Shown here: positions 1 through 64,000 of the stretch, piece after piece
Layout of the letters: every line of letters begins with the position of its first letter
How positions within the stretch are numbered: position 1 is the stretch's first letter
Assembly: GCA_963771355.1 (NCBI GenBank)
Contig: CAVYTA010000006.1
Location: 96,001-160,000 of the forward strand
Reading direction: 5' to 3'
Length of the DNA stretch: 64,000 bases
From: an uncultured Candidatus Rokubacteria bacterium
Lineage (GTDB): Bacteria > Methylomirabilota > Methylomirabilia > Rokubacteriales > CSP1-6
Notes under the pieces: generated by a model
The model's database searches: none
What the model was told of the DNA's origin: nothing
What the model saw: only the letters and a program-made list of their open reading frames with translations
Program-made: the position numbers and the translations under genes

Positions 1-1664
1 TGCGCAAGTCCATGCGGTATCGCTGGGCGGTGGTGGCGATCTCGCTCCTGACCATCGCCGCGACCTGGCCCATCTACGGCTGGGTCAAGCAGGAGTACAC
101 GCCCACCGACGTGGACGAGAGCGAGTTCGAGGCGTCCATCAACGGTCCCGAGGGCATCTCGATGCCCGCGATGGACGAGGCCGTCCGGACCATCGCCGAC
201 GAGGTTCGCTCGGTGCCGGGGGTGCGGAACGTCCTCATCACCGCGGGCGGGGGCTTCCTCGGGCGCATCAGCCAGGGGAACGTGTACGTGCGCATCGCGC
301 CCCACGACGACCGGACGTTCGGCCTGGCCCGGCTCTGGCGCGAGACGCTCAAGGGTACTCCGCTGGCGGCGTTCCGGGGCAACTACAGCCAGCGCGAGGT
401 CATGCAGCAGGTGCGCCTCAAGCTCCGGAAGCTCCGCGACTTCCGCATCCTCGTGCGCAATATTCCCGGCTTCAATATCGGCGGCGGCAGCTTCGACATC
501 GACTTCGTCCTGCGCGGCCCCGACCTGGAGGCGCTGTCGCGCTACGCGGAAGAGCTCCGCACGCGGGCCATCGCCCTGGGCGGTATCGCCGACCCCGACA
601 CCACGCTGCGGCTCGACCGGCCCGAGCTGCGCGTCAGCATCGACCGCGAGCGCGCGGGGGACCTGCGCGTGGACACCGAGCAGATCGCCACCGCGCTGCG
701 CCTCATGGTGGGGGGCGACACGGAAGTGTCACGGTTCCGCGACCCGGCCAGCAACGAGGACTACTACGTGCAGCTTCGGCTCAGCGAGAAGGACCGGGGC
801 GACCTCGGCACCATCTCGCACCTCTTCGTCTCCCGTCAGGGCGGTGAAACCGGGCCGGGCAGCCTGGTGCGCCTGGACAACCTGGTGCAGATCGCCCCGG
901 GGTACACGGCCTCCCGCATCGACCGCTCCGATCGGCAACGCGAGGTCCGGCTCCGCGCGGTGGTGCTCCCCGGCTTCGGCCAGGCCGACCGCATCGCCGC
1001 ACTGCGCGGCGCGGTGGCGGAGATGCGGCTCCCGCCCGGCTACACCACCGCCATTTCCGGGCGCGCGCGCGAGCTGGAGCGGACGTTCACCGAGTTCCTC
1101 TGGGTCTTCCTCCTCTCCGTCATCTTCATGTACATGATCCTCGCCGCCCAGTTCGAGAGCCTGATTCATCCCCTGACGATCCTGCTCTCTCTGCCGCTGT
1201 CGGTGCCCTTCGCCCTGCTCTCGCTCTGGTACACCGGCAATACCCTGAACCTCTACTCCGCGCTCGGCATCCTCGTCCTCTTCGGCGTGGTGAAGAAGAA
1301 TGCCATCCTGCAGATCGACCACATGAACAGCCTGCGTGCCGGGGGTATGAGCCGCGAGGACGCCATCATGCAGGGCAACCGCGACCGACTGCGGCCCATC
1401 CTGATGACCACCCTCGCCCTCGTGGGCGGCATGCTGCCGCTCTGGGCCGGGACGGGTCCGGGCGCCGAAGAGCGCCGGGCCATCGCCGTGGTCGTAGTGG
1501 GCGGCCAGACCCTCTCGCTCCTCCTGACCCTTCTCGTGACGCCGGTCGCCTACTCGATCTTCGAAGACCTCTCGCGCGCGCTTGGCCGCGTGCCGCAATT
1601 CTCCCGCCGGGGACCCGCTCTCCGCCTTCGTCGCTGGCGCCGAGGTACCCCCGAAAGGTCCTGA
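1..1664 (+). CDS. RND efflux transporter permease (AcrB/AcrD/AcrF family), C-terminal part; 5' end lies outside the window
   Basis: Motifs YMILAAQFES..HPLTILLSLPL, GVVKKNAILQID and RLRPILMTT; multiple TM helices. Confidence 0.93.
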   Translation, partial: RKSMRYRWAVVAISLLTIAATWPIYGWVKQEYTPTDVDESEFEASINGPEGISMPAMDEAVRTIADEVRSVPGVRNVLITAGGGFLGRISQGNVYVRIAPHDDRTFGLARLWRETLKGTPLAAFRGNYSQREVMQQVRLKLRKLRDFRILVRNIPGFNIGGGSFDIDFVLRGPDLEALSRYAEELRTRAIALGGIADPDTTLRLDRPELRVSIDRERAGDLRVDTEQIATALRLMVGGDTEVSRFRDPASNEDYYVQLRLSEKDRGDLGTISHLFVSRQGGETGPGSLVRLDNLVQIAPGYTASRIDRSDRQREVRLRAVVLPGFGQADRIAALRGAVAEMRLPPGYTTAISGRARELERTFTEFLWVFLLSVIFMYMILAAQFESLIHPLTILLSLPLSVPFALLSLWYTGNTLNLYSALGILVLFGVVKKNAILQIDHMNSLRAGGMSREDAIMQGNRDRLRPILMTTLALVGGMLPLWAGTGPGAEERRAIAVVVVGGQTLSLLLTLLVTPVAYSIFEDLSRALGRVPQFSRRGPALRLRRWRRGTPERS

Positions 1665-1685
1665 GGAGGGGGTTTCAGGCCTTCC

Positions 1686-1709
1686 TGTAGGAAAAGCTTT
1701 ACACTTCCG
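1686..1709 (+). promoter_or_regulatory. Enhancer-like TGT-N12-ACA box, distal copy
   Basis: TGTAGGAAAAGCTTTACA, near-copy of 1856-1873; TTTACACTTCCG (1698-1709) recurs at 63540-63551. Confidence 0.6.
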
Positions 1710-1855
1710 TGGTCCTGCATTAAATGTTGCCTTACTGATTAGCACCCTCGAAAGCGCCCTCACACCCTCGCGGCCTTCCTGGCGCCTCCCGTAGCGCAAG
1801 ACCCGAGCGTCTTGGTACTCCCCAAAGATCCTGGCCCCGTGGAGGGGTCTTTGGA

Positions 1856-1873
1856 TGTAGGGAAAACTTTACA
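1856..1873 (+). promoter_or_regulatory. Enhancer-like TGT-N12-ACA box, proximal copy
   Basis: TGTAGGGAAAACTTTACA about 63 bp upstream of a -24/-12 promoter; core GGAAAACTTTAC recurs on the minus strand at 63431-63442. Confidence 0.65.
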
Positions 1874-1934
1874 TTTCGGCTTTCCTCATTTAATGATGTG
1901 TCATAAGTAGCTGAATATATGAACTGTAGCTTGC

Positions 1935-1950
1935 TGGCATGGGTTCTGCT
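1935..1950 (+). promoter_or_regulatory. Sigma-54 (-24/-12) promoter of the PEP-CTERM-type gene
   Basis: TGGCATGGGTTCTGCT = GG-N10-GC, 46 nt before the ATG. Confidence 0.7.
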
Positions 1951-1996
1951 CATGCCTGGTCAAAGGCAGCACAAAAGTGACTGGAATGGAGACAAA

Positions 1997-2845
1997 ATGA
2001 GGCCTATAAGGGCACTGGTGGCGGCAGGCGCATTTGCCGCGGTCCTCGGGATGTCGCCGGTGACGGCGATGGCTCTCCCGTTCCTGGTCGAGGTATCAGT
2101 CGGCTGGCTCAACGAGACTGGCCTCTGCACGGGCGGTGGAAGTGCCTGTCTCGGCTTCAGCGGAACGGGTGGATTCGGAGCGGGTAGCTCGACGATCCTG
2201 AACTGGGACGCCGGGTCCACCGCGCTGGACAGCCGCCTGTCGATCGGCGCGCTTCCCGATGCCTCCGCGACCCCTCCGTTCGATGGATTCCGCGCGGGCA
2301 CGATCGATGTGAATCAGACCGTTCGCACCGCCATGATCCGGCACACCAACAATGCCATTCCCCGGGCGGACGAGACGCTCTCCAGCATCACGCTCCGGAC
2401 GCTGCTGAGGATTCTCTCGCCGGATGGGAATACCGAGATCATCGGGGAGGGTACCGGCGGCGACTTCGACGTCTCCATCTCGTTCCTGGAGACGGCGAAT
2501 ACGGCGCCCTGCAACCAGACCAGCAACTCGATCGGGTCGATCTGCGACGATCAGTTCACGTTCATCAGCCTGAATATCGACATCCCCTTCACGTTCGACG
2601 GGCACAGCTACGTGCTGGAGGCGCGCGGGGTACTCAATCCGGATGGCACCCCGGCCTGCGAGGATGCTGGCAACGGGCAGGTCAATTGCCTGACGCAGGA
2701 GAGAGCGATCAGCGATCGCTTCGTCGCCATCACGCTGCGGCAGGTGGACGTACCCGTGCCGGCTCCGGCGAGTCTGCTGCTCCTGGGCCTGGGCCTGCTG
2801 GGTGCGAGTGTCGGGCCGATGATCCGCAAGCGGCTGGCGCCTTAA
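1997..2845 (+). CDS. PEP-CTERM-type sorting-domain protein (VPAP variant; resembles THxN/choice-of-anchor K-type domain)
   Basis: GGAGA RBS before ATG 1997; signal peptide; C-terminus VPAPASLLLLGLGLLGA..IRKR (motif, TM helix, basic tail); internal RHTNNAI and FLETAN..C..CDD. Confidence 0.8.
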   Translation: MRPIRALVAAGAFAAVLGMSPVTAMALPFLVEVSVGWLNETGLCTGGGSACLGFSGTGGFGAGSSTILNWDAGSTALDSRLSIGALPDASATPPFDGFRAGTIDVNQTVRTAMIRHTNNAIPRADETLSSITLRTLLRILSPDGNTEIIGEGTGGDFDVSISFLETANTAPCNQTSNSIGSICDDQFTFISLNIDIPFTFDGHSYVLEARGVLNPDGTPACEDAGNGQVNCLTQERAISDRFVAITLRQVDVPVPAPASLLLLGLGLLGASVGPMIRKRLAP

Positions 2846-2877
2846 CCGGACCACCGAGCCGAGTTTCTGACGCTTCA

Positions 2878-2919
2878 CTGGGGGGTAGCCCAATCGGGCT
2901 ACCCCCCAGAACCTTTTTT
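2878..2919 (+). terminator. Intrinsic terminator
   Basis: CTGGGGGGTAGCCC-AATC-GGGCTACCCCCCAG 14-bp stem followed by AACCTTTTTTG. Confidence 0.8.
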
Positions 2920-3210
2920 GGTGCGGCTCCTTGCCCCGCCGCGGCTCCTGAGCCTTCAGGACCTGCGTGCGCTTGCCGGGCGCCGCCACGCCTGAATGTG
3001 CGACGCCCCGTAAGGATGACGCACGCCAAGCCACCGTCGCGGCAAGCGCCGGCCGGCGATCAGTATCAGGTAGCCGACTAGATAGATCCCAAAGGACATT
3101 TGTCCCCTCCTAGACCGCCGACATGGAGCTGGTCGCCCGTTCTCTCTTCTTGCCCCGACGCGATCGATCGAGCATCGTGCGAAGGTGCGGCCGGTCGGGC
3201 AGGCCTAGAT

Positions 3211-3400
3211 TGTCCAGACTCGGGTTGGTGTTGACACTTTCGCCGTCCCAGAGTGAGGCATCAAGTTACTGAAGCCACCACGGCGCCGTGGAAGAGGGAG
3301 GCCGGCGTGCGCCCTCGGACGCGGTAACCGTGATGGGGGCGCTCGAAATTGTAGAACTGCAGGAAACCGCACAGGCTGCGCTCGGCAGCGCGATCTCGAC
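3211..3400 (-). mobile_element. IS481-like remnant: transposase C-terminus and terminal repeat
   Basis: Minus-strand peptide FLQFYNFERPHHGYRVRGRTPA (YNxxRPH..G.TP integrase-core tail) ending at 3261; TGT-starting end TGTCCAGACTCGGGTTGGTGTTGACA at 3211-3236 next to CTAG. Confidence 0.65.
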
Positions 3401-3755
3401 GCCCTCCGCATGGATGAGGCGCAGGAGATCGTGCTGCTGAAGTCCCAGCGAGCCCGAGGTGTTCGTCAGTGCGTATTCGTCGAGGGGACAGCCGAGCAGG
3501 CCGTCGCGCGTCCACTCGAACGCGTTTCCGGGACGCTCGGGAATTGAGAAAAGCGACAGCTCACCCGCTCACCATCGCAATAGAGGTCGTCGGTTGGCCT
3601 GATCGCGCGCTGCCGAGAGAACGCGGCCACGGTTTTGCGCCCGAACCGCCGAACCGAATACGGCGAGCAGTCCGGACATTGTTCAGGCGTCCGGACAGTC
3701 ATGGCCACCATCGTGCTCGAGTCGGTCGAGATGCCGGCGGCGACGCGGCTGGTGC

Positions 3756-4688
3756 TCACCTCGACGGCCGATCGGCGGATCGCGCCCGTTCGGCCCAGCG
3801 GAGCAGATCGGCCCGTGGCCAGACGAGATAGTATGCGATGGGCAGGTATTCGCCCGCTTCGTACAGGCGCCGCCGCGTGTCCGACCTGGCCAGGGCATCG
3901 CGCACCGCCGAGGGATGCGACCCGTATCGGAAGCCCCTGGCCCCGCGCTCCAATCGCCGCGAACGGAGGTAGGCGAGCCGCGGGCTGATCGTCTCGATCC
4001 GGGGATCGTAGAACCAGGCAGTACCGAAGACCCCCTTGACCTCGGGGTTGCGGACCAGCAGCTCTGCTATGCGAAGGTAGCTCCGGTCCCAGCTCTCCGG
4101 ACTGAACTCCGTCAGACGGCGCGGGTCGAGGTGCAGGGAATAGAACGGTCGGAAGCCGCGCGTCCTGACCAGGAAGAAATATACGCCTCGGAGGAACTGG
4201 AGCGCGCCTCCTCGGCAGAGCAGACTCCGTGGCACGCCCGCGCCCACCTCGAGTAGCTCCGCTCCGCACGGGAGCAAGATGAACCGACACAGCCCCAGAT
4301 CTTTCAGGAACAAGTCGTTGGAGAAGTGATAGAAGTCGTCCGGCTGGTGCCCGGTGTCCCGCTGGATCCGCCCGATCTCTTCACGGAGGAGCTCGACGAC
4401 AGATTCCGGTATCGCCTGCCCGGCGACCCTCGTCTCGAACGAAGCGGCCAGGTGCAAGAGGAGAAGCTTGTGGTACTTGCCGAGCGTGGACCGGCCCGCC
4501 CGCCGGGTGATGTCCAGGGAGGCGTCGCGGGTGGTGTTGCTGATCCAGCCGTATCCCCGATACCGGAGCGCTGCCTCGCCGGGCTCGAGATATTGCTCAA
4601 GCGGATGGCGCGTCAAGATCTCTTTGTCGGCGGCGCGCACCTGCGCTCGCAGTGCATCTTGGAGGGGGCCGAGGCCAGGCAAGGTCAC
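3756..4688 (-). CDS. Hypothetical protein, possibly acyltransferase/GNAT-like
   Basis: 310-aa ORF of globular composition; LHLDP..W..SY..IAE.L..NP..KG.FG.AWFYDP; GTG start overlaps the upstream stop (GTGA). Confidence 0.65.
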   Translation of the reverse strand: MTLPGLGPLQDALRAQVRAADKEILTRHPLEQYLEPGEAALRYRGYGWISNTTRDASLDITRRAGRSTLGKYHKLLLLHLAASFETRVAGQAIPESVVELLREEIGRIQRDTGHQPDDFYHFSNDLFLKDLGLCRFILLPCGAELLEVGAGVPRSLLCRGGALQFLRGVYFFLVRTRGFRPFYSLHLDPRRLTEFSPESWDRSYLRIAELLVRNPEVKGVFGTAWFYDPRIETISPRLAYLRSRRLERGARGFRYGSHPSAVRDALARSDTRRRLYEAGEYLPIAYYLVWPRADLLRWAERARSADRPSR

Positions 4689-4903
4689 CGGGAATCCCGC
4701 CTCGCCTGCTGCCTTTGACCGCTCGCGCGCGTGTGGGCCTGGATTGCCTTGGAGGCCGTTTTCTCGAACTGCCGCTTGGCGACATTCTCGACGGCTGCAC
4801 TCCCGATCGCCTTGCGCTTGGTGGATCGGCGGGCGGCGGCGGCGGCCGCCGCGGTTTCTTGATTCGCCGAGGTCACACGCGACGACGCCTTTTTGCTCTT
4901 CAT
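4685..4903 (-). CDS. Small basic hypothetical protein (72 aa)
   Basis: GGAGGG RBS before ATG 4903; MKSKKASS...QARRDSR; coupled to the downstream gene. Confidence 0.6.
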   Translation of the reverse strand: MKSKKASSRVTSANQETAAAAAAARRSTKRKAIGSAAVENVAKRQFEKTASKAIQAHTRASGQRQQARRDSR

Positions 4904-4927
4904 TGGCGCTCCCTCCATTCGGGATGA

Positions 4928-6313
4928 CTATAGCCGAAGCGGAGGATCTTCAGCACCGATGTCGTGGTGGTCGTGGGCGGCAATCTTGAAGAAACGCTCG
5001 GCGTGGCTCGGGTGGACGGAGAGCTGGGTCGCGAGATCGCTCGCGGTGGCGCCGTTCCGGATCGCCAACGTCGCCATCTGGATGAGCTCGGCGCCCGCAT
5101 AGCTGATCATCTGGGCCCCCAGCAGCCGTTCCTGGGCGGCGTCGAACACCAGCTTGAGATACCCGTCGTCTTCCCCGGTGGCGCGGCCGTTCGAGGCCCC
5201 CCGTAGATCCTGGGTCGCGACGTGGCACTTCACGCCGCTGGCCGTTGCCGCCCGGTGGGTCAGGCCGACCCTGGCCACTTCCGGGGTGGTGAAGACGCTC
5301 TGAGGCACGAGCGTGGTGTCGGCGATCAGCTGGTCGCCCAGCAGCGCGTTGTGCGCCGCGAGACGGCCCTCGTACGCGGCCACCGGCGTGAGCTGCGCGT
5401 TGCCGGCGGCATCCCCGGCCGCGTAGATGTGGGCCACCGAGGTGCGGAGATAGGGCGTGACCGCGAGGCCCAGGCGCCCCCTCTCCAGCCCCAGGTGCTG
5501 AGCGCCCAGTGTTTCGGGCCGCCACCGGCGCCCGATGGCCACGCACGCCTGGTCCGCCGCCACCGCGTGAGGCTCGCCGTCTCTCGTGAACCGCGCGGTC
5601 ACGTCGCCTCGTCTTCCCGAGAAGCTCGTGAGCGTGGCGCCGAGGTGAAAGGTGACGCCGCGGCTCTCGAAGATCCTCCTGAGGTATCCGGCCACGTCGG
5701 GGTCGAACCCGGGGAGGATCTCGCCCTCCTGGCCGACGACCACGACCTCGGCTCCGAAGTCGCTGAACGCGCCCGCCATCTCCAGACCGATGACACCCGT
5801 CCCGACGATGACGAGACGTTGCGGGAAGACGGGCAGGAACAGGAGCTCGTCCGAGGTGATCGCCGCTTCGATGCCTGGCACCGCCGGAGCGACGGGGATG
5901 GATCCCGCGGCGATGATGATCCGGTCGCTCCGCAGGGTCGCGTCGTTCACCACGATGGTGTGCGGATCGGCGAACCTCGCTTCGCCGAGGATGATCTCGG
6001 CTCCCGGCCGCGCGAGCGCCGCCGGCAGCGGCTGGAACTCCTTGACGATGTCGTGCTGCCGGCGGATGACCGTCGGCCAGTCCAGGGCGATGGGGCCCGC
6101 CGTCGTGCCGAAGCGTGCTGCATCCTTCGTGATCCGGTGAATCCGCCCAGACCTTACCAAGGCCTTTTTCGGGATTCACCCCCAGTTGACGCACGTTCCG
6201 CCGAGCGGTCCCCGATCGACGAGAGCGACCCGCGCTGCGAGTGTAGCGGCCGCTTTCAATGCATTGATGCCCGCGGCCCCGCCTCCGATGATGACCAGGT
6301 CATAGCGATCCAA
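4928..6313 (-). CDS. Class-I pyridine nucleotide-disulfide oxidoreductase (LpdA/MerA/Gor-like) with in-frame UGA at codon 46; probable selenoprotein
   Basis: TTG start after GGAGG; MDRYDLVIIGGGAAG...GPLGGTCVNWG-TGA-IPKKAL continues in frame into ORF 4928..6160; GTGVIG NAD site, IYAAGD, HPSHAE; no C-terminal Cys-Cys. Confidence 0.85.
6141..6175 (-). promoter_or_regulatory. Putative bacterial SECIS element
   Basis: Immediately 3' of the UGA: AGGCCUU-GGU-AAGGUCU hairpin with apical loop at +18 to +20; lower AUCC/GGAU pairing possible. Confidence 0.65.
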
Positions 6314-6392
6314 GGCGATCCTCCCTCATGAGTTCGCCCGACGTTCGTCCGACCGTACGCGTCCCGATCGTAACGCGTCCGAGGCGCGCTCC

Positions 6393-6414
6393 AAGGTGGA
6401 CCAAGGTCCAATAG
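6393..6414. promoter_or_regulatory. Palindromic operator, copy 1 (consensus CTATTGGAC-N4-GTCCAATAG)
   Basis: AAGGTGGAC-CAAG-GTCCAATAG; centre 31.5 bp from TACGAT (minus strand, 6367-6372) upstream of the oxidoreductase. Confidence 0.7.
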
Positions 6415-6438
6415 GCGGTCCCGAGGGGGCGGACTAGC

Positions 6439-6750
6439 TGTGAAGTCCCAGGAGGTTCTCCACCCGGGCCATCTCTGCGACGTTGGTGGTTGCGAGTCGA
6501 CCATCACCGCAGAGCCGGAGGCCCGGATGGACATCCATAAGAATGCCCGGACGACGCCGCATAGTCGAGCGGCAATCGTCGTGCGGGTCACCCAGTTGGG
6601 CGAAAGCATCAAGGGTGTGGCGCGGGCGGTCGGTGTCTGCCCCAAGACGGTGCGCAAATGGTTGGCTCGGGCCGGCGAGGGCCTCAGCGACCGCTCCTCG
6701 CGACCGCAGCAGCTCCCGACCGCCACGCCAGCCGCACTGGTCGCGCACGT
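6439..6750 (+). mobile_element. IS481-family left end with truncated transposase N-terminus (ATG 6527)
   Basis: TGT end preceded by ACTAGC (NCTAGN target); MDIHKNARTTP..VARAVGVCPKTVRKWLAR..GLSDRSSRP is a typical IS481 N-terminus; breaks off near 6750. Confidence 0.85.
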
Positions 6751-7772
6751 CGCGCCGTCTTGGCGCGGAGCGCGATGAAGGCGCCGGGGCCCACCGCGCA
6801 GAGGAGGTCGACCTCCTCGAGCGCCTGACGGGCCACCTTGGTGTAAATCCCGTTGTTGCCGGGGTGATCGGAGATGGTGCCGAGGACGAGGATCTTGCGT
6901 GATGCCCGCGCGCTCCGCAGGAAGGCCAGGACCGGCGGGAGCGTGCCGAGCGAGGCCTTGAGATCGTCGCGAACAAAGGTTACCCCGTCCGCGAGCGCGA
7001 CGGGATTCATGCGGCCCTTGAAGGGCTCGACCTCACCGATCGCCCGGGCGGCATCGGACAGGGGAATGCCCATCTCGAGCCCGACCGCGACGGCGGCCAG
7101 TGCCGCCGAAACCCAGTGGGTGCCGCAGAGCTGGGTGCGCACCGGGGCCCGCTCGCCGGCATGGACGAGAGTGAAGGACAGACGGTCCGGCCAGGCGCCC
7201 GTCACGTGCTCGGCGCGAAGCTCCGCCGAGGGATCGAGGCCGAAGGTACGTACGCGGCCCGGGAACCCCTCGCGCATCGCGAGTACGCGCGGGTCGTCGG
7301 CATTGAGGATCGCGACGCCATCGGGGGGAAGAGCCCGGATGAGCTTGCCCTTCTCGGCGGCGATGGCGTCGAGCGAGCCAAACGCCGTGTAGTGATCGGT
7401 GGACACGCTGGTCACCACCCCGATGCGTGGCCGGAGCAAGGCAAGGGGCCGGTCGAGCGAGCCCGGCCCGATGTTCGCGCCGATCTCGACGACCCGGAAC
7501 TGGTCGCGGGTCCGGACGGAGAGCACGTTGCGCGCGATGTCGTGCGCATAGTTGCCGGATCCCCGTCCCACGTTGCCGCGCAGGCGCGTGGCGAGCACGG
7601 CGGCGAGCAGGTCCTTGGTGGTGGTCTTGCCCGCGCTGCCGGTCACCCCGATGAAGACCGTGCCGCGGAGCCTCGAGCGGTGGCCGCGCGCGACCTGCCA
7701 GTAGGCGAGCTGGTAGGCGGGGCGCAGGACTCGCCAGTACAACCCCGTGGCCAGCCGGACCGGAGACAGCAT
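6750..7772 (-). pseudogene. MurF-like Mur ligase, C-terminally truncated at the IS481 fragment
   Basis: IGVTGSAGKTTTKD, EKGKL, LNADDP, GRM, DD..A motifs; lacks the usual MurF N-terminal domain; the frame runs into IS sequence (ORF stop 6684). Confidence 0.7.
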
Positions 7773-7863
7773 CGTCCTTCTATTCTAGAGCAGCGATGCG
7801 GAGCGAGTCGAGACGGGAACCGGGGAAGGCGCGCTTTTTTGAGTAGCCGCCCAGAGGATGATG

Positions 7864-8441
7864 TTACTTGCCACCGAAGGCCGATTCGAGTTGGTGAATC
7901 ATGTCGGCCTCCGCGGCGGAAACCTTGCCGACTCCGAGGAGGCCCCCGCTCGCGCTCGCGATGGCCCGAGCGCGCTCGATCAGGTCGGAGCGCAGAGCCC
8001 GGACCTGCTCCGGGGTCATGTGCTCGCACAGGCCCTCGACCATGTGGATCCACGCCGAAAGCAGCTTCGGGTCAGGCCGCCGCTCGAGCCAGCTCTGCAG
8101 GAGGGAGTGGTCCGTCGAGCTCGGGGCGATGCCGGACTTCTCGGCGCGCTCGAGGATCTGCCGGCGCTCTCGATCGTCGATCGAACCGTCCGCCCACGCC
8201 ACCTCGACCAGGGGGACCAAGGCGAGCGCCGCCACGACCTCGGCCCGGATGCCGAGCTGGAACAGCTTGTCGAGGATGGCCTCGTTCTTGATCCCGGAGA
8301 CCTTCCCCGAGGGCCTCGCGAGAAGCCGCTTTGTCCTGGAGCTCCCGGAGCCGCGCGGTAAGCCGCTGATCCTCTTTACGGAAGAACTCATCCTCGAGCG
8401 TGCGGACCTTGTCCCCGAGGAATCTGCGGAGTCTCAGCCAT
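7864..8441 (-). CDS. TerB-like helical hypothetical protein with two apparent frameshifts (near 8425 and 8306)
   Basis: GGAGG RBS and ATG 8441; a second frame gives LEDEFFRKEDQRL..SREALG, which joins KVSGIKNE..LVPLVEVAWADGSIDDRER. Confidence 0.7.
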
Positions 8442-8553
8442 GGTGTCCTCCTGGGCGGCGGGGTGGGTAATGTGGGGTCATCATATCAGGAGGGCCACGC
8501 GACTACCTATCGAGCGTGTCGTCATCGCCGCCACGTCTGCCCTGGTCCCGACC

Positions 8554-8575
8554 CGGGTGGACCAAGGTCCAATAT
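8554..8575. promoter_or_regulatory. Palindromic operator, copy 2
   Basis: GGTGGACCAAGGTCCAATA (8556-8574) is a 19-bp exact match to 6395-6413; lies between divergent genes. Confidence 0.7.
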
Positions 8576-8640
8576 GATGCTGGACTATGGGTGCGTCAAA
8601 ATCGAAAGAGTCGCCGCCGGAAGTCATGGGAGGACCGTTC

Positions 8641-9174
8641 ATGCGGGTGTTCATCGTTGTGATGCTCTCATTCGCCTTGGCCGCGCCGGCGTACGGCCAG
8701 ATCCATGTCGACATCGGCATCCATCTGCCGGCGCCACCTCGGCTCGTCATCGTACCGGAAGTCCGAGCGGTCCAGTACGTACCATCCGCCCCCGCGAACC
8801 TCTTCTTCTACGACCGGCAGTACTGGGCCTTTGCCAACGGCGGCTGGCACGTGAGCCGCGGATACAACGGCCCCTGGATCGTCATCGCGCCGAACATCGT
8901 GCCTCGCCCCGTTCTGCTCGTGCCGGTGAACTACTACCACGTTCGTCCCGGCCACTGGAATCAATGGCAGCGGCAGCAGCCTCCCCGCTGGGGCAATGAG
9001 TGGGGACGCGAGTGGGCGGAGAAGCGACAGTGGCGGGAACGGCATGACGATCAAGATCGGGGCCGCGACCGGGATCACGATAAACGCGACAACAAGCGCG
9101 ATGACAAACGTGACGACAAGCGTGACGACCGGCGCGGTGAGAAGGGCAAGGGAGGCCACGGGCGGGGCAACTAG
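8641..9174 (+). CDS. Secreted Pro/Trp-rich hypothetical protein with charged low-complexity tail
   Basis: GGAGG RBS; signal peptide ending AAPAYG; LFFYD..YW...GGW..SR.YNGPW; C-terminal RDDK repeats. Confidence 0.75.
   Translation: MRVFIVVMLSFALAAPAYGQIHVDIGIHLPAPPRLVIVPEVRAVQYVPSAPANLFFYDRQYWAFANGGWHVSRGYNGPWIVIAPNIVPRPVLLVPVNYYHVRPGHWNQWQRQQPPRWGNEWGREWAEKRQWRERHDDQDRGRDRDHDKRDNKRDDKRDDKRDDRRGEKGKGGHGRGN
9082..9129 (+). repeat. 12-bp degenerate tandem repeat encoding (KRDx)n
   Basis: aaacgcgacaac aagcgcgatgac aaacgtgacgac aagcgtgacgac. Confidence 0.6.
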
Positions 9175-9226
9175 AGAGTGGCGTGACCGCGATGCGTGGT
9201 GTAACCCGAGCGGAAGAGAGGCCACG

Positions 9227-9385
9227 ATGGACAAATGCCAGGCGTGCGACAAGAGCTTGATCGAGGGAATGCATCGATTCTGCGGCGACGAGTGCCGTCG
9301 CCTCTTCGGAGAGGGACTCAGAAAGGGCACCGCCAGCCATCCTGGCCGCACGGTGGCTCGGCGGCGGCGCCGGCGGGGCGGCTGA
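9227..9385 (+). CDS. Small putative Zn-binding protein (52 aa)
   Basis: GAGAGG before ATG; MDKCQAC..HRFCGDEC (CxxC..FCxxxC); Arg-rich tail. Confidence 0.45.
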   Translation: MDKCQACDKSLIEGMHRFCGDECRRLFGEGLRKGTASHPGRTVARRRRRRGG

Positions 9386-9389
9386 ATCC

Positions 9390-9860
9390 TTGACCCTCGC
9401 GAACGCGATCGATGAGCTGGCGGACGCCGGCTTCGTCGAGCACTTTGGCGTGCGCGATGGTGCGCTGCGATCATTCGACAGCGGAAGGCGATTCAGCGCT
9501 CTTGAGCTGGTGATCCGGGAATACCATCGCTTCGAGGGGGTCTCGGATCCGGACGACATGTCGATCGTCTATGCGATCGAAGGTCAAGGTGGTGTTCGCG
9601 GAACGCTGGTCGATGCCTACGGGGCCTACTCCGACGCAGCGGTGAGCGCCTTCCTCCAGGGCGTGCCGATTCGGGGAACTTCCCGGTTCGGCGGAGGGGC
9701 GGGGGGGCGACCGTGGGTATTCGACCGGCCGGGCAAGATCCGTGGGCGGAATCCAGTGCGCCAGCCGTCACCGCTCGGGAGCTACCACCATGGCTTCCCG
9801 GTGCCGGTCACGAAGGATCCGTGGCACGACGAAGGGGGCGAGAGCGGCTCGACCCCTTAG
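9390..9860 (+). CDS. Conserved hypothetical protein of the RFEGxSDPDD family
   Basis: EYHRFEGVSDPDDMSIVYAIE..G.RGTLVDAYG motif. Confidence 0.7.
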   Translation: MTLANAIDELADAGFVEHFGVRDGALRSFDSGRRFSALELVIREYHRFEGVSDPDDMSIVYAIEGQGGVRGTLVDAYGAYSDAAVSAFLQGVPIRGTSRFGGGAGGRPWVFDRPGKIRGRNPVRQPSPLGSYHHGFPVPVTKDPWHDEGGESGSTP

Positions 9861-10114
9861 ACGCGCGCGGTCCGTCCCAGGGTCGCCAGATAGGCGGTCA
9901 GCAGGACGAGCGAGCCGATGATCGCCATGACGAACCCGACCGGATCGCCGTCCCCGTACCAGCCGATCAGGCGACCCAGGAAGCCGCCCGTGAGCGCCCC
10001 CACGATTCCGAGCAGGGACGTGATGAACAAGCCGCCTGGATCGCGCCTCAGCCTCAAGAACTTGGCGGCGACGCCGGCGACCAGACCCAGGACGATCCAT
10101 CCCAAAATATACAT
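9857..10114 (-). CDS. GlsB/YeaQ/YmgE family stress-response membrane protein
   Basis: ILGWIVLGLVAGVAAK..DPGG..LLGIVGALTGGFLG..AIIGSLVLL; GGGGAG RBS. Confidence 0.88.
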   Translation of the reverse strand: MYILGWIVLGLVAGVAAKFLRLRRDPGGLFITSLLGIVGALTGGFLGRLIGWYGDGDPVGFVMAIIGSLVLLTAYLATLGRTARV

Positions 10115-10199
10115 CCGGTACTCCCCCCTCACTGTCTGCCACTCAACGAGAGAGCGCGGTGCTCTTGGTCATCACGCTAGCAGGGGGTGGGAGGGCCGC

Positions 10200-10258
10200 C
10201 TAGTGGACGTTGGTCCAATAGCGATCGCGCGCCGCGCCATTGGACCATGGTCGTAGGG
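10200..10258. promoter_or_regulatory. Palindromic operator, copies 3 and 4
   Basis: CTAGTGGAC-GTTG-GTCCAATAG (10200-10221) and CCATTGGAC-CATG-GTCGTAGGG (10237-10258) between the divergent GlsB-like and kinase genes. Confidence 0.7.
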
Positions 10259-10303
10259 GTTGGCATTGCCGCAGGGTCCGGACCGGGCTATAGTCGCCAG
10301 TAG

Positions 10304-12712
10304 ATGTTGCGTTTGATGTCGGTCCCCGAGCGCGCACGCCCGGGCCGCAGAGTGCTTCTTCTGGCTCTCCTCGCGCTCCTCTGCTGTGCTTCCTCGAGTC
10401 CCGCGCGCGACGCGAAACGGGCGAGAATCGTGGTGCTCCTGTTTCCGGAGGCGCGACTGCTGCCGGAGATCCTTGCCGTGGAGGGCGCGATTCGCCCGAC
10501 CCTCGACCCGGAAGGAGCGGTCAACTTCTACACCGAGTATCTGGACCTCTCCCGGCTGTCGGATGCGCAGGATGAGCAACAGATGATCGCCTTTCTGCGC
10601 GAGAAGTATGCGAGTCGGCAGGTCGACCTGATCATGCCGGTCGCGTTTCCGACCCTGCGCTTCTTTCTGAAACACCGCGCGGCGCTCTTTCCCGGGGTGC
10701 CGGCCGTCTTCTGCGCGGCGAACCTGGATGCGGTCGCGGGGCTCGAGCTCGGGTCCGCCATCACGGGGGTCCGACTCCCTTCGGAGTGGGGGTCGACGCT
10801 GGAGGCCGCGCTCGCGCTCCAGCCGGCGACGCGGCGGGCGGTGGTGATCACGGGAACCTCGGAGATCGACCAGAACTTGCAAGCAGCGGCCGCTCACGAT
10901 CTCGCCCGATACGGCACTCGGATCGAGGTCGCGTATCTGGCGGGCCTGCCGATCGCGCGTCTGCTCGAGGAAGTGGCCGTCTTGCCGAAGGACAGCATCG
11001 TGTTGTTCGTGTCGCTGCTTCGGGACCAGGCGGGACGTCTGTTCACCGACCCGGAAGCGGTCTCCCTGATCGCCCGCGCCTCGAGTGTGCCGGTGTACAG
11101 CTGGTCGGAGACCCATCTCGGCCATGGGATCGTGGGCGGGCGCCTGGCCAGCTTCGAGACCCAGGGGACCCGGGCGGCCGAGCTCGCGGTGCGGGTGCTC
11201 CGCGGAGAGCGACCGGAGACGCTTCCCGTCGTCGACGGCGGCAAGACGGCGTACATGTTCGACGATCGGGAGCTGCGGCGGTGGGGTCTCAGCGCCAGCC
11301 GGCTACCGGCCGGCAGCATCGTGCGATACGAGGAGGTCTCGCTGTGGTCTCTGTACCGATGGAACATCGTCGGCGCGGGAGCCCTGGTCGCCGCGTTGGC
11401 GCTCCTCAGCGCGGGGCTGCTGGTCGAGCGCACGGGCCGGAGGCGCGCGGAGCTCTCGCTCGGCGAGCGCCTTCGCTTCGAGACGCTGCTGGCGGAGCAG
11501 GCCGCCACGTTCAGCCGGGTCTCCGGGACCGACGTCGATCGAGAGATCGAGCGGGCGCTTCGACGGATCGCGGACTTTCTTGCCGTGGACTGGAGCGGTT
11601 TGACGGAGTACTCCGAGGACAGCCAGACGGCGCGGGTCACGCACTGGTGGATGGCCGAGGGGATGGATCCGCCCCCGGTGGCACTTGGATTCGACGAGAT
11701 TCCGTGGAGCGTGACCCAGCTGCGACAGGGAGAGACGGTGAGGTTCACGCAGATCGAGGAGCTGCCCGAGAGTGAAGCGGCGGTGGACCGGCAGACCTAT
11801 CGTCGGTTAGGGGTCAAGTCGCAGGTCGCGATCCCGTTGACCGTAGAGGGGACGGTGGTCGGGGCCCTCGCGTTCAGCGCGGTGGCGACCGAGCGTACCT
11901 GGCGGGACGAGTTCGTCCAGCGCCTCCAGCTTCTCGGCGAGGTCTTCGCCAATACCTTGTCGCGTCGACGAGCGGAGATGGAAGGCGAACGACTCCGGCA
12001 GGATCTCGCTCACGTCGGGCGCGTCGCCACGGTAGGGGAGCTGACCACCTCGCTCGCGCACGAGCTCACCCAGCCCCTGACGGCGATCCTGGCCAATGCC
12101 CAGGCCGCTCGGCGCATCCTCGAGTCTGATGGGCCCGATCTCGCGGAGCTCCGCGCGATCGTGGGGGATATCGTCGATGACGACAAGCGCGCGAGTGAGG
12201 TGATCAACCGGCTACGGGGCTTCCTCAAAAAGGGCACCCTCGAGCGTTCGAGCGTGGACATGGGTGATCTGGTCGGGCAGATGGCAAGGCTGGTGGCCGG
12301 CGATGCCGTCCTCCGAAACGTGGTCACCCGGCTGGAGCTGGCCCCTGACCTCCCTCTCGTGCATGGGGACCGAGTACAGCTTCAGCAGGTCGTTCTGAAC
12401 CTGATCCTCAACGGATTGGACGCGATGCGGGATGGGAAGCCGATGAACCGCACGCTCGTGCTTCGAACGGCTCGCGGGGATGGGGGCTCCGTCGAGGTGA
12501 CGGTCCAGGATTCTGGGGCCGGCATCGAGAAGGCCGATCTCGACAACATCTTCGAGGCCTTCTACACGACCAAGGCCGATGGGCTGGGGATGGGACTGGC
12601 GATCGTCCGCTCCATTGTTGAGGCACACGGAGGCCGGGTGGGAGCCCGGAACAACCCCGAGGGGGGGGCCTCGTTCTCGTTCACGCTGCCTGCCGTCACC
12701 GAAGCGCCCTGA
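10304..12712 (+). CDS. Sensor histidine kinase (periplasmic ABC-binding-like domain, TM, GAF, HisKA, HATPase), NodV/FixL-like
   Basis: SLAHELTQPL H-box, QQVVLNLILNG N-box, DSGAG, FEAFYTTK..GLGMGL. Confidence 0.92.
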   Translation: MLRLMSVPERARPGRRVLLLALLALLCCASSSPARDAKRARIVVLLFPEARLLPEILAVEGAIRPTLDPEGAVNFYTEYLDLSRLSDAQDEQQMIAFLREKYASRQVDLIMPVAFPTLRFFLKHRAALFPGVPAVFCAANLDAVAGLELGSAITGVRLPSEWGSTLEAALALQPATRRAVVITGTSEIDQNLQAAAAHDLARYGTRIEVAYLAGLPIARLLEEVAVLPKDSIVLFVSLLRDQAGRLFTDPEAVSLIARASSVPVYSWSETHLGHGIVGGRLASFETQGTRAAELAVRVLRGERPETLPVVDGGKTAYMFDDRELRRWGLSASRLPAGSIVRYEEVSLWSLYRWNIVGAGALVAALALLSAGLLVERTGRRRAELSLGERLRFETLLAEQAATFSRVSGTDVDREIERALRRIADFLAVDWSGLTEYSEDSQTARVTHWWMAEGMDPPPVALGFDEIPWSVTQLRQGETVRFTQIEELPESEAAVDRQTYRRLGVKSQVAIPLTVEGTVVGALAFSAVATERTWRDEFVQRLQLLGEVFANTLSRRRAEMEGERLRQDLAHVGRVATVGELTTSLAHELTQPLTAILANAQAARRILESDGPDLAELRAIVGDIVDDDKRASEVINRLRGFLKKGTLERSSVDMGDLVGQMARLVAGDAVLRNVVTRLELAPDLPLVHGDRVQLQQVVLNLILNGLDAMRDGKPMNRTLVLRTARGDGGSVEVTVQDSGAGIEKADLDNIFEAFYTTKADGLGMGLAIVRSIVEAHGGRVGARNNPEGGASFSFTLPAVTEAP

Positions 12713-12728
12713 TCGACTCGCGGCCTGG

Positions 12729-12750
12729 CTATGGGACGAAAGGCCAATAG
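12729..12750. promoter_or_regulatory. Palindromic operator, copy 5
   Basis: CTATGGGAC-GAAA-GGCCAATAG; centre 31.5 bp from TAGAGT (12771-12776). Confidence 0.65.
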
Positions 12751-12795
12751 CCCTGGACCCGCGCGCCCACTAGAGTAGAGGGGAGGAGGATACCG

Positions 12796-13539
12796 ATGCT
12801 CGATCACATGTGGCTTGCCCCGCTCGTTGCCCTGGCGCTCACCCAGATCGCCGCCATCGCGACCTCCGTCTACCTGCACCGGGGACTCGCGCACCGAGCG
12901 TTACGGTTGCATCCGGTCACGGACGGGTGTTTTCGCGCCCTGCTCTGGCTCACGACGGGTCAGAGCCGCCGGGAGTGGGTCGCCGTGCATCGGAAGCATC
13001 ACACCTTCACCGACCGGGCGGGCGACCCCCACAGTCCTCAGGTATTTGGCTTCTGGAATATCCAGTTCTGGAACGTTTTCTATTACATGCGGGAAGCGCG
13101 GAACCCCGAGACGCTTCGAACGTTTGCCCCGGATATCACCGAGGACTGGCTGGATCGGACGGTGTTTTCCTGGGGGCTGGGCGGCCTCGCGCTCGGCATC
13201 GCGCTGCTCTGCCTGGTGTTTGGAGTCTGGGTCGGGCTCGCCGCCGGACTGGTGCACGCGATCCTGTATGTCTTCGTGCTGGCTCCGCTCATCAACGGCC
13301 TGGGTCACTGGCGGGGGGCGAAGAACTTCGACAACACCGCCTTCAATTCCAGGACCCTCGCCTGGTTGACGGGCGGCGAGAGTCTCCACAACAATCATCA
13401 CGCCCACCCGCGCGCGCCGAAGTTCAGCATGCGACGGTTCGAGTTCGATCCCTCGTGGGTCGTGATCCGCTGTCTCGCCGCGGTTGGGCTGGTGGAGATC
13501 GTCGGCGCGCCGGTGAAGCTTACCGGCGCTTCGACCTGA
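12796..13539 (+). CDS. Membrane fatty acid (delta-9-like) desaturase
   Basis: Three His boxes HRGLAH, HRKHH, HNNHH; GGAGGA RBS. Confidence 0.92.
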   Translation: MLDHMWLAPLVALALTQIAAIATSVYLHRGLAHRALRLHPVTDGCFRALLWLTTGQSRREWVAVHRKHHTFTDRAGDPHSPQVFGFWNIQFWNVFYYMREARNPETLRTFAPDITEDWLDRTVFSWGLGGLALGIALLCLVFGVWVGLAAGLVHAILYVFVLAPLINGLGHWRGAKNFDNTAFNSRTLAWLTGGESLHNNHHAHPRAPKFSMRRFEFDPSWVVIRCLAAVGLVEIVGAPVKLTGAST

Positions 13540-13681
13540 GCCCGAGGAGTACGCTCCCCCCGCTCGGCCGGGCCACGTGGCGTTCCACTACGACGATGTG
13601 ACGATTCGATGAAGTAGTGGCGACGGCCCGAACCCCCATGGTACGGTCCGCCCTGCCCCTGAACGCGGGGGGCGCAGCGGA

Positions 13682-14545
13682 ATGCCGACCAAGAATTCCA
13701 GCCTTGCCCACGTCCTCGCGACGCTCCGTGCCCAGCTGGAGATCGTCCGCGCCAGCGAGGCCGGCACCCGGGCGGGCCGGGACCCCGAGGACCTGCACAA
13801 GATGCGGGTCGCGGTCCGCCGTCTCCGGGCCATTCTCCGGGCGAGCCGGCCGCTGTTCGACGCGAAGTGGGTGAAGGGGCTTCGGAGCGAGCTGGACTGG
13901 CTCGGGACCGCGCTGGGAGTGGCGCGGGACCTCGACGTGCTTCGGGGATACCTGGGCTCGGAGCTCGCCTCCCTCGAGCGGGCCGAGCAGAAGGCGGGCC
14001 AGAGGCTGCTCCGTCGGCTCGATGCCGACCGCGCCCGGGCCAGGGGGGCCCTGCGTGAGGTCCTCGCTGGCCCGCGATACGCCAAGCTCCTGGCCCGCCT
14101 GAAGGCGTCTTTCGCCGCCCCCCCCGTCAGCTCAATGGAGGTCTCGCTTCCCGGCAGTGCCGCCGCCGAGTTCAAGAAGCTTCGCCGGGCGGTCAAGGGG
14201 CTCCCCGGCCACCCGAGTGCCGACGACCTCCACGAGGTCCGGATCAAGGTGAAGCGGGCGCGGTACGCCGCCGAGCTGGTGGAGGCCGCGGGTAGTCGGG
14301 GCACACGGTTCCTGGATCAGGCGAAGACGGTTCAAGACATTCTTGGAGAACACCAGGACGCCGTGGTACTCGAAGAGTATCTACACGAAGTCATCGGCAG
14401 CCGAGAGGCCAAGCATGCGCTCGAGCAGCAGCTTCTCAAACGGCAGCGCAAGCGTCGAAAGAAGACGCGCGCCGCGTTTTTCGAGGAGTGGCCGAGGCTC
14501 GAGCGCCGTGGCCGGAAGGCATGGAGCGCTGCTCCCGTGCCATAG
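13682..14545 (+). CDS. CHAD domain (polyphosphate-binding) protein
   Basis: LHKMRVAVRRLR, LG.ARDLDV, LHEVRIKVKRARY, QDILGEHQD. Confidence 0.93.
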   Translation: MPTKNSSLAHVLATLRAQLEIVRASEAGTRAGRDPEDLHKMRVAVRRLRAILRASRPLFDAKWVKGLRSELDWLGTALGVARDLDVLRGYLGSELASLERAEQKAGQRLLRRLDADRARARGALREVLAGPRYAKLLARLKASFAAPPVSSMEVSLPGSAAAEFKKLRRAVKGLPGHPSADDLHEVRIKVKRARYAAELVEAAGSRGTRFLDQAKTVQDILGEHQDAVVLEEYLHEVIGSREAKHALEQQLLKRQRKRRKKTRAAFFEEWPRLERRGRKAWSAAPVP

Positions 14546-14551
14546 CGCCTC

Positions 14552-15049
14552 GTGAACCTCCTGCTGATTCGCCACGCCCCCGCCGTTCCCAACGGAAACG
14601 GCGGCACCCGTGATCACGACCGTCCTCTCACGCGAAAAGGCCGGACCCGCTTCCGGCAAGCGGCCCGAGGGCTGGCCCGGATCGCGGGGCGACCTGACGT
14701 CCTGCTGACGAGCCCTCTCGCCCGTGCCCGCGCAACTGCTGACATCGCCGCGGCCGCCTTCAAGCGGGTGACCCCGAAGATCGAGCCCGCGCTCGGGCAG
14801 GACGACGTCGACGTGCTGGTGACCGCGCTGAAGAAGTACGGTCCTGACGCGACGGTTGCGCTGGTCGGGCACGAGCCCACGCTCTCAGGCCTCCTGGCTC
14901 ACCTGCTCGGCATGCACCAGGGGGACGACCGCTTCGCCTTCAAGAAAGGCGGCGCGGCCCTGGTCCACCTGCCGGACGGACCCTCGATCCCCGGTCAGCT
15001 CAGGTGGTTTGTAAAGCCGCGAATTTTAAGGTCTCTAGGCTCCCACTAG
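14552..15049 (+). CDS. sixA: SixA-type phosphohistidine phosphatase
   Basis: LIRHA, RPLT.KG, SPL.RA..TA, LVGHEP, FKKGG. Confidence 0.88.
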   Translation: MNLLLIRHAPAVPNGNGGTRDHDRPLTRKGRTRFRQAARGLARIAGRPDVLLTSPLARARATADIAAAAFKRVTPKIEPALGQDDVDVLVTALKKYGPDATVALVGHEPTLSGLLAHLLGMHQGDDRFAFKKGGAALVHLPDGPSIPGQLRWFVKPRILRSLGSH

Positions 15050-15115
15050 CTCAGCCCGCCTGGCCGTCGGGACCCATGCTACTCTGAGGTCCTTTCCTTG
15101 TGAGGTAGTCAGCCT

Positions 15116-16090
15116 GTGGCACTAACAAACGGAGCCGGCTTGCGCGGTAGCCCCACCTCGGACCTGGTCGCCATCGTCGATCTGGGCTCAACCGCCGTCC
15201 GATTTCTTCTCGCGCAGATCCGCCCGAGCTCGGGGTTCCGCATCCTCGCCCAGGAGCGGGTGCCGACCCGGCTCGGAGGTGGCGCGCCCGGGACACTGCC
15301 CAGACGGGCCATCGCCAAGACCCTGCGAGCCGTGCATCGCTTCTTCGCCCGCTACTCGCCCCATGGGCAAGGGCCGCGCGTCGTCGCCATCGCGACCTCG
15401 GCGGTCCGGGATGCACGCAATCCCGAGCGACTCCTCGATCCCCTGCGGCGGAACGAGGGCATCGAGGTGCAGGTGCTCAGCGGGCGGGAGGAGGCACGCC
15501 TGGGGGTCATGGCGGCCCTCGAAAGCCTACCCTTCACCAATGGCGTCGTGGCGGACCTGGGGGGAGCGAGCCTGCAGCTCAGTCGGGTGCGCCACCGCCG
15601 CGTGGTCTCGAGCGCCAGCCTGCCGCTGGGGTCGGTCCGGACCACCCGTAACTTCCTGAAACACGATCCACCCACCCCGCGAGAGGTGCGCGAGCTCCGC
15701 ACCGAGATCCGGGAGCGGCTCCGGACCGCCATGCCGCCCGCCAATCACGGCGAGATCCTGGTCGGCATGGGGGGAACGGTTCGCACCCTTGCCAGCATGC
15801 ACCTGCGCGCCAACCCGGGGGAGCGCAAGCACCGGCACGGGCTCGTGCTGCAGCAGTCGGATGTCACCGCCATTCGCGAGCGGCTGGAGGCCCTGTCCTT
15901 TCGGGGGCGGCGCAAGATCCGGGGACTGAAGGCCGAGCGCGCCGACATCATTCTGGCCGGCGCCATGGTCATCGAGGATGTGATGGTCAGCGGAGGGTAT
16001 CTCCGTCTCGTGGTCTGCACCCGGGGAGTGCGGGACGGGTTGCTTCTCCACGAGGCCACCAGGAAAAGGAACTCACATGGGCTCCGATAA
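15116..16090 (+). CDS. ppx: Ppx/GppA family exopolyphosphatase, short form without C-terminal HD domain
   Basis: DLGS, ATSAVRDARN, LSG.EEA, DLGGAS, GMGGT, RADII.AG, GVRDG. Confidence 0.85.
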   Translation: MALTNGAGLRGSPTSDLVAIVDLGSTAVRFLLAQIRPSSGFRILAQERVPTRLGGGAPGTLPRRAIAKTLRAVHRFFARYSPHGQGPRVVAIATSAVRDARNPERLLDPLRRNEGIEVQVLSGREEARLGVMAALESLPFTNGVVADLGGASLQLSRVRHRRVVSSASLPLGSVRTTRNFLKHDPPTPREVRELRTEIRERLRTAMPPANHGEILVGMGGTVRTLASMHLRANPGERKHRHGLVLQQSDVTAIRERLEALSFRGRRKIRGLKAERADIILAGAMVIEDVMVSGGYLRLVVCTRGVRDGLLLHEATRKRNSHGLR

Positions 16091-18155
16091 ATTCGTGAAC
16101 CGGGAACTGTCGTGGCTGGAATTCAACCGGCGTGTCCTCGAAGAGGCGCAGGACCCGAGCGTGCCGCTCCTGGAGCGACTCAAGTTCCTCTCGATCTTCA
16201 GCTCGAACCTGGACGAGTTTTTCATGGTCCGCGTGGCCGCGCTGAAGCGGCGCATCCATGCCGGGGAGCAGACCTCGACCCCCGACGGGCTCACCCCGCT
16301 GCAGACGATGGTGGGGGTGTCGGCCCGGGTGCACGAGCTCGTCGACGCCCAGCACCGCTCATTCCTCCAGGATATCCAGCCGCTCCTCGCCCGCGAGGGA
16401 ATCCTGCTCCTGCGTCCAAAGGAGATCACCGAGGAGCAGCGGCGATTCCTTGAGGACTATTTCCGCCGCATGCTCCTCCCGGTGGTGACCCCGCTCGCGG
16501 TGGACCCGGGGCATCCCTTCCCGTATCTCGGCAACCGCTCGCTGTGCCTGGTGGCGTCGATGCGCCCGTCGGCGCCGTCCGGCTTCCCGCACAGCCAGCT
16601 CTCGATCATCCACATCCCGAGCCAGGCGCTGCCGCGATTCATCGCGCTCCCCGACCCGGACGGCAAGCGCGCGTTCATGCTCCTCGAGGACGTGATTCGT
16701 CTGCACCTGCCGACCATCTACAACGGCTACGACATCGTCTCGAGCCACGCGATTCGAGTCACCCGAGACGCCGATCTCCCCGACCTGCCGACCCGGCCCT
16801 CGGACCTCCTGAGCGGCATCGAGCGGAGCCTGCGCGAGCGTCGGCTGGGAGACGCGGTGCGCCTGCAGCACGACGGCGATCTCCCGCCGGAGATCCTGGC
16901 CCTGCTGCTCGATGAGCTGGAGCTGCAGGCCGACGACGTCTACGAGGGCGCGGGCTTCGCCGCTTTCTCGGATCTCCTGCAGCTCTACTCCGCGCTCGAG
17001 ATCCCGCGTCTCAAGGACCCGCCGCGACCGCCGCACCCGGTGGCCGCGCTGGAGAGCACCTCCGATATCTGGGGCGCCATCCGGGAGCGCGACATCCTCG
17101 TGCACCATCCGTATCAGAGCTTCGACAGCGTCACCCGGTTCGTGCAGGAGGCCTCCAGCGATCCGAAGGTGCTGGCCATCAAGATGACGCTCTACCGGGT
17201 CAGTCCCGCGTCGCCGATCGCGCACGCCTTGCAGACCGCGGTGGAGAACGGCAAGGAGGTGGCGGTGCTCGTCGAGCTGCAGGCCCGATTCGACGAGGAG
17301 GCGAACATCCGCTGGGCCCGCGCGCTCGAGGAAGTGGGCGCCCACGTGGTGTACGGCTTCCCCGGATTCAAGACGCACTGCAAGGCGTGTCTGGTCGTCC
17401 GGCAGGAGTCGGACGGCATCCGGCGGTACTGCCACCTCGCCACCGGGAACTACAATGTCCGGACCGCGGGGGTCTATAGCGACGTGGGGCTCTTCACCGG
17501 CCGGCGCCAGTTCGGCGAGGACCTGACCCAGCTCTTCAACCTCCTCACCGGCTACACGCGCCCGACCGGGTTCCACCACCTCATCCTCGCGCCCACCACG
17601 ATGCGTGACGCGTTCGTGGAACGGATCCGCCGCGAGGCGGAGCATGCCCGGGCGGGCCGCCCGGCGCGCATCATCGCCAAGATGAACGCCCTGGTCGACC
17701 GGAGCCTGATCGAGGAGCTGTACGCGGCGAGCGCGGCCGGGGTGCAGATCGATCTTCTCGTCCGCGGCATCTGCTGCCTGCGCCCGGAGGTCCCGAATCT
17801 CTCGGAGAACATCCGCGTCGTCTCGATCGTGGACCGGTATCTCGAGCACTCGCGCATCTACTGCTTCGAGAACGCCGGGCAGCCTGAGTACCTGCTGGCC
17901 TCGGCGGACTGGATGCCCCGCAACCTCGACCGGCGGGTGGAGGTAGCCTTCCCAGTCCTGGACCCAGCCCTGCACCGGCAGATCCGCGAGATCCTCGAGA
18001 CCCAGCTCGCCGACACGGCGAAGGCGCGCCGCATTCTCCCCGACGGTACCTCGGAGCGCGTCCGGTCGAACGGCCGCCCCGCCCTGCGCTCCCAGGAGCG
18101 TCTCTACGAGCTGATCGGGAACGGAGGCACCGGCGCGGAGGCCCCCGAGCGCTGA
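16077..18155 (+). CDS. ppk1: Polyphosphate kinase 1
   Basis: NRELSWLEFNRRVL, SNLDEFFMVRVA, HHPYQSF, ARFDEEANI, KTHCK, SADWMPRNLDRRVE. Confidence 0.97.
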   Translation: MGSDKFVNRELSWLEFNRRVLEEAQDPSVPLLERLKFLSIFSSNLDEFFMVRVAALKRRIHAGEQTSTPDGLTPLQTMVGVSARVHELVDAQHRSFLQDIQPLLAREGILLLRPKEITEEQRRFLEDYFRRMLLPVVTPLAVDPGHPFPYLGNRSLCLVASMRPSAPSGFPHSQLSIIHIPSQALPRFIALPDPDGKRAFMLLEDVIRLHLPTIYNGYDIVSSHAIRVTRDADLPDLPTRPSDLLSGIERSLRERRLGDAVRLQHDGDLPPEILALLLDELELQADDVYEGAGFAAFSDLLQLYSALEIPRLKDPPRPPHPVAALESTSDIWGAIRERDILVHHPYQSFDSVTRFVQEASSDPKVLAIKMTLYRVSPASPIAHALQTAVENGKEVAVLVELQARFDEEANIRWARALEEVGAHVVYGFPGFKTHCKACLVVRQESDGIRRYCHLATGNYNVRTAGVYSDVGLFTGRRQFGEDLTQLFNLLTGYTRPTGFHHLILAPTTMRDAFVERIRREAEHARAGRPARIIAKMNALVDRSLIEELYAASAAGVQIDLLVRGICCLRPEVPNLSENIRVVSIVDRYLEHSRIYCFENAGQPEYLLASADWMPRNLDRRVEVAFPVLDPALHRQIREILETQLADTAKARRILPDGTSERVRSNGRPALRSQERLYELIGNGGTGAEAPER

Positions 18156-18181
18156 CCGAGGCTTGAGGGTCCCCGCCGCTC

Positions 18182-18347
18182 CCCGTCCATCAGATCATGC
18201 TGGCGGTCAACGGCATCCACCCTGCTGGAGAACATGCGGCTGGAGGAGCTGGCGGCCAAGCGCGTCCACGAGTTCGCCTTCGTGATGCAGCCGCTCAAGC
18301 GGCAGGGATTCTCGGGCGCGTCGGTCGCGCCGATCGCGATTCGCTAA
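18182..18347 (+). pseudogene. C-terminal fragment of a cyclase (kynurenine formamidase-like) family gene, frameshifted
   Basis: PVHQIMLAVNGIH / LLENMRLEELAAKRVHEFAFVMQPLK.QG.SGA.VAPIAIR* across a +1 shift; no N-terminal part. Confidence 0.7.
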
Positions 18348-18387
18348 CGCGGGAGGGGGCGGGGGCGGCGGCGCCCGCGGTGACTCG

Positions 18388-20271
18388 TCACCGCGGGCGC
18401 GCTCCGTAGACGGGCGGCGGCGTACCAGCCTCGCGCGCGCCCAGGTCGGGAGCCGCTCCCGCAAAGCCGTCGTTGAAGTTGGGCAGGCGCGTTCCGGCAT
18501 CGATCCCCCTCGAGCGCGGGTGCAGCGTGAAGTCGGCGGGCGGCTGCCGGAGGGTGGTGTGGCTGCTCGGGATTTCCACCGCGGGCTGGAAGATGGGCTC
18601 GGAGAGGATCACCCCATGATGCTCGTACGGGGAGCCCCCGCGCAGCGCATCCAGGCTCGCCCAGGTCGCGTCGAACCGGAACGTGCCACGGGGGAACCAA
18701 CCGTTCCAGTCGAAGTGACTGTGGCGGATGCGGGTGGCGAAGACGACGGTGGAGACCGCCCGACCCTCCGGCCGCCCGGCGCCCACCACGACGTTGTTGT
18801 AGACGCGGAGATTCGAGACCGAGCCCGAGTACTGGAACCAGGCCTGCCCCGTCTTGACGCTGGTGTTGTGCAGGATCAGGGCACCGCTGGGATCGTTGTT
18901 GAGCTTGTAGGGGCTACGGGCGGCGTTGTAGATGACGTTCCGGAACGCATAGGCCGGTCCCCCCCAGACGGGCTGGAAGCTGATCCCGTGCGAGACGTTG
19001 GTGAACCGGTTCCGGTAGGCGCGCACGTTGCGCTCGCTGAGATCCAGCTCGATGCCGTCATCGCCGCCCCAGCGCACGTCGTTGCCGAAGAAGTCCACCC
19101 CGCGATTCGGCTCGGCATACCACTCGCGGCTGATCTCCATCCGACGCCCCTCGCGGTAGCCGCGGTCCATCCCCAGGGAGTCGCCGAATCCCGACAGCGT
19201 GTTGTGGCACACGACGTGACCGCTGCCCCGAACGATGATCCCCTCGAAGTTCCACACGCTGCGGTCGGTGTTGGGCCAGACGACCTCGCGGCCCTCCAGC
19301 ACGTTGTCGCAGATGGTGAGGTTGCGGTTCCGGTGGCCCCGGAGCCGCCCGTCGTCCCCGAGGTCGCCGCCGGCGTTGATGCCGTTGGCCACGCGGCTGA
19401 CCAGGGTCTGCCGGATCACGACACCCTCCGCGTCCGCCACGCGCATGCCCCACACGCTGCCGACGACGCTGAGGCTCTCCACCGTCACGTACGAGCCTAG
19501 AATGCTGAGGCCGGCGCGCGCGCCGGTTGCGTCGAGCACGACGCCTCGCGCGTCCTCTCCCCGCACGACGATGGGGTTCTCGGGCGTCCCGCTCCGCTCG
19601 ATCGCGACCGGGCCCGCGTACTGGCCGGGCGCAAGCGTGATGACGTCTCCGGGCCGTGCGCCCGCCAGCGCCGCCTGCAGCGCGTCCGCGGACGCCACGC
19701 GTACCGGCCGGGGGGCGGCGGGGGCGGCGGGCGGAAGCGCGCGCGTCGCCGTCGTCACCGTCCGGGTGGCGCCGCCGCCGTCGGGATCCTGCACCTCGAC
19801 GCGCACCTCGTAGGAAGCGCCCGGCATGAGGTCGACGATGCTGCCCGCGAACTGCGGGCGGACGGTGAAGCCGATCCGGTCGTCGGTATCGGCGGCGGGC
19901 AGGGTGTCCGGACGCACGCGGAAGAGCGGCAGCGCCTCGCGCCAGGCCCCGCCGGGCTCCCGGTAGGAGACGGTGGCCGTCGCGTTGTAGTTGTCGTCGC
20001 CCTCGATCGAGAGCGAGAAGCCGAGGCAGTGGAAGGTGGGGGGATCGACCTCGAGGGCTCCCACCGTGATGGCGGGCGCCACCGAGGCCACGGCGGGAGT
20101 CGCGGCGTATCCTCGGCGGCCCGGCCGAACAGGAGCATCCGCGCCGCCCGCGCAAGCGGCGAGCAGGCAAGCCGCGAGGCCCAGCGCGGCCAGGCGGACG
20201 ACAGAGTTGCGCCCCGGCCGCCGCGCCCGCGCCTCGACGGCCTCGTCGGTGTCAGGCCGAGCGGGAATCAT
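18388..20271 (-). CDS. Putative lipoprotein with right-handed parallel beta-helix (pectin-lyase-like fold)
   Basis: Lipobox LLAAC; LQAALAGARPGDVITLAPGQY; repeated Asn-ladder strands; C-terminal IDAG..PNFND.F.G.APDLGA; start codon uncertain. Confidence 0.75.
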   Translation of the reverse strand: MIPARPDTDEAVEARARRPGRNSVVRLAALGLAACLLAACAGGADAPVRPGRRGYAATPAVASVAPAITVGALEVDPPTFHCLGFSLSIEGDDNYNATATVSYREPGGAWREALPLFRVRPDTLPAADTDDRIGFTVRPQFAGSIVDLMPGASYEVRVEVQDPDGGGATRTVTTATRALPPAAPAAPRPVRVASADALQAALAGARPGDVITLAPGQYAGPVAIERSGTPENPIVVRGEDARGVVLDATGARAGLSILGSYVTVESLSVVGSVWGMRVADAEGVVIRQTLVSRVANGINAGGDLGDDGRLRGHRNRNLTICDNVLEGREVVWPNTDRSVWNFEGIIVRGSGHVVCHNTLSGFGDSLGMDRGYREGRRMEISREWYAEPNRGVDFFGNDVRWGGDDGIELDLSERNVRAYRNRFTNVSHGISFQPVWGGPAYAFRNVIYNAARSPYKLNNDPSGALILHNTSVKTGQAWFQYSGSVSNLRVYNNVVVGAGRPEGRAVSTVVFATRIRHSHFDWNGWFPRGTFRFDATWASLDALRGGSPYEHHGVILSEPIFQPAVEIPSSHTTLRQPPADFTLHPRSRGIDAGTRLPNFNDGFAGAAPDLGAREAGTPPPVYGARPR

Positions 20272-20320
20272 GGACGATGCTGCGCTCGGGCACGCGACGG
20301 TGTCAAGGACCGATACCCTC

Positions 20321-21330
20321 TCAATGCCGCCGGCGGCCCGGGCGGGCCGGGGCGGGGAGCAGACCATGGTGCCGGCGCCAGCCGGCCGGCGGCATGCCGG
20401 CCGCCTTCTTGAAAGCCCGACTAAACGCCGCTTCGGAGTCGTAACCGACATCGAGTGCCACCGCGGACACCTTGGCAACACCGTCGGCCAGTCGGCGCGC
20501 CGCCAGCTGCATCCTCCAGCGGGTCAGGTACTGCATCGGCGGCTGGCCCACGAACTGAGTGAAGCGCTCCGCCAGCGCCGAGCGTGACAACCCGACCTCC
20601 CGCGCCAGACCTCGAAGCGTCCACGCCTGGGCCGGCCGCTCGTGGAGGAGACCCAGCGCGCGTCCGACCATCCCGTCACGCAGGCCGGCGAGCCACCCCG
20701 ACTGCTCGCCGGTCAGCGTGCCGAGGTGCCGCCGCACCACCTCGACGAACATCAGCTCGCTCAGCCGGAGCCGGATGCACTCGCCGCCCGCGCGCCGCTC
20801 ACTCGACTCCGCGATGGTGAGGGCGATCAGCTGCCGCAGCGAGTCGTCCGCCGCCGACCGGTGAACGTGGAGGAGGCGGGGGAGCGTGCCGAGCAGGGGA
20901 TTGAACGGGCGGACGTCGCAGCCGAGGAACCCGCACACGAGATGAAGCGGCTCCGGGCCGCCGCCGCCCTCGACCACCACGAAGGGAAGCTGGCCGGCGG
21001 ACATCTTCTTCATGAAGTCCAGGACCTCGGCCGCGTCCGGACCCGCGCCGGTAGCCACGTCGATGGACATGACGTAGGATCACCGTGTGGGAACACGAGG
21101 ACATCGCCGGTCTCGATCCGCGTCGGCACGCCGCCGGCGATGCGGCCCCAGCACGAGCCCCGGGTCACCACGTGATAGGAGATGACGTGCTGGGCCCGCG
21201 GCAATATGGCCGGGGCCAGCGCGGCGCCGTCCGGCACCGCGATCTCCCAGGGTGACGACGCCTCGACGAGGAAGTAGAGCGCGCCGGTCAGCCGCACCGT
21301 CCGGAGCACGTCGGAAAGCACGTCCGGGGG
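20321..21330 (-). CDS. AraC family regulator with cupin_6 N-domain, frameshifted near 21077
   Basis: DVLSDVLRTVRLTGA..YHVVTRGSCW..VFPHGD in one frame, then YVMS..W.L..LAREVGLSRS..VGYDSEAAFSRAFK in another; start uncertain. Confidence 0.85.
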
Positions 21331-21506
21331 CGGTGTTCCCGGCGGGGCGGACTCTCGAGCAAGGGCGCCGGACGATCGGGTAGCCCGCGCGCGCGTCCCG
21401 GATGGCGCGACATGCGATCCGGACGCTCGATCATGGCGGCGCGGCACGCTCCGATCATACACTGCGCCTCGACGAGTGCAGCGCCCCCACGACACCAGGA
21501 GGCGGT

Positions 21507-22322
21507 ATGAGCAAGATCGCGAGCGGGCAGGTGAGCGCGAGCGCGGCGGAGATCTACGAGGAGTTCTACCTTCCCGCTCTCTTCCTCGAGTGGGCGCCCC
21601 GCATGGCGGAGGCGGCGCGCGTGGGCGCGGGCCAGCGCGTGCTCGACGTGGCGTGCGGCACCGGAGTGCTCGCGCGAGCCCTCCCCGCGCGGGTGGGGCC
21701 CCGCGGTGCCGTGACCGGGCTCGACATCAACGAGGGCATGCTGGCGGTGGCGCGGCGCCAGGCGCCCGGCATCGAGTGGCGCCAGGGGGCGGCGGAGGCG
21801 CTGCCCTTCGCGGACGCCAGCTTCGACGCCGTGGTCAGCCAGTTCGGATTGATGTTCTTTCAGGATCGGCCGAAGGCGATCGGCGAGATGCTGCGGGTGC
21901 TGCGGCCCGGCGGCCGCCTCGCCGTCGCGGTCTGGGACTCGCTCGAGCGGACGCCGGGCTACGCGGCCTTCGTTGGCCTGCTGGAGCGCCTCTTCGGGAA
22001 GGAGACGGCGGAGGCCCTTCGGTCGCCATTCGTGCTGGGCGATCCGCCGGCCCTTCGCGCCTTGTTCCGGGAAGGGGGCGCGCCGGACGCCCACATCGTC
22101 ACGCACGAGGGCTCGGCCCGCTTTCCCTCGATCGAGTCCTGGGTGTACACGGACGTCAAGGGCTGGACCGCCGCCGACCTGATCGACGAGGCGGGATACG
22201 CGCGGCTTCTCGCCGAGGCCGAGCGTGAGCTGCGCCCCTTCGTCACCGCCGACGGAACCGTTGTCCTCAGCGCGCCCGCCCACATCGTCACCGCCGTCAA
22301 GCCGGGCGGCGGCGCCCGGTGA
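21507..22322 (+). CDS. Class I SAM-dependent methyltransferase
   Basis: AGGAGG RBS; VLDVACGTG, LPFADASFDAV, RVLRPGG. Confidence 0.92.
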   Translation: MSKIASGQVSASAAEIYEEFYLPALFLEWAPRMAEAARVGAGQRVLDVACGTGVLARALPARVGPRGAVTGLDINEGMLAVARRQAPGIEWRQGAAEALPFADASFDAVVSQFGLMFFQDRPKAIGEMLRVLRPGGRLAVAVWDSLERTPGYAAFVGLLERLFGKETAEALRSPFVLGDPPALRALFREGGAPDAHIVTHEGSARFPSIESWVYTDVKGWTAADLIDEAGYARLLAEAERELRPFVTADGTVVLSAPAHIVTAVKPGGGAR

Positions 22323-22339
22323 GCGGGGCCGAGCCGAGG

Positions 22340-23989
22340 TCAGCCTGAGATTCGCTCCTGGCTGGCGTCGCCGGACTCGGGTACCGCCGCCGCGGGCGCG
22401 TCCGGCCGCAGGGTGAAGTAGAAGGTGGCGCCCTCGCCGAACGTGGACTCGGCCCAGATGCGGCCGCCATGGCGCTCGATCACGCGCTGGACGATGGCGA
22501 GGCCCACGCCGGTGCCCTCGTACTCGTCGGCGGGGTGCAGGCGGTGGAACACGCGAAAGAGCTTGTCGGCGTGGCGCATGTCGAATCCGGCGCCATTGTC
22601 CCTCACGTAGTAGACGTCGCCCCGCCGCCCGACTTCGATCCGGGCGGTATCCCGCCGGCGCGTGAACTTGACTGCGTTGGAGAGGAGATTGGTCAGCGCC
22701 TGCTGGAGGAGGCCGGAATCGGCGTCGGCGGTACCGAGCGGGCCCACCGTGAACTCGATGCGCCGGTCCGCGTCGGGGGGACGTACCTCATCCATGGTCC
22801 GGCGCACGAGCGTCTCCAGCGGCACCGGCGCGCGCTCCAGCGCCTGGCGCCCGAGACGTGCGAAGGCGAGTAGATCCTCGATCAGGTGATCCATCTTCCG
22901 GACGCTCTGCTGGATGATGCCCAGGAGCCGGCGGGCCTCCCCATCCAGCCGATCCCCGAAGTCCTCCTCCAGCGCCCGCGCGAAACCGTCGACCGAGCGC
23001 AGGGGCGCGCGCAGATCGTGCGACACCGAGTAGGAGAAGGCTTCCAGGTCCCGGTTCGCTGCGGTCAGCTCCGCCGTGCGCTGCTGGACGAGCCGCCGCT
23101 CACGCCGCTCGCTCTCGTGGGATGCGGCGAGGCGCGCGTAGAGGAGCGCGTGCTCGATCAGGAGCACCCCCAGGACGAAGCTGGCCGCGAGGAGCCCGTA
23201 GATCCGGCCCGCGTAGAAGCCCAGGTCGAAGCGGCCCTGATTGAGGACCGCGGACAGCGCGACGTCGAAGAGCCAGACGCAGAGGACGACCACGAGCCAG
23301 AGGTCGAGCACCGAGTGCGGGCGCCGGCGCCAGAGGGCCCACAGCGCGAGGAGGCTCAGCGCCCAGACGCTCGAGACGACGCCGATCATGGCCGGCGTGT
23401 AGTGGTTGCCCGCCATGATGGCGGGGAGCGCATCCTGCCCTCTGGTCGCGAGAAGGGCTAGCCCGCCCACCGCGGCGAGGGGCGCCGCCACGCAGGCCAG
23501 GATGGCGGCGGCAGGATGGCCGCCCGCGGCTCGACCGGTCGCGAGTCCATCGGGCTTGCAGAGCGCATAGGCGACGACGCAGAGCGGAAAGCCGGCATGC
23601 CAGAACATGTAGAGCCAGGCTGTGGTCTGCGGGCCGGCGCCGAGGAGACCGGTCGGCGCGAAGAGGCCCGGGAAGCTGAGCGTGTGCACGCCCGCCATGC
23701 CCGCGGTGAAGAGATAGCCGGCGGCCAGCACGAGCAGCGCCCGCGTCCGGAGAATGGCGTACTGGCCGAAGAGGAGAACGGCGGTGATCAGGTCGTTGAC
23801 GACGAGGGTGGTCTGGTAGATGGGGATGAACGCCCAGACCGGCGCGAGGGGCACCTTCGCAAAGGGCGCCACCGCGAGGAAGATCGCGCCGCTCACCGCC
23901 ACCACTCCGAGCGCCAGACGCCGATCCCGCTGCCCCGCGGGAATGGTCGACACGAACGCCCCGCTCTCCTCGATGGGGTCGGCTCCCAT
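22340..23989 (-). CDS. Membrane sensor histidine kinase (MASE4-like multi-TM domain)
   Basis: About 8 TM helices with WLYMFWHAGF; FSYSVSHDLRAPL; NLLSNAVKF; DNGAGFD; GTGVGL. Confidence 0.92.
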   Translation of the reverse strand: MGADPIEESGAFVSTIPAGQRDRRLALGVVAVSGAIFLAVAPFAKVPLAPVWAFIPIYQTTLVVNDLITAVLLFGQYAILRTRALLVLAAGYLFTAGMAGVHTLSFPGLFAPTGLLGAGPQTTAWLYMFWHAGFPLCVVAYALCKPDGLATGRAAGGHPAAAILACVAAPLAAVGGLALLATRGQDALPAIMAGNHYTPAMIGVVSSVWALSLLALWALWRRRPHSVLDLWLVVVLCVWLFDVALSAVLNQGRFDLGFYAGRIYGLLAASFVLGVLLIEHALLYARLAASHESERRERRLVQQRTAELTAANRDLEAFSYSVSHDLRAPLRSVDGFARALEEDFGDRLDGEARRLLGIIQQSVRKMDHLIEDLLAFARLGRQALERAPVPLETLVRRTMDEVRPPDADRRIEFTVGPLGTADADSGLLQQALTNLLSNAVKFTRRRDTARIEVGRRGDVYYVRDNGAGFDMRHADKLFRVFHRLHPADEYEGTGVGLAIVQRVIERHGGRIWAESTFGEGATFYFTLRPDAPAAAVPESGDASQERISG

Positions 23990-24224
23990 GCCTACCTATT
24001 GTAGGACCACCGGTCGCAAGATCACCAGAGTCCGGGGGGTGGGATCGGCCCCCACGATTACGCCCATTTGGCGTATGCTGGCGCCGGTGGCGGCCCTCGT
24101 GGTGGTGGGCGCCCAGGCTACCGGGAACTTCTGCCTTCCCTCCGCGGTTGATCGGCCGGCAGTGAGGCCGCCTTCCGATCGGCGGCGATACCCCAACCGT
24201 TCGCTCCCAAGGAGGAAGACGAAC

Positions 24225-24716
24225 ATGAAGAGGACGCGACTCCCCGCCCTGGTGCTGGGTACGATGGTGCTCTTCGCGGCGGCGTCGACCAGCGCCCAGG
24301 CGCCCCCGCCGTCCTACGGCACCCCGATCAGCCTCGAACAAGCCAAGAAGGTCATGGCCGGGGCCGAGGCCGAGGCAAGGAAGAACAACTGGCCCGTCGT
24401 GATCGCCATCCTCGACTCGGGTGGACAGGTGGTCATGCTGCAACGCATGGACAATGCTCAGTGGGGCAGCATCGAGGTGGCGAAGGACAAGGCCCGTTCC
24501 GCGGTGGCTTTCCGCCGGCCCACCAAGGTGTTCCAGGACCTCATCGCCCAGGGTGGTGCCAACATGCGGCTCCTGAATCTCACCGGCGCCAGCATGCTCG
24601 AAGGCGGCATTCCCATCCTCGTGGACGGCAAGATCGTCGGCGCGGTCGGGGTCTCCGGGGTTACCGCTCAGCAGGACGCCCAGATCGGCCAGGCCGGCAT
24701 TGACACGCTGAAGTAG
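24225..24716 (+). CDS. Secreted heme-binding protein, GlcG/HbpS family
   Basis: AGGAGG RBS; signal peptide; RMDNA..GSI.VA..KA, GGIPI..DG..VGAVGVSG. Confidence 0.9.
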   Translation: MKRTRLPALVLGTMVLFAAASTSAQAPPPSYGTPISLEQAKKVMAGAEAEARKNNWPVVIAILDSGGQVVMLQRMDNAQWGSIEVAKDKARSAVAFRRPTKVFQDLIAQGGANMRLLNLTGASMLEGGIPILVDGKIVGAVGVSGVTAQQDAQIGQAGIDTLK

Positions 24717-24724
24717 CTGGTCCC

Positions 24725-24757
24725 GCGGCGGGTCGGACCTCGCGTCCGACCCGCCGC
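24725..24757 (+). terminator. Perfect 14-bp hairpin after the GlcG-like gene
   Basis: GCGGCGGGTCGGAC-CTCGC-GTCCGACCCGCCGC; no U-tract. Confidence 0.55.
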
Positions 24758-25000
24758 ACGGTGGGTCTTACCCCGGGGAGTCAGCGTGGCTGGAGACTAT
24801 CAGCCGCCGATCAGACGGCAGCTCCTCGCTCAAGGCAGCGCCTCACACCGCTAACTCCTAGATAGACTCCACCCCCCTGGAAATCTGTTCCGAGTTGAAC
24901 ACTGGGACATGTCGGGCGGCCCACACGCGCCGAAGCAGCGCAAGGAGCTATCGGCGCCTAATGGTTCCTCGGCGACGGGTCCCGCTAGGCCGCGGGTGGT

Positions 25001-25654
25001 TTACCCATGCAACAGGACATTGAGGAGGGAACTGTGAATGTGCAGGCCGCCGTTGTACTCGATGAAGCCGAGCTTCCTGAATTTATTCATGAACCCACTG
25101 ATCCGCGGCCGGGTGGTGCCGACCATCTCCGCCAGGACTTCCTGACTGATCTTGGCAATGACCGGCTCGGTCTTTCCTTCCTTGCCAAAGCGCGCCAGCA
25201 ACAGGAGTACCCGGGCCAACCGCTTCTCGCTCGAGTTGAACAGCTGATCGACCAGGTCTTCCTCAAAGCGCACATTGCGGGCCAGCAGGTGCGCCATGAA
25301 GCGCTCGGAGAATATCGACTTCTCGTGGAGGAGTCTCATCATGACTCGCTTGTCGATGCGCACCACCGACGCGTCGGTCATCACCGACGCGGTGGCCATG
25401 CGAACGGGCTGACCGGCGAGACACCCTTCGCCAAAGAAGTCACCGCGTCCGAGCATGGCCACCACCGCCGATTTTCCCCGTTCAGAGACGACCGTGAGCT
25501 TGATCTGTCCTCGGTCGATGTAGAACACGGCGTCTGCGGGGTCCCCTTGGGTGAAGACCACTTGCTTCTTCCGGTACGTGGAAATCGATCGGCCGGTGCG
25601 GGTCTTCGTCAGGAACGCCTTCGAGTCGAACTCAGCGGTCGGCTTTCGGCCCAT
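25001..25654 (-). CDS. Crp/Fnr family transcriptional regulator
   Basis: FTQGDPAD, GDFFGEGCL, LFNSSEKRLAR, SQE.LAEMVGTTR HTH. Confidence 0.93.
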   Translation of the reverse strand: MGRKPTAEFDSKAFLTKTRTGRSISTYRKKQVVFTQGDPADAVFYIDRGQIKLTVVSERGKSAVVAMLGRGDFFGEGCLAGQPVRMATASVMTDASVVRIDKRVMMRLLHEKSIFSERFMAHLLARNVRFEEDLVDQLFNSSEKRLARVLLLLARFGKEGKTEPVIAKISQEVLAEMVGTTRPRISGFMNKFRKLGFIEYNGGLHIHSSLLNVLLHG

Positions 25655-25875
25655 GGCGGCCCTCCGTCACTTCGCGGTTCGAAGCGCTTCACCGGAGTCG
25701 ACGTTGCGTCGAGACTGGCGGGAAGATCTATCCGACCCGCGCCCAGTGGACCAAGAATACCATTTTACCCGGCGAAGAGCGCCCGCCGCGCCGGCCGGGT
25801 CCTGAATTCGCGGGGGTTTGGCCGGGTACTTCAGGTGGTACAGCCCTTGCGTGACAATGCCCCGGAGGAACTCGA

Positions 25876-27444
25876 ATGCACGCGTCCCGTCGGGCTTTTC
25901 TGTGGCGCGCCGGCATGCTTGCCGCGCCCTTGCTGCTGTCGCGAAGTCTCGGGGCCGAGGCTTCGGCGCAGTTCAACGTGCGCGACCACGGCGCACGCGG
26001 CGACGGCCGGGCGAAGGATACCCCGGCCATTCAGGCGGCGATCGACGCCGCGGCCCGATCGGGCGGAACCGTCTCCTTCCCGCCCGGCGACTACGTGTCG
26101 GGGACCCTTCGGCTGCGCAGTCACGTCACGCTGCGTCTCGAGGCCGGCGCGACCGTGCTCGCCAGCCCGGATGGTGAGGACTTCGATCCGCCCGAAGAGC
26201 TCGGCTACGAGACATTCACGGATCGCGAAACCGCGGACTTCACCTGGGCGCTTCTCCAGGGGCGGCGGGTGGCACACGTCCGCATTCTCGGGCCGGGCCG
26301 GATCGACGGGAAGGGGACGTCGCGCGGCGGGCCCAAACCGATCGCTTTGAAGGAGTGTCGAAATATCCAGATTCGCGACTTGACCATCGCCAACGCCCCC
26401 AACTACAACATCAGTCTCCTCGGCTGCGACGAGGTCGAGATCGACCGCGTCACCATTCTGAACGGCTACTCGGATGGGATCGACCCGGATTGCTGCCGGA
26501 ACGTGCGGATCTCCCGATGCCACATCGAGGCACGGGACGATGCGGTGGTGCTGAAGACGAGCTTCGCGCTCGGGGTGCGCCGAGCCACGGAGAACGTGAC
26601 GGTGAGTCACTGCCATCTCGTCACCCGGCACAATGGGCTCAAGCTGGGGACGGAATCGACCGGCGATTTCAGGCGTATCGTCATGCGCGATTGCACCATC
26701 GTCGGGCGGCGGTACCCCGTGAAAGGTGAGCTGAGCTGCGGCATTGCGCTGCAAGCGGTGGATGGCGGGGCGCTGGAACGCGTCGTGGTCTCGAATATCC
26801 GCATGACGGATGTCCGCGCGCCCATTTTCGTCCGGCTGGCCCGGCGTGGGCGCGCGCAGGCCGTGCGGACGGCGGGAGTATTGAGAGACGTCTCGATCTC
26901 GAACGTGGTGGCGACCGGCGCGTCCGGGACCTCCTCCATCACGGGCATACCCGGCCACCCGGTCGAGCGGATTTCTCTGCAAAACGTCCGGGTGACGGCC
27001 GCAGGCGGCGGCAAAGCCGAGCTCGTCTCGCTGGACATGCCGGAGATGGAACGACGGTATCCGGATGCCACCATGTTCGGTGACCTGCCCGCGTATGGAC
27101 TCTATTGCCGGCACGTCGTGGGTCTCAAGGTGAACGAGATCGACCTGAGCGTCGCTCAGGTCGACGCGCGTCCGGCGGTGGTGCTGGATGACGTCCGTGA
27201 CGTGGAGTTCCGGGCCATGCGTGTCATGCCGCCGGCCGACGGCGGCCCGACGCTCTGGCTGCATTCGGTGCAGGATGGCCTCGTTCGCGACCTTCGCCCC
27301 CACGCCTCCGGCCCGACCGTGGTCCGGGTCAGCGGCGCGGCAAGCTCGCGGATCCGCCTGCTCGGACCCCGCGACGCCCCGGTCGATCGCCATACGGTGA
27401 TAGTCGATGGGGATGTGATGGCGACGGCGCTCCAAGGCAGTTAA
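25876..27444 (+). CDS. Tat-exported GH28-like / pectin-lyase-fold glycoside hydrolase
   Basis: SRRAFL twin-Arg; FNVRDHGARGDG..DT.AIQAAID; SDGIDP, DDAVVLK, GLKLGTES. Confidence 0.85.
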   Translation: MHASRRAFLWRAGMLAAPLLLSRSLGAEASAQFNVRDHGARGDGRAKDTPAIQAAIDAAARSGGTVSFPPGDYVSGTLRLRSHVTLRLEAGATVLASPDGEDFDPPEELGYETFTDRETADFTWALLQGRRVAHVRILGPGRIDGKGTSRGGPKPIALKECRNIQIRDLTIANAPNYNISLLGCDEVEIDRVTILNGYSDGIDPDCCRNVRISRCHIEARDDAVVLKTSFALGVRRATENVTVSHCHLVTRHNGLKLGTESTGDFRRIVMRDCTIVGRRYPVKGELSCGIALQAVDGGALERVVVSNIRMTDVRAPIFVRLARRGRAQAVRTAGVLRDVSISNVVATGASGTSSITGIPGHPVERISLQNVRVTAAGGGKAELVSLDMPEMERRYPDATMFGDLPAYGLYCRHVVGLKVNEIDLSVAQVDARPAVVLDDVRDVEFRAMRVMPPADGGPTLWLHSVQDGLVRDLRPHASGPTVVRVSGAASSRIRLLGPRDAPVDRHTVIVDGDVMATALQGS

Positions 27445-27488
27445 AGGTGACGCCATCGCGCCTGAGGCTGCTCACGGCGTAGCGCTCG

Positions 27489-27869
27489 TCAACCCTGGAT
27501 CTCGATCCAGGCTCGGCGCCGGATGCGACCGGTCAGCCGGGAGAGCAGATCGGTCAGGCGCATCTGCCAGCCGTACTTGGCCCGCATCGCCCGATGGGCC
27601 CGCTCGATCACGGCGGGCTCGGTGACGATGCGGGCGGCCACCTCCCGCCAGGCGCCGCGGATTTCTCCGCGCATGTCGCAGGGGGCGACCCGCGCGCGCG
27701 AGGAATGCCGCAGGCGCTTGACCTTCCCGGAGTCCTGCGCCGTGAGTAGATAGAGCGGTCCGCCGGTCGCGGCGAACCACACCGGCGTTCTCACCTCGGC
27801 GCCCGAGCGCCGGAATGTCGCGAGACTCAGGTAGCGATGCTCGTCGAGCGCGCTGACCTCCGGCCCCAT
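27489..27869 (-). CDS. PPOX-class putative F420-dependent oxidoreductase (Rv2061-like)
   Basis: YLSLATFRRSG..VRTPVWFA, SGKVKRLR..VAPCD.RG, AKYG. Confidence 0.87.
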   Translation of the reverse strand: MGPEVSALDEHRYLSLATFRRSGAEVRTPVWFAATGGPLYLLTAQDSGKVKRLRHSSRARVAPCDMRGEIRGAWREVAARIVTEPAVIERAHRAMRAKYGWQMRLTDLLSRLTGRIRRRAWIEIQG

Positions 27870-27998
27870 GGAGCGATCGTAGCATCGCCGTAGGGAGTTC
27901 GTGCGCGCGGCGGAGGTGTTCGACGAGACGCCTGACGTGGAGCAGGCGGTCGGGTTCCACGGCTAGGCGTCGAGGCGCGGACGCCCGCGCCGCCGAGG

Positions 27999-29084
27999 CT
28001 ACTTCCGGGTCGCTCGCCGCTCCAGCAGTCGGAGGACGGCGGCTTCTTCCTGGCTGAGGCCGGCCGACTCCCGGCCGGTGACGCCGATCTCGAGGCCGCC
28101 GTCCACGTGGGCGGCGACCACGTCTGGGTGGATGTAGCACTTCCGGCAGATCGTCGGCGTGTTGCCGAGCCGGGCCGCCACCGCGACCACGGCCGCGGTG
28201 AGGCGGCGGCGGGTATCGCCGCCGTCGGGGTCCGGGGTGGCCAGTGCGAGGGCGGCGAGCACGGTACCGCCCCAGGTGCGGAAGTCCTTGGCGGTGAACT
28301 CCTCGCCGGCGATCCCGCGCAGGTAGTCGTTGACGTCCGCCGAGTCGATCGCCTGCCGCTGCCCGGCCTCGTCGAGGTACTGAAAGAGCTCGTGGCCGGG
28401 CAGATCCTGGCAGCGCCGTACCACGCCGGCGAGCCGGCGGTCGCTCACGTCGACGGTGTGGCGCTTGCCGCCCTTGCCGCGGAACTCGAAGCGCAGCCGC
28501 GCGCCCGCCACGGTGACGTGCCGGGCGCGGAGCGTGGTGAGGCCGTACGAGCGGTTCTCGCGCGCGTACTCCGCGTTGCCGACGCGAATGAGGGTCGTCT
28601 CGAGGAGGCGGACCACGCCGGCCAGCACCTTCTCGCGCGGCAGCCCGGGGAGGGCCAGGTCCCGCTCCACGCGCTCGCGGATCGCCGGCAGCGCGCGCCC
28701 GAACTCGATGACTCGGTCGAACTTGGCCTCGTCGCGCACGGCCCGCCAGCGCGCGTGATACCGGTACTGCTTCCGGCCGCGCGCGTCGCGGCCCACCGCC
28801 TGGATATGCCCGTGGGCCACGGGACAGATCCACACCTCGGCCCACGCCGGTGGGATCGCCAGGCTCCGGATTCGCCGCAGGGTGGGGAGGTCGCTCACCG
28901 GGTGCCCGTCGACGCCGAGGTAGCGGAACGCGCGCCCGTGGCGAATCCGCTGGAGTCCCGGGCGCGCGTCGGAGACATAACGGAGCTGGGCGGCATCCGC
29001 TGCCACCCCGGCATCGAGCGCGATGCGGCGCATCCGTGGCCGGCGGCGAGTCTTCGGAGCGGCTGGAACCAGCGCCAAAGCCAT
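27999..29084 (-). CDS. DNA topoisomerase IB (bacterial, poxvirus-like)
   Basis: IPPAW..VWIC..GHIQA.GRDARGRKQYRYH, IRVGN, FRGKGGK, TAKDFRTW, LGNTP.ICRKCYIHP (catalytic Tyr). Confidence 0.95.
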   Translation of the reverse strand: MALALVPAAPKTRRRPRMRRIALDAGVAADAAQLRYVSDARPGLQRIRHGRAFRYLGVDGHPVSDLPTLRRIRSLAIPPAWAEVWICPVAHGHIQAVGRDARGRKQYRYHARWRAVRDEAKFDRVIEFGRALPAIRERVERDLALPGLPREKVLAGVVRLLETTLIRVGNAEYARENRSYGLTTLRARHVTVAGARLRFEFRGKGGKRHTVDVSDRRLAGVVRRCQDLPGHELFQYLDEAGQRQAIDSADVNDYLRGIAGEEFTAKDFRTWGGTVLAALALATPDPDGGDTRRRLTAAVVAVAARLGNTPTICRKCYIHPDVVAAHVDGGLEIGVTGRESAGLSQEEAAVLRLLERRATRK

Positions 29085-29097
29085 GGGGGCGGATGGA

Positions 29098-29112
29098 GCA
29101 AGCCATGTGCCA
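29098..29112 (-). promoter_or_regulatory. Sigma-54 promoter of topoisomerase IB
   Basis: TGGCAC-ATGGC-TTGC, an exact TGGCAC-N5-TTGC match, 13 nt before ATG 29084. Confidence 0.72.
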
Positions 29113-29238
29113 CGGGGTCTCCGGGACCCCGGAAGGGGCGAAAGGCGGCTTCCAGGGGCTGCTAACGGGCCCGGTTGACCGCGATGGTCACCCCGGGTGG
29201 ACAGCGAGCGGCACGTGGCGCAGCAATTGCGCGGGTGC

Positions 29239-30003
29239 CTAGGGGAACTCGGCGGCCACCGTTCCGACCGGGACGAAGCGCGCCTCGATCCGGTCGCGCG
29301 CGCCCAGCGCGTACTGCTTGGTGAACGAGCCCGACATGATGCGCGTGCCGGCCTCCAGCGCGAGGCCGAACTCCGCGAGCTTGTTCGCGAGCCATGCCGC
29401 CGACGCTGCCGGCGTGCCGAGCACCTCACCGCCCATCGCGCGCTCGACGAGGGTCCCATTCACGTGGACCTCCACCGACACCGCCGCGAGGTCGGCGCCG
29501 GGCGGCACCGGCACCGCCGGTCCCGTCACGAAGAAGCGTTGCTGCGCGTTGTCGGCCAGGCTCACGTTGAGATCGGCCGCGAAGTCGCCGCGCTTCTCGA
29601 TGATCTCGAAGGCGGGCGCCATGGCGGACAGCGCGGCGGCGGCCTGCTCCGTCGTGACGCCGGGGCCCCGAATCGTCGTTCCCATCGTGAGACAGAGCTC
29701 GTTCTCGAAGCCCGGACTGATGAGCTCGGCGAACGGAATGCGGGCGCCGCTGGGCCGGTCGCCACTGGCGAGCAGGAACCCGAATACCGGCTCGTGCACG
29801 CCCTGCTGGATCTGCATGGCCTTGGCGGTGAGCCCCACCTTCCAGCCCACGTGGCGATCGCCCGCCCGCACGTGATGCGCGAGGACGCCGAGCTGGACGC
29901 GGTACGCCGTGTCGCGGTCGAGCCGCCCTATCCACTCGGGCGGCACGGGAACCCGTTGCCGCGCGCATTGCCAGAACGCGTCGATCGCTTGGTCGATGAG
30001 CAT
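29239..30003 (-). CDS. 2-keto-4-pentenoate hydratase-like protein (FAH family)
   Basis: AY.VQ, GWKVGLT, EPVFG.L, ENEL, PAFEII, ADNA, WLANKL, SGSFT. Confidence 0.9.
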   Translation of the reverse strand: MLIDQAIDAFWQCARQRVPVPPEWIGRLDRDTAYRVQLGVLAHHVRAGDRHVGWKVGLTAKAMQIQQGVHEPVFGFLLASGDRPSGARIPFAELISPGFENELCLTMGTTIRGPGVTTEQAAAALSAMAPAFEIIEKRGDFAADLNVSLADNAQQRFFVTGPAVPVPPGADLAAVSVEVHVNGTLVERAMGGEVLGTPAASAAWLANKLAEFGLALEAGTRIMSGSFTKQYALGARDRIEARFVPVGTVAAEFP

Positions 30004-30013
30004 CGAAAAGGAG

Positions 30014-30841
30014 CTAGCGCGAGATTGCGGACGCTTCCTCGGCGGGTCGGCCGGGAAGATGCGTGCGGAGGAACTCCTGGATATCGGCGGTCGGCGTCAG
30101 GAACGTCTGGCCCGCGACGGGTACGTCCACGTGGGTGGGGGAGGCCGTCCCCTCGAAGGCGACCCGCGCGGTCGGATAGCCCTCCACCAGACCGACCAGC
30201 TCCCCTCCGCGGGCGCGGAACACGCCCCCGCCGCTGGCCCCGTAGCTTACCGACGTGTCGACCATCAGCCGGCCCGTGCTGGTCAGGCGGCTGCCGCCGG
30301 AGCGCCGAAGCTGGCTGATGACGCCCCGCGAGACCGTGAGCTCGCGGCCCCAGGGGAAGGAGACCACCCAGACCGATTCGCCCAGCATCGCGGTGTTGCC
30401 CAGCCGGGCCACCGGACAGAACGCGCTGCGCGTGCCGAGCAAGGCGAGGTCCAGCTCGTCGGTGTCGCTCACGGCGAGCAGGGTGGCCGAGGCGCGCACC
30501 CCGGGACCCTCATGGCGGCGGAAGAGCACACGGATCTCCTTGCCGCGCCCCGTTCCCGCGAAGGTATGGCCGCTGGTGAGGATGAAGCAGTCGTCGCCGC
30601 CGGGACCGGGACGGGCGGCCACGACGACTCCGGAGCCGCTGCGGAACCGCCGCCCCTCTTGCTGCTCGAGCACGACCTGCACCGAGGCGGGGAGAATGTC
30701 GTCGAGGACGCGCTCGGGCGGCGGCTCACGGAACCCCGAGCCGCCACATCCGGCAGCGCTGATGAGGGTAAGCACGGCCGCCGCGGCTGCCAGCGAGGGC
30801 GCGATGCGCGATGCCTCTCTCACAAGACGATAATACGACAC
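30014..30841 (-). CDS. Trypsin-like serine protease (S1), possible lipoprotein
   Basis: GSGVVV, ILTSGH, DLALL, GASGGG triad motifs; AAGC lipobox-like. Confidence 0.82.
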   Translation of the reverse strand: MSYYRLVREASRIAPSLAAAAAVLTLISAAGCGGSGFREPPPERVLDDILPASVQVVLEQQEGRRFRSGSGVVVAARPGPGGDDCFILTSGHTFAGTGRGKEIRVLFRRHEGPGVRASATLLAVSDTDELDLALLGTRSAFCPVARLGNTAMLGESVWVVSFPWGRELTVSRGVISQLRRSGGSRLTSTGRLMVDTSVSYGASGGGVFRARGGELVGLVEGYPTARVAFEGTASPTHVDVPVAGQTFLTPTADIQEFLRTHLPGRPAEEASAISR

Positions 30842-30995
30842 ACGGTCGCACTCGCGCAGCCAAGTCAGCTTTTCCTGACTGACTGGGTAAGTTTTTTCGA
30901 CCTCACCGTGAACCCAGCGACCTCACACCATCTTTTGGTGCCGGAAGGGGCCGGTCGGGGGCCGAATCCACGCGCCGCCGCTGCCATCCGTCTCC

Positions 30996-31010
30996 TGGCA
31001 CCGTGGTTGC
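30996..31010 (+). promoter_or_regulatory. Sigma-54 promoter of the DUF1344-like gene
   Basis: TGGCAC-CGTGG-TTGC; upstream palindrome AGTCAG-N6-CTGACT at 30863-30880. Confidence 0.7.
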
Positions 31011-31087
31011 GTACAGAAGAGCCGTCGCGTCGCGACGAGCGGCGCGAGACTTCAAGTCAGCGACCACTTCGACAGAGGAGGAACGCG

Positions 31088-31363
31088 ATGAGCAAGCTGC
31101 TGAAGGCAGGGATGTTCGGAGCCCTCGCCGTCGCCCTCGTGCTCGGGAGCATGGCGGGCGCGCAGGCCGCCGATATCACCGGCAAGGTGCAGGCGGTGGA
31201 TCCCGCGGGCAAGTCCGTCACGCTCGACAACGGCACCACGCTGATGATTCCGGCCACCGCGAAGGTGGACCGGAAGGCCCTCGCGCCCGGCGCCGAGGTG
31301 AAGGCCAGCTACGAAGAGAAGGGCGGCCAGAAGGTCGCCACCTCGATCCAGGTCGCGAAGTAA
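31088..31363 (+). CDS. Small secreted OB-fold-like protein (DUF1344-like)
   Basis: GAGGAGG RBS; signal peptide ending AQA; GKVQAVD...VTLDNG..L.PG.EVK.SYEE.GGQKVA. Confidence 0.8.
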   Translation: MSKLLKAGMFGALAVALVLGSMAGAQAADITGKVQAVDPAGKSVTLDNGTTLMIPATAKVDRKALAPGAEVKASYEEKGGQKVATSIQVAK

Positions 31364-31382
31364 CTCGCTGTAAGCGGACCGG

Positions 31383-31412
31383 CGGCTCTCGGAGCTTCGG
31401 CTCCGGGAGCCG
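31383..31412. terminator. UUCG-tetraloop hairpin between convergent genes
   Basis: CGGCTCTCGGAGC-TTCG-GCTCCGGGAGCCG. Confidence 0.6.
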
Positions 31413-31510
31413 TGTCGGGCTGGAGCCCCCGCCCCCAAGCGCGCCCCGACCGCGACGGCGTGCGTCTGTGGAACGAGGCCGGAAGCCGTCCTCGCGTCGT
31501 CCCCGGAGGA

Positions 31511-33219
31511 CTATGGGGTCGAGGGGGGCGGCACGCGTCGTCTGGTAGCCTGCTCGAACCCGTACGACAGCTCGATGAGGCGGGGCTCGCTGCAGGCCAT
31601 GCCGGTGAAGGTCACGCCAAAAGGTGCGGGCTTGGCCGCGAAGCCATCAGGAAACGCCGGGGTCGGGGCATTCAGGATCAGGCCGAAGGGGACGATGATC
31701 GAGGGGTAGCCGGGACGGGAGGCGATGAGGGCGCCGGTGGCGCCGGGGAAGAGGAGCGCGTCGAGCCGCTGCTCCTTCATCACCGCGTCGATGCCTTGGG
31801 TCCCGGCGAGCGCGATGTCCTTGGCCCGGTCGGCCTTCGTAGCGCGGCGCGGTCGGCCACGAGATCGATCTCGTCCGAGATGTCGAGCCGGGATTGCCCG
31901 TACTTGATGGCGCCACGGCTGGGCCGCGCGAGATTGTAGTTCCGCAGCTCGGTGAGGCTCTTGACCGGCGCGCCGGGCCCCAGCGACTGGAGCCAGGCAT
32001 TGAAGTCCCGCTTCATCCCGTACTTGAAGGTGACCGAGCAGTTGGCGTCGGTGGCCTTGGCGCCGGGCGCGCCCGCGCAGAGCCCCCAGGCCTCGTGGTT
32101 CTGCGCCGGATCGGGGTGGATCACGCTGGGGATGTCGGCCGGATCCACGATCACGGCCCCCTCTCGGCGGAGCACTTCGATGGCATCGGTCATCACGCGG
32201 GACTGCTCGGCGGTGAGGCCTCCGCGCGGCGCTGTCTCGCCCGGCGGGGTATAGCGGTCGTAGTAGAAGGCACGCGGAATGCCGATGCGGGCGCCCTTTA
32301 GCCCGTGGCGCTTGAGAAAGGGCGTGTAGTCCCGGTTGGGGGGCAGCGGGCAGGTCCTCGTCGCCGGATCGTTCGGGTCGGGCGCAGGGCTCTCCAGCAC
32401 GCCCAGCAGGATGGCGGCGTCGGTCACCGTCCGCGCCATCGGGCCCGCGGTATCCTGGTCGGCGGTGATCGGGATGATGCCGTAGCGGCTGATCCGGCCG
32501 ACGGTGGGCTTGATGCCCACCAGCATGGTCTGGTTCGCCGGGCTCAGGATGGAGCCGGACGTCTCGGTCCCGACATTGGCAGCCCAGAAACTGGCCGCGG
32601 TGCCGATGCCCGAGCTGGAGCCGCCGGTGAGCAGCACCGGGCGCCCGTCATTGGTGCCCTCGCGGGGATCACGGCGCGGATCGTAGGGATTCAGGCCATA
32701 GCCGGCAAGGCCGCTGTAGTTGGCCGGCATGGGCGTGGGCGGACCCGCCACCCAGTTCGCCAGCTCGGTGAGCACGGTCTTGGCGATGATGATGGCCCCA
32801 CCGTCGCGCAGGTTCCGGGTGACGGTGGCCTCGTAGGGCGGCCGATAGCCCTCGAAGGCCACCGCGCCGCCGGTGGTCGGCATGTCCGTCGTGTGGATAT
32901 TGTCCTTGAGCGCGATCGGGATGCCGTGTAGCGGCCCGCGGACTTGCCCCTGGGTCCGCTCGCGGTCCCGCGCGTCCGCCTCCTCGAGCACTTTCGGATT
33001 CACGGTGATGATCGCCTTGAGCTGGTCCTCGTACAGGGCGATCCGCGTGAGGTACTCGAGGACGATCTGGCGGGAGGTGATGCGGCCGCTGGCCAGGGCC
33101 TGGCGCAGCTCGGGGATCCCTGTCTCGACCACGGGGAAGGCCGGGCGAGAGCCGAGTCCCGCACATCCCGTGGTCAGGAACACCGCGAAGGTGAGCAGGG
33201 TCGCCGCCGGTCGCCGCAT
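31511..33219 (-). CDS. Amidase-signature family protein (lipoprotein-like signal), frameshifted near 31836-31846
   Basis: GPLHGIPIALKDNI, GGSSSG, GTETSGSILSP; removing two extra bases gives ADRARYEADRAKDIALAG and joins ORF 31511..31783. Confidence 0.9.
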
Positions 33220-33269
33220 GAGGGCCTCCTGGAGTTGGACTCGGCGTAGTGTAGCCGAAGTCGGCGGCC

Positions 33270-33299
33270 TTGACGCCGGCGGAGGGCTGTGGCTACTAT
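33270..33299 (+). promoter_or_regulatory. Sigma-70-type promoter of the pqq operon
   Basis: TTGACG-N18-TACTAT upstream of pqqA. Confidence 0.5.
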
Positions 33300-33349
33300 C
33301 GGACGACCCGTCAAACTAGCCCCTGGGCCCCAAACCGGAGGTGAGCGCC

Positions 33350-33448
33350 ATGATCTGGGAAGCGCCGGACTTCATCGAAGTGAAGATGGACGCCGAGATC
33401 AACTCCTACCAGGACGATTTCGAGCGCGAGTCGGACGACCGCTTCTAG
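33350..33448 (+). CDS. pqqA: PQQ precursor peptide PqqA (32 aa; absent from the ORF track)
   Basis: GGAGGTG RBS; MIWEAPDFIEVKMDAEINSYQDDFERESDDRF with W..P.F leader and E-x3-Y core, directly upstream of pqqB. Confidence 0.9.
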   Translation: MIWEAPDFIEVKMDAEINSYQDDFERESDDRF

Positions 33449-33517
33449 CCGGCCGCTCCGGCTTTCGATCAGCCCCCACCCGGCCGACGGCTGGGTTCGG
33501 GGGCTGTCGCGTCTCTC

Positions 33518-34438
33518 ATGCATATTCAGGTGCTGGGTTCGGCGGCGGGCGGCGGTTTCCCGCAGTGGAACTGCGGCTGTCCGAACTGTCGGGGCGTCCG
33601 CGCCGGCACGATTGCCGCGACGCCGCGCACACAGGAATCGGTCGCGGTCAGCGCGGATGGCGCCGGGTGGTTCCTCCTGAACGCTTCCCCGGAGATCCGG
33701 CAGCAGATCGAGAGCTTCCCCGGCATACACCCCCGCGCGGCGCGCCACTCCCCGATCCACGCCATCCTCCTCACCAACGGCGATCTGGACCACACCCTCG
33801 GCCTCCTGTCGCTACGCGAATCCCATCCGCTGGTGGTGTATGCGACCGAGCACGTCCGCCGCGGCTTCACCGACGGCAATGTCCTCTACCGGACCCTTCA
33901 GCGCTTTCCCGAGCAGGTCACCTGGCGTCCGCTCAAGCTGGGGCGGGAAGAGGCGCTGGCGGGCGCGGACGGGCGCGAGCGCGGGCTCGTCGTGGAAGCC
34001 GTGCCGGTGCCGGGCAAGCTGCCGATTCATCTGGAGCGCCACTGCGCGCCCGATCCCGAGGACAATATCGGCCTCCGCATCCGCGAGGTGTCCACCGGGC
34101 GCCGGCTGGCTTACTTTCCCGCCGCCGGCGCCCTCACCGCGACGGTGCGCGAGGCGCTGGGCGATGCCGACTGCGTCTTCTTCGACGGCACGTTCTGGTC
34201 GCCGGATGAGCTGCCCGCGCAGGGTCTCGGCACCAAGCGCGCGGACGACATGGCCCATCTGCCCATGGGGGGCGGCGAGGGCAGCCTGGCCGCCCTCCGC
34301 GAGCTCCGGGCCTCGCGCCGCGTCTACATCCACGTGAACAACACGAACCCCGTGCTGCGGGACGATGCGCCGGAGCGGAAGGACGCCGAGGCGGCCGGCT
34401 GGGAGATCGCCTGGGACGGCATGGAGGTGCGCCTGTGA
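33518..34438 (+). CDS. pqqB: PQQ biosynthesis protein B
   Basis: VLGSAAGGGFPQWNCGCPNC, RTQES.AVS, NASP.IRQQI, FFDGTFW, HVNNTNP. Confidence 0.97.
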   Translation: MHIQVLGSAAGGGFPQWNCGCPNCRGVRAGTIAATPRTQESVAVSADGAGWFLLNASPEIRQQIESFPGIHPRAARHSPIHAILLTNGDLDHTLGLLSLRESHPLVVYATEHVRRGFTDGNVLYRTLQRFPEQVTWRPLKLGREEALAGADGRERGLVVEAVPVPGKLPIHLERHCAPDPEDNIGLRIREVSTGRRLAYFPAAGALTATVREALGDADCVFFDGTFWSPDELPAQGLGTKRADDMAHLPMGGGEGSLAALRELRASRRVYIHVNNTNPVLRDDAPERKDAEAAGWEIAWDGMEVRL

Positions 34439-35202
34439 CGCCCGCCACGCCGGTGACGCCCATGACGCCGGTCACGCCGCGGCCTCCGGTGTCGCGCGAG
34501 GAGTTCATCGCATGGGTGCGCAAGGAGGGCGAGGCGCGCTACCACGATCATCACCGCTATCACGCCCTCATGCACGAGGGGCGCCTCACCCGCGTCCAGC
34601 TCCAGCAGTGGGTGCTGAACCGCTTCTACTACCAGACGCGCATTCCCATCAAGGACGCCATCATCCTGTCCAAGTCCGAGGATCCGGCGTTCCGGCGGAT
34701 GTGGATCCGGCGCATTCGCGACCACGACGGCGACGAGGCCGGCGAGGCGGGGCTCGAGCTCTGGCTGCGCCTGGCCGATGGTGTCGGTTTGGACCGAGAG
34801 GAGGTGGCGAGCTGCCGCTCGGTCCTCCCCGGCGTCCGCTTCGCCTGCGATGCCTACGTCGAGCTCGTGCGCGAGCGGACCCTGGTGGAGGCGGTGGCCT
34901 CGTCGCTTACCGAGTTCTTCGCCCCCGACCTCATGTCCAAGCGTGTGCTGGCCTGGGAGAAGCACTATCCCTGGGTAAGCCCCGACATGCTCGCCTATTT
35001 CCGCTCGCGGGTGCCGCGGGCCCGGCGCGACTCCCAGGAGGCGATCGACTTCGTGATCCAGCACGCGACCACCTACGAGATGCAGGAGCGCTGCGTGGCC
35101 GCCCTCATTCGCAAGACGGAGATCCTCTGGCACCTCCTGGACAGCACCTACGCGGCATATGTCGAGCCGGGCTGGGGCCCGCAGGGAGCGCGCGCCACGT
35201 GA
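34435..35202 (+). CDS. pqqC: PQQ synthase PqqC
   Basis: WVLNRFYYQTRIPIKDA, RI.DHDG, LPGVRFACDAY, SSLTEFFAP. Confidence 0.97.
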   Translation: MTPATPVTPMTPVTPRPPVSREEFIAWVRKEGEARYHDHHRYHALMHEGRLTRVQLQQWVLNRFYYQTRIPIKDAIILSKSEDPAFRRMWIRRIRDHDGDEAGEAGLELWLRLADGVGLDREEVASCRSVLPGVRFACDAYVELVRERTLVEAVASSLTEFFAPDLMSKRVLAWEKHYPWVSPDMLAYFRSRVPRARRDSQEAIDFVIQHATTYEMQERCVAALIRKTEILWHLLDSTYAAYVEPGWGPQGARAT

Positions 35203-35477
35203 TCTCCGCGGAGAGCCGGCTTCGCCTGGCCGCCAAGGCCCGCCTCCGGTTCGACCGCAAGTCGTCGCGCTACATGCTGCTCTATCCCGAGCGGGGGCTG
35301 GTGCTGAATCCCACCGCCGCCGACGTGCTCCAGCGCTGCGATGGGGAGCGCACCGTCGCCTCCATCGTGATCGAGCTCGCCCAGCGGTACGGGCACGAGG
35401 CACCCGCGGTGGAGCGCGAGGTGCTGGAGTTCCTGCAGGGCATGGCCGACCGCGGCCTGGTGCAGGCGACGCCGTGA
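35199..35477 (+). CDS. pqqD: PqqD peptide chaperone (RRE)
   Basis: GTG start in GTGA overlap; RLRFDR...LLYPERGLVLNPTAADVL..CDG.RTV. Confidence 0.93.
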   Translation: MISAESRLRLAAKARLRFDRKSSRYMLLYPERGLVLNPTAADVLQRCDGERTVASIVIELAQRYGHEAPAVEREVLEFLQGMADRGLVQATP

Positions 35478-36643
35478 CCGAGGCCGAGCGCCCCTACACG
35501 CTGGTCGCCGAGCTGACCTACCGGTGCCCGCTCCGCTGCGTCTACTGCTCGAACCCGCTGGACTACGCGCGCCACGGGGACGAGCTCGACACCGCCACCT
35601 GGCGGCGCGTGCTCGGCGAAGCCGAGGAGCTGGGGGTGGTGCAGCTCAACCTCACCGGCGGCGAGCCTCTGGTCCGGGACGATCTCGAGGCCCTGGTGGA
35701 GGAGGCGCGGCGGCTCGACCTCTATACGAATCTCATCACGAGCGGCATCCCGCTCCGGCGGGAGCGGCTGGCGCGCTTCCGCGCGCTCGGGCTGGACAAT
35801 GTCCAGATCTCCATACAGGACACCGAGGCGGCGCCCTCGGATCGCATCGCGGGCCACCGCGCGTTCGAGCGCAAGCTGACCGTCGCGGGCTGGGTGAAGG
35901 AGCTCGGCTTCCCGCTCACCCTGAACACCGTGCTGCACCGGGAAAACCTCGGCCGGGTGGAGGAGGTGGTGGCCCTCGCCGAGCGGCTCGGCGCCGACCG
36001 CCTGGAGCTGGCCAACGCGCAGTATCTCGGCTGGGCTCTCCCGAATCGCGCCGCGCTCCTGCCCACGCGCGCGCAGCTCGCCCGCGCCCGCGAGGTGGCC
36101 GCCGCCGCGAGGACCCGGCTGCGGGGAAAGATGGAGGTGCTCTTCGTCACGCCCGACTACTACACGGACCTCCCCCAGGCCTGCATGGACGGCTGGGGGC
36201 GGCGCTTCATCGTGCTGAGTCCCGAGGGGCTGGCCCTGCCCTGTCACGCGGCGCACACCTTGCCGGGTCTTCACTTCGACTCCGTGCGGGATCGGTCGCT
36301 GGGCGACATCTGGCGCGACTCCGCCGGATTCCGGGCCTTTCGCGGCGAGGACTGGATGGCCGAGCCCTGCCGGAGCTGCGACCGGCGCGGGATCGACTTC
36401 GGCGGGTGCCGGTGCCAGGCGTACCACCTCACCGGCAACGCCGCCGCCACCGACCCCACCTGCCAGTTCTCGCCCGATCACGCCCTGATCGAGACCGCGC
36501 GCGAGGCGGCAGAGAACGCCGCCGCTCCGGAGCTAGTCTACAGAACCGAACGGCGGTGGGGTCTGGGGCCGGGGGAGCGCGAGGGGGGCGTTGCCCCTCT
36601 CGGGCGACCGGTCCGGCGTTTGCTCCCCCCCAGCTCCAAATGA
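35474..36643 (+). CDS. pqqE: PqqE radical SAM/SPASM enzyme
   Basis: AELTYRCPLRCVYCSNP; CMDGWG, LPCH, C..C.....DFGGCRCQA. Confidence 0.97.
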   Translation: MTEAERPYTLVAELTYRCPLRCVYCSNPLDYARHGDELDTATWRRVLGEAEELGVVQLNLTGGEPLVRDDLEALVEEARRLDLYTNLITSGIPLRRERLARFRALGLDNVQISIQDTEAAPSDRIAGHRAFERKLTVAGWVKELGFPLTLNTVLHRENLGRVEEVVALAERLGADRLELANAQYLGWALPNRAALLPTRAQLARAREVAAAARTRLRGKMEVLFVTPDYYTDLPQACMDGWGRRFIVLSPEGLALPCHAAHTLPGLHFDSVRDRSLGDIWRDSAGFRAFRGEDWMAEPCRSCDRRGIDFGGCRCQAYHLTGNAAATDPTCQFSPDHALIETAREAAENAAAPELVYRTERRWGLGPGEREGGVAPLGRPVRRLLPPSSK

Positions 36644-36657
36644 AACGGCGGCGCCGA

Positions 36658-37161
36658 ATGGACGCGAGCTTTTTCATCCTGCTCGGGCTGACGGTTGCGG
36701 TGCTCGCCTTCGCGCTGGTCAAGGATCCGGCGCTGGCCGCGCGTGGCTTCCAGTCGAGCGGCCGACTCTTCGGCGGGGTATGGATGGAGCTGGCGCTGGG
36801 CTTCGTGCTGGCGGGCTTGCTCGACGTGCTCATCCCCTCGCCGGTGCTCTCGCGCTGGCTGGGCGACGAGCATCTGGGGCAGGGCATTCTCGTTGGCTGG
36901 GCGGCGGGCCTCGTGATGCCGGGCGGGCCCTATCTCGTGTTCCCGGTGGTGGCGAATCTTCTGAAGAGCGGCGCGGCGCCGGGTCCCCTCATCGCGCTCC
37001 TCACCGCCAAGACCCTCGTGAGCCCGGTGCGCATGCTGACCTACGAAGCGCCGTTGCTGGGGTGGCCGATGACGCTGGCCCGATTGCTCCCCGGGGTGCT
37101 CCTTCCTCCGGTGCTCGGATGGGTCGGCCACTGGCTCTACACGATCTTTGCCCGGCGCTGA
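36658..37161 (+). CDS. Predicted permease subunit (DUF318-like)
   Basis: About 5 TM helices; AGL.MPGGPY..FP..A.L..GA..G.LIA.LT. Confidence 0.75.
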   Translation: MDASFFILLGLTVAVLAFALVKDPALAARGFQSSGRLFGGVWMELALGFVLAGLLDVLIPSPVLSRWLGDEHLGQGILVGWAAGLVMPGGPYLVFPVVANLLKSGAAPGPLIALLTAKTLVSPVRMLTYEAPLLGWPMTLARLLPGVLLPPVLGWVGHWLYTIFARR

Positions 37162-37183
37162 GCGTGCGCCGGCGCGCGGTGCC

Positions 37184-37213
37184 TTGACAAGGGGGAAGGC
37201 CGAACCGTATCGT
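37184..37213 (+). promoter_or_regulatory. Sigma-70-type promoter
   Basis: TTGACA-N18-TATCGT upstream of the dehydrogenase. Confidence 0.5.
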
Positions 37214-37297
37214 CCAGGTCGCAGAGACGCGGTCCCTTCCGCCCTCTCGCTGACGCACCTTCATCGCCCCAAACGGACTTCGAAGGGGAGGCTCGAT

Positions 37298-38494
37298 ATG
37301 CGTCGCACTACCTTCGCTTCGCTCCTCGTGTTCCTGGCGATCGGCGTGGCCCTCGTGGCGCTGGCGGGCGCCCAGGCGCCCCCGCCCTGGAAGCAGGGCC
37401 AGCCCTCCACCATGGCGGACTCGACGCTGGCCCCCATTCCCCAGCCGCCGGCGCCGAAAGCGCCCGGTGAGATCCCCGTCGACAAGATCAAGCTCCCGCC
37501 CGGCTTCAAGGCCACCCTCTGGGCGCACGGGATCAACAATGCGCGGGCGATGACCTGGGGCGACAAGGGCACGCTCTTCGTCAGCAGCCGCACCGCCGGC
37601 AATGTCTACGCGGTCGTGGACAAGGGCAGCTCGCGCGAGGTCAAGACCATCGCCAAGGGGCTCAATCTCCCCAACGGCGTGGCCTTCCGAAACGGCACCC
37701 TCTACATCGCCGAGATTCACCGCATCACCAAGATGGCGGGAATCGAGGACAAGCTCGACGCTCCGCCGGCGATGGAGGTCGTGTACGAGACTCTACCGAA
37801 GGACGTGCCCCATGGCTGGAAGTTCCTGGCCTTTGGGCCCGACGGCAAGCTCTACTTCAATATCGGCGCTCCGTGTAACATCTGCATCCCGCCGGACACC
37901 CACGCGAACATCTCGCGCATCAATCCCGACGGCTCCGGCTTCGAGTACTATGCCCACGGCGTCCGCAACAGCGTGGGCTTCGACTGGCATCCGGACACCA
38001 AGGATCTCTACTTCGCCACCCACGCGCGCGACTGGCTGGGCGAGGACGTGCCCAGCGACCGGTTCGACGTGGCCTCGAAGAAGGGCCTGCACTTCGGGTT
38101 TCCCTACTGCCACCAGGGCGACATCCTCGATCCCGAGTTCGGCAAGGGGCGGGCGTGCGCCGAGTTCGCGGCGCCCCTGATCAAGACGGGTCCTCACGTG
38201 GCCGGCAATGGCGTGGAGTTCTACACGGGCTCGATGTTCCCCGCCGAGTACAAGCACCGCGCCTTCCTCGCCCAGCGCGGCTCCTGGAACCGGACCCAGA
38301 AGATCGGCTTCCGCGTGATGATGGTCACCCTCCGCCCCGGGGACGTGCCCAAGTACGAGGTCTTCGCCGAGGGATGGCTCCAGGGTGGGGACGTCTGGGG
38401 CCGGCCGGTCTACACCAAGCAGATGAAGGACGGCTCCCTCCTGATCGCCGACGACTACGCGGGAGCGATCTACCGCATCACCTATCAGCGCTGA
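37298..38494 (+). CDS. PQQ-dependent sugar/sorbosone dehydrogenase (six-bladed, GSDH family)
   Basis: Signal peptide; LPPGF, HGWKFLAFGPDGKLY..IGAPCNIC, GVRNSVGFDWHP, GFPYCH, GSWNR, GRPV, DGSLLIADD. Confidence 0.9.
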   Translation: MRRTTFASLLVFLAIGVALVALAGAQAPPPWKQGQPSTMADSTLAPIPQPPAPKAPGEIPVDKIKLPPGFKATLWAHGINNARAMTWGDKGTLFVSSRTAGNVYAVVDKGSSREVKTIAKGLNLPNGVAFRNGTLYIAEIHRITKMAGIEDKLDAPPAMEVVYETLPKDVPHGWKFLAFGPDGKLYFNIGAPCNICIPPDTHANISRINPDGSGFEYYAHGVRNSVGFDWHPDTKDLYFATHARDWLGEDVPSDRFDVASKKGLHFGFPYCHQGDILDPEFGKGRACAEFAAPLIKTGPHVAGNGVEFYTGSMFPAEYKHRAFLAQRGSWNRTQKIGFRVMMVTLRPGDVPKYEVFAEGWLQGGDVWGRPVYTKQMKDGSLLIADDYAGAIYRITYQR

Positions 38495-38502
38495 GCCTCT
38501 CC

Positions 38503-39108
38503 TTGCGGCTCCGATTCACGCTGGTGCCGGTTGCCCTGGCCGCCGCCCTTGTGGCGGCGGTCCCGGGCCCGGCGCGGGCTGGCGATCTCGAGGCGGGGCA
38601 ACGAAAGGCCGCGCCGTGCGCAACCTGCCACGGCGCCGACGGCAATGCCACCGTTCCCGGCATGCCCTCGCTCGCCGGCCAGCCCGCGTTTTTCACCCAC
38701 TGGCAGCTCATCAAGTACCGCGACGGGCGCCGGAAGGATCCCCAGATGTCGGGGCCGGCGCAGAATCTCACGGACACCGACATGGCGGACCTGGCCGCCT
38801 ACTACGCGGTCCAGCAGCCGCGGCCCCGCTCGGCGAGCACGGATCCCGCCAGGGTCGACGAAGGCCGGCGGCTCGCGGCGCTGCATCACTGCACCTCGTG
38901 CCACCGGCCCGATCTCAGCGGGCAGCAGCAGGTGCCGCGCCTGGCGGGCCAGGACTTCGATTACCTCCTCAAGCTCCTCCGCAGCTTCAAGGCCAAGACC
39001 GCTACGGACCTGGACGGGCTGATGACGATGTCGGCCCAGCCCCTGCGCGAGGAGGAGATCGTGGACCTCGTCCACTTCATGGCGAGCCTGGGGAGTGGCG
39101 CCCGCTAA
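38503..39108 (+). CDS. Di-heme cytochrome c4-like protein
   Basis: CATCH and CTSCH, P.LAGQ twice, distal Met; signal peptide; start uncertain (38491 or 38503). Confidence 0.9.
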   Translation: MRLRFTLVPVALAAALVAAVPGPARAGDLEAGQRKAAPCATCHGADGNATVPGMPSLAGQPAFFTHWQLIKYRDGRRKDPQMSGPAQNLTDTDMADLAAYYAVQQPRPRSASTDPARVDEGRRLAALHHCTSCHRPDLSGQQQVPRLAGQDFDYLLKLLRSFKAKTATDLDGLMTMSAQPLREEEIVDLVHFMASLGSGAR

Positions 39109-39139
39109 CTCGACCGCGATCTCGCCCCGCATTTCCAGG

Positions 39140-39154
39140 TGGCACGAGAGTTGC
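39140..39154 (+). promoter_or_regulatory. Sigma-54 promoter of katE
   Basis: TGGCAC-GAGAG-TTGC followed by GAGGAG RBS and GTG 39190. Confidence 0.72.
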
Positions 39155-39189
39155 GATACCACGGCGCGGTTCCAGAGGAGGAACAGCCT

Positions 39190-41421
39190 GTGGCGAGCAA
39201 GAAGCGGGGAACGAGCATCAATCGGCGGGCGAAGGCGAACGGCTCGAGCGGACCGAACGGTGCCAAGAATGCGGCACTGGAGCGCTTCCGCGCGGATGCC
39301 GACGAACAGTTCCTGACCACCGACCAGGGGGTCCGGATCACCGACGACCAGAACTCGCTCAAGGCGGGGGCACGGGGGCCGTCGCTCCTGGAGGACTTCA
39401 TTCTCCGGGAGAAAATCACCCATTTCGACCACGAGCGAATTCCGGAGCGGGTGGTGCACGCGCGGGGCGCGGCGGCGCACGGCCATTTCCAGGTCTACAA
39501 GTCCCTGAGCCGCCTGACCCGAGCCCGATTCCTCCAGGATCCGTCCGTGAAGACTCCGGTGTTCGTCCGCTTCTCCACCGTGGCGGGCTCCCGCGGCTCC
39601 AGTGACCTGGCGCGCGACGTCCGGGGCTTTGCGGTGAAGTTCTACACCGAGGAAGGCAACTTCGACCTGGTGGGGAACAATATCCCGGTCTTCTTCATCC
39701 AGGACGCGGTCAAGTTCCCCGACCTCGTCCACGCGGTGAAGCCCGAGCCGCACAACGAGATTCCCCAGGCCGCCTCGGCCCACGACACCTTCTGGGACTT
39801 CATCTCCCTGATGCCCGAGTCCATGCACATGATCATGTGGGTGATGTCCGACCGGGCCATTCCCCGGAGCTTCCGGATGATGGAAGGCTTCGGCATCCAC
39901 ACGTTCCGCTTCCTCGACGAGCGGGGCGGCTCACGCTTCGTCAAGTTCCACTGGAAGCCCCTCCTGGGCGTGCACTCGGTGCTCTGGGACGAGGCGCAGA
40001 AGATCTCCGGCAAAGACCCCGATTTCCACCGGCGCGACCTCTGGGAAGCCATCGAGAGCGGCGCCTTCCCGGAGTGGGAGTTCGGCATTCAGGTCGTCGA
40101 GGAGGCGGACGAGCACAAGTTCGCCTTCGACCTGCTCGATGCCACCAAGCTCATTCCGGAGGAGCTGGTGCCGGTGCAGCGGATCGGCAAGCTCACGCTC
40201 AACCGGAACCCGGACAACTTCTTCGCGGAGACGGAGCAGGTCGCCTTTCACCCGGGTCACCTCGTGCCGGGTCTCGACTTCACCAATGACCCACTGCTGC
40301 AGGGCCGGCTCTTCTCCTACACGGACACCCAGCTCATCCGACTGGGGGGACCCAACTTCCACGAGATCCCCATCAACCAGCCGGTGGCGTCCGTGCACAA
40401 CAATCAGCGCGACGGCCACATGCGCCAGACCATCAACCCTGGGCCGGCAAGCTATCACCCCAACACCACCGGCGGCGGATGCCCCATGCAGGCCGGCCGG
40501 CGCCTGGGCGGCTACGTCAGCCATCCGCAGGCCCTCGAGGGCGAGAAGCTGCGCGCGCGCGGAGCGAAGTTCTTCGATCACTTCAGCCAGGCCACGCTGT
40601 TCTGGAACAGCCAGTCCGAGACGGAGCGTGAGCACATCGTGCAGGCCCTCCGGTTCGAGCTCGGCATGCTCGACCGGCCCGAGATCCGAGAGCGCATGGT
40701 CGGCATGCTGGGGCAGGTGGACCGGACCCTCGCCGGCCGCGTGGCAGAAGGTCTGGGACTGCCCGCCACCGTGACCATCTCGGGACCGCTCAACCTCAGC
40801 GTGCCGGCGGACGCCGACGAGAAGGCCTTCCAGCCGCGCCGCGCCAAGCCGCCCGTCGAGCGGTCGGCGGCGCTGAGCATGGCCGGGACGGTCAAGGACA
40901 CCGCGAAGACCCGCAAGGTGGCGATCCTGTGCGCCGATGGCGTCGACCTGGCGGCGGTGCGGGCGATGCAGCGCGCGCTGACCGAGGCGGGTGCGGTGTG
41001 GAAGATCATCGCGCCGCGGCAGGGGTCGCTCAAGGGCAACGGGGGCACCATCGCCGCGGACTACAGTTTCCTGAACGCCGCCTCCGTGCTCTTCGACGCG
41101 GTATTCGTGCCGGGCGGCGACCGGAGCGTGGAGGCCCTCGCGGGCGAGGCAAGCGCGCTCCTGTTCGTGCGGGAGGCCTACAAGCACTGCAAGGCCATCG
41201 CGGCGGTAGGGGCGGGCGTCGGCCTCCTCAGCGTCGCGGGGCTCGGCGACAACGGCGCCCCTCAGGATAACGGTGGGACGGCGACCACCCTCGGGGCCGA
41301 CGAGGCTATCGCGGTGGGGACGGATGCCGAGCTGCCGCGCGTGGCCGCGCGCTTCCTTCGCGCCATCGGCCGGCACCGCAACTGGGATCGCGAGGCGGCG
41401 GCCACGCGCGTTCCGGCGTGA
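39190..41421 (+). CDS. katE: Large-subunit catalase HPII
   Basis: [41 protein letters not shown]-terminal DJ-1-like domain. Confidence 0.97.
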
Positions 41422-41445
41422 GTCAGGGCACGGGGTGGGGGCGGG

Positions 41446-42210
41446 TCAGATCCCGCCCGTCACATCGATGGTCACGCCGGTGACGAAGTCGGCGTCGGCG
41501 GAGGCGAGGAACCCGATCACCCGCGCCTGATCGCGCGCCTCCGCCACGCGACGGAGGGGGTTCCGCGCGAGCTCTTCCGCTTTCTGGGCATCCGTCCAGC
41601 CGTCCCAGCGCGGCCGGAGCCGCTCGGTGAGGGTGAGGCTGGGGGCGATGGCGTTGACGTTCACCCCGAAGGGCCCCAGCTCGTGCGCGAGCTTGCGCGT
41701 GAAGGCGATGATGCCGCCCTTGGCGGCGGCGTACGCGCTGCTGCTCGACTCGCTCAGTCCGCGCCCGGCGATGGAGGAGATGTTGACGATCTTCCCCGCC
41801 CGCTGACGCTTCATGACCGGCACCACCGCGTGGCAGAAGAGGAAGGTGCCGTCGAGGTTGAAAGCGAGGAGGCGCTGCCACTCCGCCAGCGTCAGCTCGT
41901 CCACGGTGGCGGCGGCCCGGGCGATGACGGTGCTGCCGCCCACCGCATTGACCAGGATGTCGATGCGGCCGTGCTCGGCGGCGACGGCCTTCACCACCTC
42001 GTCCACCTGATGGGGATCGAGGGCGTCGGCGCGATGGCCATGCGCGCGGCCGCCGGCCCCCTGGAGCGCGGCCACCGCGGCGTCGAGCCGCACCTTGTCG
42101 GTGTCGATCAGAACGACCGTGCCACCCTCGGCGACGATGATGTCGGCGGTGGCGCGGCCGATGCCGCTCGCTCCCGCGGTGATGAGCGCGATCCGGCCCT
42201 CGAAGCGCAT
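41446..42210 (-). CDS. SDR family oxidoreductase
   Basis: TAGASGIG, NAVG, YAAAK. Confidence 0.92.
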   Translation of the reverse strand: MRFEGRIALITAGASGIGRATADIIVAEGGTVVLIDTDKVRLDAAVAALQGAGGRAHGHRADALDPHQVDEVVKAVAAEHGRIDILVNAVGGSTVIARAAATVDELTLAEWQRLLAFNLDGTFLFCHAVVPVMKRQRAGKIVNISSIAGRGLSESSSSAYAAAKGGIIAFTRKLAHELGPFGVNVNAIAPSLTLTERLRPRWDGWTDAQKAEELARNPLRRVAEARDQARVIGFLASADADFVTGVTIDVTGGI

Positions 42211-42244
42211 GGCGTCCTCCTCGGCAGTGGGCTCTGCGACGGGA

Positions 42245-43474
42245 TCAGGCGGCGACGGGCGTGGGTCCCTTGGCGTAGGCAATGCTGATGGGGGCGTTGG
42301 CCTCGAAGGGGCTCCAGAGGCCGAGCGTCTTGCCCATCTCGCGGACGGCGGGGAGGACCTCCTGGCCGAGCAGCTTGATGCAGCTCTGGGTGTCGGCGTT
42401 GCTCACGAAGCCGTCGGCGCACCAGAAGCCCAGGATCGAGGGCCGCGTCTCCTCGAGCAACCGGCGGAGCTTGGGGATCACCGTCTTGGGCGTCCCCGCG
42501 ATGATCTGCTGGGAGGCGATCTGGTCCTCGAACTCGGCCGCCCGCGGATTGGCGCCGCGGCCCACCGCGTACTCGACGAAGGCCTTGCGGTAGGACGGCG
42601 AGAAGTAGCCGGAGGGGCTCGACCACACCGGATGCGCGAGCCCGGTGAACTCGCCCTGCATCCACATGAACTGGCGCGCGTTGGCGAGCGCCTTCTCCTC
42701 CGTCTCGGCCACGTGGCAGCGCTGGAGATAGCCGCGGTTCTCGGGGCCGCCGGTATAGCCGGCCTCCGCCGCCACCGAGTCGTAGAGCTCCCAGATTTTC
42801 TTGGTGGCGTCGATGGCGGTGCTGAGCGCGATGTAGGGATAGCGCTGCTTCGCCGCCCAGATGATGGTCTCCTTGCTGAGCACGCCGGGGATCCAGATGC
42901 GCGGATGCGGCTTCTGCAGCGGTACCGCCCAGGGATTCACTACCCGGTGCTGGTAGTGGGTGCCCTCCCAGCGGAAGGGCCCCTCCTGCGTCCAGGCGCG
43001 CACGATGAGCTCGTGCGCCTCCTCGAAGCGCTCGCGGTTGAAGGCGGGATTCACGCCGGTGGCGAGCTGCTCCTGGCCCCCGCCGCGCACGAAGCCCGAG
43101 ACCAGCCGGCCCCCCGAGATCATGTCGATCATGGCCAGCTCCTCGGCCAGCCGCACCGGGTTGTCGGCCAGGGGCAGGGGATTGCCGAGGAGGACGATCT
43201 TCACCCGCTTGGTCATGGCGGCCAGGATCGACGCGAAGACATTGCACTTGGCCTGCATGCAGAACGGCGCATTGTGGTGCTCGTTCAGCATGATGCCGTC
43301 GAAGCCCGACTCTTCCGCCAGTCGGTAGTGCTCGAGGTACTCGTTGTACAGCCGGCTCCCCGCGACGGGATCGAAGTGCTTGTTGGAGAACATCAGCGCG
43401 GTGGCCCCGCGCTTCCGGCCCTCTTCCGCGGGATACGCCGACATCGGTTGCTCGGTGAAGTACATGAGGTGCAT
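42245..43474 (-). CDS. Luciferase-like (LLM) flavin-dependent oxidoreductase
   Basis: GFDGIMLNEHH, NPVRLAEELAMID.ISGGRL, PLQKPHP.IW. Confidence 0.92.
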   Translation of the reverse strand: MHLMYFTEQPMSAYPAEEGRKRGATALMFSNKHFDPVAGSRLYNEYLEHYRLAEESGFDGIMLNEHHNAPFCMQAKCNVFASILAAMTKRVKIVLLGNPLPLADNPVRLAEELAMIDMISGGRLVSGFVRGGGQEQLATGVNPAFNRERFEEAHELIVRAWTQEGPFRWEGTHYQHRVVNPWAVPLQKPHPRIWIPGVLSKETIIWAAKQRYPYIALSTAIDATKKIWELYDSVAAEAGYTGGPENRGYLQRCHVAETEEKALANARQFMWMQGEFTGLAHPVWSSPSGYFSPSYRKAFVEYAVGRGANPRAAEFEDQIASQQIIAGTPKTVIPKLRRLLEETRPSILGFWCADGFVSNADTQSCIKLLGQEVLPAVREMGKTLGLWSPFEANAPISIAYAKGPTPVAA

Positions 43475-43485
43475 GGGGTCTCTCC

Positions 43486-44292
43486 TCAGCTTCCGGCGGC
43501 GAATTCGAGGACGAGGCGCGCGAGCGCCTCGGGCTGCTCCATGTCCAGGCAATGCCCGGCGCCGTCCACCACCGCCAGGCGCGCCCCGGGCAGGGCCCGC
43601 GCGTAGGCCTCGCCGCATTCGAGCGGCACCACGCGATCCCGGCGTCCCCACACCACCAGCGCGGGCGTGGTCACGCCGGGGAGGAGGTGGGGGAGGGTGG
43701 GGCTGTACATGTAGGGCTTCCACGCGATGCGGAACGTCATCTCACGGTTGAGGTCCCACTCCTCCAGTTGCGGCGTGGGCGGGTCGGCGCCGAAGAGGCG
43801 GTCGAAGGCCTTCTGGTCCTCGAAGCCGGCGCGCGCGTAGTCGATGTAGCTGACCAGCGCCTGATCGAGGATCTCGCCCTGGGCCGGTTTCAAACCCATC
43901 GCTCCGACTAGGATGAGACGGAGGAAGTTTCGCGGCGCCATGCTCGCCATCTCCGCCGCGATCCAGCCGCCGAAGCCGAGTCCAAGCAGCGAAGGCGTGG
44001 TCCAGCCGCGCTCGGTGATCAGGAGCTGATACAGCACCGCCAGGTCGCGCACGCTTCGCATCCAGGCGGGGCGCTCGGTGCCGTCATAGCCCGGATGCGA
44101 GGGGAGGTGGACGGTGAAGCGCTGCGCGAGCGCGTCGTAGAAGGGAAGACGCTCGGGCGTGCCGATGTCGTGGTGCAGGATCAACAGCGGCTCGCCGCGG
44201 CCGCTCGTGCGCAGCCGCACGGGATGGCCCGCCACCCGCACCTCTTCGGTCTTCCAGCTCGCCTCGGGGATGGTCGTCGCGGTGGCGCTCAC
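43486..44292 (-). CDS. Alpha/beta-hydrolase-fold protein lacking the nucleophile Ser
   Basis: GEPLLILHH, HPGYD, LLGLGFGGWIAAE, P.LVVWG..D, AGHC..MEQP. Confidence 0.85.
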   Translation of the reverse strand: MSATATTIPEASWKTEEVRVAGHPVRLRTSGRGEPLLILHHDIGTPERLPFYDALAQRFTVHLPSHPGYDGTERPAWMRSVRDLAVLYQLLITERGWTTPSLLGLGFGGWIAAEMASMAPRNFLRLILVGAMGLKPAQGEILDQALVSYIDYARAGFEDQKAFDRLFGADPPTPQLEEWDLNREMTFRIAWKPYMYSPTLPHLLPGVTTPALVVWGRRDRVVPLECGEAYARALPGARLAVVDGAGHCLDMEQPEALARLVLEFAAGS

Positions 44293-44399
44293 GGTGTGCT
44301 CGCTCTCTCGGGACCGGGTCTCGAAACGGATGTGCCGACGTGAGTGACGCTATCAGATGGAGTCGGCGTCCCGCAAGAGCCAAGGGCGGCCGCGTCCGG

Positions 44400-45938
44400 T
44401 CACGGGGTCTTGAGCCGCACGTCCTCGTAGGCCGGAAACGGAACCAGGGGCAGCGTGTTGATGGTGTGGTCCGCCACGCGGGGCCCGATACCGATCAATC
44501 CGCGGAGATCCATCACCGGCGCGAACATCACGCGCTCGACGGTGAGGCGCTGGATGCGGTGCAAGGTGGCTTCACGCTTGGCCGGATCCCGCTCGCGCGC
44601 CTGCTGCTGGAAGAGCTCGTCGAGGTCGGGATAGCCGCCGTAGGCATGGCTGCCTTTCGAATATATGAACGCCTCCACGCGGCTGGCCGCATTCCCGGAA
44701 TTGCCCACCGCGGTGAGGAAGAGCCCGCGCAGCTTCTTCTCCTGCCACGCCGCGTAGAACGCCGCGCGCTCCATGAGGCGGGACCGCACGCGGATGCCGG
44801 CGGCGTTCAGCGCGTTCATGGTGGCCTCCGCCACGGTGTAGAAGCCCGGGATGGGCACGAAGTCGCCCGCGTCGAGGCCGTTGGGATAGCCGGCCTCGGC
44901 GAGGAGCTGCTTGGCGCGCGGCAGGTCGTAGGGGGGCGGCTCCACCTGCAAGGCGAACTCCATCACCCGCGGCACGATGACCCCCGCGGGTGGGCAGAAG
45001 CCCACGCAGGCCGCCTCGTTGATCGACTTGCGGTCGAGCGACAGGTTGACCGCCTGCCGCATGCGCCGGTCGTGCCACGGCGACTTGGGATCCCACTGGT
45101 CGGCGAACTCGATCCAGAAGATGGAGGCGTGCCGCGTGTCCACCAGGACCAGGCGCGAATCCTTCTTCACCACCTCGGCCTCCGGCCCGTCGAGGAAGTA
45201 CGCCATGTCGAGCTGGCCGCTCTTGAGCGCGGCCAGCCGGCTGGTGCTGTCGGTGATGCTCTTCATGACCAAGCGCCTGACGTACGGCGGGTGCCGCCAG
45301 TAGCCGGGGTAGGCCTCCAGCACCAGCTCCACGCCGGGCGCGTGGCTCACGAACTTGTAGGGGCCCGCCCCCACCGGCCGCTGGCGGAAGGCCTCCTCGC
45401 CCACCTGCTCGATGTATTTCTTCGGGACGACGAGGCCCGCCGCGGTGGCGGTGGTCCCGTAGAAGGTCATGAAGTCGGGCCAGGCCTGCTTGAGGTGGAA
45501 GCGGACGCGCAGCGGGTCCACCACCTCCACGCGCTGCACGCGCGCCTGGAGCTCCCGCGCCCCCGCGCCCTTGTAGCGGTCGTAGCTGAACTTCACGTCC
45601 TCGGTGGTGACGGGGTCGCCATTGTGGAAGAGGAGACCGCGGCGCAGCCGGAACTCGTAGACGAGGCCATCCGGGCTCTCCGTCCACGATTCGGCCAGGC
45701 TCGGGCCCATCTTCTGCCCCGGCAGCGGGCGCACGAGGGCGTCGTGCACCGCGTAGAGCACGCCGAAGGGCGTGATCTGGGGCGGCGCGGTGGAGGGATC
45801 CAGCCAGGCCGGGGTGACGGTGACGTGAAAGGACACCGTCACCTCGCCCGCGGGCGTCTGGGCGAGCACGGGGGCGGGCGCGGCGAGCAACAACGCGGCG
45901 GCGAGCGAGAGGACGAAGCGGCGGCGCGAAGGAGTCAT
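44400..45938 (-). CDS. ABC transporter substrate-binding protein, family 5
   Basis: LAESWTESPDG..YEFRLR.G..FHNG.P.T.EDVKFS, PVGAGPYK. Confidence 0.93.
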   Translation of the reverse strand: MTPSRRRFVLSLAAALLLAAPAPVLAQTPAGEVTVSFHVTVTPAWLDPSTAPPQITPFGVLYAVHDALVRPLPGQKMGPSLAESWTESPDGLVYEFRLRRGLLFHNGDPVTTEDVKFSYDRYKGAGARELQARVQRVEVVDPLRVRFHLKQAWPDFMTFYGTTATAAGLVVPKKYIEQVGEEAFRQRPVGAGPYKFVSHAPGVELVLEAYPGYWRHPPYVRRLVMKSITDSTSRLAALKSGQLDMAYFLDGPEAEVVKKDSRLVLVDTRHASIFWIEFADQWDPKSPWHDRRMRQAVNLSLDRKSINEAACVGFCPPAGVIVPRVMEFALQVEPPPYDLPRAKQLLAEAGYPNGLDAGDFVPIPGFYTVAEATMNALNAAGIRVRSRLMERAAFYAAWQEKKLRGLFLTAVGNSGNAASRVEAFIYSKGSHAYGGYPDLDELFQQQARERDPAKREATLHRIQRLTVERVMFAPVMDLRGLIGIGPRVADHTINTLPLVPFPAYEDVRLKTP

Positions 45939-45966
45939 GCAGTCCCTCCTCGGTACGGAGCGGCCG

Positions 45967-47121
45967 TTACATTCTCGAGTCGTCGACCTTCAATCCCAGC
46001 CAGTGCTGTCCGACCAGCTCGTAGTGGGCGAGGCGTCCCTGCAGGTGCTGGCTGATCACATGGACGTCCTGGAAGTGACGCTGGAGGAGATGGCTCTCGT
46101 AGATCGCGGTGGCGCCGGCCGCATTGTAGACGGCGTCCACCACCTGGACGGCGAGGCGGATGGCGTGGGTGGTGGCCACCCGCAGGGTGGCGCGCTCGTC
46201 GAGCGTGATCTCGCCGTTGGCGCTGGTGCTGGCCCAGACGTCGCGCACCGTCTCCCGCAGCAGCGCGCGGGCCGAGCGCCAGTCGGCCTCGGCATGGCCC
46301 ACCATGTTCTGGATCATGGACTGCTCGCGCAGCGGCGCCGCCATCGCGCGCGGCGTCTTGGCGCCGGCCAGCTCGAGGAAGGTGTCGAGACAGGCGCGGG
46401 CGGTGCCGAGCGCGGCGGCGGCGTCGCCGGAGGCGAAGAGCAAGGTGCGGGGAATCTTGTACAGCGGCCCGGATTCGAGCAGCGGCGGCGTCACCGACAG
46501 CACCGTGCGCCAGCCGGGCACGAAGACATCGCTCACCGCGAAGTGATGGGTGCCGGTGCCGCGCATGCCGCGCGTGTGCCAGGTGTCCAGGAGCTCGGCC
46601 TCCGCCACGGGCACGAAGAGGTACCGCACGTCTGGATTCCCGTCGGGGAGGCGCTGGGGCTGGCCGTCCACCACGACCTGCGCGTGCGCCGCCACCCAGG
46701 CGGCGTGCCGGCAGCCGGTGCTGAAGCCCTGGCGCCCGGTGACTCGATAGCCGCCCGGCACCGGCACCGCGGTGGCGGTGGGCGCCGGCGTATTGGCCAC
46801 CACCGCGCGCGGGGTGTCGACGAAGATCGCCCGGGCAGTCTCGGGAGGCATCCGCGCCGAATAGGTCGCGAAGATGGCGCCCTGATTGACGGCCCACGCG
46901 GTACTGGCGTCCGCCTGCCCCAGTGCTTCGATCACCTGGATATAGGTGGGCGGGTCGATCTCCGGAAAACCCAGGGAGCGCGGGAGCGCCAGGTGGAAAA
47001 GCCCCGCGTCGGCCAGCGCCTCGAATAGCTCGCGCGGCAGCTCGCGCTTCGCCTCGATCTCGTCCGCGGCGGATCGGATCCGGGGAGCCAGCTCACGTGC
47101 CGCATCGAGAGGCGAACGCAC
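45967..47121 (-). CDS. Acyl-CoA dehydrogenase-fold flavin-dependent monooxygenase (HsaA-like)
   Basis: L.DAGLF.L.LPR.LG, ADASTAW, G...FSTGC.HA, DTW...GMRGTGT, LQRHFQD; GTG start. Confidence 0.88.
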   Translation of the reverse strand: MRSPLDAARELAPRIRSAADEIEAKRELPRELFEALADAGLFHLALPRSLGFPEIDPPTYIQVIEALGQADASTAWAVNQGAIFATYSARMPPETARAIFVDTPRAVVANTPAPTATAVPVPGGYRVTGRQGFSTGCRHAAWVAAHAQVVVDGQPQRLPDGNPDVRYLFVPVAEAELLDTWHTRGMRGTGTHHFAVSDVFVPGWRTVLSVTPPLLESGPLYKIPRTLLFASGDAAAALGTARACLDTFLELAGAKTPRAMAAPLREQSMIQNMVGHAEADWRSARALLRETVRDVWASTSANGEITLDERATLRVATTHAIRLAVQVVDAVYNAAGATAIYESHLLQRHFQDVHVISQHLQGRLAHYELVGQHWLGLKVDDSRM

Positions 47122-47127
47122 CGGGGA

Positions 47128-47156
47128 AGAATGTCCCCCCGCGAGAGCCCTGTCAA
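47128..47156 (-). promoter_or_regulatory. Sigma-70 promoter, probably leaderless
   Basis: TTGACA-N17-CATTCT-N6-GTG with no SD. Confidence 0.6.
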
Positions 47157-47191
47157 GTCGCCGCCGAAGCGGGGTACCATTCGCTGACGCC

Positions 47192-48289
47192 ATGCCCCCC
47201 AGCCCCGCGGTGCTCGAGGCGCTCGACACGCTGCTGCCGCCGCTGCTCGGCACGCTCGAGCGCATCACGTGGGTGCAGCGCCACCTCTTCCCGCCCATGG
47301 CCGATCGCCTGGCGTCGGAGCTCACGCCGCGCGCGGCCGCCCTGGACGGGCCGCTCCGGGTCCTCGAGGCGATCGAGTGGCCGGCCGACTTGCGCTTCAT
47401 GCGGGACCGCTTGGTGGACGTGACGCGCCGGACGCTCGCCCTGGTGGAGGCCTTCGGGGACGCGGCGCGCACGCCGGAGGACCCCATCGGCCTCTACCGC
47501 GCGCTCCGACGCTTTGCGCCCCTGCAGGAGGCGCTCTATCCGCTGGCGCCGGTGCTGGACCCGGTGAGCCGCTGGTTCCTCGATCCCGCATGGCGCGATG
47601 ACGAGGCCCTCGTCGCCCGGTTGCGGGCCGCTGCCCTGCGCGACGACGACGTCCGCGTCGGGGTACTGCATTCCAAGAACGAGCGCGACGCCCGCGGCGG
47701 GTTCTCTCTCTACGTGCCGGAGACGTGGAACGCGGGGTCGGCGCCGGCCCTGATCGTGGCGCTACACGGCGGTCATGGCCACGGGCGGGACTTCCTGTGG
47801 AGCTGGGTGCGGGAGGCGCGCGCCCGCGGCATGCTCGTGCTCGCGCCCACCTCGCGGGACCGCACGTGGTCCATCATGGGCGGGGAAGACGTGGACGCGG
47901 ACAATCTGCGCGCCATGGTGGCGTCGGTGGCCGACCGCTACGCGGTGGACCGGAGCCGCGTGCTGCTGACCGGGATGTCGGACGGCGCCACCTACGCGCT
48001 CCTCTGCGGCCTGGGTGACGAGATGCCCTTCACCCACCTGGCCCCCATGTGCGGCGTGCTGCACCCGTATCTCCTCGGAGGCGGCATCGCCGGCGCTCGG
48101 GACCGCCCGATCTATCTGGTCCACGGTGCGCTGGACTGGATGTTCCCGCTGCCCACCGCGCACCTGGCGCGCGAGACCCTGCTCGCGGTGGGCGCGCGGC
48201 TCGTGTACCGCGAGATCGAGGACCTCTCCCACACCTATCCGCGCGACGAGAACCCGCGCGTGCTCGACTGGCTCAACGCGAAAGCGTAG
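47192..48289 (+). CDS. Phospholipase/carboxylesterase family protein with N-terminal helical extension
   Basis: VALHGGHG, GMSDG nucleophile elbow, HGALDWMF, SHTYP. Confidence 0.85.
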   Translation: MPPSPAVLEALDTLLPPLLGTLERITWVQRHLFPPMADRLASELTPRAAALDGPLRVLEAIEWPADLRFMRDRLVDVTRRTLALVEAFGDAARTPEDPIGLYRALRRFAPLQEALYPLAPVLDPVSRWFLDPAWRDDEALVARLRAAALRDDDVRVGVLHSKNERDARGGFSLYVPETWNAGSAPALIVALHGGHGHGRDFLWSWVREARARGMLVLAPTSRDRTWSIMGGEDVDADNLRAMVASVADRYAVDRSRVLLTGMSDGATYALLCGLGDEMPFTHLAPMCGVLHPYLLGGGIAGARDRPIYLVHGALDWMFPLPTAHLARETLLAVGARLVYREIEDLSHTYPRDENPRVLDWLNAKA

Positions 48290-51005
48290 GCGTCGCGGTG
48301 AGCTCGGCGGGGCGGCTCCGGGCGGTGAGCAGCGCGGGCAGCACGGCGAGCGCGGCCACCAGCCCCGCCAGCGCGCCGAGGGTGAGGAGCAGCCCGAGAC
48401 TCCAGATGCCCTGGTGCCGGGCCACCAGCAGGGCGCCGAACCCCGCCATGAGCGCGAGCCCGTTGAGGAGCACGGCGAGGGCCGTGCTGCGGGGCAGGGT
48501 GGTCCTGGTGCCGTCCGCGGCCGCTTCCATGTGGCGCACCATCACGTTGACCCCGTACTCGGCGGCAATGCCCATGATGAGCGGCAGCCCCCAGACATTG
48601 GCCAGGTTGAACTTGAGGCCGAGCGGGACCATGAGGCCGAGGGTCCAGATGGTGCCCAGGACGAGCGGGGTGAGGGCGAGCAGGCTCTCGCGCACGCGCC
48701 GCAGGACGAGCAGGATGACGGTCGCCACCAGGAGGAGGGCGTATAGCGTGCCTTCCACATAGGCCCGCTCGATCAACTGGATCGTTTCGTAGGTGATGAC
48801 GGGGGAGCCGGTGACGTCGGGGTCCACGCTGCGCAGGTCGGTGGTGAAGCGATGCGCGGCCTCGCGCTCCCAGATATTCACGGCGGGATGGATGCGGATC
48901 AGGAACTGCCCGCTGCGGCCGACGTGCCGCTGGCGGAGCCCTTCGGGCAGGCTCTCGGGCGTGACGGCGCCCGGGTCGAGGCGCTCCCGGAAGGTCTGCA
49001 TCTTCTCGGCGAAGTCCCGGGCGAGCGCGTCGCCCAGGGGGCCGAGGGTGCGGCGTATCGACGACGCCTCGGCGCGCCCGAGCCGCCCGGAGAGCAGGCC
49101 GAGCCGTGCGTGCAGCGCGGCCAGGGGTGCCGCGGCAGGATTCCCGCGTCCTTCCGACACCGCCAGGCCGAGACGCCGGTGAAGCGCGTCCACCGCGGTG
49201 TGCAAACGCTGGGGATTCAGCGGCGCGGGGGGCGCCACCTGGATGTCGGCGACCTCGGGGGCCATCTGGCGCAGGATGGCGCGCTTGGCCTCCTGCTGCT
49301 CCGGTACCAGCGGGAGCACGCTCTCCACGCGCGAGACCGAGGGGAGCGCGGCGAAGGCGGCCTGCTTTGCGCGTAGCTCGTCGAGCGTCCGGGCGGTGGC
49401 GAGCCCGGTGAAGCCGGAGCGCCCGGCCCGCTCGAGCACGCGTCGCTCCCACTCGACCGACTCGGTGCCCTTGGCCTGGAGGTTGAGGAGGTTGTAGTCG
49501 AAGCCGACCCGCGGGATGGCCACCAGGGCGGCGGCGGTGAGGACGGCGGCCACCGCCAGCACGGGGACCCGATGCCGGGCGAGCCACTCCAGCGCCGGCG
49601 CGTCCAGCCGGGCCCGCGGGTCGGCGGCGCCGCGCGGCACCCACGCGCGGCCCCGGTCGGTGAGGGCAAGCAGGGCGGGAAATACCGTGAGCATGGCGAG
49701 GAAGGCGACCAGGATGGCGATCGCCGAGACGATACCGAACTCGCGGATCCCGCGGAACTCGGTCAGCCCGAGGACCGCGAACGTCCCCGCCGCGGTGAGG
49801 GCCCCGAGCAGGATGCCGGGCCCCGCACGCTCCGCCGTCCGTTCCAGCGCGGCCCCTACCTCCAGCCCCCGCGCGCGCTCCTCCTCGTAGCGGAAGAGGA
49901 AGTAGATGCCGTAGTCGATGCCGATCCCCACCATCAGCGAGATGAACATGACCGAGAAGACGGTGAGCTGCCCGATGGTCAGGGTGATCACGCCCAGCGC
50001 GCACAGGAGGCCGAGCCCCAGCGCGGCCAGCATCAGGAGCGGCCGCCGGATCTCTCGGAAGGCGAGGAAGAGCAATCCCGCGACCACGGCGACGGCGAGC
50101 GCGGTGGCCAGGCCGCTGTCCCGGAAGGCCGTGGTCATCTCGTCGTTGGACAGCGCGGGGGCCCCGGTCACGCCGACGCGCACGCCCGGGAACTCCGCGC
50201 GGAGGCGCGCGATCACGGCGCGGAGCTCGGCGATCTTCTCCTGATTGTCGGTGAAGGAGCCCTCGCGCCGCGTCTGCTCGACGAACACGAAGAGCAGGCG
50301 ACCGTCCGGCGCCGCAAAATAGCCGTCCCCGCCGCGGCCCGGATTGGGCGCGTTGAAGAAATCACCCCACGGGGACTGGTAGGGAGCCGGCGGTCCCTCG
50401 AGCCGAGCCTCCATCTGGGTCAGTAGCCCGTCGAGAATGGCGAAGTTCGGCGGGGCGGCCTTGTCGTCGAGTCCGAAGCCGATGAAGCGGGCCACGAAGG
50501 CGCGCCCCACCTCCTGGTTGATGCCCTCGAGCAGGCGGTCCAGGCTCGGGTGGGCCGCGTAGGAGGTGGCGAACTCCTGGTGATCGAAGAGCTGGTCGTG
50601 CAGCGACGCGAGCGTGTCGAGGGGGAGATACAGGAGCCCGTGACGCTCGAAGAACCCGCGGTCCAGGCGGTAGGTGATGCGCGAGAAACGATCCGGCCGG
50701 GCGGCCAGGGCCTCCGCCAGGCGACCCACGAAGCGCCGCGATTCCTCTCCGCTGTCGGAGTCCACCGCCACCACGATGTCGTTCAGCTCGCCGAAGTCCT
50801 GGAGGTACTCGCGGTAGAGCGCGGCGTAGCGCGCGCTGGCCGGGAGCAGGCGGGCCATGGAGCTCTGGAACCCCAGCGCGTGCATGGTCCAGAGGCTCGC
50901 GGCCACCGCCAGCATCAGGGCCACCCCCAGGGTGACCCATGGACGGCGCGTGGAGAGCTGGACCAGCCGGAGGAGGATCCGGCTGCTCGGCCGAACCGTG
51001 GTCAA
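48273..51005 (-). CDS. MMPL/RND transporter, HpnN-like (lipid/hopanoid-associated)
   Basis: Two TM bundles; GVTGAPALSNDE, GIGIDYGI, FDYNLLNLQAKGTESV, FNLAN; TTG start in TTGA overlap. Confidence 0.85.
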   Translation of the reverse strand: MTTVRPSSRILLRLVQLSTRRPWVTLGVALMLAVAASLWTMHALGFQSSMARLLPASARYAALYREYLQDFGELNDIVVAVDSDSGEESRRFVGRLAEALAARPDRFSRITYRLDRGFFERHGLLYLPLDTLASLHDQLFDHQEFATSYAAHPSLDRLLEGINQEVGRAFVARFIGFGLDDKAAPPNFAILDGLLTQMEARLEGPPAPYQSPWGDFFNAPNPGRGGDGYFAAPDGRLLFVFVEQTRREGSFTDNQEKIAELRAVIARLRAEFPGVRVGVTGAPALSNDEMTTAFRDSGLATALAVAVVAGLLFLAFREIRRPLLMLAALGLGLLCALGVITLTIGQLTVFSVMFISLMVGIGIDYGIYFLFRYEEERARGLEVGAALERTAERAGPGILLGALTAAGTFAVLGLTEFRGIREFGIVSAIAILVAFLAMLTVFPALLALTDRGRAWVPRGAADPRARLDAPALEWLARHRVPVLAVAAVLTAAALVAIPRVGFDYNLLNLQAKGTESVEWERRVLERAGRSGFTGLATARTLDELRAKQAAFAALPSVSRVESVLPLVPEQQEAKRAILRQMAPEVADIQVAPPAPLNPQRLHTAVDALHRRLGLAVSEGRGNPAAAPLAALHARLGLLSGRLGRAEASSIRRTLGPLGDALARDFAEKMQTFRERLDPGAVTPESLPEGLRQRHVGRSGQFLIRIHPAVNIWEREAAHRFTTDLRSVDPDVTGSPVITYETIQLIERAYVEGTLYALLLVATVILLVLRRVRESLLALTPLVLGTIWTLGLMVPLGLKFNLANVWGLPLIMGIAAEYGVNVMVRHMEAAADGTRTTLPRSTALAVLLNGLALMAGFGALLVARHQGIWSLGLLLTLGALAGLVAALAVLPALLTARSRPAELTATPTLSR

Positions 51006-51868
51006 CGCCCGCCCGGCCCGGGCACCAGGACGGGAAGCGCCGCGGGCAGCACGCGGAGCACCTCCGCGGGCGCGCCCGAGGCCGTCACCGACACGTGGGC
51101 GCCGCGCAGGCGCTGCACGTGCCGCCACCGTCCGGGATGGTGGAGAACGAATCCCAGGAGGACCGCGATGAGGGCCAGGTTGGACCGCCGCGGCACGATC
51201 AGCACATCGAGCAGCCCATCGAAGGGATTGGCGTCGGGGGTGAGTGGGAGATACCCCCGATAAGTTGGCACATTGGCCACGATGGCCATGGCGGCGTCGC
51301 TCGTCACGCGGCGCCCGTCCACCGTGACCTCGACGGACGGGGGCGGGGTGGTGCGGACCAGCTCCACCGCCGACCGAACATAGGTGAGATAGCGGAGCAT
51401 CCCCGATTTCGGCGGCACCCGCTCCTCCACGCCCAGCTTGATGGTCTCGAGGAAGCCGAAGCTCCGGCTGGAGAGGAAGAGCCCGCCGCCCTTGTCTTCC
51501 TGTCCCACGTCGGCCGGCAGGACCCGGCCCGCGCGCAGCAGGCGTACGACGAAGTCGGGATCCGCGCGATGACCGAAGGTGCGGGCAAAGATATTGCCGA
51601 AGCCGGTCGGCACGGGGAGGAAGCGGGCGCCGAGCCGCACCGCCACCGGGGCGAACTCGCTGAGCGTGCTGTCACCGCCCACGCAGATCAGGGCGTCGAG
51701 CGGCTCACGGGTATCCTCGACCCAGATGCGGGCCTCGGTCGAGTCGCGGAACACGCGGGTCCGGGCGTCATACCCCTCGGCGCGCAGACGCTGCTCCAGG
51801 CTCCGCGCGACCGCGAGCCCCCGGCCATTGCCGGACACTGGATTGACGACGAGCTGAAGTGGGCGCAC
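51002..51868 (-). CDS. Diacylglycerol/lipid kinase family (DagK/YegS-like)
   Basis: VVNPVSGNG, VGGDST, PTGFGN.FA, DGLLDV. Confidence 0.85.
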   Translation of the reverse strand: MRPLQLVVNPVSGNGRGLAVARSLEQRLRAEGYDARTRVFRDSTEARIWVEDTREPLDALICVGGDSTLSEFAPVAVRLGARFLPVPTGFGNIFARTFGHRADPDFVVRLLRAGRVLPADVGQEDKGGGLFLSSRSFGFLETIKLGVEERVPPKSGMLRYLTYVRSAVELVRTTPPPSVEVTVDGRRVTSDAAMAIVANVPTYRGYLPLTPDANPFDGLLDVLIVPRRSNLALIAVLLGFVLHHPGRWRHVQRLRGAHVSVTASGAPAEVLRVLPAALPVLVPGPGGR

Positions 51869-51914
51869 CGACAGCCTATGGTAATATGAGCGCCCGCTCA
51901 CGGCGAACGCATTC

Positions 51915-52616
51915 ATGGTGAGACGACTCGAGCCGAAGGACCTGCCCCATCAGTTCGGCGGCTCCCCCGAGGAAGTCGGCCGCAACCTGGATAGCCTCAC
52001 CAAGGCCAACCGCTACTTCGGTGGCGTCCGCAGCCTGGCCCGGCCCCTGCACCGCCTGCTGCTCGGGCACCGCGGCCGGCCCGTGCGCCTGCTCGACGTG
52101 GGCTGCGGGCGCGCCGAGGCCGCGCGCCGGCACGTGGAATGGGCGCGCGCCCAGGCGATCGACCTCCGCGTCACCGTGGTCGATCGGGACGCCGACGTCA
52201 TCGCCCATGCCCGCCGCGGGTGCCAGGGCTATCCCGAGATCCGCATCGTCCGCGGTGACGCGCTCGGGCTCCCGTTCCGCCCGGGGGCCTTCGATTATGT
52301 GTCGGCCTCGATGCTGCTGCACTACTTCGGCACCGAGGAGGCGGCCGGCATCGTGCGCGGATGGGCGGCGCTGGCGGGTCGGGCGGTGATCGTGAGCGAC
52401 GTGCGCCGGCACTGGTTTCCCTGCGCGGCGATCTCGGTGCTCTCGCGGCTGTCCGGCAGCCCGCTGTTCGGGGCGGGGTCCCGCCGGACCGTGCTCCGCG
52501 GCTTCACGCCGGCCGAGCTGAGCAGGCTGGCCCGCGAGGCGGCACTGGGTCGATGGAGGCTCACGCGTCACTTCCCCTTCCGGCTGGCCCTGGTGGGATT
52601 CGTGGCGGCAGACTAG
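51915..52616 (+). CDS. Class I SAM-dependent methyltransferase
   Basis: NRYFGG, LLDVGCG, GDAL.LPF..GAFDYV, RGFT..EL, FPFR. Confidence 0.85.
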   Translation: MVRRLEPKDLPHQFGGSPEEVGRNLDSLTKANRYFGGVRSLARPLHRLLLGHRGRPVRLLDVGCGRAEAARRHVEWARAQAIDLRVTVVDRDADVIAHARRGCQGYPEIRIVRGDALGLPFRPGAFDYVSASMLLHYFGTEEAAGIVRGWAALAGRAVIVSDVRRHWFPCAAISVLSRLSGSPLFGAGSRRTVLRGFTPAELSRLAREAALGRWRLTRHFPFRLALVGFVAAD

Positions 52617-53356
52617 CGCCGCGCCACCAGGCGCCGGAACACGGCCCCATGGGCGAAGCCGTAGGGGGCCGCCAGCTCGGCGGCGTTCTTCTTGACGCGC
52701 GCCCCGATGGTCTCGCCCGACGGCACGTTGAAGCCCGGCACCTGGCTCTCATGGCGAACGAGGGCGGCGATCTGCCGGTCCACCGCGTCCGACACGTCCA
52801 CGATCGCGTCGGGCGCGTCGGCCCCCCAGTACCAGAGCTCGCGGACCTTGTGCGGCTCGAGCCCGTCCCGCGTGACGTGCTCGGGGAAGTGGAGGTGGTC
52901 GCGCGCGTAGGGATACACCGCGTCCGTCGTCACGATGCCGGCCTTGCGATGGTCACGGTGCTGGAAGCCCTTCATGCGGTACGGATCGTGGACGAACACG
53001 GTGTCGGGGCGGTGCTGGCGGATGGCGCGCACCACGTCGCCGAGGAAGGCGCGCGTTTCCTCCAGCTCGCCGTCGGGATAGCCCAGCATGACGACGTGCT
53101 TCACCCCCATGAAGTCGGCGGCGGCCCGCTGCTCCTCCGCCCGGCGCTGGGCGAGCGCGGCCGGGGTCAGCGTGCGGTCGGCGCTGCCCGCGTCGCCGTT
53201 GGTGCACAGCACGTACGTCACCTCGCAGCCCGCCGCCACCCACTTGGCGATCACGCCGCCGGAGCCGATCTCGGCGTCGTCCGGGTGGGCGAAGACCACC
53301 ATGGCCCGGGCGGGGACCTCCGTCACCACCTCGAGCGGGCCCTGGTCCGCGCTCAT
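52613..53356 (-). CDS. PIG-L/LmbE family deacetylase
   Basis: AHPDDAE, TNGDAG, HRDH, H.SQ. Confidence 0.92.
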   Translation of the reverse strand: MSADQGPLEVVTEVPARAMVVFAHPDDAEIGSGGVIAKWVAAGCEVTYVLCTNGDAGSADRTLTPAALAQRRAEEQRAAADFMGVKHVVMLGYPDGELEETRAFLGDVVRAIRQHRPDTVFVHDPYRMKGFQHRDHRKAGIVTTDAVYPYARDHLHFPEHVTRDGLEPHKVRELWYWGADAPDAIVDVSDAVDRQIAALVRHESQVPGFNVPSGETIGARVKKNAAELAAPYGFAHGAVFRRLVARR

Positions 53357-54591
53357 CGCGGGCGCGCCGCCATCTGGGCGGGGTCCATCCCGTAGAAGAG
53401 CCCGCCCCCGGTGTCGCCCGGGCGAGGCCAGGGGTGCGCGCGCAGCACGCGCTCGTCGATCTCCGTGCCCCAGCCCGGCGCGTCGCTCAGCCAGATGTGG
53501 CCGTCGCGGATCTCCGGGGGCCTCGTTACCAGCGCGCCTTTCCAGGGCACGTCGTCGATGTCGATCTCCATGATGCGGACATTGGGCAGGACGGCGCAGA
53601 GGTGCAGCGAGTGCAGGTCGGCGAGGTGGCTGTAGTAGTTGTGCGGCGCGATGTTGATCTCGCAGGCCTCGGCGAGGCGGCCGATCTGTACCGCCTGGGA
53701 GAAGCCGTTCCACGGCACGTCGATGATGGCCACGTCCACCGCGTGCTTTTCGAGGAAGGGCCGGTATTGCCGGAGCGACACCAGGCTCTCGCAGGAGGCC
53801 AGCCGGGTGGAGGTGGACTGCTTGATCTGCAGCAGCGCGTCCGGGTCCCAGTTGTCGTACTCGAGCCACTGCATGTCGTACTTCTCCAGCAGCTTGGCGA
53901 TGCGGAGCACGCCCTCGGTCCGGAAGTTGTAGTTGAGATCGAGGCAGAGCCCCACCTTCGGTCCCACCGCGTCGCGGAAGGTCCCGATGAGGCGGTCGAT
54001 GGCGTCGAGGATCTCCACCGTGGGCGCCCCGTCGGTGGTGTTGATGCCGCTGCCGAAGCCCGGGAAGTAGACGGTGGCCGGATCGCCGGGGATGACCATG
54101 TTCGTCTTGAGCGCGGTGAAGCCCCGCGCCACCACCTCGCGTCCCAGCGCGGCGATGTCGTCGTAGGTCTTGAGCGGCGGCGTGCCCAGCACCGTGCCCA
54201 TGCGGGCCCGGGTGGTCCCGCAGTGCGACCAGTACAGCCGCATGCGGTCGCGCAGGGGCCCGCCGAAGAGCTCGTACACCGGCACCCCCAGCGCCTTGGC
54301 CTTGATGTCCCAGAGGGCGAGCTCGATGCCGGCCATCGCCTTGTGCGAGATGCCGCCCAGGTTCTGCCGCGTGGCGCGCAGCATGTCCCAGTACAGGCGC
54401 TCCACCGGGCGCGGGTCCTGGCCGACGAGTAGCGGCGCCAGATCGCGCACGCAGCCGGCGAGGCCGTGGGGACTGCGATTGTCGCTGCACTCCCCCCAGC
54501 CGACGAGCCCCCCGTCGGTCTCGATGCGGACGAAGGTCCAGGGTCGCCAGCCGCCGTCACAATGCAGCGCCTCTACACGCGCGATCTTCAT
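53353..54591 (-). CDS. Mandelate racemase/muconate lactonizing enzyme family (acid-sugar dehydratase-like)
   Basis: IETD.G..GWGE, IELALWDIKAKALGVPVYELFGG, LKT, D..W.E..E metal ligands, APHN. Confidence 0.92.
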   Translation of the reverse strand: MKIARVEALHCDGGWRPWTFVRIETDGGLVGWGECSDNRSPHGLAGCVRDLAPLLVGQDPRPVERLYWDMLRATRQNLGGISHKAMAGIELALWDIKAKALGVPVYELFGGPLRDRMRLYWSHCGTTRARMGTVLGTPPLKTYDDIAALGREVVARGFTALKTNMVIPGDPATVYFPGFGSGINTTDGAPTVEILDAIDRLIGTFRDAVGPKVGLCLDLNYNFRTEGVLRIAKLLEKYDMQWLEYDNWDPDALLQIKQSTSTRLASCESLVSLRQYRPFLEKHAVDVAIIDVPWNGFSQAVQIGRLAEACEINIAPHNYYSHLADLHSLHLCAVLPNVRIMEIDIDDVPWKGALVTRPPEIRDGHIWLSDAPGWGTEIDERVLRAHPWPRPGDTGGGLFYGMDPAQMAARPR

Positions 54592-54674
54592 CGGGCCTCC
54601 TGGTCGGGAATTGCGGGCACGCCATCTTACCCCAGGGCGGCGGCAGGGGAGCACCGCGGGGCTATACTGCCCCC

Positions 54675-56141
54675 ATGACGACATCCAGCGCTCACGCGTT
54701 CCGTCCGCATCCGGGGCTGCGTCAGGGATTCTCCAGCGAGGTGCCGCTGCCGACGCGGCTCGTCTCCAACGAGGAGTTCGCGCCGCTGCCGCCGACCGCC
54801 GCCCAGCGGCGCGTGGAGGCGCACATCCTGGCGGAGGCCGGGCGGCTGGCGCCGCGGCTCGGTCTCGGCCGCCGCGAGTTCCTGCGGACGGGCGGGGGCA
54901 TGGCGGTCTCGCTCCTGGCCATGAACGCGGTGTTCGGGCGCTTCTTCGACGTGCTCCCGGTGGAAGCGGCGGATCCGGTCGCCTTCCAGGAGCGCAAGGG
55001 TGACCCCGCCTTCATCTTCGACGTGCAGCTGCACTACGTGGGCGCGGGCTACGATCCCGGTGACACCGAACGCGCGCGGGGCGGGGTGAGCAAGCAGGGG
55101 TTGCTCGGGCTTCGTCGGAACTCGCGGCGGCTCAACCCGAAGCTTGCCGCCGACCGCGGCACGCTGGCCGATCTCGCCTGGGAGAACATGGTGAAGGAGG
55201 TCTTTCTCGACAGCGAGACCAGCATCGGGCTCATCTCCACGCCCCCCGGTCCCTATCCGCAGGAGGCGGTGGTGCCCCCCCGGGAGATGACCCATATCCG
55301 GGACGAGATCAATCGCGTTACCCAGTCGCGGCGCATGCTGGCGCACGGGCTGGTGACGCCCCAGCTCGGCCAGGCCGACCTCGACTTCATGGACATGCAG
55401 GCGGCCACCCTCAAGGTGGACGCGTGGAAGGCCTATACCGGCGCGGCGCCCAAGGGCTTCGACCGCGGCTGGTTCATGGACGACGAGAAGGTCGCCTATC
55501 CCATGCTGGAGCGGGCCCGCCGCCTCGGCGTGAAGCGGCTCTGCGTGCACAAGGGCCTGCCCCTGGGCCCGGTGGCGGACTTCAATCACCCGCGCGACTT
55601 CATCAAGGCGGCGCGGGACTTTCCCGATCTCGACTTCCTCGCATATCACGCGGGTCTCCTCTCCGTGTCCGCCACCGGGCAGACCGCGGAGGTGCCCTGG
55701 ACCAGCGAGTTCTGCCGCATGAAGAAGAAGGAGCCCGGCCTCCGGAACATCTACCTGGAGCTGGGCTCCACCTTCGGGCAGCTCGTCACCACCAACCCCA
55801 CCGCCTGCGCGCATCTCCTGGGGCAGGCCATCGACGCCTTCGGCGCGGACCACGTGCTCTGGGGCACGGACTCCATCTGGTACGGCTCACCCCAGTGGCA
55901 GATCGAGGCCTTCCGGCGCTTCGAGATCCCCCCCGCGCTGGTGGAGAAGCACGGCTATGCGCCGCTCACGCGCGCCGTGAAGGAGGGGATCTTCGGACTC
56001 AACGCGGCGCGCGTGTTCGGGGTGGACCCGAACGCCGCGCGCCACGAGATCCCGAAGGACTACCTGAGCCGGATCAAGATGTCCTATCTCGACGAGGGAC
56101 CGGCGCCCAGCCACCGCTGGTACGGCTGGGTCACTCGCTGA
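54675..56141 (+). CDS. Amidohydrolase family 2 protein
   Basis: FDVQLH, CVHKG, YHAG, LWGTDSIWYG; internal RREFL motif. Confidence 0.88.
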   Translation: MTTSSAHAFRPHPGLRQGFSSEVPLPTRLVSNEEFAPLPPTAAQRRVEAHILAEAGRLAPRLGLGRREFLRTGGGMAVSLLAMNAVFGRFFDVLPVEAADPVAFQERKGDPAFIFDVQLHYVGAGYDPGDTERARGGVSKQGLLGLRRNSRRLNPKLAADRGTLADLAWENMVKEVFLDSETSIGLISTPPGPYPQEAVVPPREMTHIRDEINRVTQSRRMLAHGLVTPQLGQADLDFMDMQAATLKVDAWKAYTGAAPKGFDRGWFMDDEKVAYPMLERARRLGVKRLCVHKGLPLGPVADFNHPRDFIKAARDFPDLDFLAYHAGLLSVSATGQTAEVPWTSEFCRMKKKEPGLRNIYLELGSTFGQLVTTNPTACAHLLGQAIDAFGADHVLWGTDSIWYGSPQWQIEAFRRFEIPPALVEKHGYAPLTRAVKEGIFGLNAARVFGVDPNAARHEIPKDYLSRIKMSYLDEGPAPSHRWYGWVTR

Positions 56142-57729
56142 GCCACACCGTATCGAGCTGCTGATTGATGTAGTGACTGGGCGTGATGGTCCAGCCGCGC
56201 ACCTTGGCCAGGTGCGGGACGATGCGCTGCCACTGGAAGGTCATGATGTAGTGGACTTCCTCGTCGTACAGGCGCTTCTCGAAGGCGCGCAGCAGCTTCT
56301 TCCGCTCCTCCGGATCCACCGCGCGGGACTGCTTCTCGTAGAGCTCGTCCATCACCGCGTCCTTGTGCCGGCTGAAGTTCACGGGTGACGTGCTGAGGAA
56401 CCAGTGCAGGTCCATGTCAGGCTCGACGATCGAGTTGCACGGCGCGTTGGTGGAGACCTCGAAGTCCCCGTTCTTTTGCGCCTGAAGCCAGGCGGCCGTC
56501 TCCAGCACCACCTGCTTGACGTTGAGCCCGACCTGCCGCCACTGGTCGATGAGCCAGATGGCGACCGGCTCGTAGGGCTGCGGCACCGCGCGGTTCAGGA
56601 GGGTGAAGGACAGGCCCTCCGCGCCGGCCTCCTTCAAGAGACGCCGTGCCTCCACGCGGGCGGCATTGATGTCACGTCCATAGCCCGCTAGCTTGGCCAG
56701 CTCCTCGGGCGGGGTGGCCCACGGGGTGCCCGGCACCTGGATGCCGGCGACATCCTTGACGATGGCGATGCGGGACAACGCCTTGGAGCCTTCGTACCGG
56801 TCCAGCGCGAGGGAGAGCGCGCGGCGGACCCGCTTGTCCTCGAACGGCTTCTTGTTCTGGTTCATCGCCACCTGGATGGAGCAGTTCCAGGCGCTCTCCT
56901 GCACGGTGAGCTTGTTGCCCAGCGCCGCCACCATCGAATCCCGATCCGCCGGGGTGAAGCCGCGGAACTGGATCATCGCGCGCTCCCCGCGTACCGCCGC
57001 CACCTGTGCGGAGGCGCTGGGAATGAAGATCGCCCGGAAGCCGTCCAGGTAAGGCTTGCCCTTGTCCCAGTAGTCGGGGTTCTTCTTGCCCACCCAGTGC
57101 GAGCCGCGCACGTACTCGACGAACTTGAAGGGCCCCGTCCCCATCACGTTCTTCTCGTACCAGCGCGGGTCGGCGGCGAGGAGATCGGCCTTGTAGATCC
57201 AGTTCCAGGGCGAGGCCAGGCTCGCCATGAAGGATCCTTCGTACCACTTGAGGCGAAAGATCACCGTGTCGGTCGCCGGCGCCTCCACCGCCTCGATCGC
57301 CCGGTACTGCTCCTTCCGGCTCGACACCACGCCCGGCGGCGGGAAGATGATGTGATCGTAGGAGGCCTTGACGTCTCGCGAGGTGAGGACGCTGCCGTCG
57401 TGGAACTTGACGCCCCGGCGGATCTTGAAGGTGTGGGTGCGCCGGTCCGGCGAGGCCGTCCAGGACTCGGCGAGGTCGCCGATGAACTTGGTGCCGGTCC
57501 GGTCAGTGGGATCCACCCGGATGAGGAGGTTGTAGTGCGGCGCCCCCGGATGGAGCATCGCGAAGGTCTCTTCCCGGTGGGCGTCGAAGCTCGGCGGCTC
57601 CGCGGGCACCACGAAGACGAGCTCGCCGCCGGGGCGGGGCTTGTCCTGAGCCGGGGCGGCCAACGGGGCGGCGAGGGCCAGCGCGCCCGAGAAAATCAAG
57701 GAGACGAACCGGATCTGGGTCGGGGTCAA
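56131..57729 (-). CDS. ABC transporter substrate-binding protein, family 5
   Basis: GGAGG RBS and TTG; DLAESW..SPD, FKIRRGVKFHDG..LTS.DV, MGTGPFK. Confidence 0.92.
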   Translation of the reverse strand: MTPTQIRFVSLIFSGALALAAPLAAPAQDKPRPGGELVFVVPAEPPSFDAHREETFAMLHPGAPHYNLLIRVDPTDRTGTKFIGDLAESWTASPDRRTHTFKIRRGVKFHDGSVLTSRDVKASYDHIIFPPPGVVSSRKEQYRAIEAVEAPATDTVIFRLKWYEGSFMASLASPWNWIYKADLLAADPRWYEKNVMGTGPFKFVEYVRGSHWVGKKNPDYWDKGKPYLDGFRAIFIPSASAQVAAVRGERAMIQFRGFTPADRDSMVAALGNKLTVQESAWNCSIQVAMNQNKKPFEDKRVRRALSLALDRYEGSKALSRIAIVKDVAGIQVPGTPWATPPEELAKLAGYGRDINAARVEARRLLKEAGAEGLSFTLLNRAVPQPYEPVAIWLIDQWRQVGLNVKQVVLETAAWLQAQKNGDFEVSTNAPCNSIVEPDMDLHWFLSTSPVNFSRHKDAVMDELYEKQSRAVDPEERKKLLRAFEKRLYDEEVHYIMTFQWQRIVPHLAKVRGWTITPSHYINQQLDTVWLSE

Positions 57730-57855
57730 GTTCCACCTCCCGCGTCGGTGAAGGGTGGGGGAAGGACACACGGGGTCTCGAGACGGGTCACCATGCGCGG
57801 CGGCGAGTCAAGTCGCCGGAATCCTACCATATCGGCGCCCGGGACCGCCGGGCGG

Positions 57856-59004
57856 TCACGTGCGATATAGCGCCTTGAGCCACGGCGGCGCCACGAACGT
57901 GGTGAGCATGACCACGACGATGAGCGCGGCGTAGAGGTCGTCGCCGATGACGCCGGCGGCGAGCCCGGCTCCGGCGAAGATGAGTCCAACTTCCCCGCGC
58001 GGCACCATGCCGACGCCGATCGGCCACCGACGTACGCCTCGCTGGTAGATCGCGAGCCCGGCCGCGAGCTTGGCGGCGATGGCAGCCGCGGTGAGCAGCA
58101 CCGCGATCCCGAGCTGCGCGTTCTCGGCGAAGGGGTTCAGCATCGCGGGCTGAACCTTCATCCCCACCGTCACGAAGAAGACCGGCACGAGCAGGTCGGC
58201 GACCGGCTTGATCCGCTCCTCGATGTGCTCGCGGCGCTCCGTGGTAGCCAGCACCAACCCTGCCGCGAATGCGCCAATGATGGTCGCCAGCCCCATCATG
58301 TCCGCGACGACGGCGAGCGCCACGGCGAAGACCATCGAAGAGACGAGCAGGGCGCCCCGCGCCCGCATCCTCGCGACCATCTTCACGAGCGTTGGCGCCA
58401 GGCGGATCCCGACCAGGATTGCGGCCACCAGGAATGCGATGGCCTTCGCGGACAAGAGGGCGACGGCGAAGATGGAGACGCCACCGGTTTGCGCTACCCC
58501 GGTCACGACGGCAAGGATCAGAAGACCGAGGATGTCGTCCACGACCGCCGCCCCGAGCACCACTTTTGCCGCCACGTCCTGAAGTCGGCCCAGGTCGGCG
58601 AGCACCCGGGCCGTGATACCCACGCTGGTCGCGGTGAGGGTGGCTCCAACGAACACCGCCACGAGCGGGGGGTGGCCGAGCCCGCGCATGATCCCGAACC
58701 CCACCGCGAAGGGCACCACCACGCCCACGAGCGCGACCAGCGCGGCCTGGATGCCCGCGCGAAGGAGATCGCCGAGGTCGGACTCGAGCCCCACCTCGAA
58801 CAGGAGGATGAGCACGCCCAGCTCGGCGAGGGCGTGAAGCGCCTCGGACTCGTGCACGAGGCCCAGGACGCCGGGGCCGATGATCACTCCAGCCAGCAGC
58901 TCGCCCAGGACCGCCGTCTGGCCGATCCGCTCCATGCCCTCGCCCGCCACCTTGGCGGCGAACCAGACGAGGACGAGCCCCAGCAGCATCTCGCGGAGTT
59001 CCAT
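57856..59004 (-). CDS. Cation:proton antiporter (CPA2/NapA-like)
   Basis: GELLAGVIIGP, LF.VGLE, ATSVGIT, VVDDILG, M.PRGEV. Confidence 0.93.
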   Translation of the reverse strand: MELREMLLGLVLVWFAAKVAGEGMERIGQTAVLGELLAGVIIGPGVLGLVHESEALHALAELGVLILLFEVGLESDLGDLLRAGIQAALVALVGVVVPFAVGFGIMRGLGHPPLVAVFVGATLTATSVGITARVLADLGRLQDVAAKVVLGAAVVDDILGLLILAVVTGVAQTGGVSIFAVALLSAKAIAFLVAAILVGIRLAPTLVKMVARMRARGALLVSSMVFAVALAVVADMMGLATIIGAFAAGLVLATTERREHIEERIKPVADLLVPVFFVTVGMKVQPAMLNPFAENAQLGIAVLLTAAAIAAKLAAGLAIYQRGVRRWPIGVGMVPRGEVGLIFAGAGLAAGVIGDDLYAALIVVVMLTTFVAPPWLKALYRT

Positions 59005-59028
59005 GACCTGACTATCGTCCTCGGCCGC

Positions 59029-59373
59029 TCACGAGCTCATACCCAGCGCTGCGCACCTGGTCCGGACGTCTGCCACCGATCCGCAATTCCTCACGTATTC
59101 GACGAACGCGCCGAGCGGTGTCGCCTCGACGCTGTCCGGCCGGACGTCCCGGGTGAGTCGGGTGAGGACGGCCCGACCTTCCTCGCCGTCGAGGTTGCAG
59201 GTGAAGATTCGATCGGAGCTGAGCCCCATGAACTTTACCGCCTCGATGGTCAGCATCCCTCCCTTGAAGCCCCCTTTCTCGTGATTGACCACGATCTTCT
59301 CGCCGCTGTCGAGCGTGATCTGACAGTATGCGCCGGCCCTGGGATCGGTGACGAACCGTCCGACTTTGGCCAT
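59029..59373 (-). CDS. Hypothetical protein (114 aa)
   Basis: GGAGG RBS before ATG; MAKVGRFVTDPRAGAYCQITLD...; globular composition. Confidence 0.65.
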   Translation of the reverse strand: MAKVGRFVTDPRAGAYCQITLDSGEKIVVNHEKGGFKGGMLTIEAVKFMGLSSDRIFTCNLDGEEGRAVLTRLTRDVRPDSVEATPLGAFVEYVRNCGSVADVRTRCAALGMSS

Positions 59374-59486
59374 GATGCCCTCCTCCCTCGTTGCCCTTCC
59401 CGATGGTGTCTCCTCGTTGGATGTCGCCGTTAGCACGCAAGCGTCCCGCGATGGGGCCGCCGACCATCTCGGAGGCGGAGGACGAT

Positions 59487-59804
59487 CTAGTGAGGATCTT
59501 CGGACGGCGAAGAGAGCGCGCAGACGGACCGGGGCAGGCACTGGGCCGCGGATCTCGCGAGACGGACGACATCGCTGAGGGGTGACAGCCGATGCCGGAG
59601 GTCGATGTGCGGCGAGGGGAGCACGAACGAGCCCGCGTTCAGGATTGGGAGTACCACGACCTCGACGACGAGCCGGCCGCGGACGACCCGGGTCCCCTCC
59701 GCCGAGTCATCGGCCTCGAACACGAACGCTCCCGGCATCGCGGGCAGCGAGAGGTCGAGCGTCAGATAGACGAGGATCGCCACGAGCAGCGCGCGCCGGT
59801 TCAC
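59487..59804 (-). CDS. Small hypothetical exported/membrane protein
   Basis: GTG start 7 nt after TAAGAT; RRALLVAILVYLTLDLSLPAMPGAFVFE..DS; ends SEDPH. Confidence 0.55.
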   Translation of the reverse strand: MNRRALLVAILVYLTLDLSLPAMPGAFVFEADDSAEGTRVVRGRLVVEVVVLPILNAGSFVLPSPHIDLRHRLSPLSDVVRLARSAAQCLPRSVCALSSPSEDPH

Positions 59805-59916
59805 GGGGCTGATCTTAACCTTCCGCCAAGCGCATGCAAAGCGGGGTGGGAGGATGCGGTATGATTCCTCCCGGCGATTTTGGAGTGTCCGCAGTGTCCC
59901 AGGGGAGGAGCGTCCG

Positions 59917-61584
59917 ATGAAGATCAAGGCGGCCAATGGGTTTGCGCGGATCCTCAAGGCGGAGGGGATTCCGTGGGTGAGCTGCTATCCCACCAACCAC
60001 GTGAACAATGCGCTCGGCGAGGAAGGCGTCCCCATCCTCATGATGGGGGAGGAGCGTTTCGCGGTGGCGGTGGCCGACGGGGTCTCGCGCGTGACCAACG
60101 GGAAGCAGATCGGCGTGTGCACCGTGATGGCCAATCTCAACGCGGCCGGCATCCAGATGGCCTACGGCGCCATCGCCCAGGCATGGGAGGACTCCTCCCC
60201 GCTGCTCGTGATCGCCGAGGGCGTCGGCGTCGGCGCCAGCCGCCACACGCACTACGACATGGCGGAGGCCTTTCGGTCCGTCACCAAGTGGGTGGGCAAG
60301 GTGGACCGCGCGGACCTCGTGCCGGACTACGCGCGGCGCGCCTTCACCCATCTCCGGTCGGGGCGGCCCGGGCCCGTGCTCCTCATCATCCCCCGCGATC
60401 TCGGCGAGTACGACGAGGCCGAGCACCCGTACTCCACCGTGAAGGGCTGGCGGTCCGGTCCCGATCCCGACGACGTGCGGTCCGCCGTCAAGGCGCTGCT
60501 CGCCGCCAAGGATCCGCTGCTCTACGTGGGCGAGGGCGTGCTCTACGCCGACGCCACCGCCGAGCTCCGGCAGTTCGCCGAGGCCGCCCAGGTGCCGGTG
60601 CTCACCACGCTGAAGGCCAAGGGCGCGTTCCCCGAGAATCACCCGCTGTCGGTGGGCGTGCGCGGGTCGCTCGCCGAGCACTTCCTCCGCAAGGCCGATC
60701 TCCTCTTCTCCGTGGGCTCCAGCCTCTTCCCCAACCGGTTCAGCCACGCCATCCCCGACGCGGAGCAGAAGGCCATCGTCCAGTGCACGGTGGACCTCCT
60801 GGACATCAACCGGAGCTACGAGACCCGCCACGCCGTGATCGGGGACGCGAAGCTGACGCTCCAGGCTCTCCTGGGCGAGCTCTCGGCCCGGATGGGCGGG
60901 GCGCGCAAGAAGCCGGAGCTGATCGAGGAGATCCGCAAGGGCAAGGCGGAGTTCCTCGCCAAGTTCCGTCCCCTCATGGAGTCGAACGAGACGCCGCTCA
61001 ACCCCTACCGTGTGTTCGGCGACCTCATGAAGGTGCTCGACCCCATGAACTCGTTCGTCACCGCGGATTCCGGCAACACGCGCGACCAGACGAGCACGGT
61101 GTACGAGGCGCAGATCCCGCGCGGCTATCTGGGCTGGGGCAATGTCTCGACGCTGGGCTTCAGCCTGGCGGGCGCGGTGGCGGCCAAGCTCGCCTATCCG
61201 AACCGCCAATGCGTCAACGTCACCGGGGACGCGGGCGTGTGCTACATGATGGGCAACTTCGAGGCGGTGGCGCGCTACAAGATCGGCATCACCACGATCC
61301 ATATCAATAACGGCGGGTACTCGGGATATGGCCCCGGCTTCTGGGGCGCCGGGCACGACCCCCATACCTGGCAGGTCTCCGACCACAACGCGGCCTGCAT
61401 GTCCTCCATGGCGCGGGCGGTGGGCTTTCACGGCGAGGACGTGAGCCAGCCGTCGGAGGTGGTCCCGGCGCTCCGGCGTGCCCTCGACGAGAATGCCAAG
61501 GGGCGGCCGGCCTTTCTCGAGTTTCTCTGCTCGCATCACCCCGTTCACGGCGGCTGGGTGCGTTCCGGCGCGGGCGGCCATTGA
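59917..61584 (+). CDS. Thiamine-diphosphate-dependent enzyme (acetolactate synthase superfamily)
   Basis: GGAGGAG RBS; EER.A...ADG, GRPGPV, TGDAG...NNGGY ThDP motif. Confidence 0.92.
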   Translation: MKIKAANGFARILKAEGIPWVSCYPTNHVNNALGEEGVPILMMGEERFAVAVADGVSRVTNGKQIGVCTVMANLNAAGIQMAYGAIAQAWEDSSPLLVIAEGVGVGASRHTHYDMAEAFRSVTKWVGKVDRADLVPDYARRAFTHLRSGRPGPVLLIIPRDLGEYDEAEHPYSTVKGWRSGPDPDDVRSAVKALLAAKDPLLYVGEGVLYADATAELRQFAEAAQVPVLTTLKAKGAFPENHPLSVGVRGSLAEHFLRKADLLFSVGSSLFPNRFSHAIPDAEQKAIVQCTVDLLDINRSYETRHAVIGDAKLTLQALLGELSARMGGARKKPELIEEIRKGKAEFLAKFRPLMESNETPLNPYRVFGDLMKVLDPMNSFVTADSGNTRDQTSTVYEAQIPRGYLGWGNVSTLGFSLAGAVAAKLAYPNRQCVNVTGDAGVCYMMGNFEAVARYKIGITTIHINNGGYSGYGPGFWGAGHDPHTWQVSDHNAACMSSMARAVGFHGEDVSQPSEVVPALRRALDENAKGRPAFLEFLCSHHPVHGGWVRSGAGGH

Positions 61585-62460
61585 TCGCGGTCACCCGGCT
61601 CGCCGCGGGCTTCGCGGCCCGGGTGGAGGGCGCCGATCTCACGCGCCCGCCTGGACGAGGCGACGTGGGGGGAGATCCGCGCTGCCTTCGAGGAGCACTC
61701 CGTGCTGGTCTTCCACGACCAGCCCCTGGACGACGAGTCGCAGATCGCCTTCAGCCGCCGCTTCGGCCCCCTCGAGGTGAGCGGGAGCGTCAATCCGGCG
61801 GCGGGCACTCATTTCGCGCGCCAGTCGAACCTGGACGTGAAGACCGGCGACCCGATCCCGGCGGAGGACCGCCGGATGGTCTATCAGCGCGCCAACATGC
61901 TGTGGCACACCGACTCCTCCTTCAAGACGGTGCCCTCACTGTGCTCGCTCCTCTCCGGGCGGATCGTGCCGCCCGAGGGCGGTGACACGGAGTTCGCGAG
62001 CACGCGCTGCGCCTACCCGAGCCTGCCGGAGGACCTGCGGCGGAAGGTCGAGGGGGCGGTCGCGGTGCACAGCTTCGCCTGGTCGCGCGATCAGGTGCAG
62101 CCCGGCTTTTTCACCGACACGGAGCGCGCGGAGTACCCGCCCGTCCGCCATCCGATGGTGCGCGTCAATCCCGTCAACGGGCGGAAGGCCCTCTTCCTGG
62201 GCGCGCATGCCTCCCACATCGAGGGGATGCCGCTGGAGGAGGGCCGCGCGCTCCTCGCGGCCATCCTGGAGCACGTGACGCAGCCCGAGTTCCGCTACCG
62301 TCACCGGTGGCGGGAAGGGGATCTCGTGATCTGGGACAATCGCTGCGTGCTCCACCGCGCGACGCCCTTCGACGCCGGCCGGCACCGGCGCCTCATGCAG
62401 CGGACCACGGTGGCCGGGGACGCCACCGAGGCGCGCCCCCTAGGTCAGATGCAAAGCTGA
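61581..62460 (+). CDS. TauD/TfdA family 2OG-Fe(II) dioxygenase, frameshifted near 61650
   Basis: MIAVTRL..GFAARVEGADLTRP / LDEATWGEIRAAFEEHSVLVF across a +1 shift; WHTDSSF, GGDTEFAS, WDNRCVLHRA. Confidence 0.9.
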
Positions 62461-63322
62461 CTAGCCGCGAGACTCCGGCGCGCAACACTCGGGAGAGCGC
62501 GGCCAGTGCGAAGAAACCCAAGCCCAGCAACTGAAAGGACCACGGCTGCGGGATCTGGGCGATGACCAGTTGCGGCTCGCCGTAGAAGAAGTCGTCCATC
62601 ACCACCAGGTCGATGGTCGGGGTCTCGTTGGGCCCCAGCGCCGCGGTGCCGGTGACGATCCGAATGGAGCCGATGAGCGGATCACCGGGATCAGTGGTGA
62701 TCCCGAAGAACGAGAACGTCTGGTCGCCCTGGAAGGCCGGCACGTCGAAAACGCCCAGGGAATTACCGTTGGTGTCGAAATATTCGATGGTCGTCGCGCC
62801 CGACACGTCCACGTCCGAGAAGACCGCCCCGAAGCCCCGCACCCCTGCCGCCACGGCACCGCCCGAGCCCGGGATCGAGAAGGACCCGTCTGTGACGTTG
62901 CTGCCCACGGGGGCGAACAGTCGGTTCGCGCTGAAGGGCGCGAAGAGATTGGCGTACGTCGCGTTGATCAGGTCGAGGCTCAGCAAGCCGCCCGTGACCG
63001 GAGCCTGGGTCAGCCCGGTGCCCGGCGTGGTGAAGGTGCCGCCCCGCGTGTTCTGAAAGACGATGAAGGGCGTTGCCGGAGCGGTGCCGTCGGTCGCGCC
63101 CCCGCCATCCCAGTTGATCTCGCGGCGGCCAGCCCCCAACGGGCCGGCGTCATTGGCGTTGTTAGGATCCCCGAGGGCCGCTCGATATGCGTCCACAGTG
63201 GCCTGGATCGCGAGCGCGTTCGCACCCGCGCCGCTGAACATACTGACCGCGCCAGCGTCGATCGGCGCCGCCAGGAGCGTTCCTGCCAGCGCCACCACGA
63301 TTGACCGCATTGTCACTGTCAT
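62393..63322 (-). CDS. PEP-CTERM-type sorting-domain protein (IPQP variant)
   Basis: GGGGAG RBS; signal peptide; RREINWDG..FGAVFSDVD..VMDDF.Y.EP domain; IPQPWSFQLLGLGFFALAALSR.LR tail; 3' end overlaps TauD. Confidence 0.78.
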   Translation of the reverse strand: MTVTMRSIVVALAGTLLAAPIDAGAVSMFSGAGANALAIQATVDAYRAALGDPNNANDAGPLGAGRREINWDGGGATDGTAPATPFIVFQNTRGGTFTTPGTGLTQAPVTGGLLSLDLINATYANLFAPFSANRLFAPVGSNVTDGSFSIPGSGGAVAAGVRGFGAVFSDVDVSGATTIEYFDTNGNSLGVFDVPAFQGDQTFSFFGITTDPGDPLIGSIRIVTGTAALGPNETPTIDLVVMDDFFYGEPQLVIAQIPQPWSFQLLGLGFFALAALSRVLRAGVSRLVSFASDLGGAPRWRPRPPWSAA

Positions 63323-63349
63323 GAATGCTCCCCCTGCCTGTTCGCTTAG

Positions 63350-63365
63350 TGCATGGGAAGTGCCG
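63350..63365 (-). promoter_or_regulatory. Sigma-54 promoter of the second PEP-CTERM-type gene
   Basis: CGGCACTTCCCATGCA = GG-N10-GC. Confidence 0.65.
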
Positions 63366-63429
63366 GGGCGAGCATGCGCCTGGAAAGATAGCGAATCCAT
63401 CGGGGCGAAGAGGTTGGGTCTTTAAGAAT

Positions 63430-63446
63430 CGTAAAGTTTTCCGACA
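63430..63446 (-). promoter_or_regulatory. Enhancer-like box upstream of the second PEP-CTERM gene
   Basis: TGTCGGAAAACTTTACG; shares GGAAAACTTTAC with 1861-1872 at a similar distance from the -24 GG. Confidence 0.65.
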
Positions 63447-63650
63447 ATGCGTCAGAGGATAATCTGCATAAGATAGCGTAATAGCTCATGTTCAGCGCTG
63501 TAGCCTGATGGTAATAAAACGTCCACTTTCTGGTAAAAGTTTACACTTCCGCGGGTAGATCGCTGGGCGATCGCAGGCCAATTCAGCAGGGGGCGGCTCG
63601 ACCGCGGTCCGGTTGGCCCGCGCGCGGCGGGAGGCTATACTGAGCCCGAC

Positions 63651-64000
63651 ATGGCCTACAACGCTTGGTTTTCCTGCATCAACGGCTGCCCCGGAGAGTA
63701 CGACCTCCGCGAGGTCATCTACCGCTGCCCCACGTGCGGGGACCTCCTCGAGGTCCAGCACGACATGGAGGCGCTCAAGTCGCGGTCCGCCGCGGCCTGG
63801 ATCCAGCTCTTCGACGACCGCTACCGGCGCAACGTCTACCCGTACGGCTCCGGCGTCTGGGGCAAGAAGGAGTGGGTGGTCCCCTTCCTCGACAACGAGA
63901 ATATCGTGTCGATGTACGAGGGCAGCTCCAACCTTCTCTGGGCCGACCGCTACGGCAAGGCGTTGCGCATCGACGACCTCTGGGTGAAGCAGTGCGGGAA
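63651..64000 (+). CDS. thrC: Threonine synthase, N-terminal part (absent from the ORF track; runs off the window)
   Basis: [63 protein letters not shown]. Confidence 0.9.

Follow-up and report, generated by a model that had tools for sequence, protein, structure and literature searches.

Near the two ends of the window analysed here, the whole 64,000-nucleotide stretch at C6:96001-160000 of a genome (G000) of 5,525,756 bases and 70% G+C, lie two genes for secreted proteins with C-terminal sorting tails, and the regions upstream of both contain the same short words. The question raised by this locus is whether those words belong to a common switch and, if so, to which one. In the reading favoured here, both genes stand behind a box and a sigma-54 promoter placed 62-65 nt apart, and they are very probably switched on together by the sensor and regulator pair PrsK/PrsR.

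The sequence-only reading of the window had reported two exact 12-mers and two GG-N10-GC promoters, and on re-checking the positions of all of them were correct. The first 12-mer, GGAAAACTTTAC, occurs as an exact match at 1861-1872 (+) before gene 1 and at 63442-63431 (-) before gene 2, at the reported 64 and 67 nt from the first G of the promoter. The second, TTTACACTTCCG, is found at 1698-1709 (+) and 63540-63551 (+), the latter copy being inverted relative to gene 2. The upstream regions are AT-rich, as had been claimed, with 48.5% A+T for gene 1 and 43.9% for gene 2 versus 31% for the window. Across the 5,525,756 bases of the genome each word occurs exactly twice, always at these window sites; the whole-genome chance expectation under an order-5 Markov model is 0.008 for GGAAAACTTTAC and 0.014 for TTTACACTTCCG. 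An origin of the common words by chance in AT-rich DNA, or as the remnant of a recent promoter duplication, would be favoured by dinucleotide-type resampling of the two upstream regions, where at least one common 12-mer appeared in about 1% of resamplings (49/5000) and at least two in 10/5000, and by the CTTCCG extension of TTTACACTTCCG, six bases absent from the other boxes of the genome. Nevertheless, the protein families differ between the two genes, the spacers are unlike, and the motif is found again at a constant distance across the phylum as well as in Vibrio, which makes this explanation extremely improbable.

The proposal of two shared boxes holds in part. The 12-mers are real, but the second does not represent a separate kind of box: TTTACACTTCCG is the TTTACA end of distal copies of the box plus six flanking bases, and a pair of different motifs is thereby ruled out. 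On sequence grounds, GGAAAACTTTAC and TTTACACTTCCG are pieces of one repeated motif, the PEP-CTERM box, 17-18 nt long and ending TTTACA or TTTACG. The features of the window are as follows.

1686..1703, plus strand: distal PEP-CTERM box of gene 1, TGTAGGAAAAGCTTTACA, 18-nt form, 16.6 bits in the relatives-trained model, 232 nt upstream of the GG and containing the first half of TTTACACTTCCG
1856..1873, plus strand: proximal PEP-CTERM box of gene 1, TGTAGGGAAAACTTTACA, 18-nt form, 16.6 bits, 62 nt upstream of the GG; predicted PrsR site
1904..1916, minus strand: IHF-like site between the box and the promoter of gene 1, matching 7/9 of the IHF consensus
1935..1950, plus strand: sigma-54 -24/-12 promoter of gene 1, TGGCATGGGTTCTGCT, GG-N10-GC, 17.3 bits
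1997..2845, plus strand: gene 1, THxN-family PEP-CTERM protein of 282 aa (NF038125, 106 bits, cut-off 85)
2878..2917, plus strand: intrinsic-terminator-like hairpin, 14 pairs followed by a T run, closing the single-gene unit
62393..63322, minus strand: gene 2, secreted protein of a large unnamed family, 309 aa by translation
63350..63365, minus strand: sigma-54 -24/-12 promoter of gene 2, CGGCACTTCCCATGCA, GG-N10-GC, 10.4 bits
63430..63446, minus strand: proximal PEP-CTERM box of gene 2, TGTCGGAAAACTTTACG, 17-nt form ending TTTACG, 17.5 bits, 65 nt upstream of the GG; predicted PrsR site
63529..63545, plus strand: distal box copy of gene 2, inverted and degenerate, with only the TTTACA half intact (below 8 bits) and containing the first half of TTTACACTTCCG

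The transcription start of gene 1 is predicted near 1961. Just before its distal box ends the 3' part of a gene on the same strand for a transporter of the AcrB/AcrD/AcrF family (3-1664), which as far as tested is unrelated to the regulon.

A motif of this kind was described by Haft, Paulsen, Ward and Selengut in 2006 as a 17-nt sequence ending TTTACA, sometimes repeated, lying 62.8 +/- 10.6 nt upstream of a sigma-54 motif and, in that account of the box, seen only in its 13 Proteobacteria (PMC1569441). The identity of the present box is set by this description, that is by length, ending and spacing, and not by the published logo. A model of the box was trained on relatives. From 32 genomes (31 with a PrsR match, plus G125), 72 of 132 PEP-CTERM matches were fetched, and for 56 of them both the start and the upstream region were usable. 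A sigma-54 site preceded 43 of these 56 genes, compared with 19% in resamplings and 6/56 on the other strand, and in 17 of the 43 promoters a box ended 61-65 nt from the GG. The 32 training sites (27 with 17 nt and 5 with 18 nt) include none from this genome; the pattern used to choose their seeds came from the window, and the model is therefore not de novo.

Applied to the genome, the model yields 13 composites of box and promoter above the reversed-genome maximum (24.5), five of which precede PEP-CTERM genes, including both window genes (gene 1 ranks second and gene 2 eleventh). A sigma-54 site of at least 9 bits is found before all ten PEP-CTERM genes of the genome, with a background of 82/1559 proxy starts. 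The enrichment of the motif before other PEP-CTERM genes, on which the first reading had staked its claim, is borne out by a box of at least 8 bits at 32-92 nt before 6/10 of them versus 2/1559 proxy starts; among the remaining PEP-CTERM genes, 2/10 have only a distal box and 2/10 no box of 8 bits. We predict that this switch governs at least 8 of the 10 PEP-CTERM genes, together with several further envelope genes.

These counts also bear on the possibility that TTTACA is the -35 element of sigma-70 promoters from which the genes are read, GG-N10-GC being incidental. A scan with the sigma-70 consensus does find TTTACA-18-AATGAT at 1868-1897 (one found, 0.2 expected), but this matches at only 9/12 positions, whereas sigma-54 sites stand before 10/10 PEP-CTERM genes against a 5% background, the spacing to the GG is fixed across genera, and pepA of Aquincola tertiaricarbonis has been reported as RpoN-dependent with a -24/-12 start (PMC9850573). 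Reading from sigma-70 promoters is accordingly highly improbable, and we return to sigma-54 promoters preceded by a PEP-CTERM box.

Beyond the phylum, 82.7 kb of prsKR regions from an Alteromonas and a Vibrio plasmid contained a single composite match, which is the promoter of a Vibrio alfacsensis PEP-CTERM gene; the site selected there by the relatives-trained model is TGTCGATATATTTTACA. As a negative control, 30 of 70 matches were taken from 38 genomes without a PrsR match; this is a small set of related genomes, and 18 of the matches were usable. They gave eight sigma-54 PEP-CTERM promoters, one of which (1/8) had a proximal box, and its genome carries PrsK over the cut-off (five control genomes were checked for PrsK). 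In another control genome, G085, a box of 15.4 bits lies at 96 nt from a weak promoter. The corresponding figure for PrsR-positive genomes, 24/44, is circular, as the positive set is the training set. The exact 18-nt pattern GGNAAANNTTTACA has five matches here, and elsewhere among 151 phylum genomes it is scattered at about the reversed-control level; in 18 relatives' loci fetched with it, the tail pattern used detected no PEP-CTERM tail. The conserved form of the box is the looser 17-nt one.

A probable regulator for such boxes is encoded on C6, where prsK, an exosortase gene, epsI and prsR (C6:715090-716418) follow one another in one direction, with prsK and prsR 1.6 kb apart. Profile searches, which had been suggested as a check, found these components over their cut-offs: PrsK (TIGR02916, 421.5 bits, cut-off 300), PrsR (TIGR02915, 595.5 bits, cut-off 502.6, with the next-best activator at 442), EpsI between prsK and prsR (88.9 bits, cut-off 42.8), RpoN (442.7 bits, cut-off 277) and the exosortase treated below. 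A PEP-CTERM-associated acyltransferase lies near the prsR cluster (TIGR03694, 179.5, cut-off 112), and PrsT (TIGR02917) reaches 335.2, with a cut-off of 312.2, only when summed over three same-frame pieces on C2, other TPR genes scoring lower. Two PEP-CTERM genes of the genome (C6:710628-711615 and C5:148400-149417) and several prsR neighbours are split by frameshifts, which may be either indels of the assembly or genuine decay.

The lineage had been called apparently non-proteobacterial, and the nearest named relatives of RpoN and PrsR agree. Among the best 120 RpoN relatives, 7 of 9 organism-labelled rows are Methylomirabilota or Rokubacteria (best 86% identity), the other two being Eisenbacteria and Deferrimicrobiaceae; among the best 120 for PrsR, 4 of 5 named rows are Rokubacteria and one is Acidobacteriota, and three of the Rokubacterial rows are already labelled 'PEP-CTERM-box response regulator' by NCBI. 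PrsR exceeds the cut-off in at least 32 of 151 phylum genomes, a count obtained with 10 candidates scored per genome, by which G114 was missed. In a quick tree the PrsR of this genome groups with three same-genus PrsR (support 91-100); this tree is uninformative on origin or direction of transfer because it holds only two, long proteobacterial rows.

An exosortase-substrate regulon in this lineage, as earlier proposed, is thus upheld; what does not stand is its description as an equivalent only, since PrsK and PrsR are orthologous and the box is the same. The evidence supports identification with the known PrsK/PrsR regulon itself, because PrsK, PrsR, exosortase, EpsI and RpoN exceed their cut-offs and the relatives' model fits both the PEP-CTERM genes and the Vibrio promoter. 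The recognition helix of PrsR points the same way in reading SRPTL here, TRPTL in Vibrio and SRPTF in Alteromonas; of the 22 other activators aligned, one has RPT and the remaining 21 are unlike the PrsR helix. The 18-nt form of the box (TGTA-N10-TACA, gene 1) might instead be read by a sigma-54 activator different from that of the 17-nt form (gene 2). No single register aligns these forms, 23 activators with a GAFTGA-type motif are available in the genome, and at two genes the only strong site is a distal 18-nt box. On the other side, both forms end 61-65 nt from the GG and have a common right half and an A-rich core, the forms interchange before relatives' PEP-CTERM genes, and the window boxes have 12 exact bases in common. 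Two activators are distinctly unlikely on this balance, and a single PrsR for both forms is preferred.

Activation of sigma-54 promoters by distant AAA+ activators is an established mechanism, and together with the RpoN dependence of Aquincola pepA it is the basis for the steps proposed here. PrsK would phosphorylate PrsR on some signal, and PrsR dimers would occupy the proximal box as well as another copy lying 160-230 nt upstream. Bending of the DNA, probably aided by an IHF-type protein positioned about -32 from the GG, would bring the AAA+ ring to the sigma-54 polymerase; PrsR would then open the promoter and give rise to single-gene transcripts. Export of the products would rely on their N-terminal signal, and the C-terminal helix would hold them until the exosortase cuts near P-x-P and they are moved to the polysaccharide layer.

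The bending step is suggested by matches to the generally known nine-position IHF consensus. At -35 to -29 from the GG, at least 6/9 positions match in 22 of 55 promoters, with a peak at -32/-31, compared with 2-9 in eight other same-strand windows and 1-15 on the other strand. Gene 1 has a 7/9 match, the site at 1904..1916 (-), which can be regarded as a putative DNA-bending site; gene 2 is without one (4/9). There are five HU/IHF-family matches in the genome, none of them over the cut-off of the IHF-alpha model (best 94.5 of 120).

As for the products, the protein of gene 1 has a signal-peptide-like N terminus, an NF038125 match spanning residues 6-270, and a tail formed by VPVPAPA, a hydrophobic helix and RKR. 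It thus resembles the THxN family in its 106-bit match and differs in ending VPVPAPA, not VPEP; with PAP in place of Pro-Glu-Pro, the tail scores 14.6 bits against TIGR02595, below the cut-off of 16. A search for relatives of gene 1 in a named genome collection gave one irrelevant match among 96 candidates, and its promoter has no alignable orthologue in the genus, as the nucleotide search there yielded only short matches. Part of 1600-2900 is contained in 24 sequencing runs from soil and rhizosphere, 19 of which are recorded as RNA. In four of these runs that were examined, contigs at 90-100% identity span 1995-2871 and none lies on 1601-1920; the runs had been selected through gene 1, and start sites cannot be read from contigs. 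What the contigs show is that RNA libraries contain close relatives of gene 1; they give neither strand, start nor level.

The tail of gene 2 consists of IPQP, a hydrophobic helix and basic residues. The protein has no NCBIfam match, TIGR02595 included, and one Pfam match below cut-off, yet 3259 homologs were found among the 7996 candidates scored. In the best 120 of them the tail motif is VPQP in 48, VPEP in 14, IPQP in 10, TPQP in 8 and others in the rest, with a hydrophobic helix and then basic residues after it, and the gene 2 product is likely an exosortase substrate. At its C-terminal end (62393-62460) gene 2 extends 16 residues beyond the 94%-identical homolog P0123 and about 20 beyond most of the family; a local frameshift may account for this extension, which lies past the basic cluster. 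With helix and basic cluster present, and VPEP among those 120 homologs, we have filed the PAP and PQP tails of the window as variant sorting tails. The VPAP and IPQP motifs had been singled out as non-canonical: they do deviate from Pro-Glu-Pro, but they have no special status here, for PEP occurs in only 6/27 tails of same-genus genomes, where P-x-P is the rule. Because of this, of the mixed tails of the gene 2 homologs and of the named exosortase subfamilies that already exist for variant tails (the VPLPA and VPDSG models), variant P-x-P tails are by all appearances ordinary in this lineage.

The exosortase linked to prsK (L010:17102-17989, minus) scores 157 bits with TIGR02602 (cut-off 105.55) and has the Cys, Arg and His motifs, as C-S-S, N-I-I-R and H-M-F-N-G. 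C-S-S replaces C-x-G, and no named subfamily cut-off is reached: 166 versus 208 for XrtA (TIGR03109), 202.5 versus 425 for XrtW and 149 versus 400 for XrtD. The enzyme may represent a subfamily of its own in Rokubacteria, suited to P-x-P tails. More exosortase copies are found on C2.

Not all strong boxes stand before PEP-CTERM genes. The eight further top composites precede a subtilase, a lytic transglycosylase, two Gly/Ser-rich peptides, two small unnamed proteins, a promoter with no gene and a non-coding unit. They are listed below together with the PEP-CTERM gene that has the top-scoring box and promoter of the genome.

C5:322998 (minus), C7:499528 (minus), C6:696534 (minus) and C5:1003169 (plus): secreted subtilase, lytic transglycosylase and two near-identical Gly/Ser-rich secreted peptides, box-preceded and with no PEP-CTERM tail
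C5:401519 (L144:1020-1268) and C6:991519: two small proteins behind strong composites, one of 83 aa, Arg-rich (DRRRGERRR) and with no NCBIfam match
C6:1521709-1521924: 71-aa PEP-CTERM protein, nearly only signal peptide and sorting tail, with the top-scoring box and promoter
C6:432525-432620: geneless promoter with an intact 18-nt box, an IHF-like site and a sigma-54 promoter
G000:C5:820305-820403, minus strand: non-coding unit of about 95 nt with two hairpins, behind a box and a sigma-54 promoter, outside the window

The 71-aa mini-gene, with a box at 63-64 nt, is also present in three same-genus genomes. A PEP-CTERM gene has likely been deleted behind the geneless promoter, because in G041 and G096 a PEP-CTERM tail is found at the matching place, directly before DNA that matches this locus.

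The non-coding unit lies between a same-strand gene and a convergent gene. Its box, its sigma-54 site and two hairpins, the first of which has 19 invariant bases, are kept in 8/8 genus genomes, and the 11-nt loop is invariant. The exact 17-mer at this locus is absent from the other 243 phylum genomes listed. A metagenome scan blind to the box retrieved 21 loci, many of them near-duplicates, and all 20 with enough upstream DNA had a box at 61-62 nt. Across 19 distinct sequences, pairing holds in 96.8% of cells, and both sides change in 3 of 23 pairs. The covariation score is reached by 0/500 shuffles, a figure that cannot be taken as a probability when the sequences are related. With no conserved start or reading frame in these 19 sequences, an encoded peptide was rejected. 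More distant homologs were sought as well: outside the genus, scores fall to 27-34 bits versus 84-101 bits, and none of 22 one-mismatch loci checked has a box. The unit is best read as a candidate small RNA gene under PrsR and sigma-54.

The Vibrio Qrr small RNAs are under LuxO/sigma-54 control. The present unit is like them in combining an activator site, a sigma-54 promoter, a short non-coding transcript and a terminal hairpin, and it differs in that no Rfam match, no Hfq in this genome and no target were found. The target search was a duplex scan of 6171 proxy starts, which gave no convincing candidate and ranked six PEP-CTERM starts at 3115-6146; the complement of the 11-nt loop occurs 45 times in the genome. 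One guess is that the invariant loop has a protein-binding role.

Compared with the system of Haft et al. 2006, as its passages on the box and its genes present it, the likeness extends to the box ending, the repeats, the distance of about 63 nt to the sigma-54 site (here 62 and 65), long upstream regions before units of a single gene, PrsK and PrsR close together with the exosortase adjacent, and a few extra sites before other genes. The host differs, being Methylomirabilota/Rokubacteria here and Proteobacteria there, and so do the placing of exosortase and EpsI between prsK and prsR, the 18-nt form, the mostly P-x-P tails and the exosortase below the XrtA cut-off; the IHF-like site and the box-driven hairpin RNA are absent from the box section of that paper (PMC1569441). 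The Aquincola pepA gene and its floc-forming relatives are alike in combining a PEP-CTERM gene, a -24/-12 promoter and an upstream enhancer, as far as the published account goes (PMC9850573). Gene 1, in contrast, belongs to the THxN family and scores 23.8 with the PepA model, whose cut-off is 80, and the lineage here is uncultured.

In the literature searched, mainly at title and abstract level and with few subscription papers, there was no report of a PEP-CTERM box regulon in Rokubacteria or Methylomirabilis, nor of PrsR with a small RNA and PEP-CTERM. The switch itself has been known since 2006 in Proteobacteria; what appears to be new is the lineage, the 18-nt box variant, the likely IHF site and the predicted hairpin RNA, genus-conserved and box-driven. 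We think it rather probable that PrsK/PrsR and a cross-readable site are common to Proteobacteria and Methylomirabilota, and that here they also drive the hairpin RNA, the 71-aa substrate, the subtilase and the lytic transglycosylase. If true, PrsR would be a general envelope and matrix switch with an RNA arm, adding post-transcriptional regulation to PrsK/PrsR control. A regulon described as proteobacterial would extend to an abundant uncultured soil phylum, and the motif model would list likely targets for a regulated matrix of polysaccharide and surface proteins in Rokubacteria.

Among the PEP-CTERM genes of this genome, the one at G000:C6:218314-219426 has an 18-nt distal box identical to that of the gene at C1:148821, and its product, from an FGDSLSD motif noted by eye, resembles an esterase of the GDSL/SGNH family.

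Follow-up and report, generated by a model that had tools for sequence, protein, structure and literature searches.

This locus raises the question of whether a TGA codon, which interrupts an otherwise open frame for a flavoenzyme, ends the protein or is read as selenocysteine (Sec), and what the enzyme would do in the latter case. In the window (the whole 64,000-nucleotide stretch of DNA that was analysed) the frame starts with TTG at 6313-6311 on the minus strand and ends with TAG at 4930-4928, after ...PPLRL. Its translation contains a single internal stop, the TGA at 6178-6176, which is codon 46 of 461. The earlier note had proposed one frame of 461 amino acids, beginning at this TTG behind a GGAGG Shine-Dalgarno sequence and crossing a single TGA, and the same coordinates are recovered here (Table 1). 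Homologues have equivalent starts with purine-rich leaders.

The redox centre of the frame reads GGTCVNWG*IPKK, with C41 and the stop at position 46. Alignment with solved and annotated enzymes places codon 46 at the second Cys of the CxxxxC motif, in agreement with the earlier assignment of the TGA to the second Cys of GGTCxxxGCxPxK. ORF callers begin at TTG 6160, within the hairpin that follows the TGA. The resulting 410-aa ORF lacks, as had been pointed out, the FAD-binding N-terminus; it is left without the FAD motif and without either redox residue. The HPSHAE motif and the absence of a MerA-type C-terminal CC, also described before, are both seen in the translation.

Table 1. Features of the reductase gene, in window coordinates.
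Feature	Position	Strand	Remarks
Full CDS, class-I flavoprotein disulfide reductase	4928..6313	(-)	461 codons; PF07992 4-316, PF02852 336-441
Shine-Dalgarno GGAGG	6320..6324	(-)	6 nt ahead of the TTG start
FAD-binding GxGxxG, G10-G15 (GGGAAG 10-15)	6269..6286	(-)	missing from the database ORF
Cys41	6191..6193	(-)	aligns with the interchange thiol of Gor/Lpd/MerA
In-frame TGA, codon 46	6176..6178	(-)	aligns with the charge-transfer, flavin-proximal Cys
SECIS-like hairpin, 7-bp stem, GGU loop at 6158-6156	6149..6165	(-)	built from rare codons TTG GTA AGG TCT
NAD(P)H-binding GTGVIG (171-176), Lpd-like Gly176	5786..5803	(-)	
Cys363	5225..5227	(-)	Sec-type 38/38, Cys-type 0/9
His434-x4-Glu439 dyad (HPSHAE), predicted catalytic	4997..5014	(-)	conserved 120/120
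His-rich tail HDHH	4964..4975	(-)	the family's next Cys (HDHHE[I/V]C) is missing here

The codon is retained among relatives. A profile built from 24 sequences and searched against 236 genomes of the phylum finds matches in 73 of them. The gene has an internal TGA in 52 genomes and no stop across the site in 16 genomes of genus g34; the further matches are three partial genes that do not span the site and two MerA-like genes ending in CC. The named relatives belong to Rokubacteria/Methylomirabilota. At the codon level TGA stands at position 46 in 41/41 genomes examined (identity 35-100%), with the frames intact on either side of it in most of them. A soil-metagenome contig of independent origin (run X7, record 31, 6020-6428) differs from the window by substitutions at 6067, 6146 and 6308 and leaves the TGA codon unchanged.

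Directly behind the codon, AGGCCUU-GGU-AAGGUCU (6165-6149) folds into a stem of 7 bp with a 3-nt loop beginning with GG (-12.1 kcal/mol for 39 nt), at a UGA-to-loop spacing of 17 nt, and agrees with all four bSECIS constraints of PMC13188914 section 5. It is the retention of the hairpin among homologues, and not its own folding energy, that makes it significant, since the stability of the single sequence is about that of shuffles (z from -0.9 to -1.4) and not above chance. In a register fixed on the TGA sequences themselves, at least 5 bp are formed in 43/43 distinct TGA sequences of clade A, to which the window gene belongs, and 6 bp in 29/29 of those of a further clade, B; in the same register pairing does not go beyond 3 bp in any of the 9 Cys orthologues or beyond 2 bp in any of the 66 other Cys enzymes, related sequences in these counts not being independent of one another. 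Compensating variants of the stem occur (GACCTT/AAGGTC, GGCCCT/AGGGCC, GGTGCT/AGCACC). The clade A stem retains codons whose usage in the window's genome is 1.8-2.7%, namely TTG in 48 of 55 sequences, GTA in 43/55 and AGG in 50/55. In clade B all stem codons are fixed (31/31) and the loop positions vary. The g34 genes, with TGC at the site, share synteny with Sec genes of genus g5. Both selA (15/17) and tRNA-Sec (4/5) are retained in the g34 hosts, yet the hairpin is absent; hence it tracks the codon rather than the host.

In the genome of the window (5.5 Mb, 99.8% complete), selA, selB and selD score above their cut-offs, and a tRNA-Sec is present. The ARAGORN output contains one tRNA with a UCA anticodon, which Rfam assigns to tRNA-Sec, and UGA is an ordinary stop both in this genome and in this gene family, where many genes end in TGA. 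A filter for TGA followed by a hairpin over the whole genome returns 319 candidates, 69 of them with a hairpin; it is a rough list, which misses the gene at 4928-6313 itself and includes many operon junctions. About 30 of the 69 we take, by their motifs, to be FdhA, Prx, TlpA/Trx, DsbA, AhpD/CMD, UGSC, MoeB, rhodanese and similar selenoproteins, and several of the candidates are AhpD-like. The genome's own selD match (G000:C4:225335-226252) has no in-frame TGA and lies at the end of an 817-aa open frame, which is likely a fusion; five relatives, unlike it, have selD of the TGA type. Among the other TGA carriers selA is present in 45 of 51. Five of the six selA-less carriers were examined further, with selB in 0/5, tRNA-Sec in 1/5 and a selD with in-frame TGA in 5/5. 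These gaps are consistent with missing parts of metagenome-assembled genomes (MAGs), because selC, selA and selB are clustered and a single assembly gap would account for their joint absence. No selA, selB or tRNA-Sec was detected in three TGA-carrying MAGs rated at least 95% complete.

We suggest that UGA46 is read as selenocysteine, with a probability of about 0.95. That the TGA is a nonsense mutation or a sequencing error in a pseudogene, or that the 410-aa downstream ORF is the real product, is extremely improbable. Such a reading would suit the presence of the gene in only one of seven genomes of the window's genus, the insertion-sequence remnant of type IS481 upstream of it and the stray TGA singletons in other flavoenzymes of this superfamily; against it stand the TGA in 41/41 genomes over the whole range of identity, the compensatory stems, the retention of rare codons, the TGA of the independent contig and the loss of the FAD motif and redox residues from the shorter ORF. 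It is hardly more credible that UGA46 is decoded as Cys or Trp. The six TGA carriers with undetected selA could be cited for this, but TGA is an ordinary stop here, the lone UCA-anticodon tRNA is tRNA-Sec by Rfam, and the codon, aligned with a catalytic Cys, has behind it a hairpin of the bSECIS type that is absent from the Cys orthologues. The earlier note had preferred selenocysteine to a nonsense mutation and had named three observations that would speak against it, namely TGC or TGT in the reads, a genome without Sec machinery, and close homologues that all have Cys and no hairpin. None of them was made: the contig has TGA, selA, selB, selD and tRNA-Sec are all found, TGA is kept at the same column in related genomes, and the hairpin, for which bacterial SECIS geometry had been claimed, folds as described and is kept in the close TGA homologues.

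As to the enzyme itself, PF07992, PF00070 and PF02852 are over cut-off and correspond to the FAD Rossmann, NAD(P)H Rossmann and interface domains. The AlphaFold model (pLDDT 90) superimposes on Lpd, MerA and Gor with TM of 0.86-0.90 (about 0.87 to 1GER), and Lpd structures top the fold search. In the model of a tail-bearing member residues 431-456 have pLDDT below 50. The scores for the best 25 of 42 NCBIfam models all fall short of the respective cut-offs, and no selenoprotein model is among these 25. The trees join the clade to Gor within a PKK branch (SH-aLRT 96-98); MerA, RclA and Lpd fall elsewhere. The protein is thus placed by its sequence as a Gor-branch class-I flavoprotein disulfide reductase outside any named subfamily, and is very likely a selenoenzyme. 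The earlier class, a flavin-disulfide oxidoreductase, stands and is narrowed by the tree and the cut-offs to a Gor-like PKK branch that is neither Lpd nor MerA.

Gor (1GER) and glutathione amide reductase (2R9Z) share with it the fold, GGTCVNxGCxPKK, LTPVA, HPxxxE and the tree branch. In contrast to Gor, Sec replaces the flavin-side Cys, the NAD(P)H motif has no Gor-type Tyr, and this copy has no NADPH-type Arg. The studied family also bears a C-terminal His/Cys arm, and the host genome has no gshB over cut-off. No bshC was found in the genome either; the result for glutathione synthesis concerns the gshB route. The glutathione reductase models NF004776 and TIGR01424 give 310.6 against a cut-off of 480, so membership fails. 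Gly194-Gln195-Glu196 and Pro201 leave no Arg for a 2'-phosphate, and we presume that the lack of Gor-type Arg residues and the Lpd-like pattern mean a preference for NADH. Residue 195 is mixed across the clade (Gln in 16/38, Arg in 17/38), and for this subclade NADH appears the more likely cofactor.

Animal TXNRD has Cys-Cys beside FAD and Sec in a C-terminal GCUG. It resembles the present protein in the class-I fold, in being a selenoenzyme (here a predicted one) and in having, in most members of the family, a flexible extension at the C-terminus that bears a potential redox residue. Here, unlike in TXNRD, Sec would occupy the N-terminal centre, and the tail carries no more than one Cys; TIGR01438 (high-Mr thioredoxin reductase) gives 182 against 475.85 bits, with no Gly-Cys-Sec-Gly, and membership fails. 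In CoADR/Nox the redox Cys is the flavin-side one. A Sec family resembling CoA-disulfide reductase, with the redox Cys replaced by Sec encoded by UGA and SECIS (PMC13188914 Table 1), belongs to the same superfamily and has Sec at the redox Cys position. However, it has a single-Cys centre (UGxP), whereas the present protein has a dithiol-type CxxxxU-IPKK centre and the His-Glu dyad, and scores 83.5 against the 578.8 bits of TIGR03385 (CoA-disulfide-reductase-like), failing membership.

The roles of the His-Glu dyad and of CysCT/CysINT in class-I enzymes are described in PMC8358701. We suggest the following mechanism. SelB and Sec-tRNA would read the hairpin and insert Sec at UGA46. In the homodimer NADH would reduce FAD, and FAD would open the Cys41-Sec46 selenenylsulfide via its flavin-side atom, here selenium, which would leave a selenolate-FAD charge-transfer species. 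Cys41, aided by His434/Glu439 of the partner subunit, would then attack the substrate disulfide, and the selenolate would resolve the mixed disulfide. Turnover of a small disulfide or oxidised thiol/selenol would feed the organism's large thiol/selenol redox network, and in most members the C-terminal Cys arm may relay electrons. Selenium would lower the pKa of the charge-transfer residue and resist over-oxidation. Given recoding, the electron path from NAD(P)H via FAD to Cys41-Sec46 is, by analogy with the class, highly probable; that the protein is a Sec-containing disulfide-type reductase using this path, whatever its substrate, is slightly less certain and still probable. For a small non-glutathione disulfide or an oxidised thiol/selenol as the substrate the chances are about even.

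A Sec enzyme of the same fold might instead detoxify reactive oxidants or soft metal(loid)s (Hg/Ag/Se species), with selenium shielding the centre against over-oxidation and the tail binding metal, which we consider possible, if rather unlikely. RclA/Har act on hypothiocyanite/chloramine-type oxidants. MerA supplies the top NCBIfam and PDB sequence matches (5X1Y, E 1e-70, with the fold and an AAYEG motif in common), besides Cys363-His364 the family has a conserved Cys within a His-rich tail, an Fe/Mn SOD gene adjoins 4/34 clade-A loci, and N-truncated clade-B relatives end in CCG. However, the protein stays below the cut-offs for MerA (346 against 454; for TIGR02053 exactly 345.9 against 454.45, so membership fails), RclA (206 against 740) and hypothiocyanous acid reductase (201 against 650). 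It has an interface His and not Tyr, no CC tail, no NmerA domain and no mer operon; mer genes are absent among the recurrent neighbours, and its tree position is away from MerA and RclA. Much less probable is a dihydrolipoamide dehydrogenase (E3) with selenium, which might reduce lipoyl groups on behalf of AhpD-like selenoproteins. The names E3/Lpd on many JGI fragments, the NAD-type GxGxIG with Gly176, the His-Glu dyad, the first place of Lpd structures in the fold search and the several AhpD-like Sec candidates of the genome point that way. Against this, the protein has PKK and not PSK, lies in the Gor branch and gives 333.5 against 408.8 bits with TIGR01350 (dihydrolipoyl dehydrogenase), failing membership; the genome has two ordinary Lpd genes, both within 2-oxoacid dehydrogenase operons, and no E1/E2 gene stands beside this one. 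Of these readings, we retain the disulfide-type reductase.

A generic DNA pattern run over metagenomes returned at least 120 stretches. Among the 80 matches listed, 39 prove to be class-I genes that have TGA at the site: 19 of clade A, 8 of clade B, 5 Mtr-like, 2 PRK06370-like and 5 singletons. The clade B genes have a C-terminal FPT and no catalytic His. One of the Mtr-like genes scores above NF004947; these genes have a hairpin of their own, with identical codons in 7/8 when shorter loci are included, and the two PRK06370-like genes among those matches likewise have their own hairpin. The five singletons are without the clade hairpin and are probably errors, nonsense alleles or cases of other codes. 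One AT-rich Gor-like gene (L149) has TGA at the same Cys and no hairpin; its host possibly reads UGA as Cys, which is a guess. In the RNA runs X15/X16 the contigs are mostly diverged and make up small shares of the runs.

Clade B (L104-L116, L124, L126, L139, L155, L186, L200, L205) keeps CxxxxU and has FPT(L/F)(A/G)G(S/A) in place of the HxxxxE dyad; it has a His in QH(T/S)P. This replacement suggests, at the level of sequence, a different chemistry. A clade-B gene of a single genome (L125:1489-2826 (-), genome G026) has TGA at both redox Cys (UxxxxU) and a single downstream hairpin. Four N-truncated database representatives (P0246, P0261, P0267, P0270) group with clade B (SH-aLRT 92), three of them ending in a MerA-like CCG, and one cluster member is labelled Blastocatellia. 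They may be further hidden Sec clades, known here as proteins alone.

The origin of Sec at this site was addressed with trees that omit all but every twelfth of 60 distant Caldilineaceae-type loci, as well as fragments below 290 aa (one tree) or 380 aa (another). The grouping of all Sec forms as one clade is rejected (p 3e-81), while that of clades A and B is not (p 0.063). We suggest that Sec arose at this position at least twice, probably three times or more. The g34 Cys forms are nested within the Sec clade, near the syntenic Sec genes, in FastTree trees and in a mixture-model tree (SH-aLRT 96), and their position as sister to Sec clade A is not rejected (AU test, p 0.31). A reversion from Sec to Cys in g34 is favoured by three trees; a smaller LG tree leaves the direction of change open. 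The C-terminal part differs with the codon: a His-rich tail with Cys occurs in 35/38 loci and 110/115 database proteins of the Sec type, as opposed to 0/9 of the Cys type. The window copy retains Cys363 and lacks the tail Cys. The Cys-type lineage (L255 of G177 and the g34 loci L246-L254) is without Cys363 and the tail Cys and has GxGxxA and Arg195, and one Cys-type member has also lost the first Cys (GGLSINRGC).

Neighbourhood clustering of 61 and 35 loci gives no conserved functional partner and no clue to the substrate. The genes that recur nearby (MGH1-like glucosidase, glucokinase, SDR, M16 peptidase, pterin dehydratase, SOD) seem to reflect local synteny. An MGH1-like glycoside hydrolase gene adjoins loci of both clades A and B (L033, L097, L100 and L126, L139, L155, L175, L186, L200, L205), and a SthA-like paralogue in the window's genome is also beside such a gene. 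Immediately downstream, at 4685-4903 (-), lies a small basic Ala-rich ORF (MKSKKASSRV..., about 72 aa), which has no Pfam match and is found beside the gene in 8 clade-A loci. Just upstream, at 6440-6778 (+), is the N-terminal remnant of an IS481 transposase (PF13011), and a short downstream ORF at about 3261-3515 (-) looks by eye like a C-terminal IS481 piece, with no Pfam match. The IS481 remnants, together with the absence of the gene from six congeners, hint at its recent acquisition.

The family is present in databases in truncated form, as had been expected of pipelines that would split or miscall such a gene. Among the top 120 clusters each for the window protein and for a clade-B protein, query coverage is at most 89%; none of these 240 contains the CxxxxC centre, and all begin after the TGA, the 120 of clade A at residue 52 or later. 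The fragments are named E3, glutathione reductase, mercuric reductase or NAD(P)/FAD-dependent oxidoreductase, and the clade B proteins include entries labelled Candidatus Binatia, Deltaproteobacteria and NC10. In 1.84 billion representatives the top two matches are truncated clades (623 and 542 bits), and the best full-length protein reaches 421. Such N-truncated, often misnamed clusters can distort counts of pathways and of mercury resistance in soil metagenomes.

The Gor/Lpd/MerA/TrxR family is the textbook case of flavin-thiol chemistry, with Sec of animal TrxR on a remote tail. A class-I CxxxxU enzyme is absent from the 2026 catalogue of 119 families (PMC13188914, Table 1), in which the flavoproteins are the CoA-disulfide-reductase-like family (UGxP) and type III SQR (HxxU); the entry 'putative mercuric reductase' there stands for a metal-binding protein with UxxU. 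The available parts of PMC9312934, PMC12013277, PMC13326102, PMC13582414 and bioRxiv 10.1101/2022.07.06.499078 contain none either; the lack of a match for reductase, oxidoreductase or dehydrogenase in a single file of the BSepDB supplement carries no information on the point. In the full-text literature searched there is no description of such an enzyme; the supplements of Deng et al. 2026 and of Haft and Tolstoy 2025 may bear on the novelty. By the account in PMC13188914, Deng et al. 2026 report 63 selenoprotein genes in a Methylomirabilota MAG, with new unvalidated candidates, and the families of Haft and Tolstoy 2025 appear in the same table. The novelty is limited, because the catalogue already has a related flavoenzyme whose redox Cys is replaced by Sec. 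What appears new is Sec at the flavin-side Cys of a class-I CxxxxC centre, a type absent from the 2026 catalogue, in what is very likely a selenoenzyme.

The window's genome contains a gene similar to CoA-transferase subunit A (L296, G000:C7:248670 (+), PF01144) in which an in-frame TGA interrupts EHS*PA. In 12/12 loci examined (43-100% identity) the TGA keeps this position, with a conserved CTCCAGGCNGGAG hairpin core behind it. The gene is absent from the catalogue table of PMC13188914 and is a candidate for a second uncatalogued selenoprotein.

Put together, in a reading that we consider less likely than not, Sec at the class-I flavin-contacting position may have been invented repeatedly: in a Rokubacteriales clade, in a Rokubacteriales/Binatia clade without the catalytic His, in Mtr-like and PRK06370-like enzymes, and once as UxxxxU. 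The studied clade may then be an 'inverted TrxR', with Sec by FAD and a C-terminal His/Cys shuttle arm, serving as the NAD(P)H entry point for the selenoproteome of about 30 proteins of gshB-less soil bacteria. If this is true, a natural selenolate-flavin charge-transfer centre would have been found for the first time in a dithiol reductase. With a natural Cys-x4-Sec beside FAD, all-Cys orthologues in synteny to serve as controls and a double-Sec variant, the question of why selenium is used rather than sulfur becomes directly testable at the flavin.

Follow-up and report, generated by a model that had tools for sequence, protein, structure and literature searches.

A palindromic box in an uncultured Rokubacteria genome: predicted binding sites of a FixJ/StyR-type response regulator

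The five palindromic repeats in the window (the 64,000-nucleotide stretch of a Candidatus Rokubacteria contig analysed here) are probably binding sites of a response regulator of the FixJ/StyR subfamily, which would be the partner of the sensor kinase encoded in the window and would activate transcription from about -43.5. The best candidate for this regulator is encoded on another contig (C5:188166-188795). The mechanism is an ordinary, textbook one; the regulon is apparently undescribed, and in the literature covered, which took in few subscription papers and no supplements, we found no description of the box in a two-component regulon.

The box and its distribution

All five repeats claimed in the original prediction were found where they had been placed, and all are intergenic:

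6393..6414, no strand: box copy 1; its perfect half faces the plus direction, its weaker half the Sec-oxidoreductase
8554..8575, no strand: box copy 2, flanked by a DUF533-like gene (minus) and the gene of a secreted 177-aa protein (plus)
10200..10221, no strand: box copy 3
10237..10258, no strand: box copy 4; the kinase -10 lies at a distance of 41.5 bp, the GlsB -10 at 68.5 bp
12729..12750, no strand: box copy 5, followed by TAGAGT at 12771-12776

It was also correct that copies 1 and 2 have 19 bp in common (6395-6413 and 8556-8574), and their flanks differ. Although the repeats are real, the 22-bp palindrome originally quoted for them is not their consensus: copies 1 to 5 depart from it at 4, 4, 1, 5 and 2 positions, a search allowing up to three mismatches recovers just two of the five, and the genome contains no perfect copy. 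Nor is the centre a run of four arbitrary bases, as the central 4 bp are conserved as CWWG; the corrected box is the 18-bp palindrome ATAGGAC-CWWG-GTCCTAT. When the window was ranked with a matrix from 14 seeds, all taken from outside it, the five copies came out as the top five (17-23 bits), the next match scoring 8.3. Similarly, a matrix built from 45 sites outside the window gave five real matches of at least 15 bits, against a mean of 0.07 and a maximum of 1 in 100 Markov-3 simulations. A further, weak match at 3089 (8-9.5 bits) would be a sixth site and was not counted among the copies.

The regulon had been described as local, but 50 intergenic sites are spread over six contigs. They come from 52 matches of at least 14 bits (50 of 52 intergenic) in a genome whose intergenic DNA makes up 12.5% by our gene caller; eight column-permuted control matrices gave 0-12 matches, 0-2 of them intergenic. 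Because the matrix was iterated on intergenic matches, the final intergenic share is inflated; with untrained regular-expression seeds the count was 17 of 18. The bare core GGAC-N4-GTCC shows no enrichment relative to other spacers (107 versus 94-247), but GGAC-N4-GTCCWAT does (18 versus 0-3). Fifteen of the 50 sites cluster within 62 kb of contig C7, and one pair (C6:11327 and C7:213742) has common flanks, the flanks being otherwise unrelated. In being palindromic, intergenic, numerous and set in unrelated flanks, the sites behave like those of NarL/FixJ-type regulators.

Promoter geometry and targets in the window

The elements around the five copies are as follows:

4928..6313, minus: class-I flavin disulfide reductase (MerA/glutathione-reductase-like) with a CxxxxU motif, Sec TGA at 6178-6176
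6367..6372, minus: TACGAT, a -10-like hexamer 31.5 bp from the centre of copy 1, upstream of the Sec gene
6439..6778, plus: truncated IS481-family element (PF13011, E 7e-12)
8571..8599, minus: predicted sigma70 promoter TTGACG-17-CATATT, its -10 overlapping copy 2 in repressor geometry
8641..9174, plus: secreted hypothetical protein of 177 aa, a possible target through CAAAAT at 8597-8602
9857..10114, minus: GlsB/YeaQ/YmgE-like membrane protein (PF04226), the likely target of copy 3 through TAGCGT at 10179-10174
10266..10294, plus: predicted kinase promoter TTGCCG-17-TATAGT
10304..12712, plus: orphan sensor kinase with a periplasmic type-I binding-protein fold, membrane helix, GAF, HisKA and HATPase domains; PAS absent
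12796..13539, plus: DesA-like fatty-acid desaturase, the best-supported target, downstream of copy 5

The distances reported from copies 1-5 to their hexamers (31.5, 32.5, 31.5, 41.5 and 31.5 bp) were confirmed. Across the genome, 20 of the 50 sites have a TAnnnT exactly 31.5-32.5 bp away and 30 are without canonical spacing; counted by direction, the hexamer lies at 31.5 or 32.5 bp in 21 of 100 cases, against about 0.7 expected, and other genomes add 29 such spacings among 84 sites. The genome-wide scan thus agrees with the original expectation of intergenic enrichment and a preferred distance to the -10. With starts inferred from the -10 hexamers, this spacing puts the box centre at about -43.5/-44.5, abutting the -35, and supports the proposed activator site near -43. 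The geometry is that of NarL at E. coli yeaR and ogt, where a LuxR-type HTH dimer is centred at -43.5/-44.5 just upstream of the -35, although site sequence and regulator clade differ; the label 'class II' is only loosely apt, since NarL contacts alphaCTD rather than sigma4 in the structure (available passages of PMC10853779).

The desaturase and the GlsB-like gene are likely targets, and for the desaturase the original proposal is strengthened by two relatives in which the module ends in box and desaturase. Membership is nevertheless labile among orthologous loci: an upstream box is present at 3 of 23 desaturase loci (it is missing at the 87% identical orthologue in G002), 2 of 20 GlsB loci and 1 of 13 loci of the gene at 8641. 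At copy 2, the CAAAAT (8597-8602) overlaps the -35 of the divergent promoter listed above, which reaches into the box with its -10. Autoregulation of the kinase through copy 4 is plausible, as had been suggested, but its geometry is atypical, since a TTGCCG-17-TATAGT promoter of its own serves the kinase and would place the box at about -53.5. The operon frdCAB-aspA-dcu-fdh carries two boxes, and a conserved 130-aa lipoprotein is a further predicted target to which no family is assigned in Atlas.

Judged by its sequence, the Sec-oxidoreductase is a real bacterial selenoprotein. An in-frame TGA stands at the catalytic Cys in all six relatives whose sequence spans this position, downstream hairpins are predicted at -13.5 to -18.3 kcal/mol (computed on the native sequences only), and the genome encodes tRNA-Sec, selA and selB. 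Whether it belongs to the regulon is a different matter. TTGGAG lies 16 bp before its TACGAT; however, the better half of copy 1 faces away from the gene, towards a promoter broken by the IS481 element, and the box is present at none of six Sec orthologues. The co-control originally proposed is therefore doubtful, if quite conceivable. The left end of the IS481 element comes directly after ACTAGC and falls within the hexamer position at +31.5 from copy 1; in a paralogue on C5 both ends are preserved, with a CCTAGC duplication of 6 bp.

The candidate regulator and its relatives

Six GerE-type HTH matches were found in the genome, none of them LOV-HTH and only three FixJ-type. Each of these three REC plus LuxR-HTH genes is flanked by box sites, so that regulator and box co-occur as for NarL/FixJ systems. 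The unlinked FixJ/NodW-type partner foreseen for the orphan kinase has a good counterpart in a regulator-receiver pair on C5. The candidate regulators have the helix E-K-T-V/I-K-x-H-R. Among GTDB regulator genes, a box of at least 15 bits adjoins 10 of 17 with an E[KRQ]T-x-K-x-H-R-like helix (the other seven lack a site) and 0 of 63 others, which include the loci of E-I/V/A-T regulators; the association is not independent, the helix class having been set post hoc and largely following the tree. In the host's order, 26 of 29 regulator loci carry a box at this threshold. With 75 candidates per genome scored in the search for the regulator, the box pattern occurs at least three times in 15 of the 17 relatives that have it and in 1 of the 23 that do not. 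The predicted LuxR/NarL-type binder is supported accordingly, as across phyla the box goes together with a single type of HTH helix.

Conservation extends to gene order. Two relatives, G005 and G007, keep the intact module of kinase, regulator, box, receiver, box and desaturase, and the box recurs in other phyla, with one verrucomicrobial and one alphaproteobacterial locus placing it 31.5/32.5 bp before a kinase gene. Of 13 kinase-regulator pairs picked by hand, 12 have a regulator whose closest match is the C5 protein. The best plasmid matches led to no cultured host, since the top ones are all E-I/V-T regulators; none of five plasmid loci has a box of at least 15 bits, and one has a 13.8-bit match.

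The closest solved full-length relative of the regulator is StyR (1YIO, E 3e-59). StyS/StyR, TodS/TodT and NodV/NodW have kinases of the same subfamily and the kinase-regulator-receiver layout seen here, and both full-length homology and a NodV-type kinase partner place our regulator with StyR, TodT and NodW. However, the helix is E-V/I-T in StyR and NodW (E-V-T in StyR) and E-K-T here, and the box is absent near the former; the sensor input also differs, and the regulon here is a large one, not a single catabolic operon. The helix is matched instead by EL222, the LOV-HTH protein of Erythrobacter litoralis (PDB 3P7N, 8A5R), which has the helix SEKTVKMHRGLVM, of the EKTVKxHR type, and a consensus, RGNCYWWRGNCY, fitting the 12-bp core (given second-hand in the part of PMC10521638 available; also PMC4428443, likewise in part). 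This consensus matches 25 of the 50 sites exactly and 46 with at most one mismatch. The flanks differ: the EL222 operator C120 scores only 4 bits on our matrix and lacks the conserved outer AT(A/T). The input differs too, being LOV in EL222 and, in the REC-HTH candidates, a proposed phosphorylated receiver. Activation by EL222 occurs once its site is put in place of the lux box beside the -35 (excerpts of PMC5001607).

Mechanism, alternatives and wider reach

We propose that the kinase would bind a small extracytoplasmic solute with its binding-protein domain and would phosphorylate the regulator. A regulator dimer would then dock against the -35 region and recruit sigma70 RNA polymerase, in the manner of NarL at yeaR and of EL222 at an engineered luxI promoter. 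It would induce single-domain receivers, likely feedback sinks, together with small secreted and envelope proteins, the desaturase, and operons for fumarate/aspartate respiration and the pentose-phosphate pathway. Tentatively, the system may serve to remodel the envelope in response to a stress of the acid or low-oxygen type.

A regulon of the DosR or FixLJ kind, with direct heme sensing of oxygen, is improbable, although it would be compatible with a FixJ/StyR-type binder because it concerns the signal only. FixL/FixJ and DosS/DosR belong to the same NarL/FixJ superfamily, and the box presumably resembles the DosR box. The paired boxes at the fumarate operon would suit such a signal, as would the PAS domains of a second, frameshifted kinase and the GAF domain of the window kinase, a domain that binds heme in DosS. 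But the window kinase, originally predicted to be FixL-like, has a periplasmic sensor domain and no PAS, and its score of 188 is far below the 850 set as the FixL cut-off; the regulator, at 212, falls short of the 255 set for FixJ. The FixJ helix is R-T-V/I-E, unlike E-K-T, and the FixJ and FxkR motifs given in the accessible text of PMC4999443 differ from the box. Membership of a DosR-like group, to whose sites the original prediction likened the box, is not supported: DosR (base-contact residues named in a portion of PMC4082495) is a weak HTH match (E 5e-5), and no Usp or Hsp20 family occurs among the 151 neighbouring proteins scanned.

That another factor reads the box, the FixJ-type genes being mere targets, is very unlikely. 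CRP/FNR (25001-25654) and AraC genes do lie in the window, an ECF sigma factor was also considered, and a master regulator would equally explain boxes at regulator genes. CRP/FNR activators act from -41.5. The spacing here fits the NarL position of -43.5/-44.5 instead (PMC10853779, passages as above); furthermore, the box follows one HTH helix type across phyla, and EL222, an HTH with the matching helix, has a matching experimental consensus. The copies are almost certainly neither integration sites nor relics of a mobile repeat, even though two of them have 19 bp in common, one abuts an IS481 end, 15 of 50 sites crowd on C7 and one pair has shared flanks. Flanks otherwise differ, degeneracy is position-specific, the -10 spacing is fixed, and both of these features recur in other phyla. 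A MITE or REP origin was rejected, homologous flanks with target duplications not being found.

Binding by a FixJ/StyR-type regulator would provide a soil lineage that has not been cultured (Rokubacteria/Methylomirabilota, as its homologues are labelled) with a regulon open to testing, and would tie a set of secreted protein families of uncharacterised function (DUF3300/DUF2950, YMGG glycine zippers, Ysc84-like) to one regulator; DUF3300/DUF2950 proteins are described as uncharacterised, secreted and symbiosis-induced in the part of PMC4653623 available. As the helix signature is linked to a box measured for EL222, the regulon becomes predictable in other phyla, and the correctly spaced natural promoters found here might make optogenetic activation with EL222 more effective. 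A bolder and unlikely reading is an undescribed signalling network spanning phyla of soil and sediment bacteria, in which several kinases with differing inputs and several EKT-helix regulators converge on one EL222-type box. In Rokubacteria and others, they would jointly form the general switch for low-oxygen/acid and envelope stress and would control fumarate respiration, the selenoenzyme and DUF3300/DUF2950-type secreted proteins, with EL222 as a light-rewired offshoot. Finally, four soil or rhizosphere metatranscriptome runs, available as contigs only and so uninformative on starts or levels, contain short near-identical pieces of the kinase, desaturase and GlsB genes.

Distribution of the box and its spacing to promoters

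The five repeats in the window (6393-6414, 8554-8575, 10200-10221, 10237-10258 and 12729-12750; copies 1 to 5) lie where the original prediction placed them, all are intergenic, and their spacings to the promoter hexamers proved exact on re-measurement. As copies of the 22-bp palindrome then described they are real but imperfect (4, 4, 1, 5 and 2 mismatches). The 5.5-Mb genome contains no exact instance of that palindrome. The supposedly free central 4 bp are conserved (CWWG) in the 18-bp box consensus, ATAGGAC-CWWG-GTCCTAT. The copies are far above chance: they take ranks 1-5 in the window on a matrix from 14 outside seeds, and 100 simulated windows gave a mean of 0.07 such matches versus the five real ones (matrix from 45 outside sites). 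The regulon, thought to be local, turned out to be genome-wide. The untrained pattern has 18 sites, 17 of them intergenic, in a genome that is 12.5% intergenic by our own gene caller. The iterated matrix gave 52 matches of at least 14 bits, 50 of them intergenic, a share inflated because iteration drew on intergenic matches; eight column-permuted matrices gave 0-12 (0-2 intergenic).

In 21 of 100 site-directions, representing 20 sites, the distance from the box centre to the start of a -10-like hexamer, TAnnnT, is 31.5 bp (12 cases) or 32.5 bp (nine cases), where about 0.7 would be expected; the remaining 30 of the 50 do not show it. The peak recurs in other genomes, where 84 sites give 18 such cases from relatives and 11 from other phyla. 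Such spacing would place the box centre near -43.5/-44.5, abutting the -35, in agreement with the activator position of about -43 proposed earlier. The position resembles that of NarL at yeaR and ogt, where sites abut the -35 at -43.5/-44.5, according to excerpts of the source (PMC10853779). Prediction of the box as an activator site of a known mechanistic kind is well supported.

The candidate regulator and its likely sensor kinase

Six GerE-HTH matches were found in the genome, three of them with FixJ-type receivers and the helix EKT[VI]K[VI]HR. Boxes adjoin each of these three genes, and 62 kb around two of them holds 15 clustered sites. Related regulators were compared at 80 GTDB loci: a box of at least 15 bits lies near 10 of the 17 whose helix is E[KRQ]T-x-K-x-H-R-like and near none of the 63 others. 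This helix class was set post hoc and mostly tracks the tree, so the P value of the association carries no weight here. Within the genome's own order, the box accompanies 26 of 29 regulator loci (its own included). Across 40 relatives the pattern tracks the regulator, with at least three exact matches in 15 of 17 genomes that carry it versus 1 of 23 that do not; in this single exception (G012) the kinase is close to a contig end. These observations favour the FixJ/NodW-type binder originally proposed. In the literature searched, we found no prior description of this regulator clade and regulon.

The HTH of EL222 has the same recognition helix as the candidate regulators. Its consensus, given in excerpts of the published work as RGNCYWWRGNCY (PMC10521638, PMC4428443), fits exactly at 25 of 50 box sites and with at most one mismatch at 46, and this match is an independent anchor for the putative binder assignment. 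An EL222 site in place of the lux box led to activation (PMC5001607). However, the C120 operator of EL222 scores just 4 bits on the box matrix, which speaks against full identity with this genome's box. StyR is the nearest full-length structure, yet its helix is E-V-T, and a box of at least 15 bits was found at none of five plasmid loci of E-V-T type regulators. A DosR-type regulon is disfavoured: the Usp and Hsp20 families appeared in none of the 151 of 202 called neighbours that were scanned.

In the window kinase (10304-12712, +), GAF, HisKA and HATPase domains accompany a periplasmic domain at the N terminus. The earlier description as FixL-like is not supported, as no PAS domain was found in the kinase and its score is far under the FixL cut-off. 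The periplasmic model (pLDDT 89) best matches the type-I solute-binding proteins CD0873, 3LKV and Trp-bound 3LFT (E ~1e-12, TM ~0.7, identity 16-18%); on this model, the input is likely to be a small molecule. In relatives, kinase homologues immediately precede a regulator with the EKT helix, and in two of them (G005, G007) the order is kinase-regulator-box-receiver-box-desaturase. The window locus lacks the middle of this module, and contig C5 of the same genome carries a regulator-box-receiver unit without a kinase. Because the neighbouring regulator is nearest to the C5 protein (gene at C5:188166-188795) in 12 of 13 hand-picked kinase-regulator pairs (54-64% versus 44-55%), that protein is the likely partner of the window kinase, in line with the unlinked regulator postulated for it. 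The two regulators on contig C7 carry the same helix, and there is probably cross-talk with them as well. At two loci in relatives (L138 and L139; G001:C88 and G004:C115), the nearest full-length kinase homologues are followed by box and receiver and the HTH regulator is absent, so its loss recurs. A third kinase of the family (G000:C7:108266-116386), with PAS domains and frameshift-split near 108636, adjoins tRNA-Sec, selA and selB.

The window copies and their genes

Copy 5, at the desaturase (12796-13539, +), is the best supported of the five, and this predicted target remains likely; of 23 other loci with the desaturase, 3 have a box before the gene, the closest orthologue not among them. 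Copy 3 has canonical spacing to the GlsB-like gene (9857-10114, -), with a box at 2 of 20 homologous loci. Copy 4 is displaced outward by one helical turn, at 41.5 bp from the promoter of the kinase gene, and this promoter has a -35 of its own. Autoregulation of the kinase is plausible, and in two other phyla a box precedes the kinase gene at canonical spacing. Copy 2 faces a non-canonical CAAAAT. This hexamer overlaps the -35 of a predicted divergent promoter, the -10 of which extends into the box, so copy 2 may repress instead of activating. A weak sixth match (3089-3110, 8-9.5 bits) is intergenic and adjoins another likely IS remnant. Directly past the desaturase is a polyphosphate cluster (13682-18155; CHAD, SixA-like, Ppx/GppA-like, ppk1-like); in a relative (G002) CHAD also comes next.

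Copy 1 can be read in two directions.

Features near copy 1
4928-6313 (-): MerA/glutathione-reductase-like selenoprotein, CxxxxU
6433-6778: IS481-family element, inserted at CTAG within the -10 hexamer position
G000:C5, about 165300-166390: IS481 paralogue with both ends and the 6-bp duplication; transposase split across frames

Its perfect half points to the + strand, with TAGC at 31.5 bp and then directly the left end of the IS481-family element, a boundary fixed by the C5 paralogue with its 6-bp CCTAGC duplication. Because this -10 position runs into the insertion, copy 1 probably once served a gene since cut away. For the selenoenzyme, whose co-control had been proposed, the Sec-facing half lacks the T present in 19 of 21 promoter-proximal halves, and the box was found at none of six Sec orthologues, only two of those genomes having the system. 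However, since TACGAT remains at 31.5 bp on that side and two-sided sites exist elsewhere in the genome (C7:221269), we retain its membership as a tentative reading, somewhat the less probable. The selenoprotein identity itself is sound; the protein was not found in the seven same-genus genomes searched and is present in six other genera of the family, and the DNA 3' of its TGA is strongly conserved, with a hairpin fold.

Box-linked genes and proposed physiology

Among the products of genes behind boxes are single-domain receivers, DUF3300-DUF2950, YMGG zippers, Ysc84-like, BON, META, OmpA and MlaC proteins, OprD porin, DUF308, aquaporin, RND efflux with transketolase, tal-gnd-zwf, SulP-PPK2, ATP sulfurylase and frdCAB-aspA-dcu-fdh; in other phyla they include bicupin, sulfatase, RND efflux and a sigma factor. 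From this list we infer that the regulon may serve to remodel the envelope and to adapt the cell to low oxygen or acid.

Operon behind two boxes
G000:C4:302790-312251: frdCAB (cytochrome b type)-aspA-dcuA/B-DASS-formate dehydrogenase

The gene content of this operon suggests aspartate/fumarate respiration in this lineage. Elsewhere in the window, an AraC/Cupin_6 regulator gene (20321-21500), apparently split over two frames, is divergent from a methyltransferase, and a topoisomerase IB-like gene (27999-29033), a pqqABCDE-like operon (33350-36643) and a large catalase (39190-41421), each recognized by translation only, have no box.
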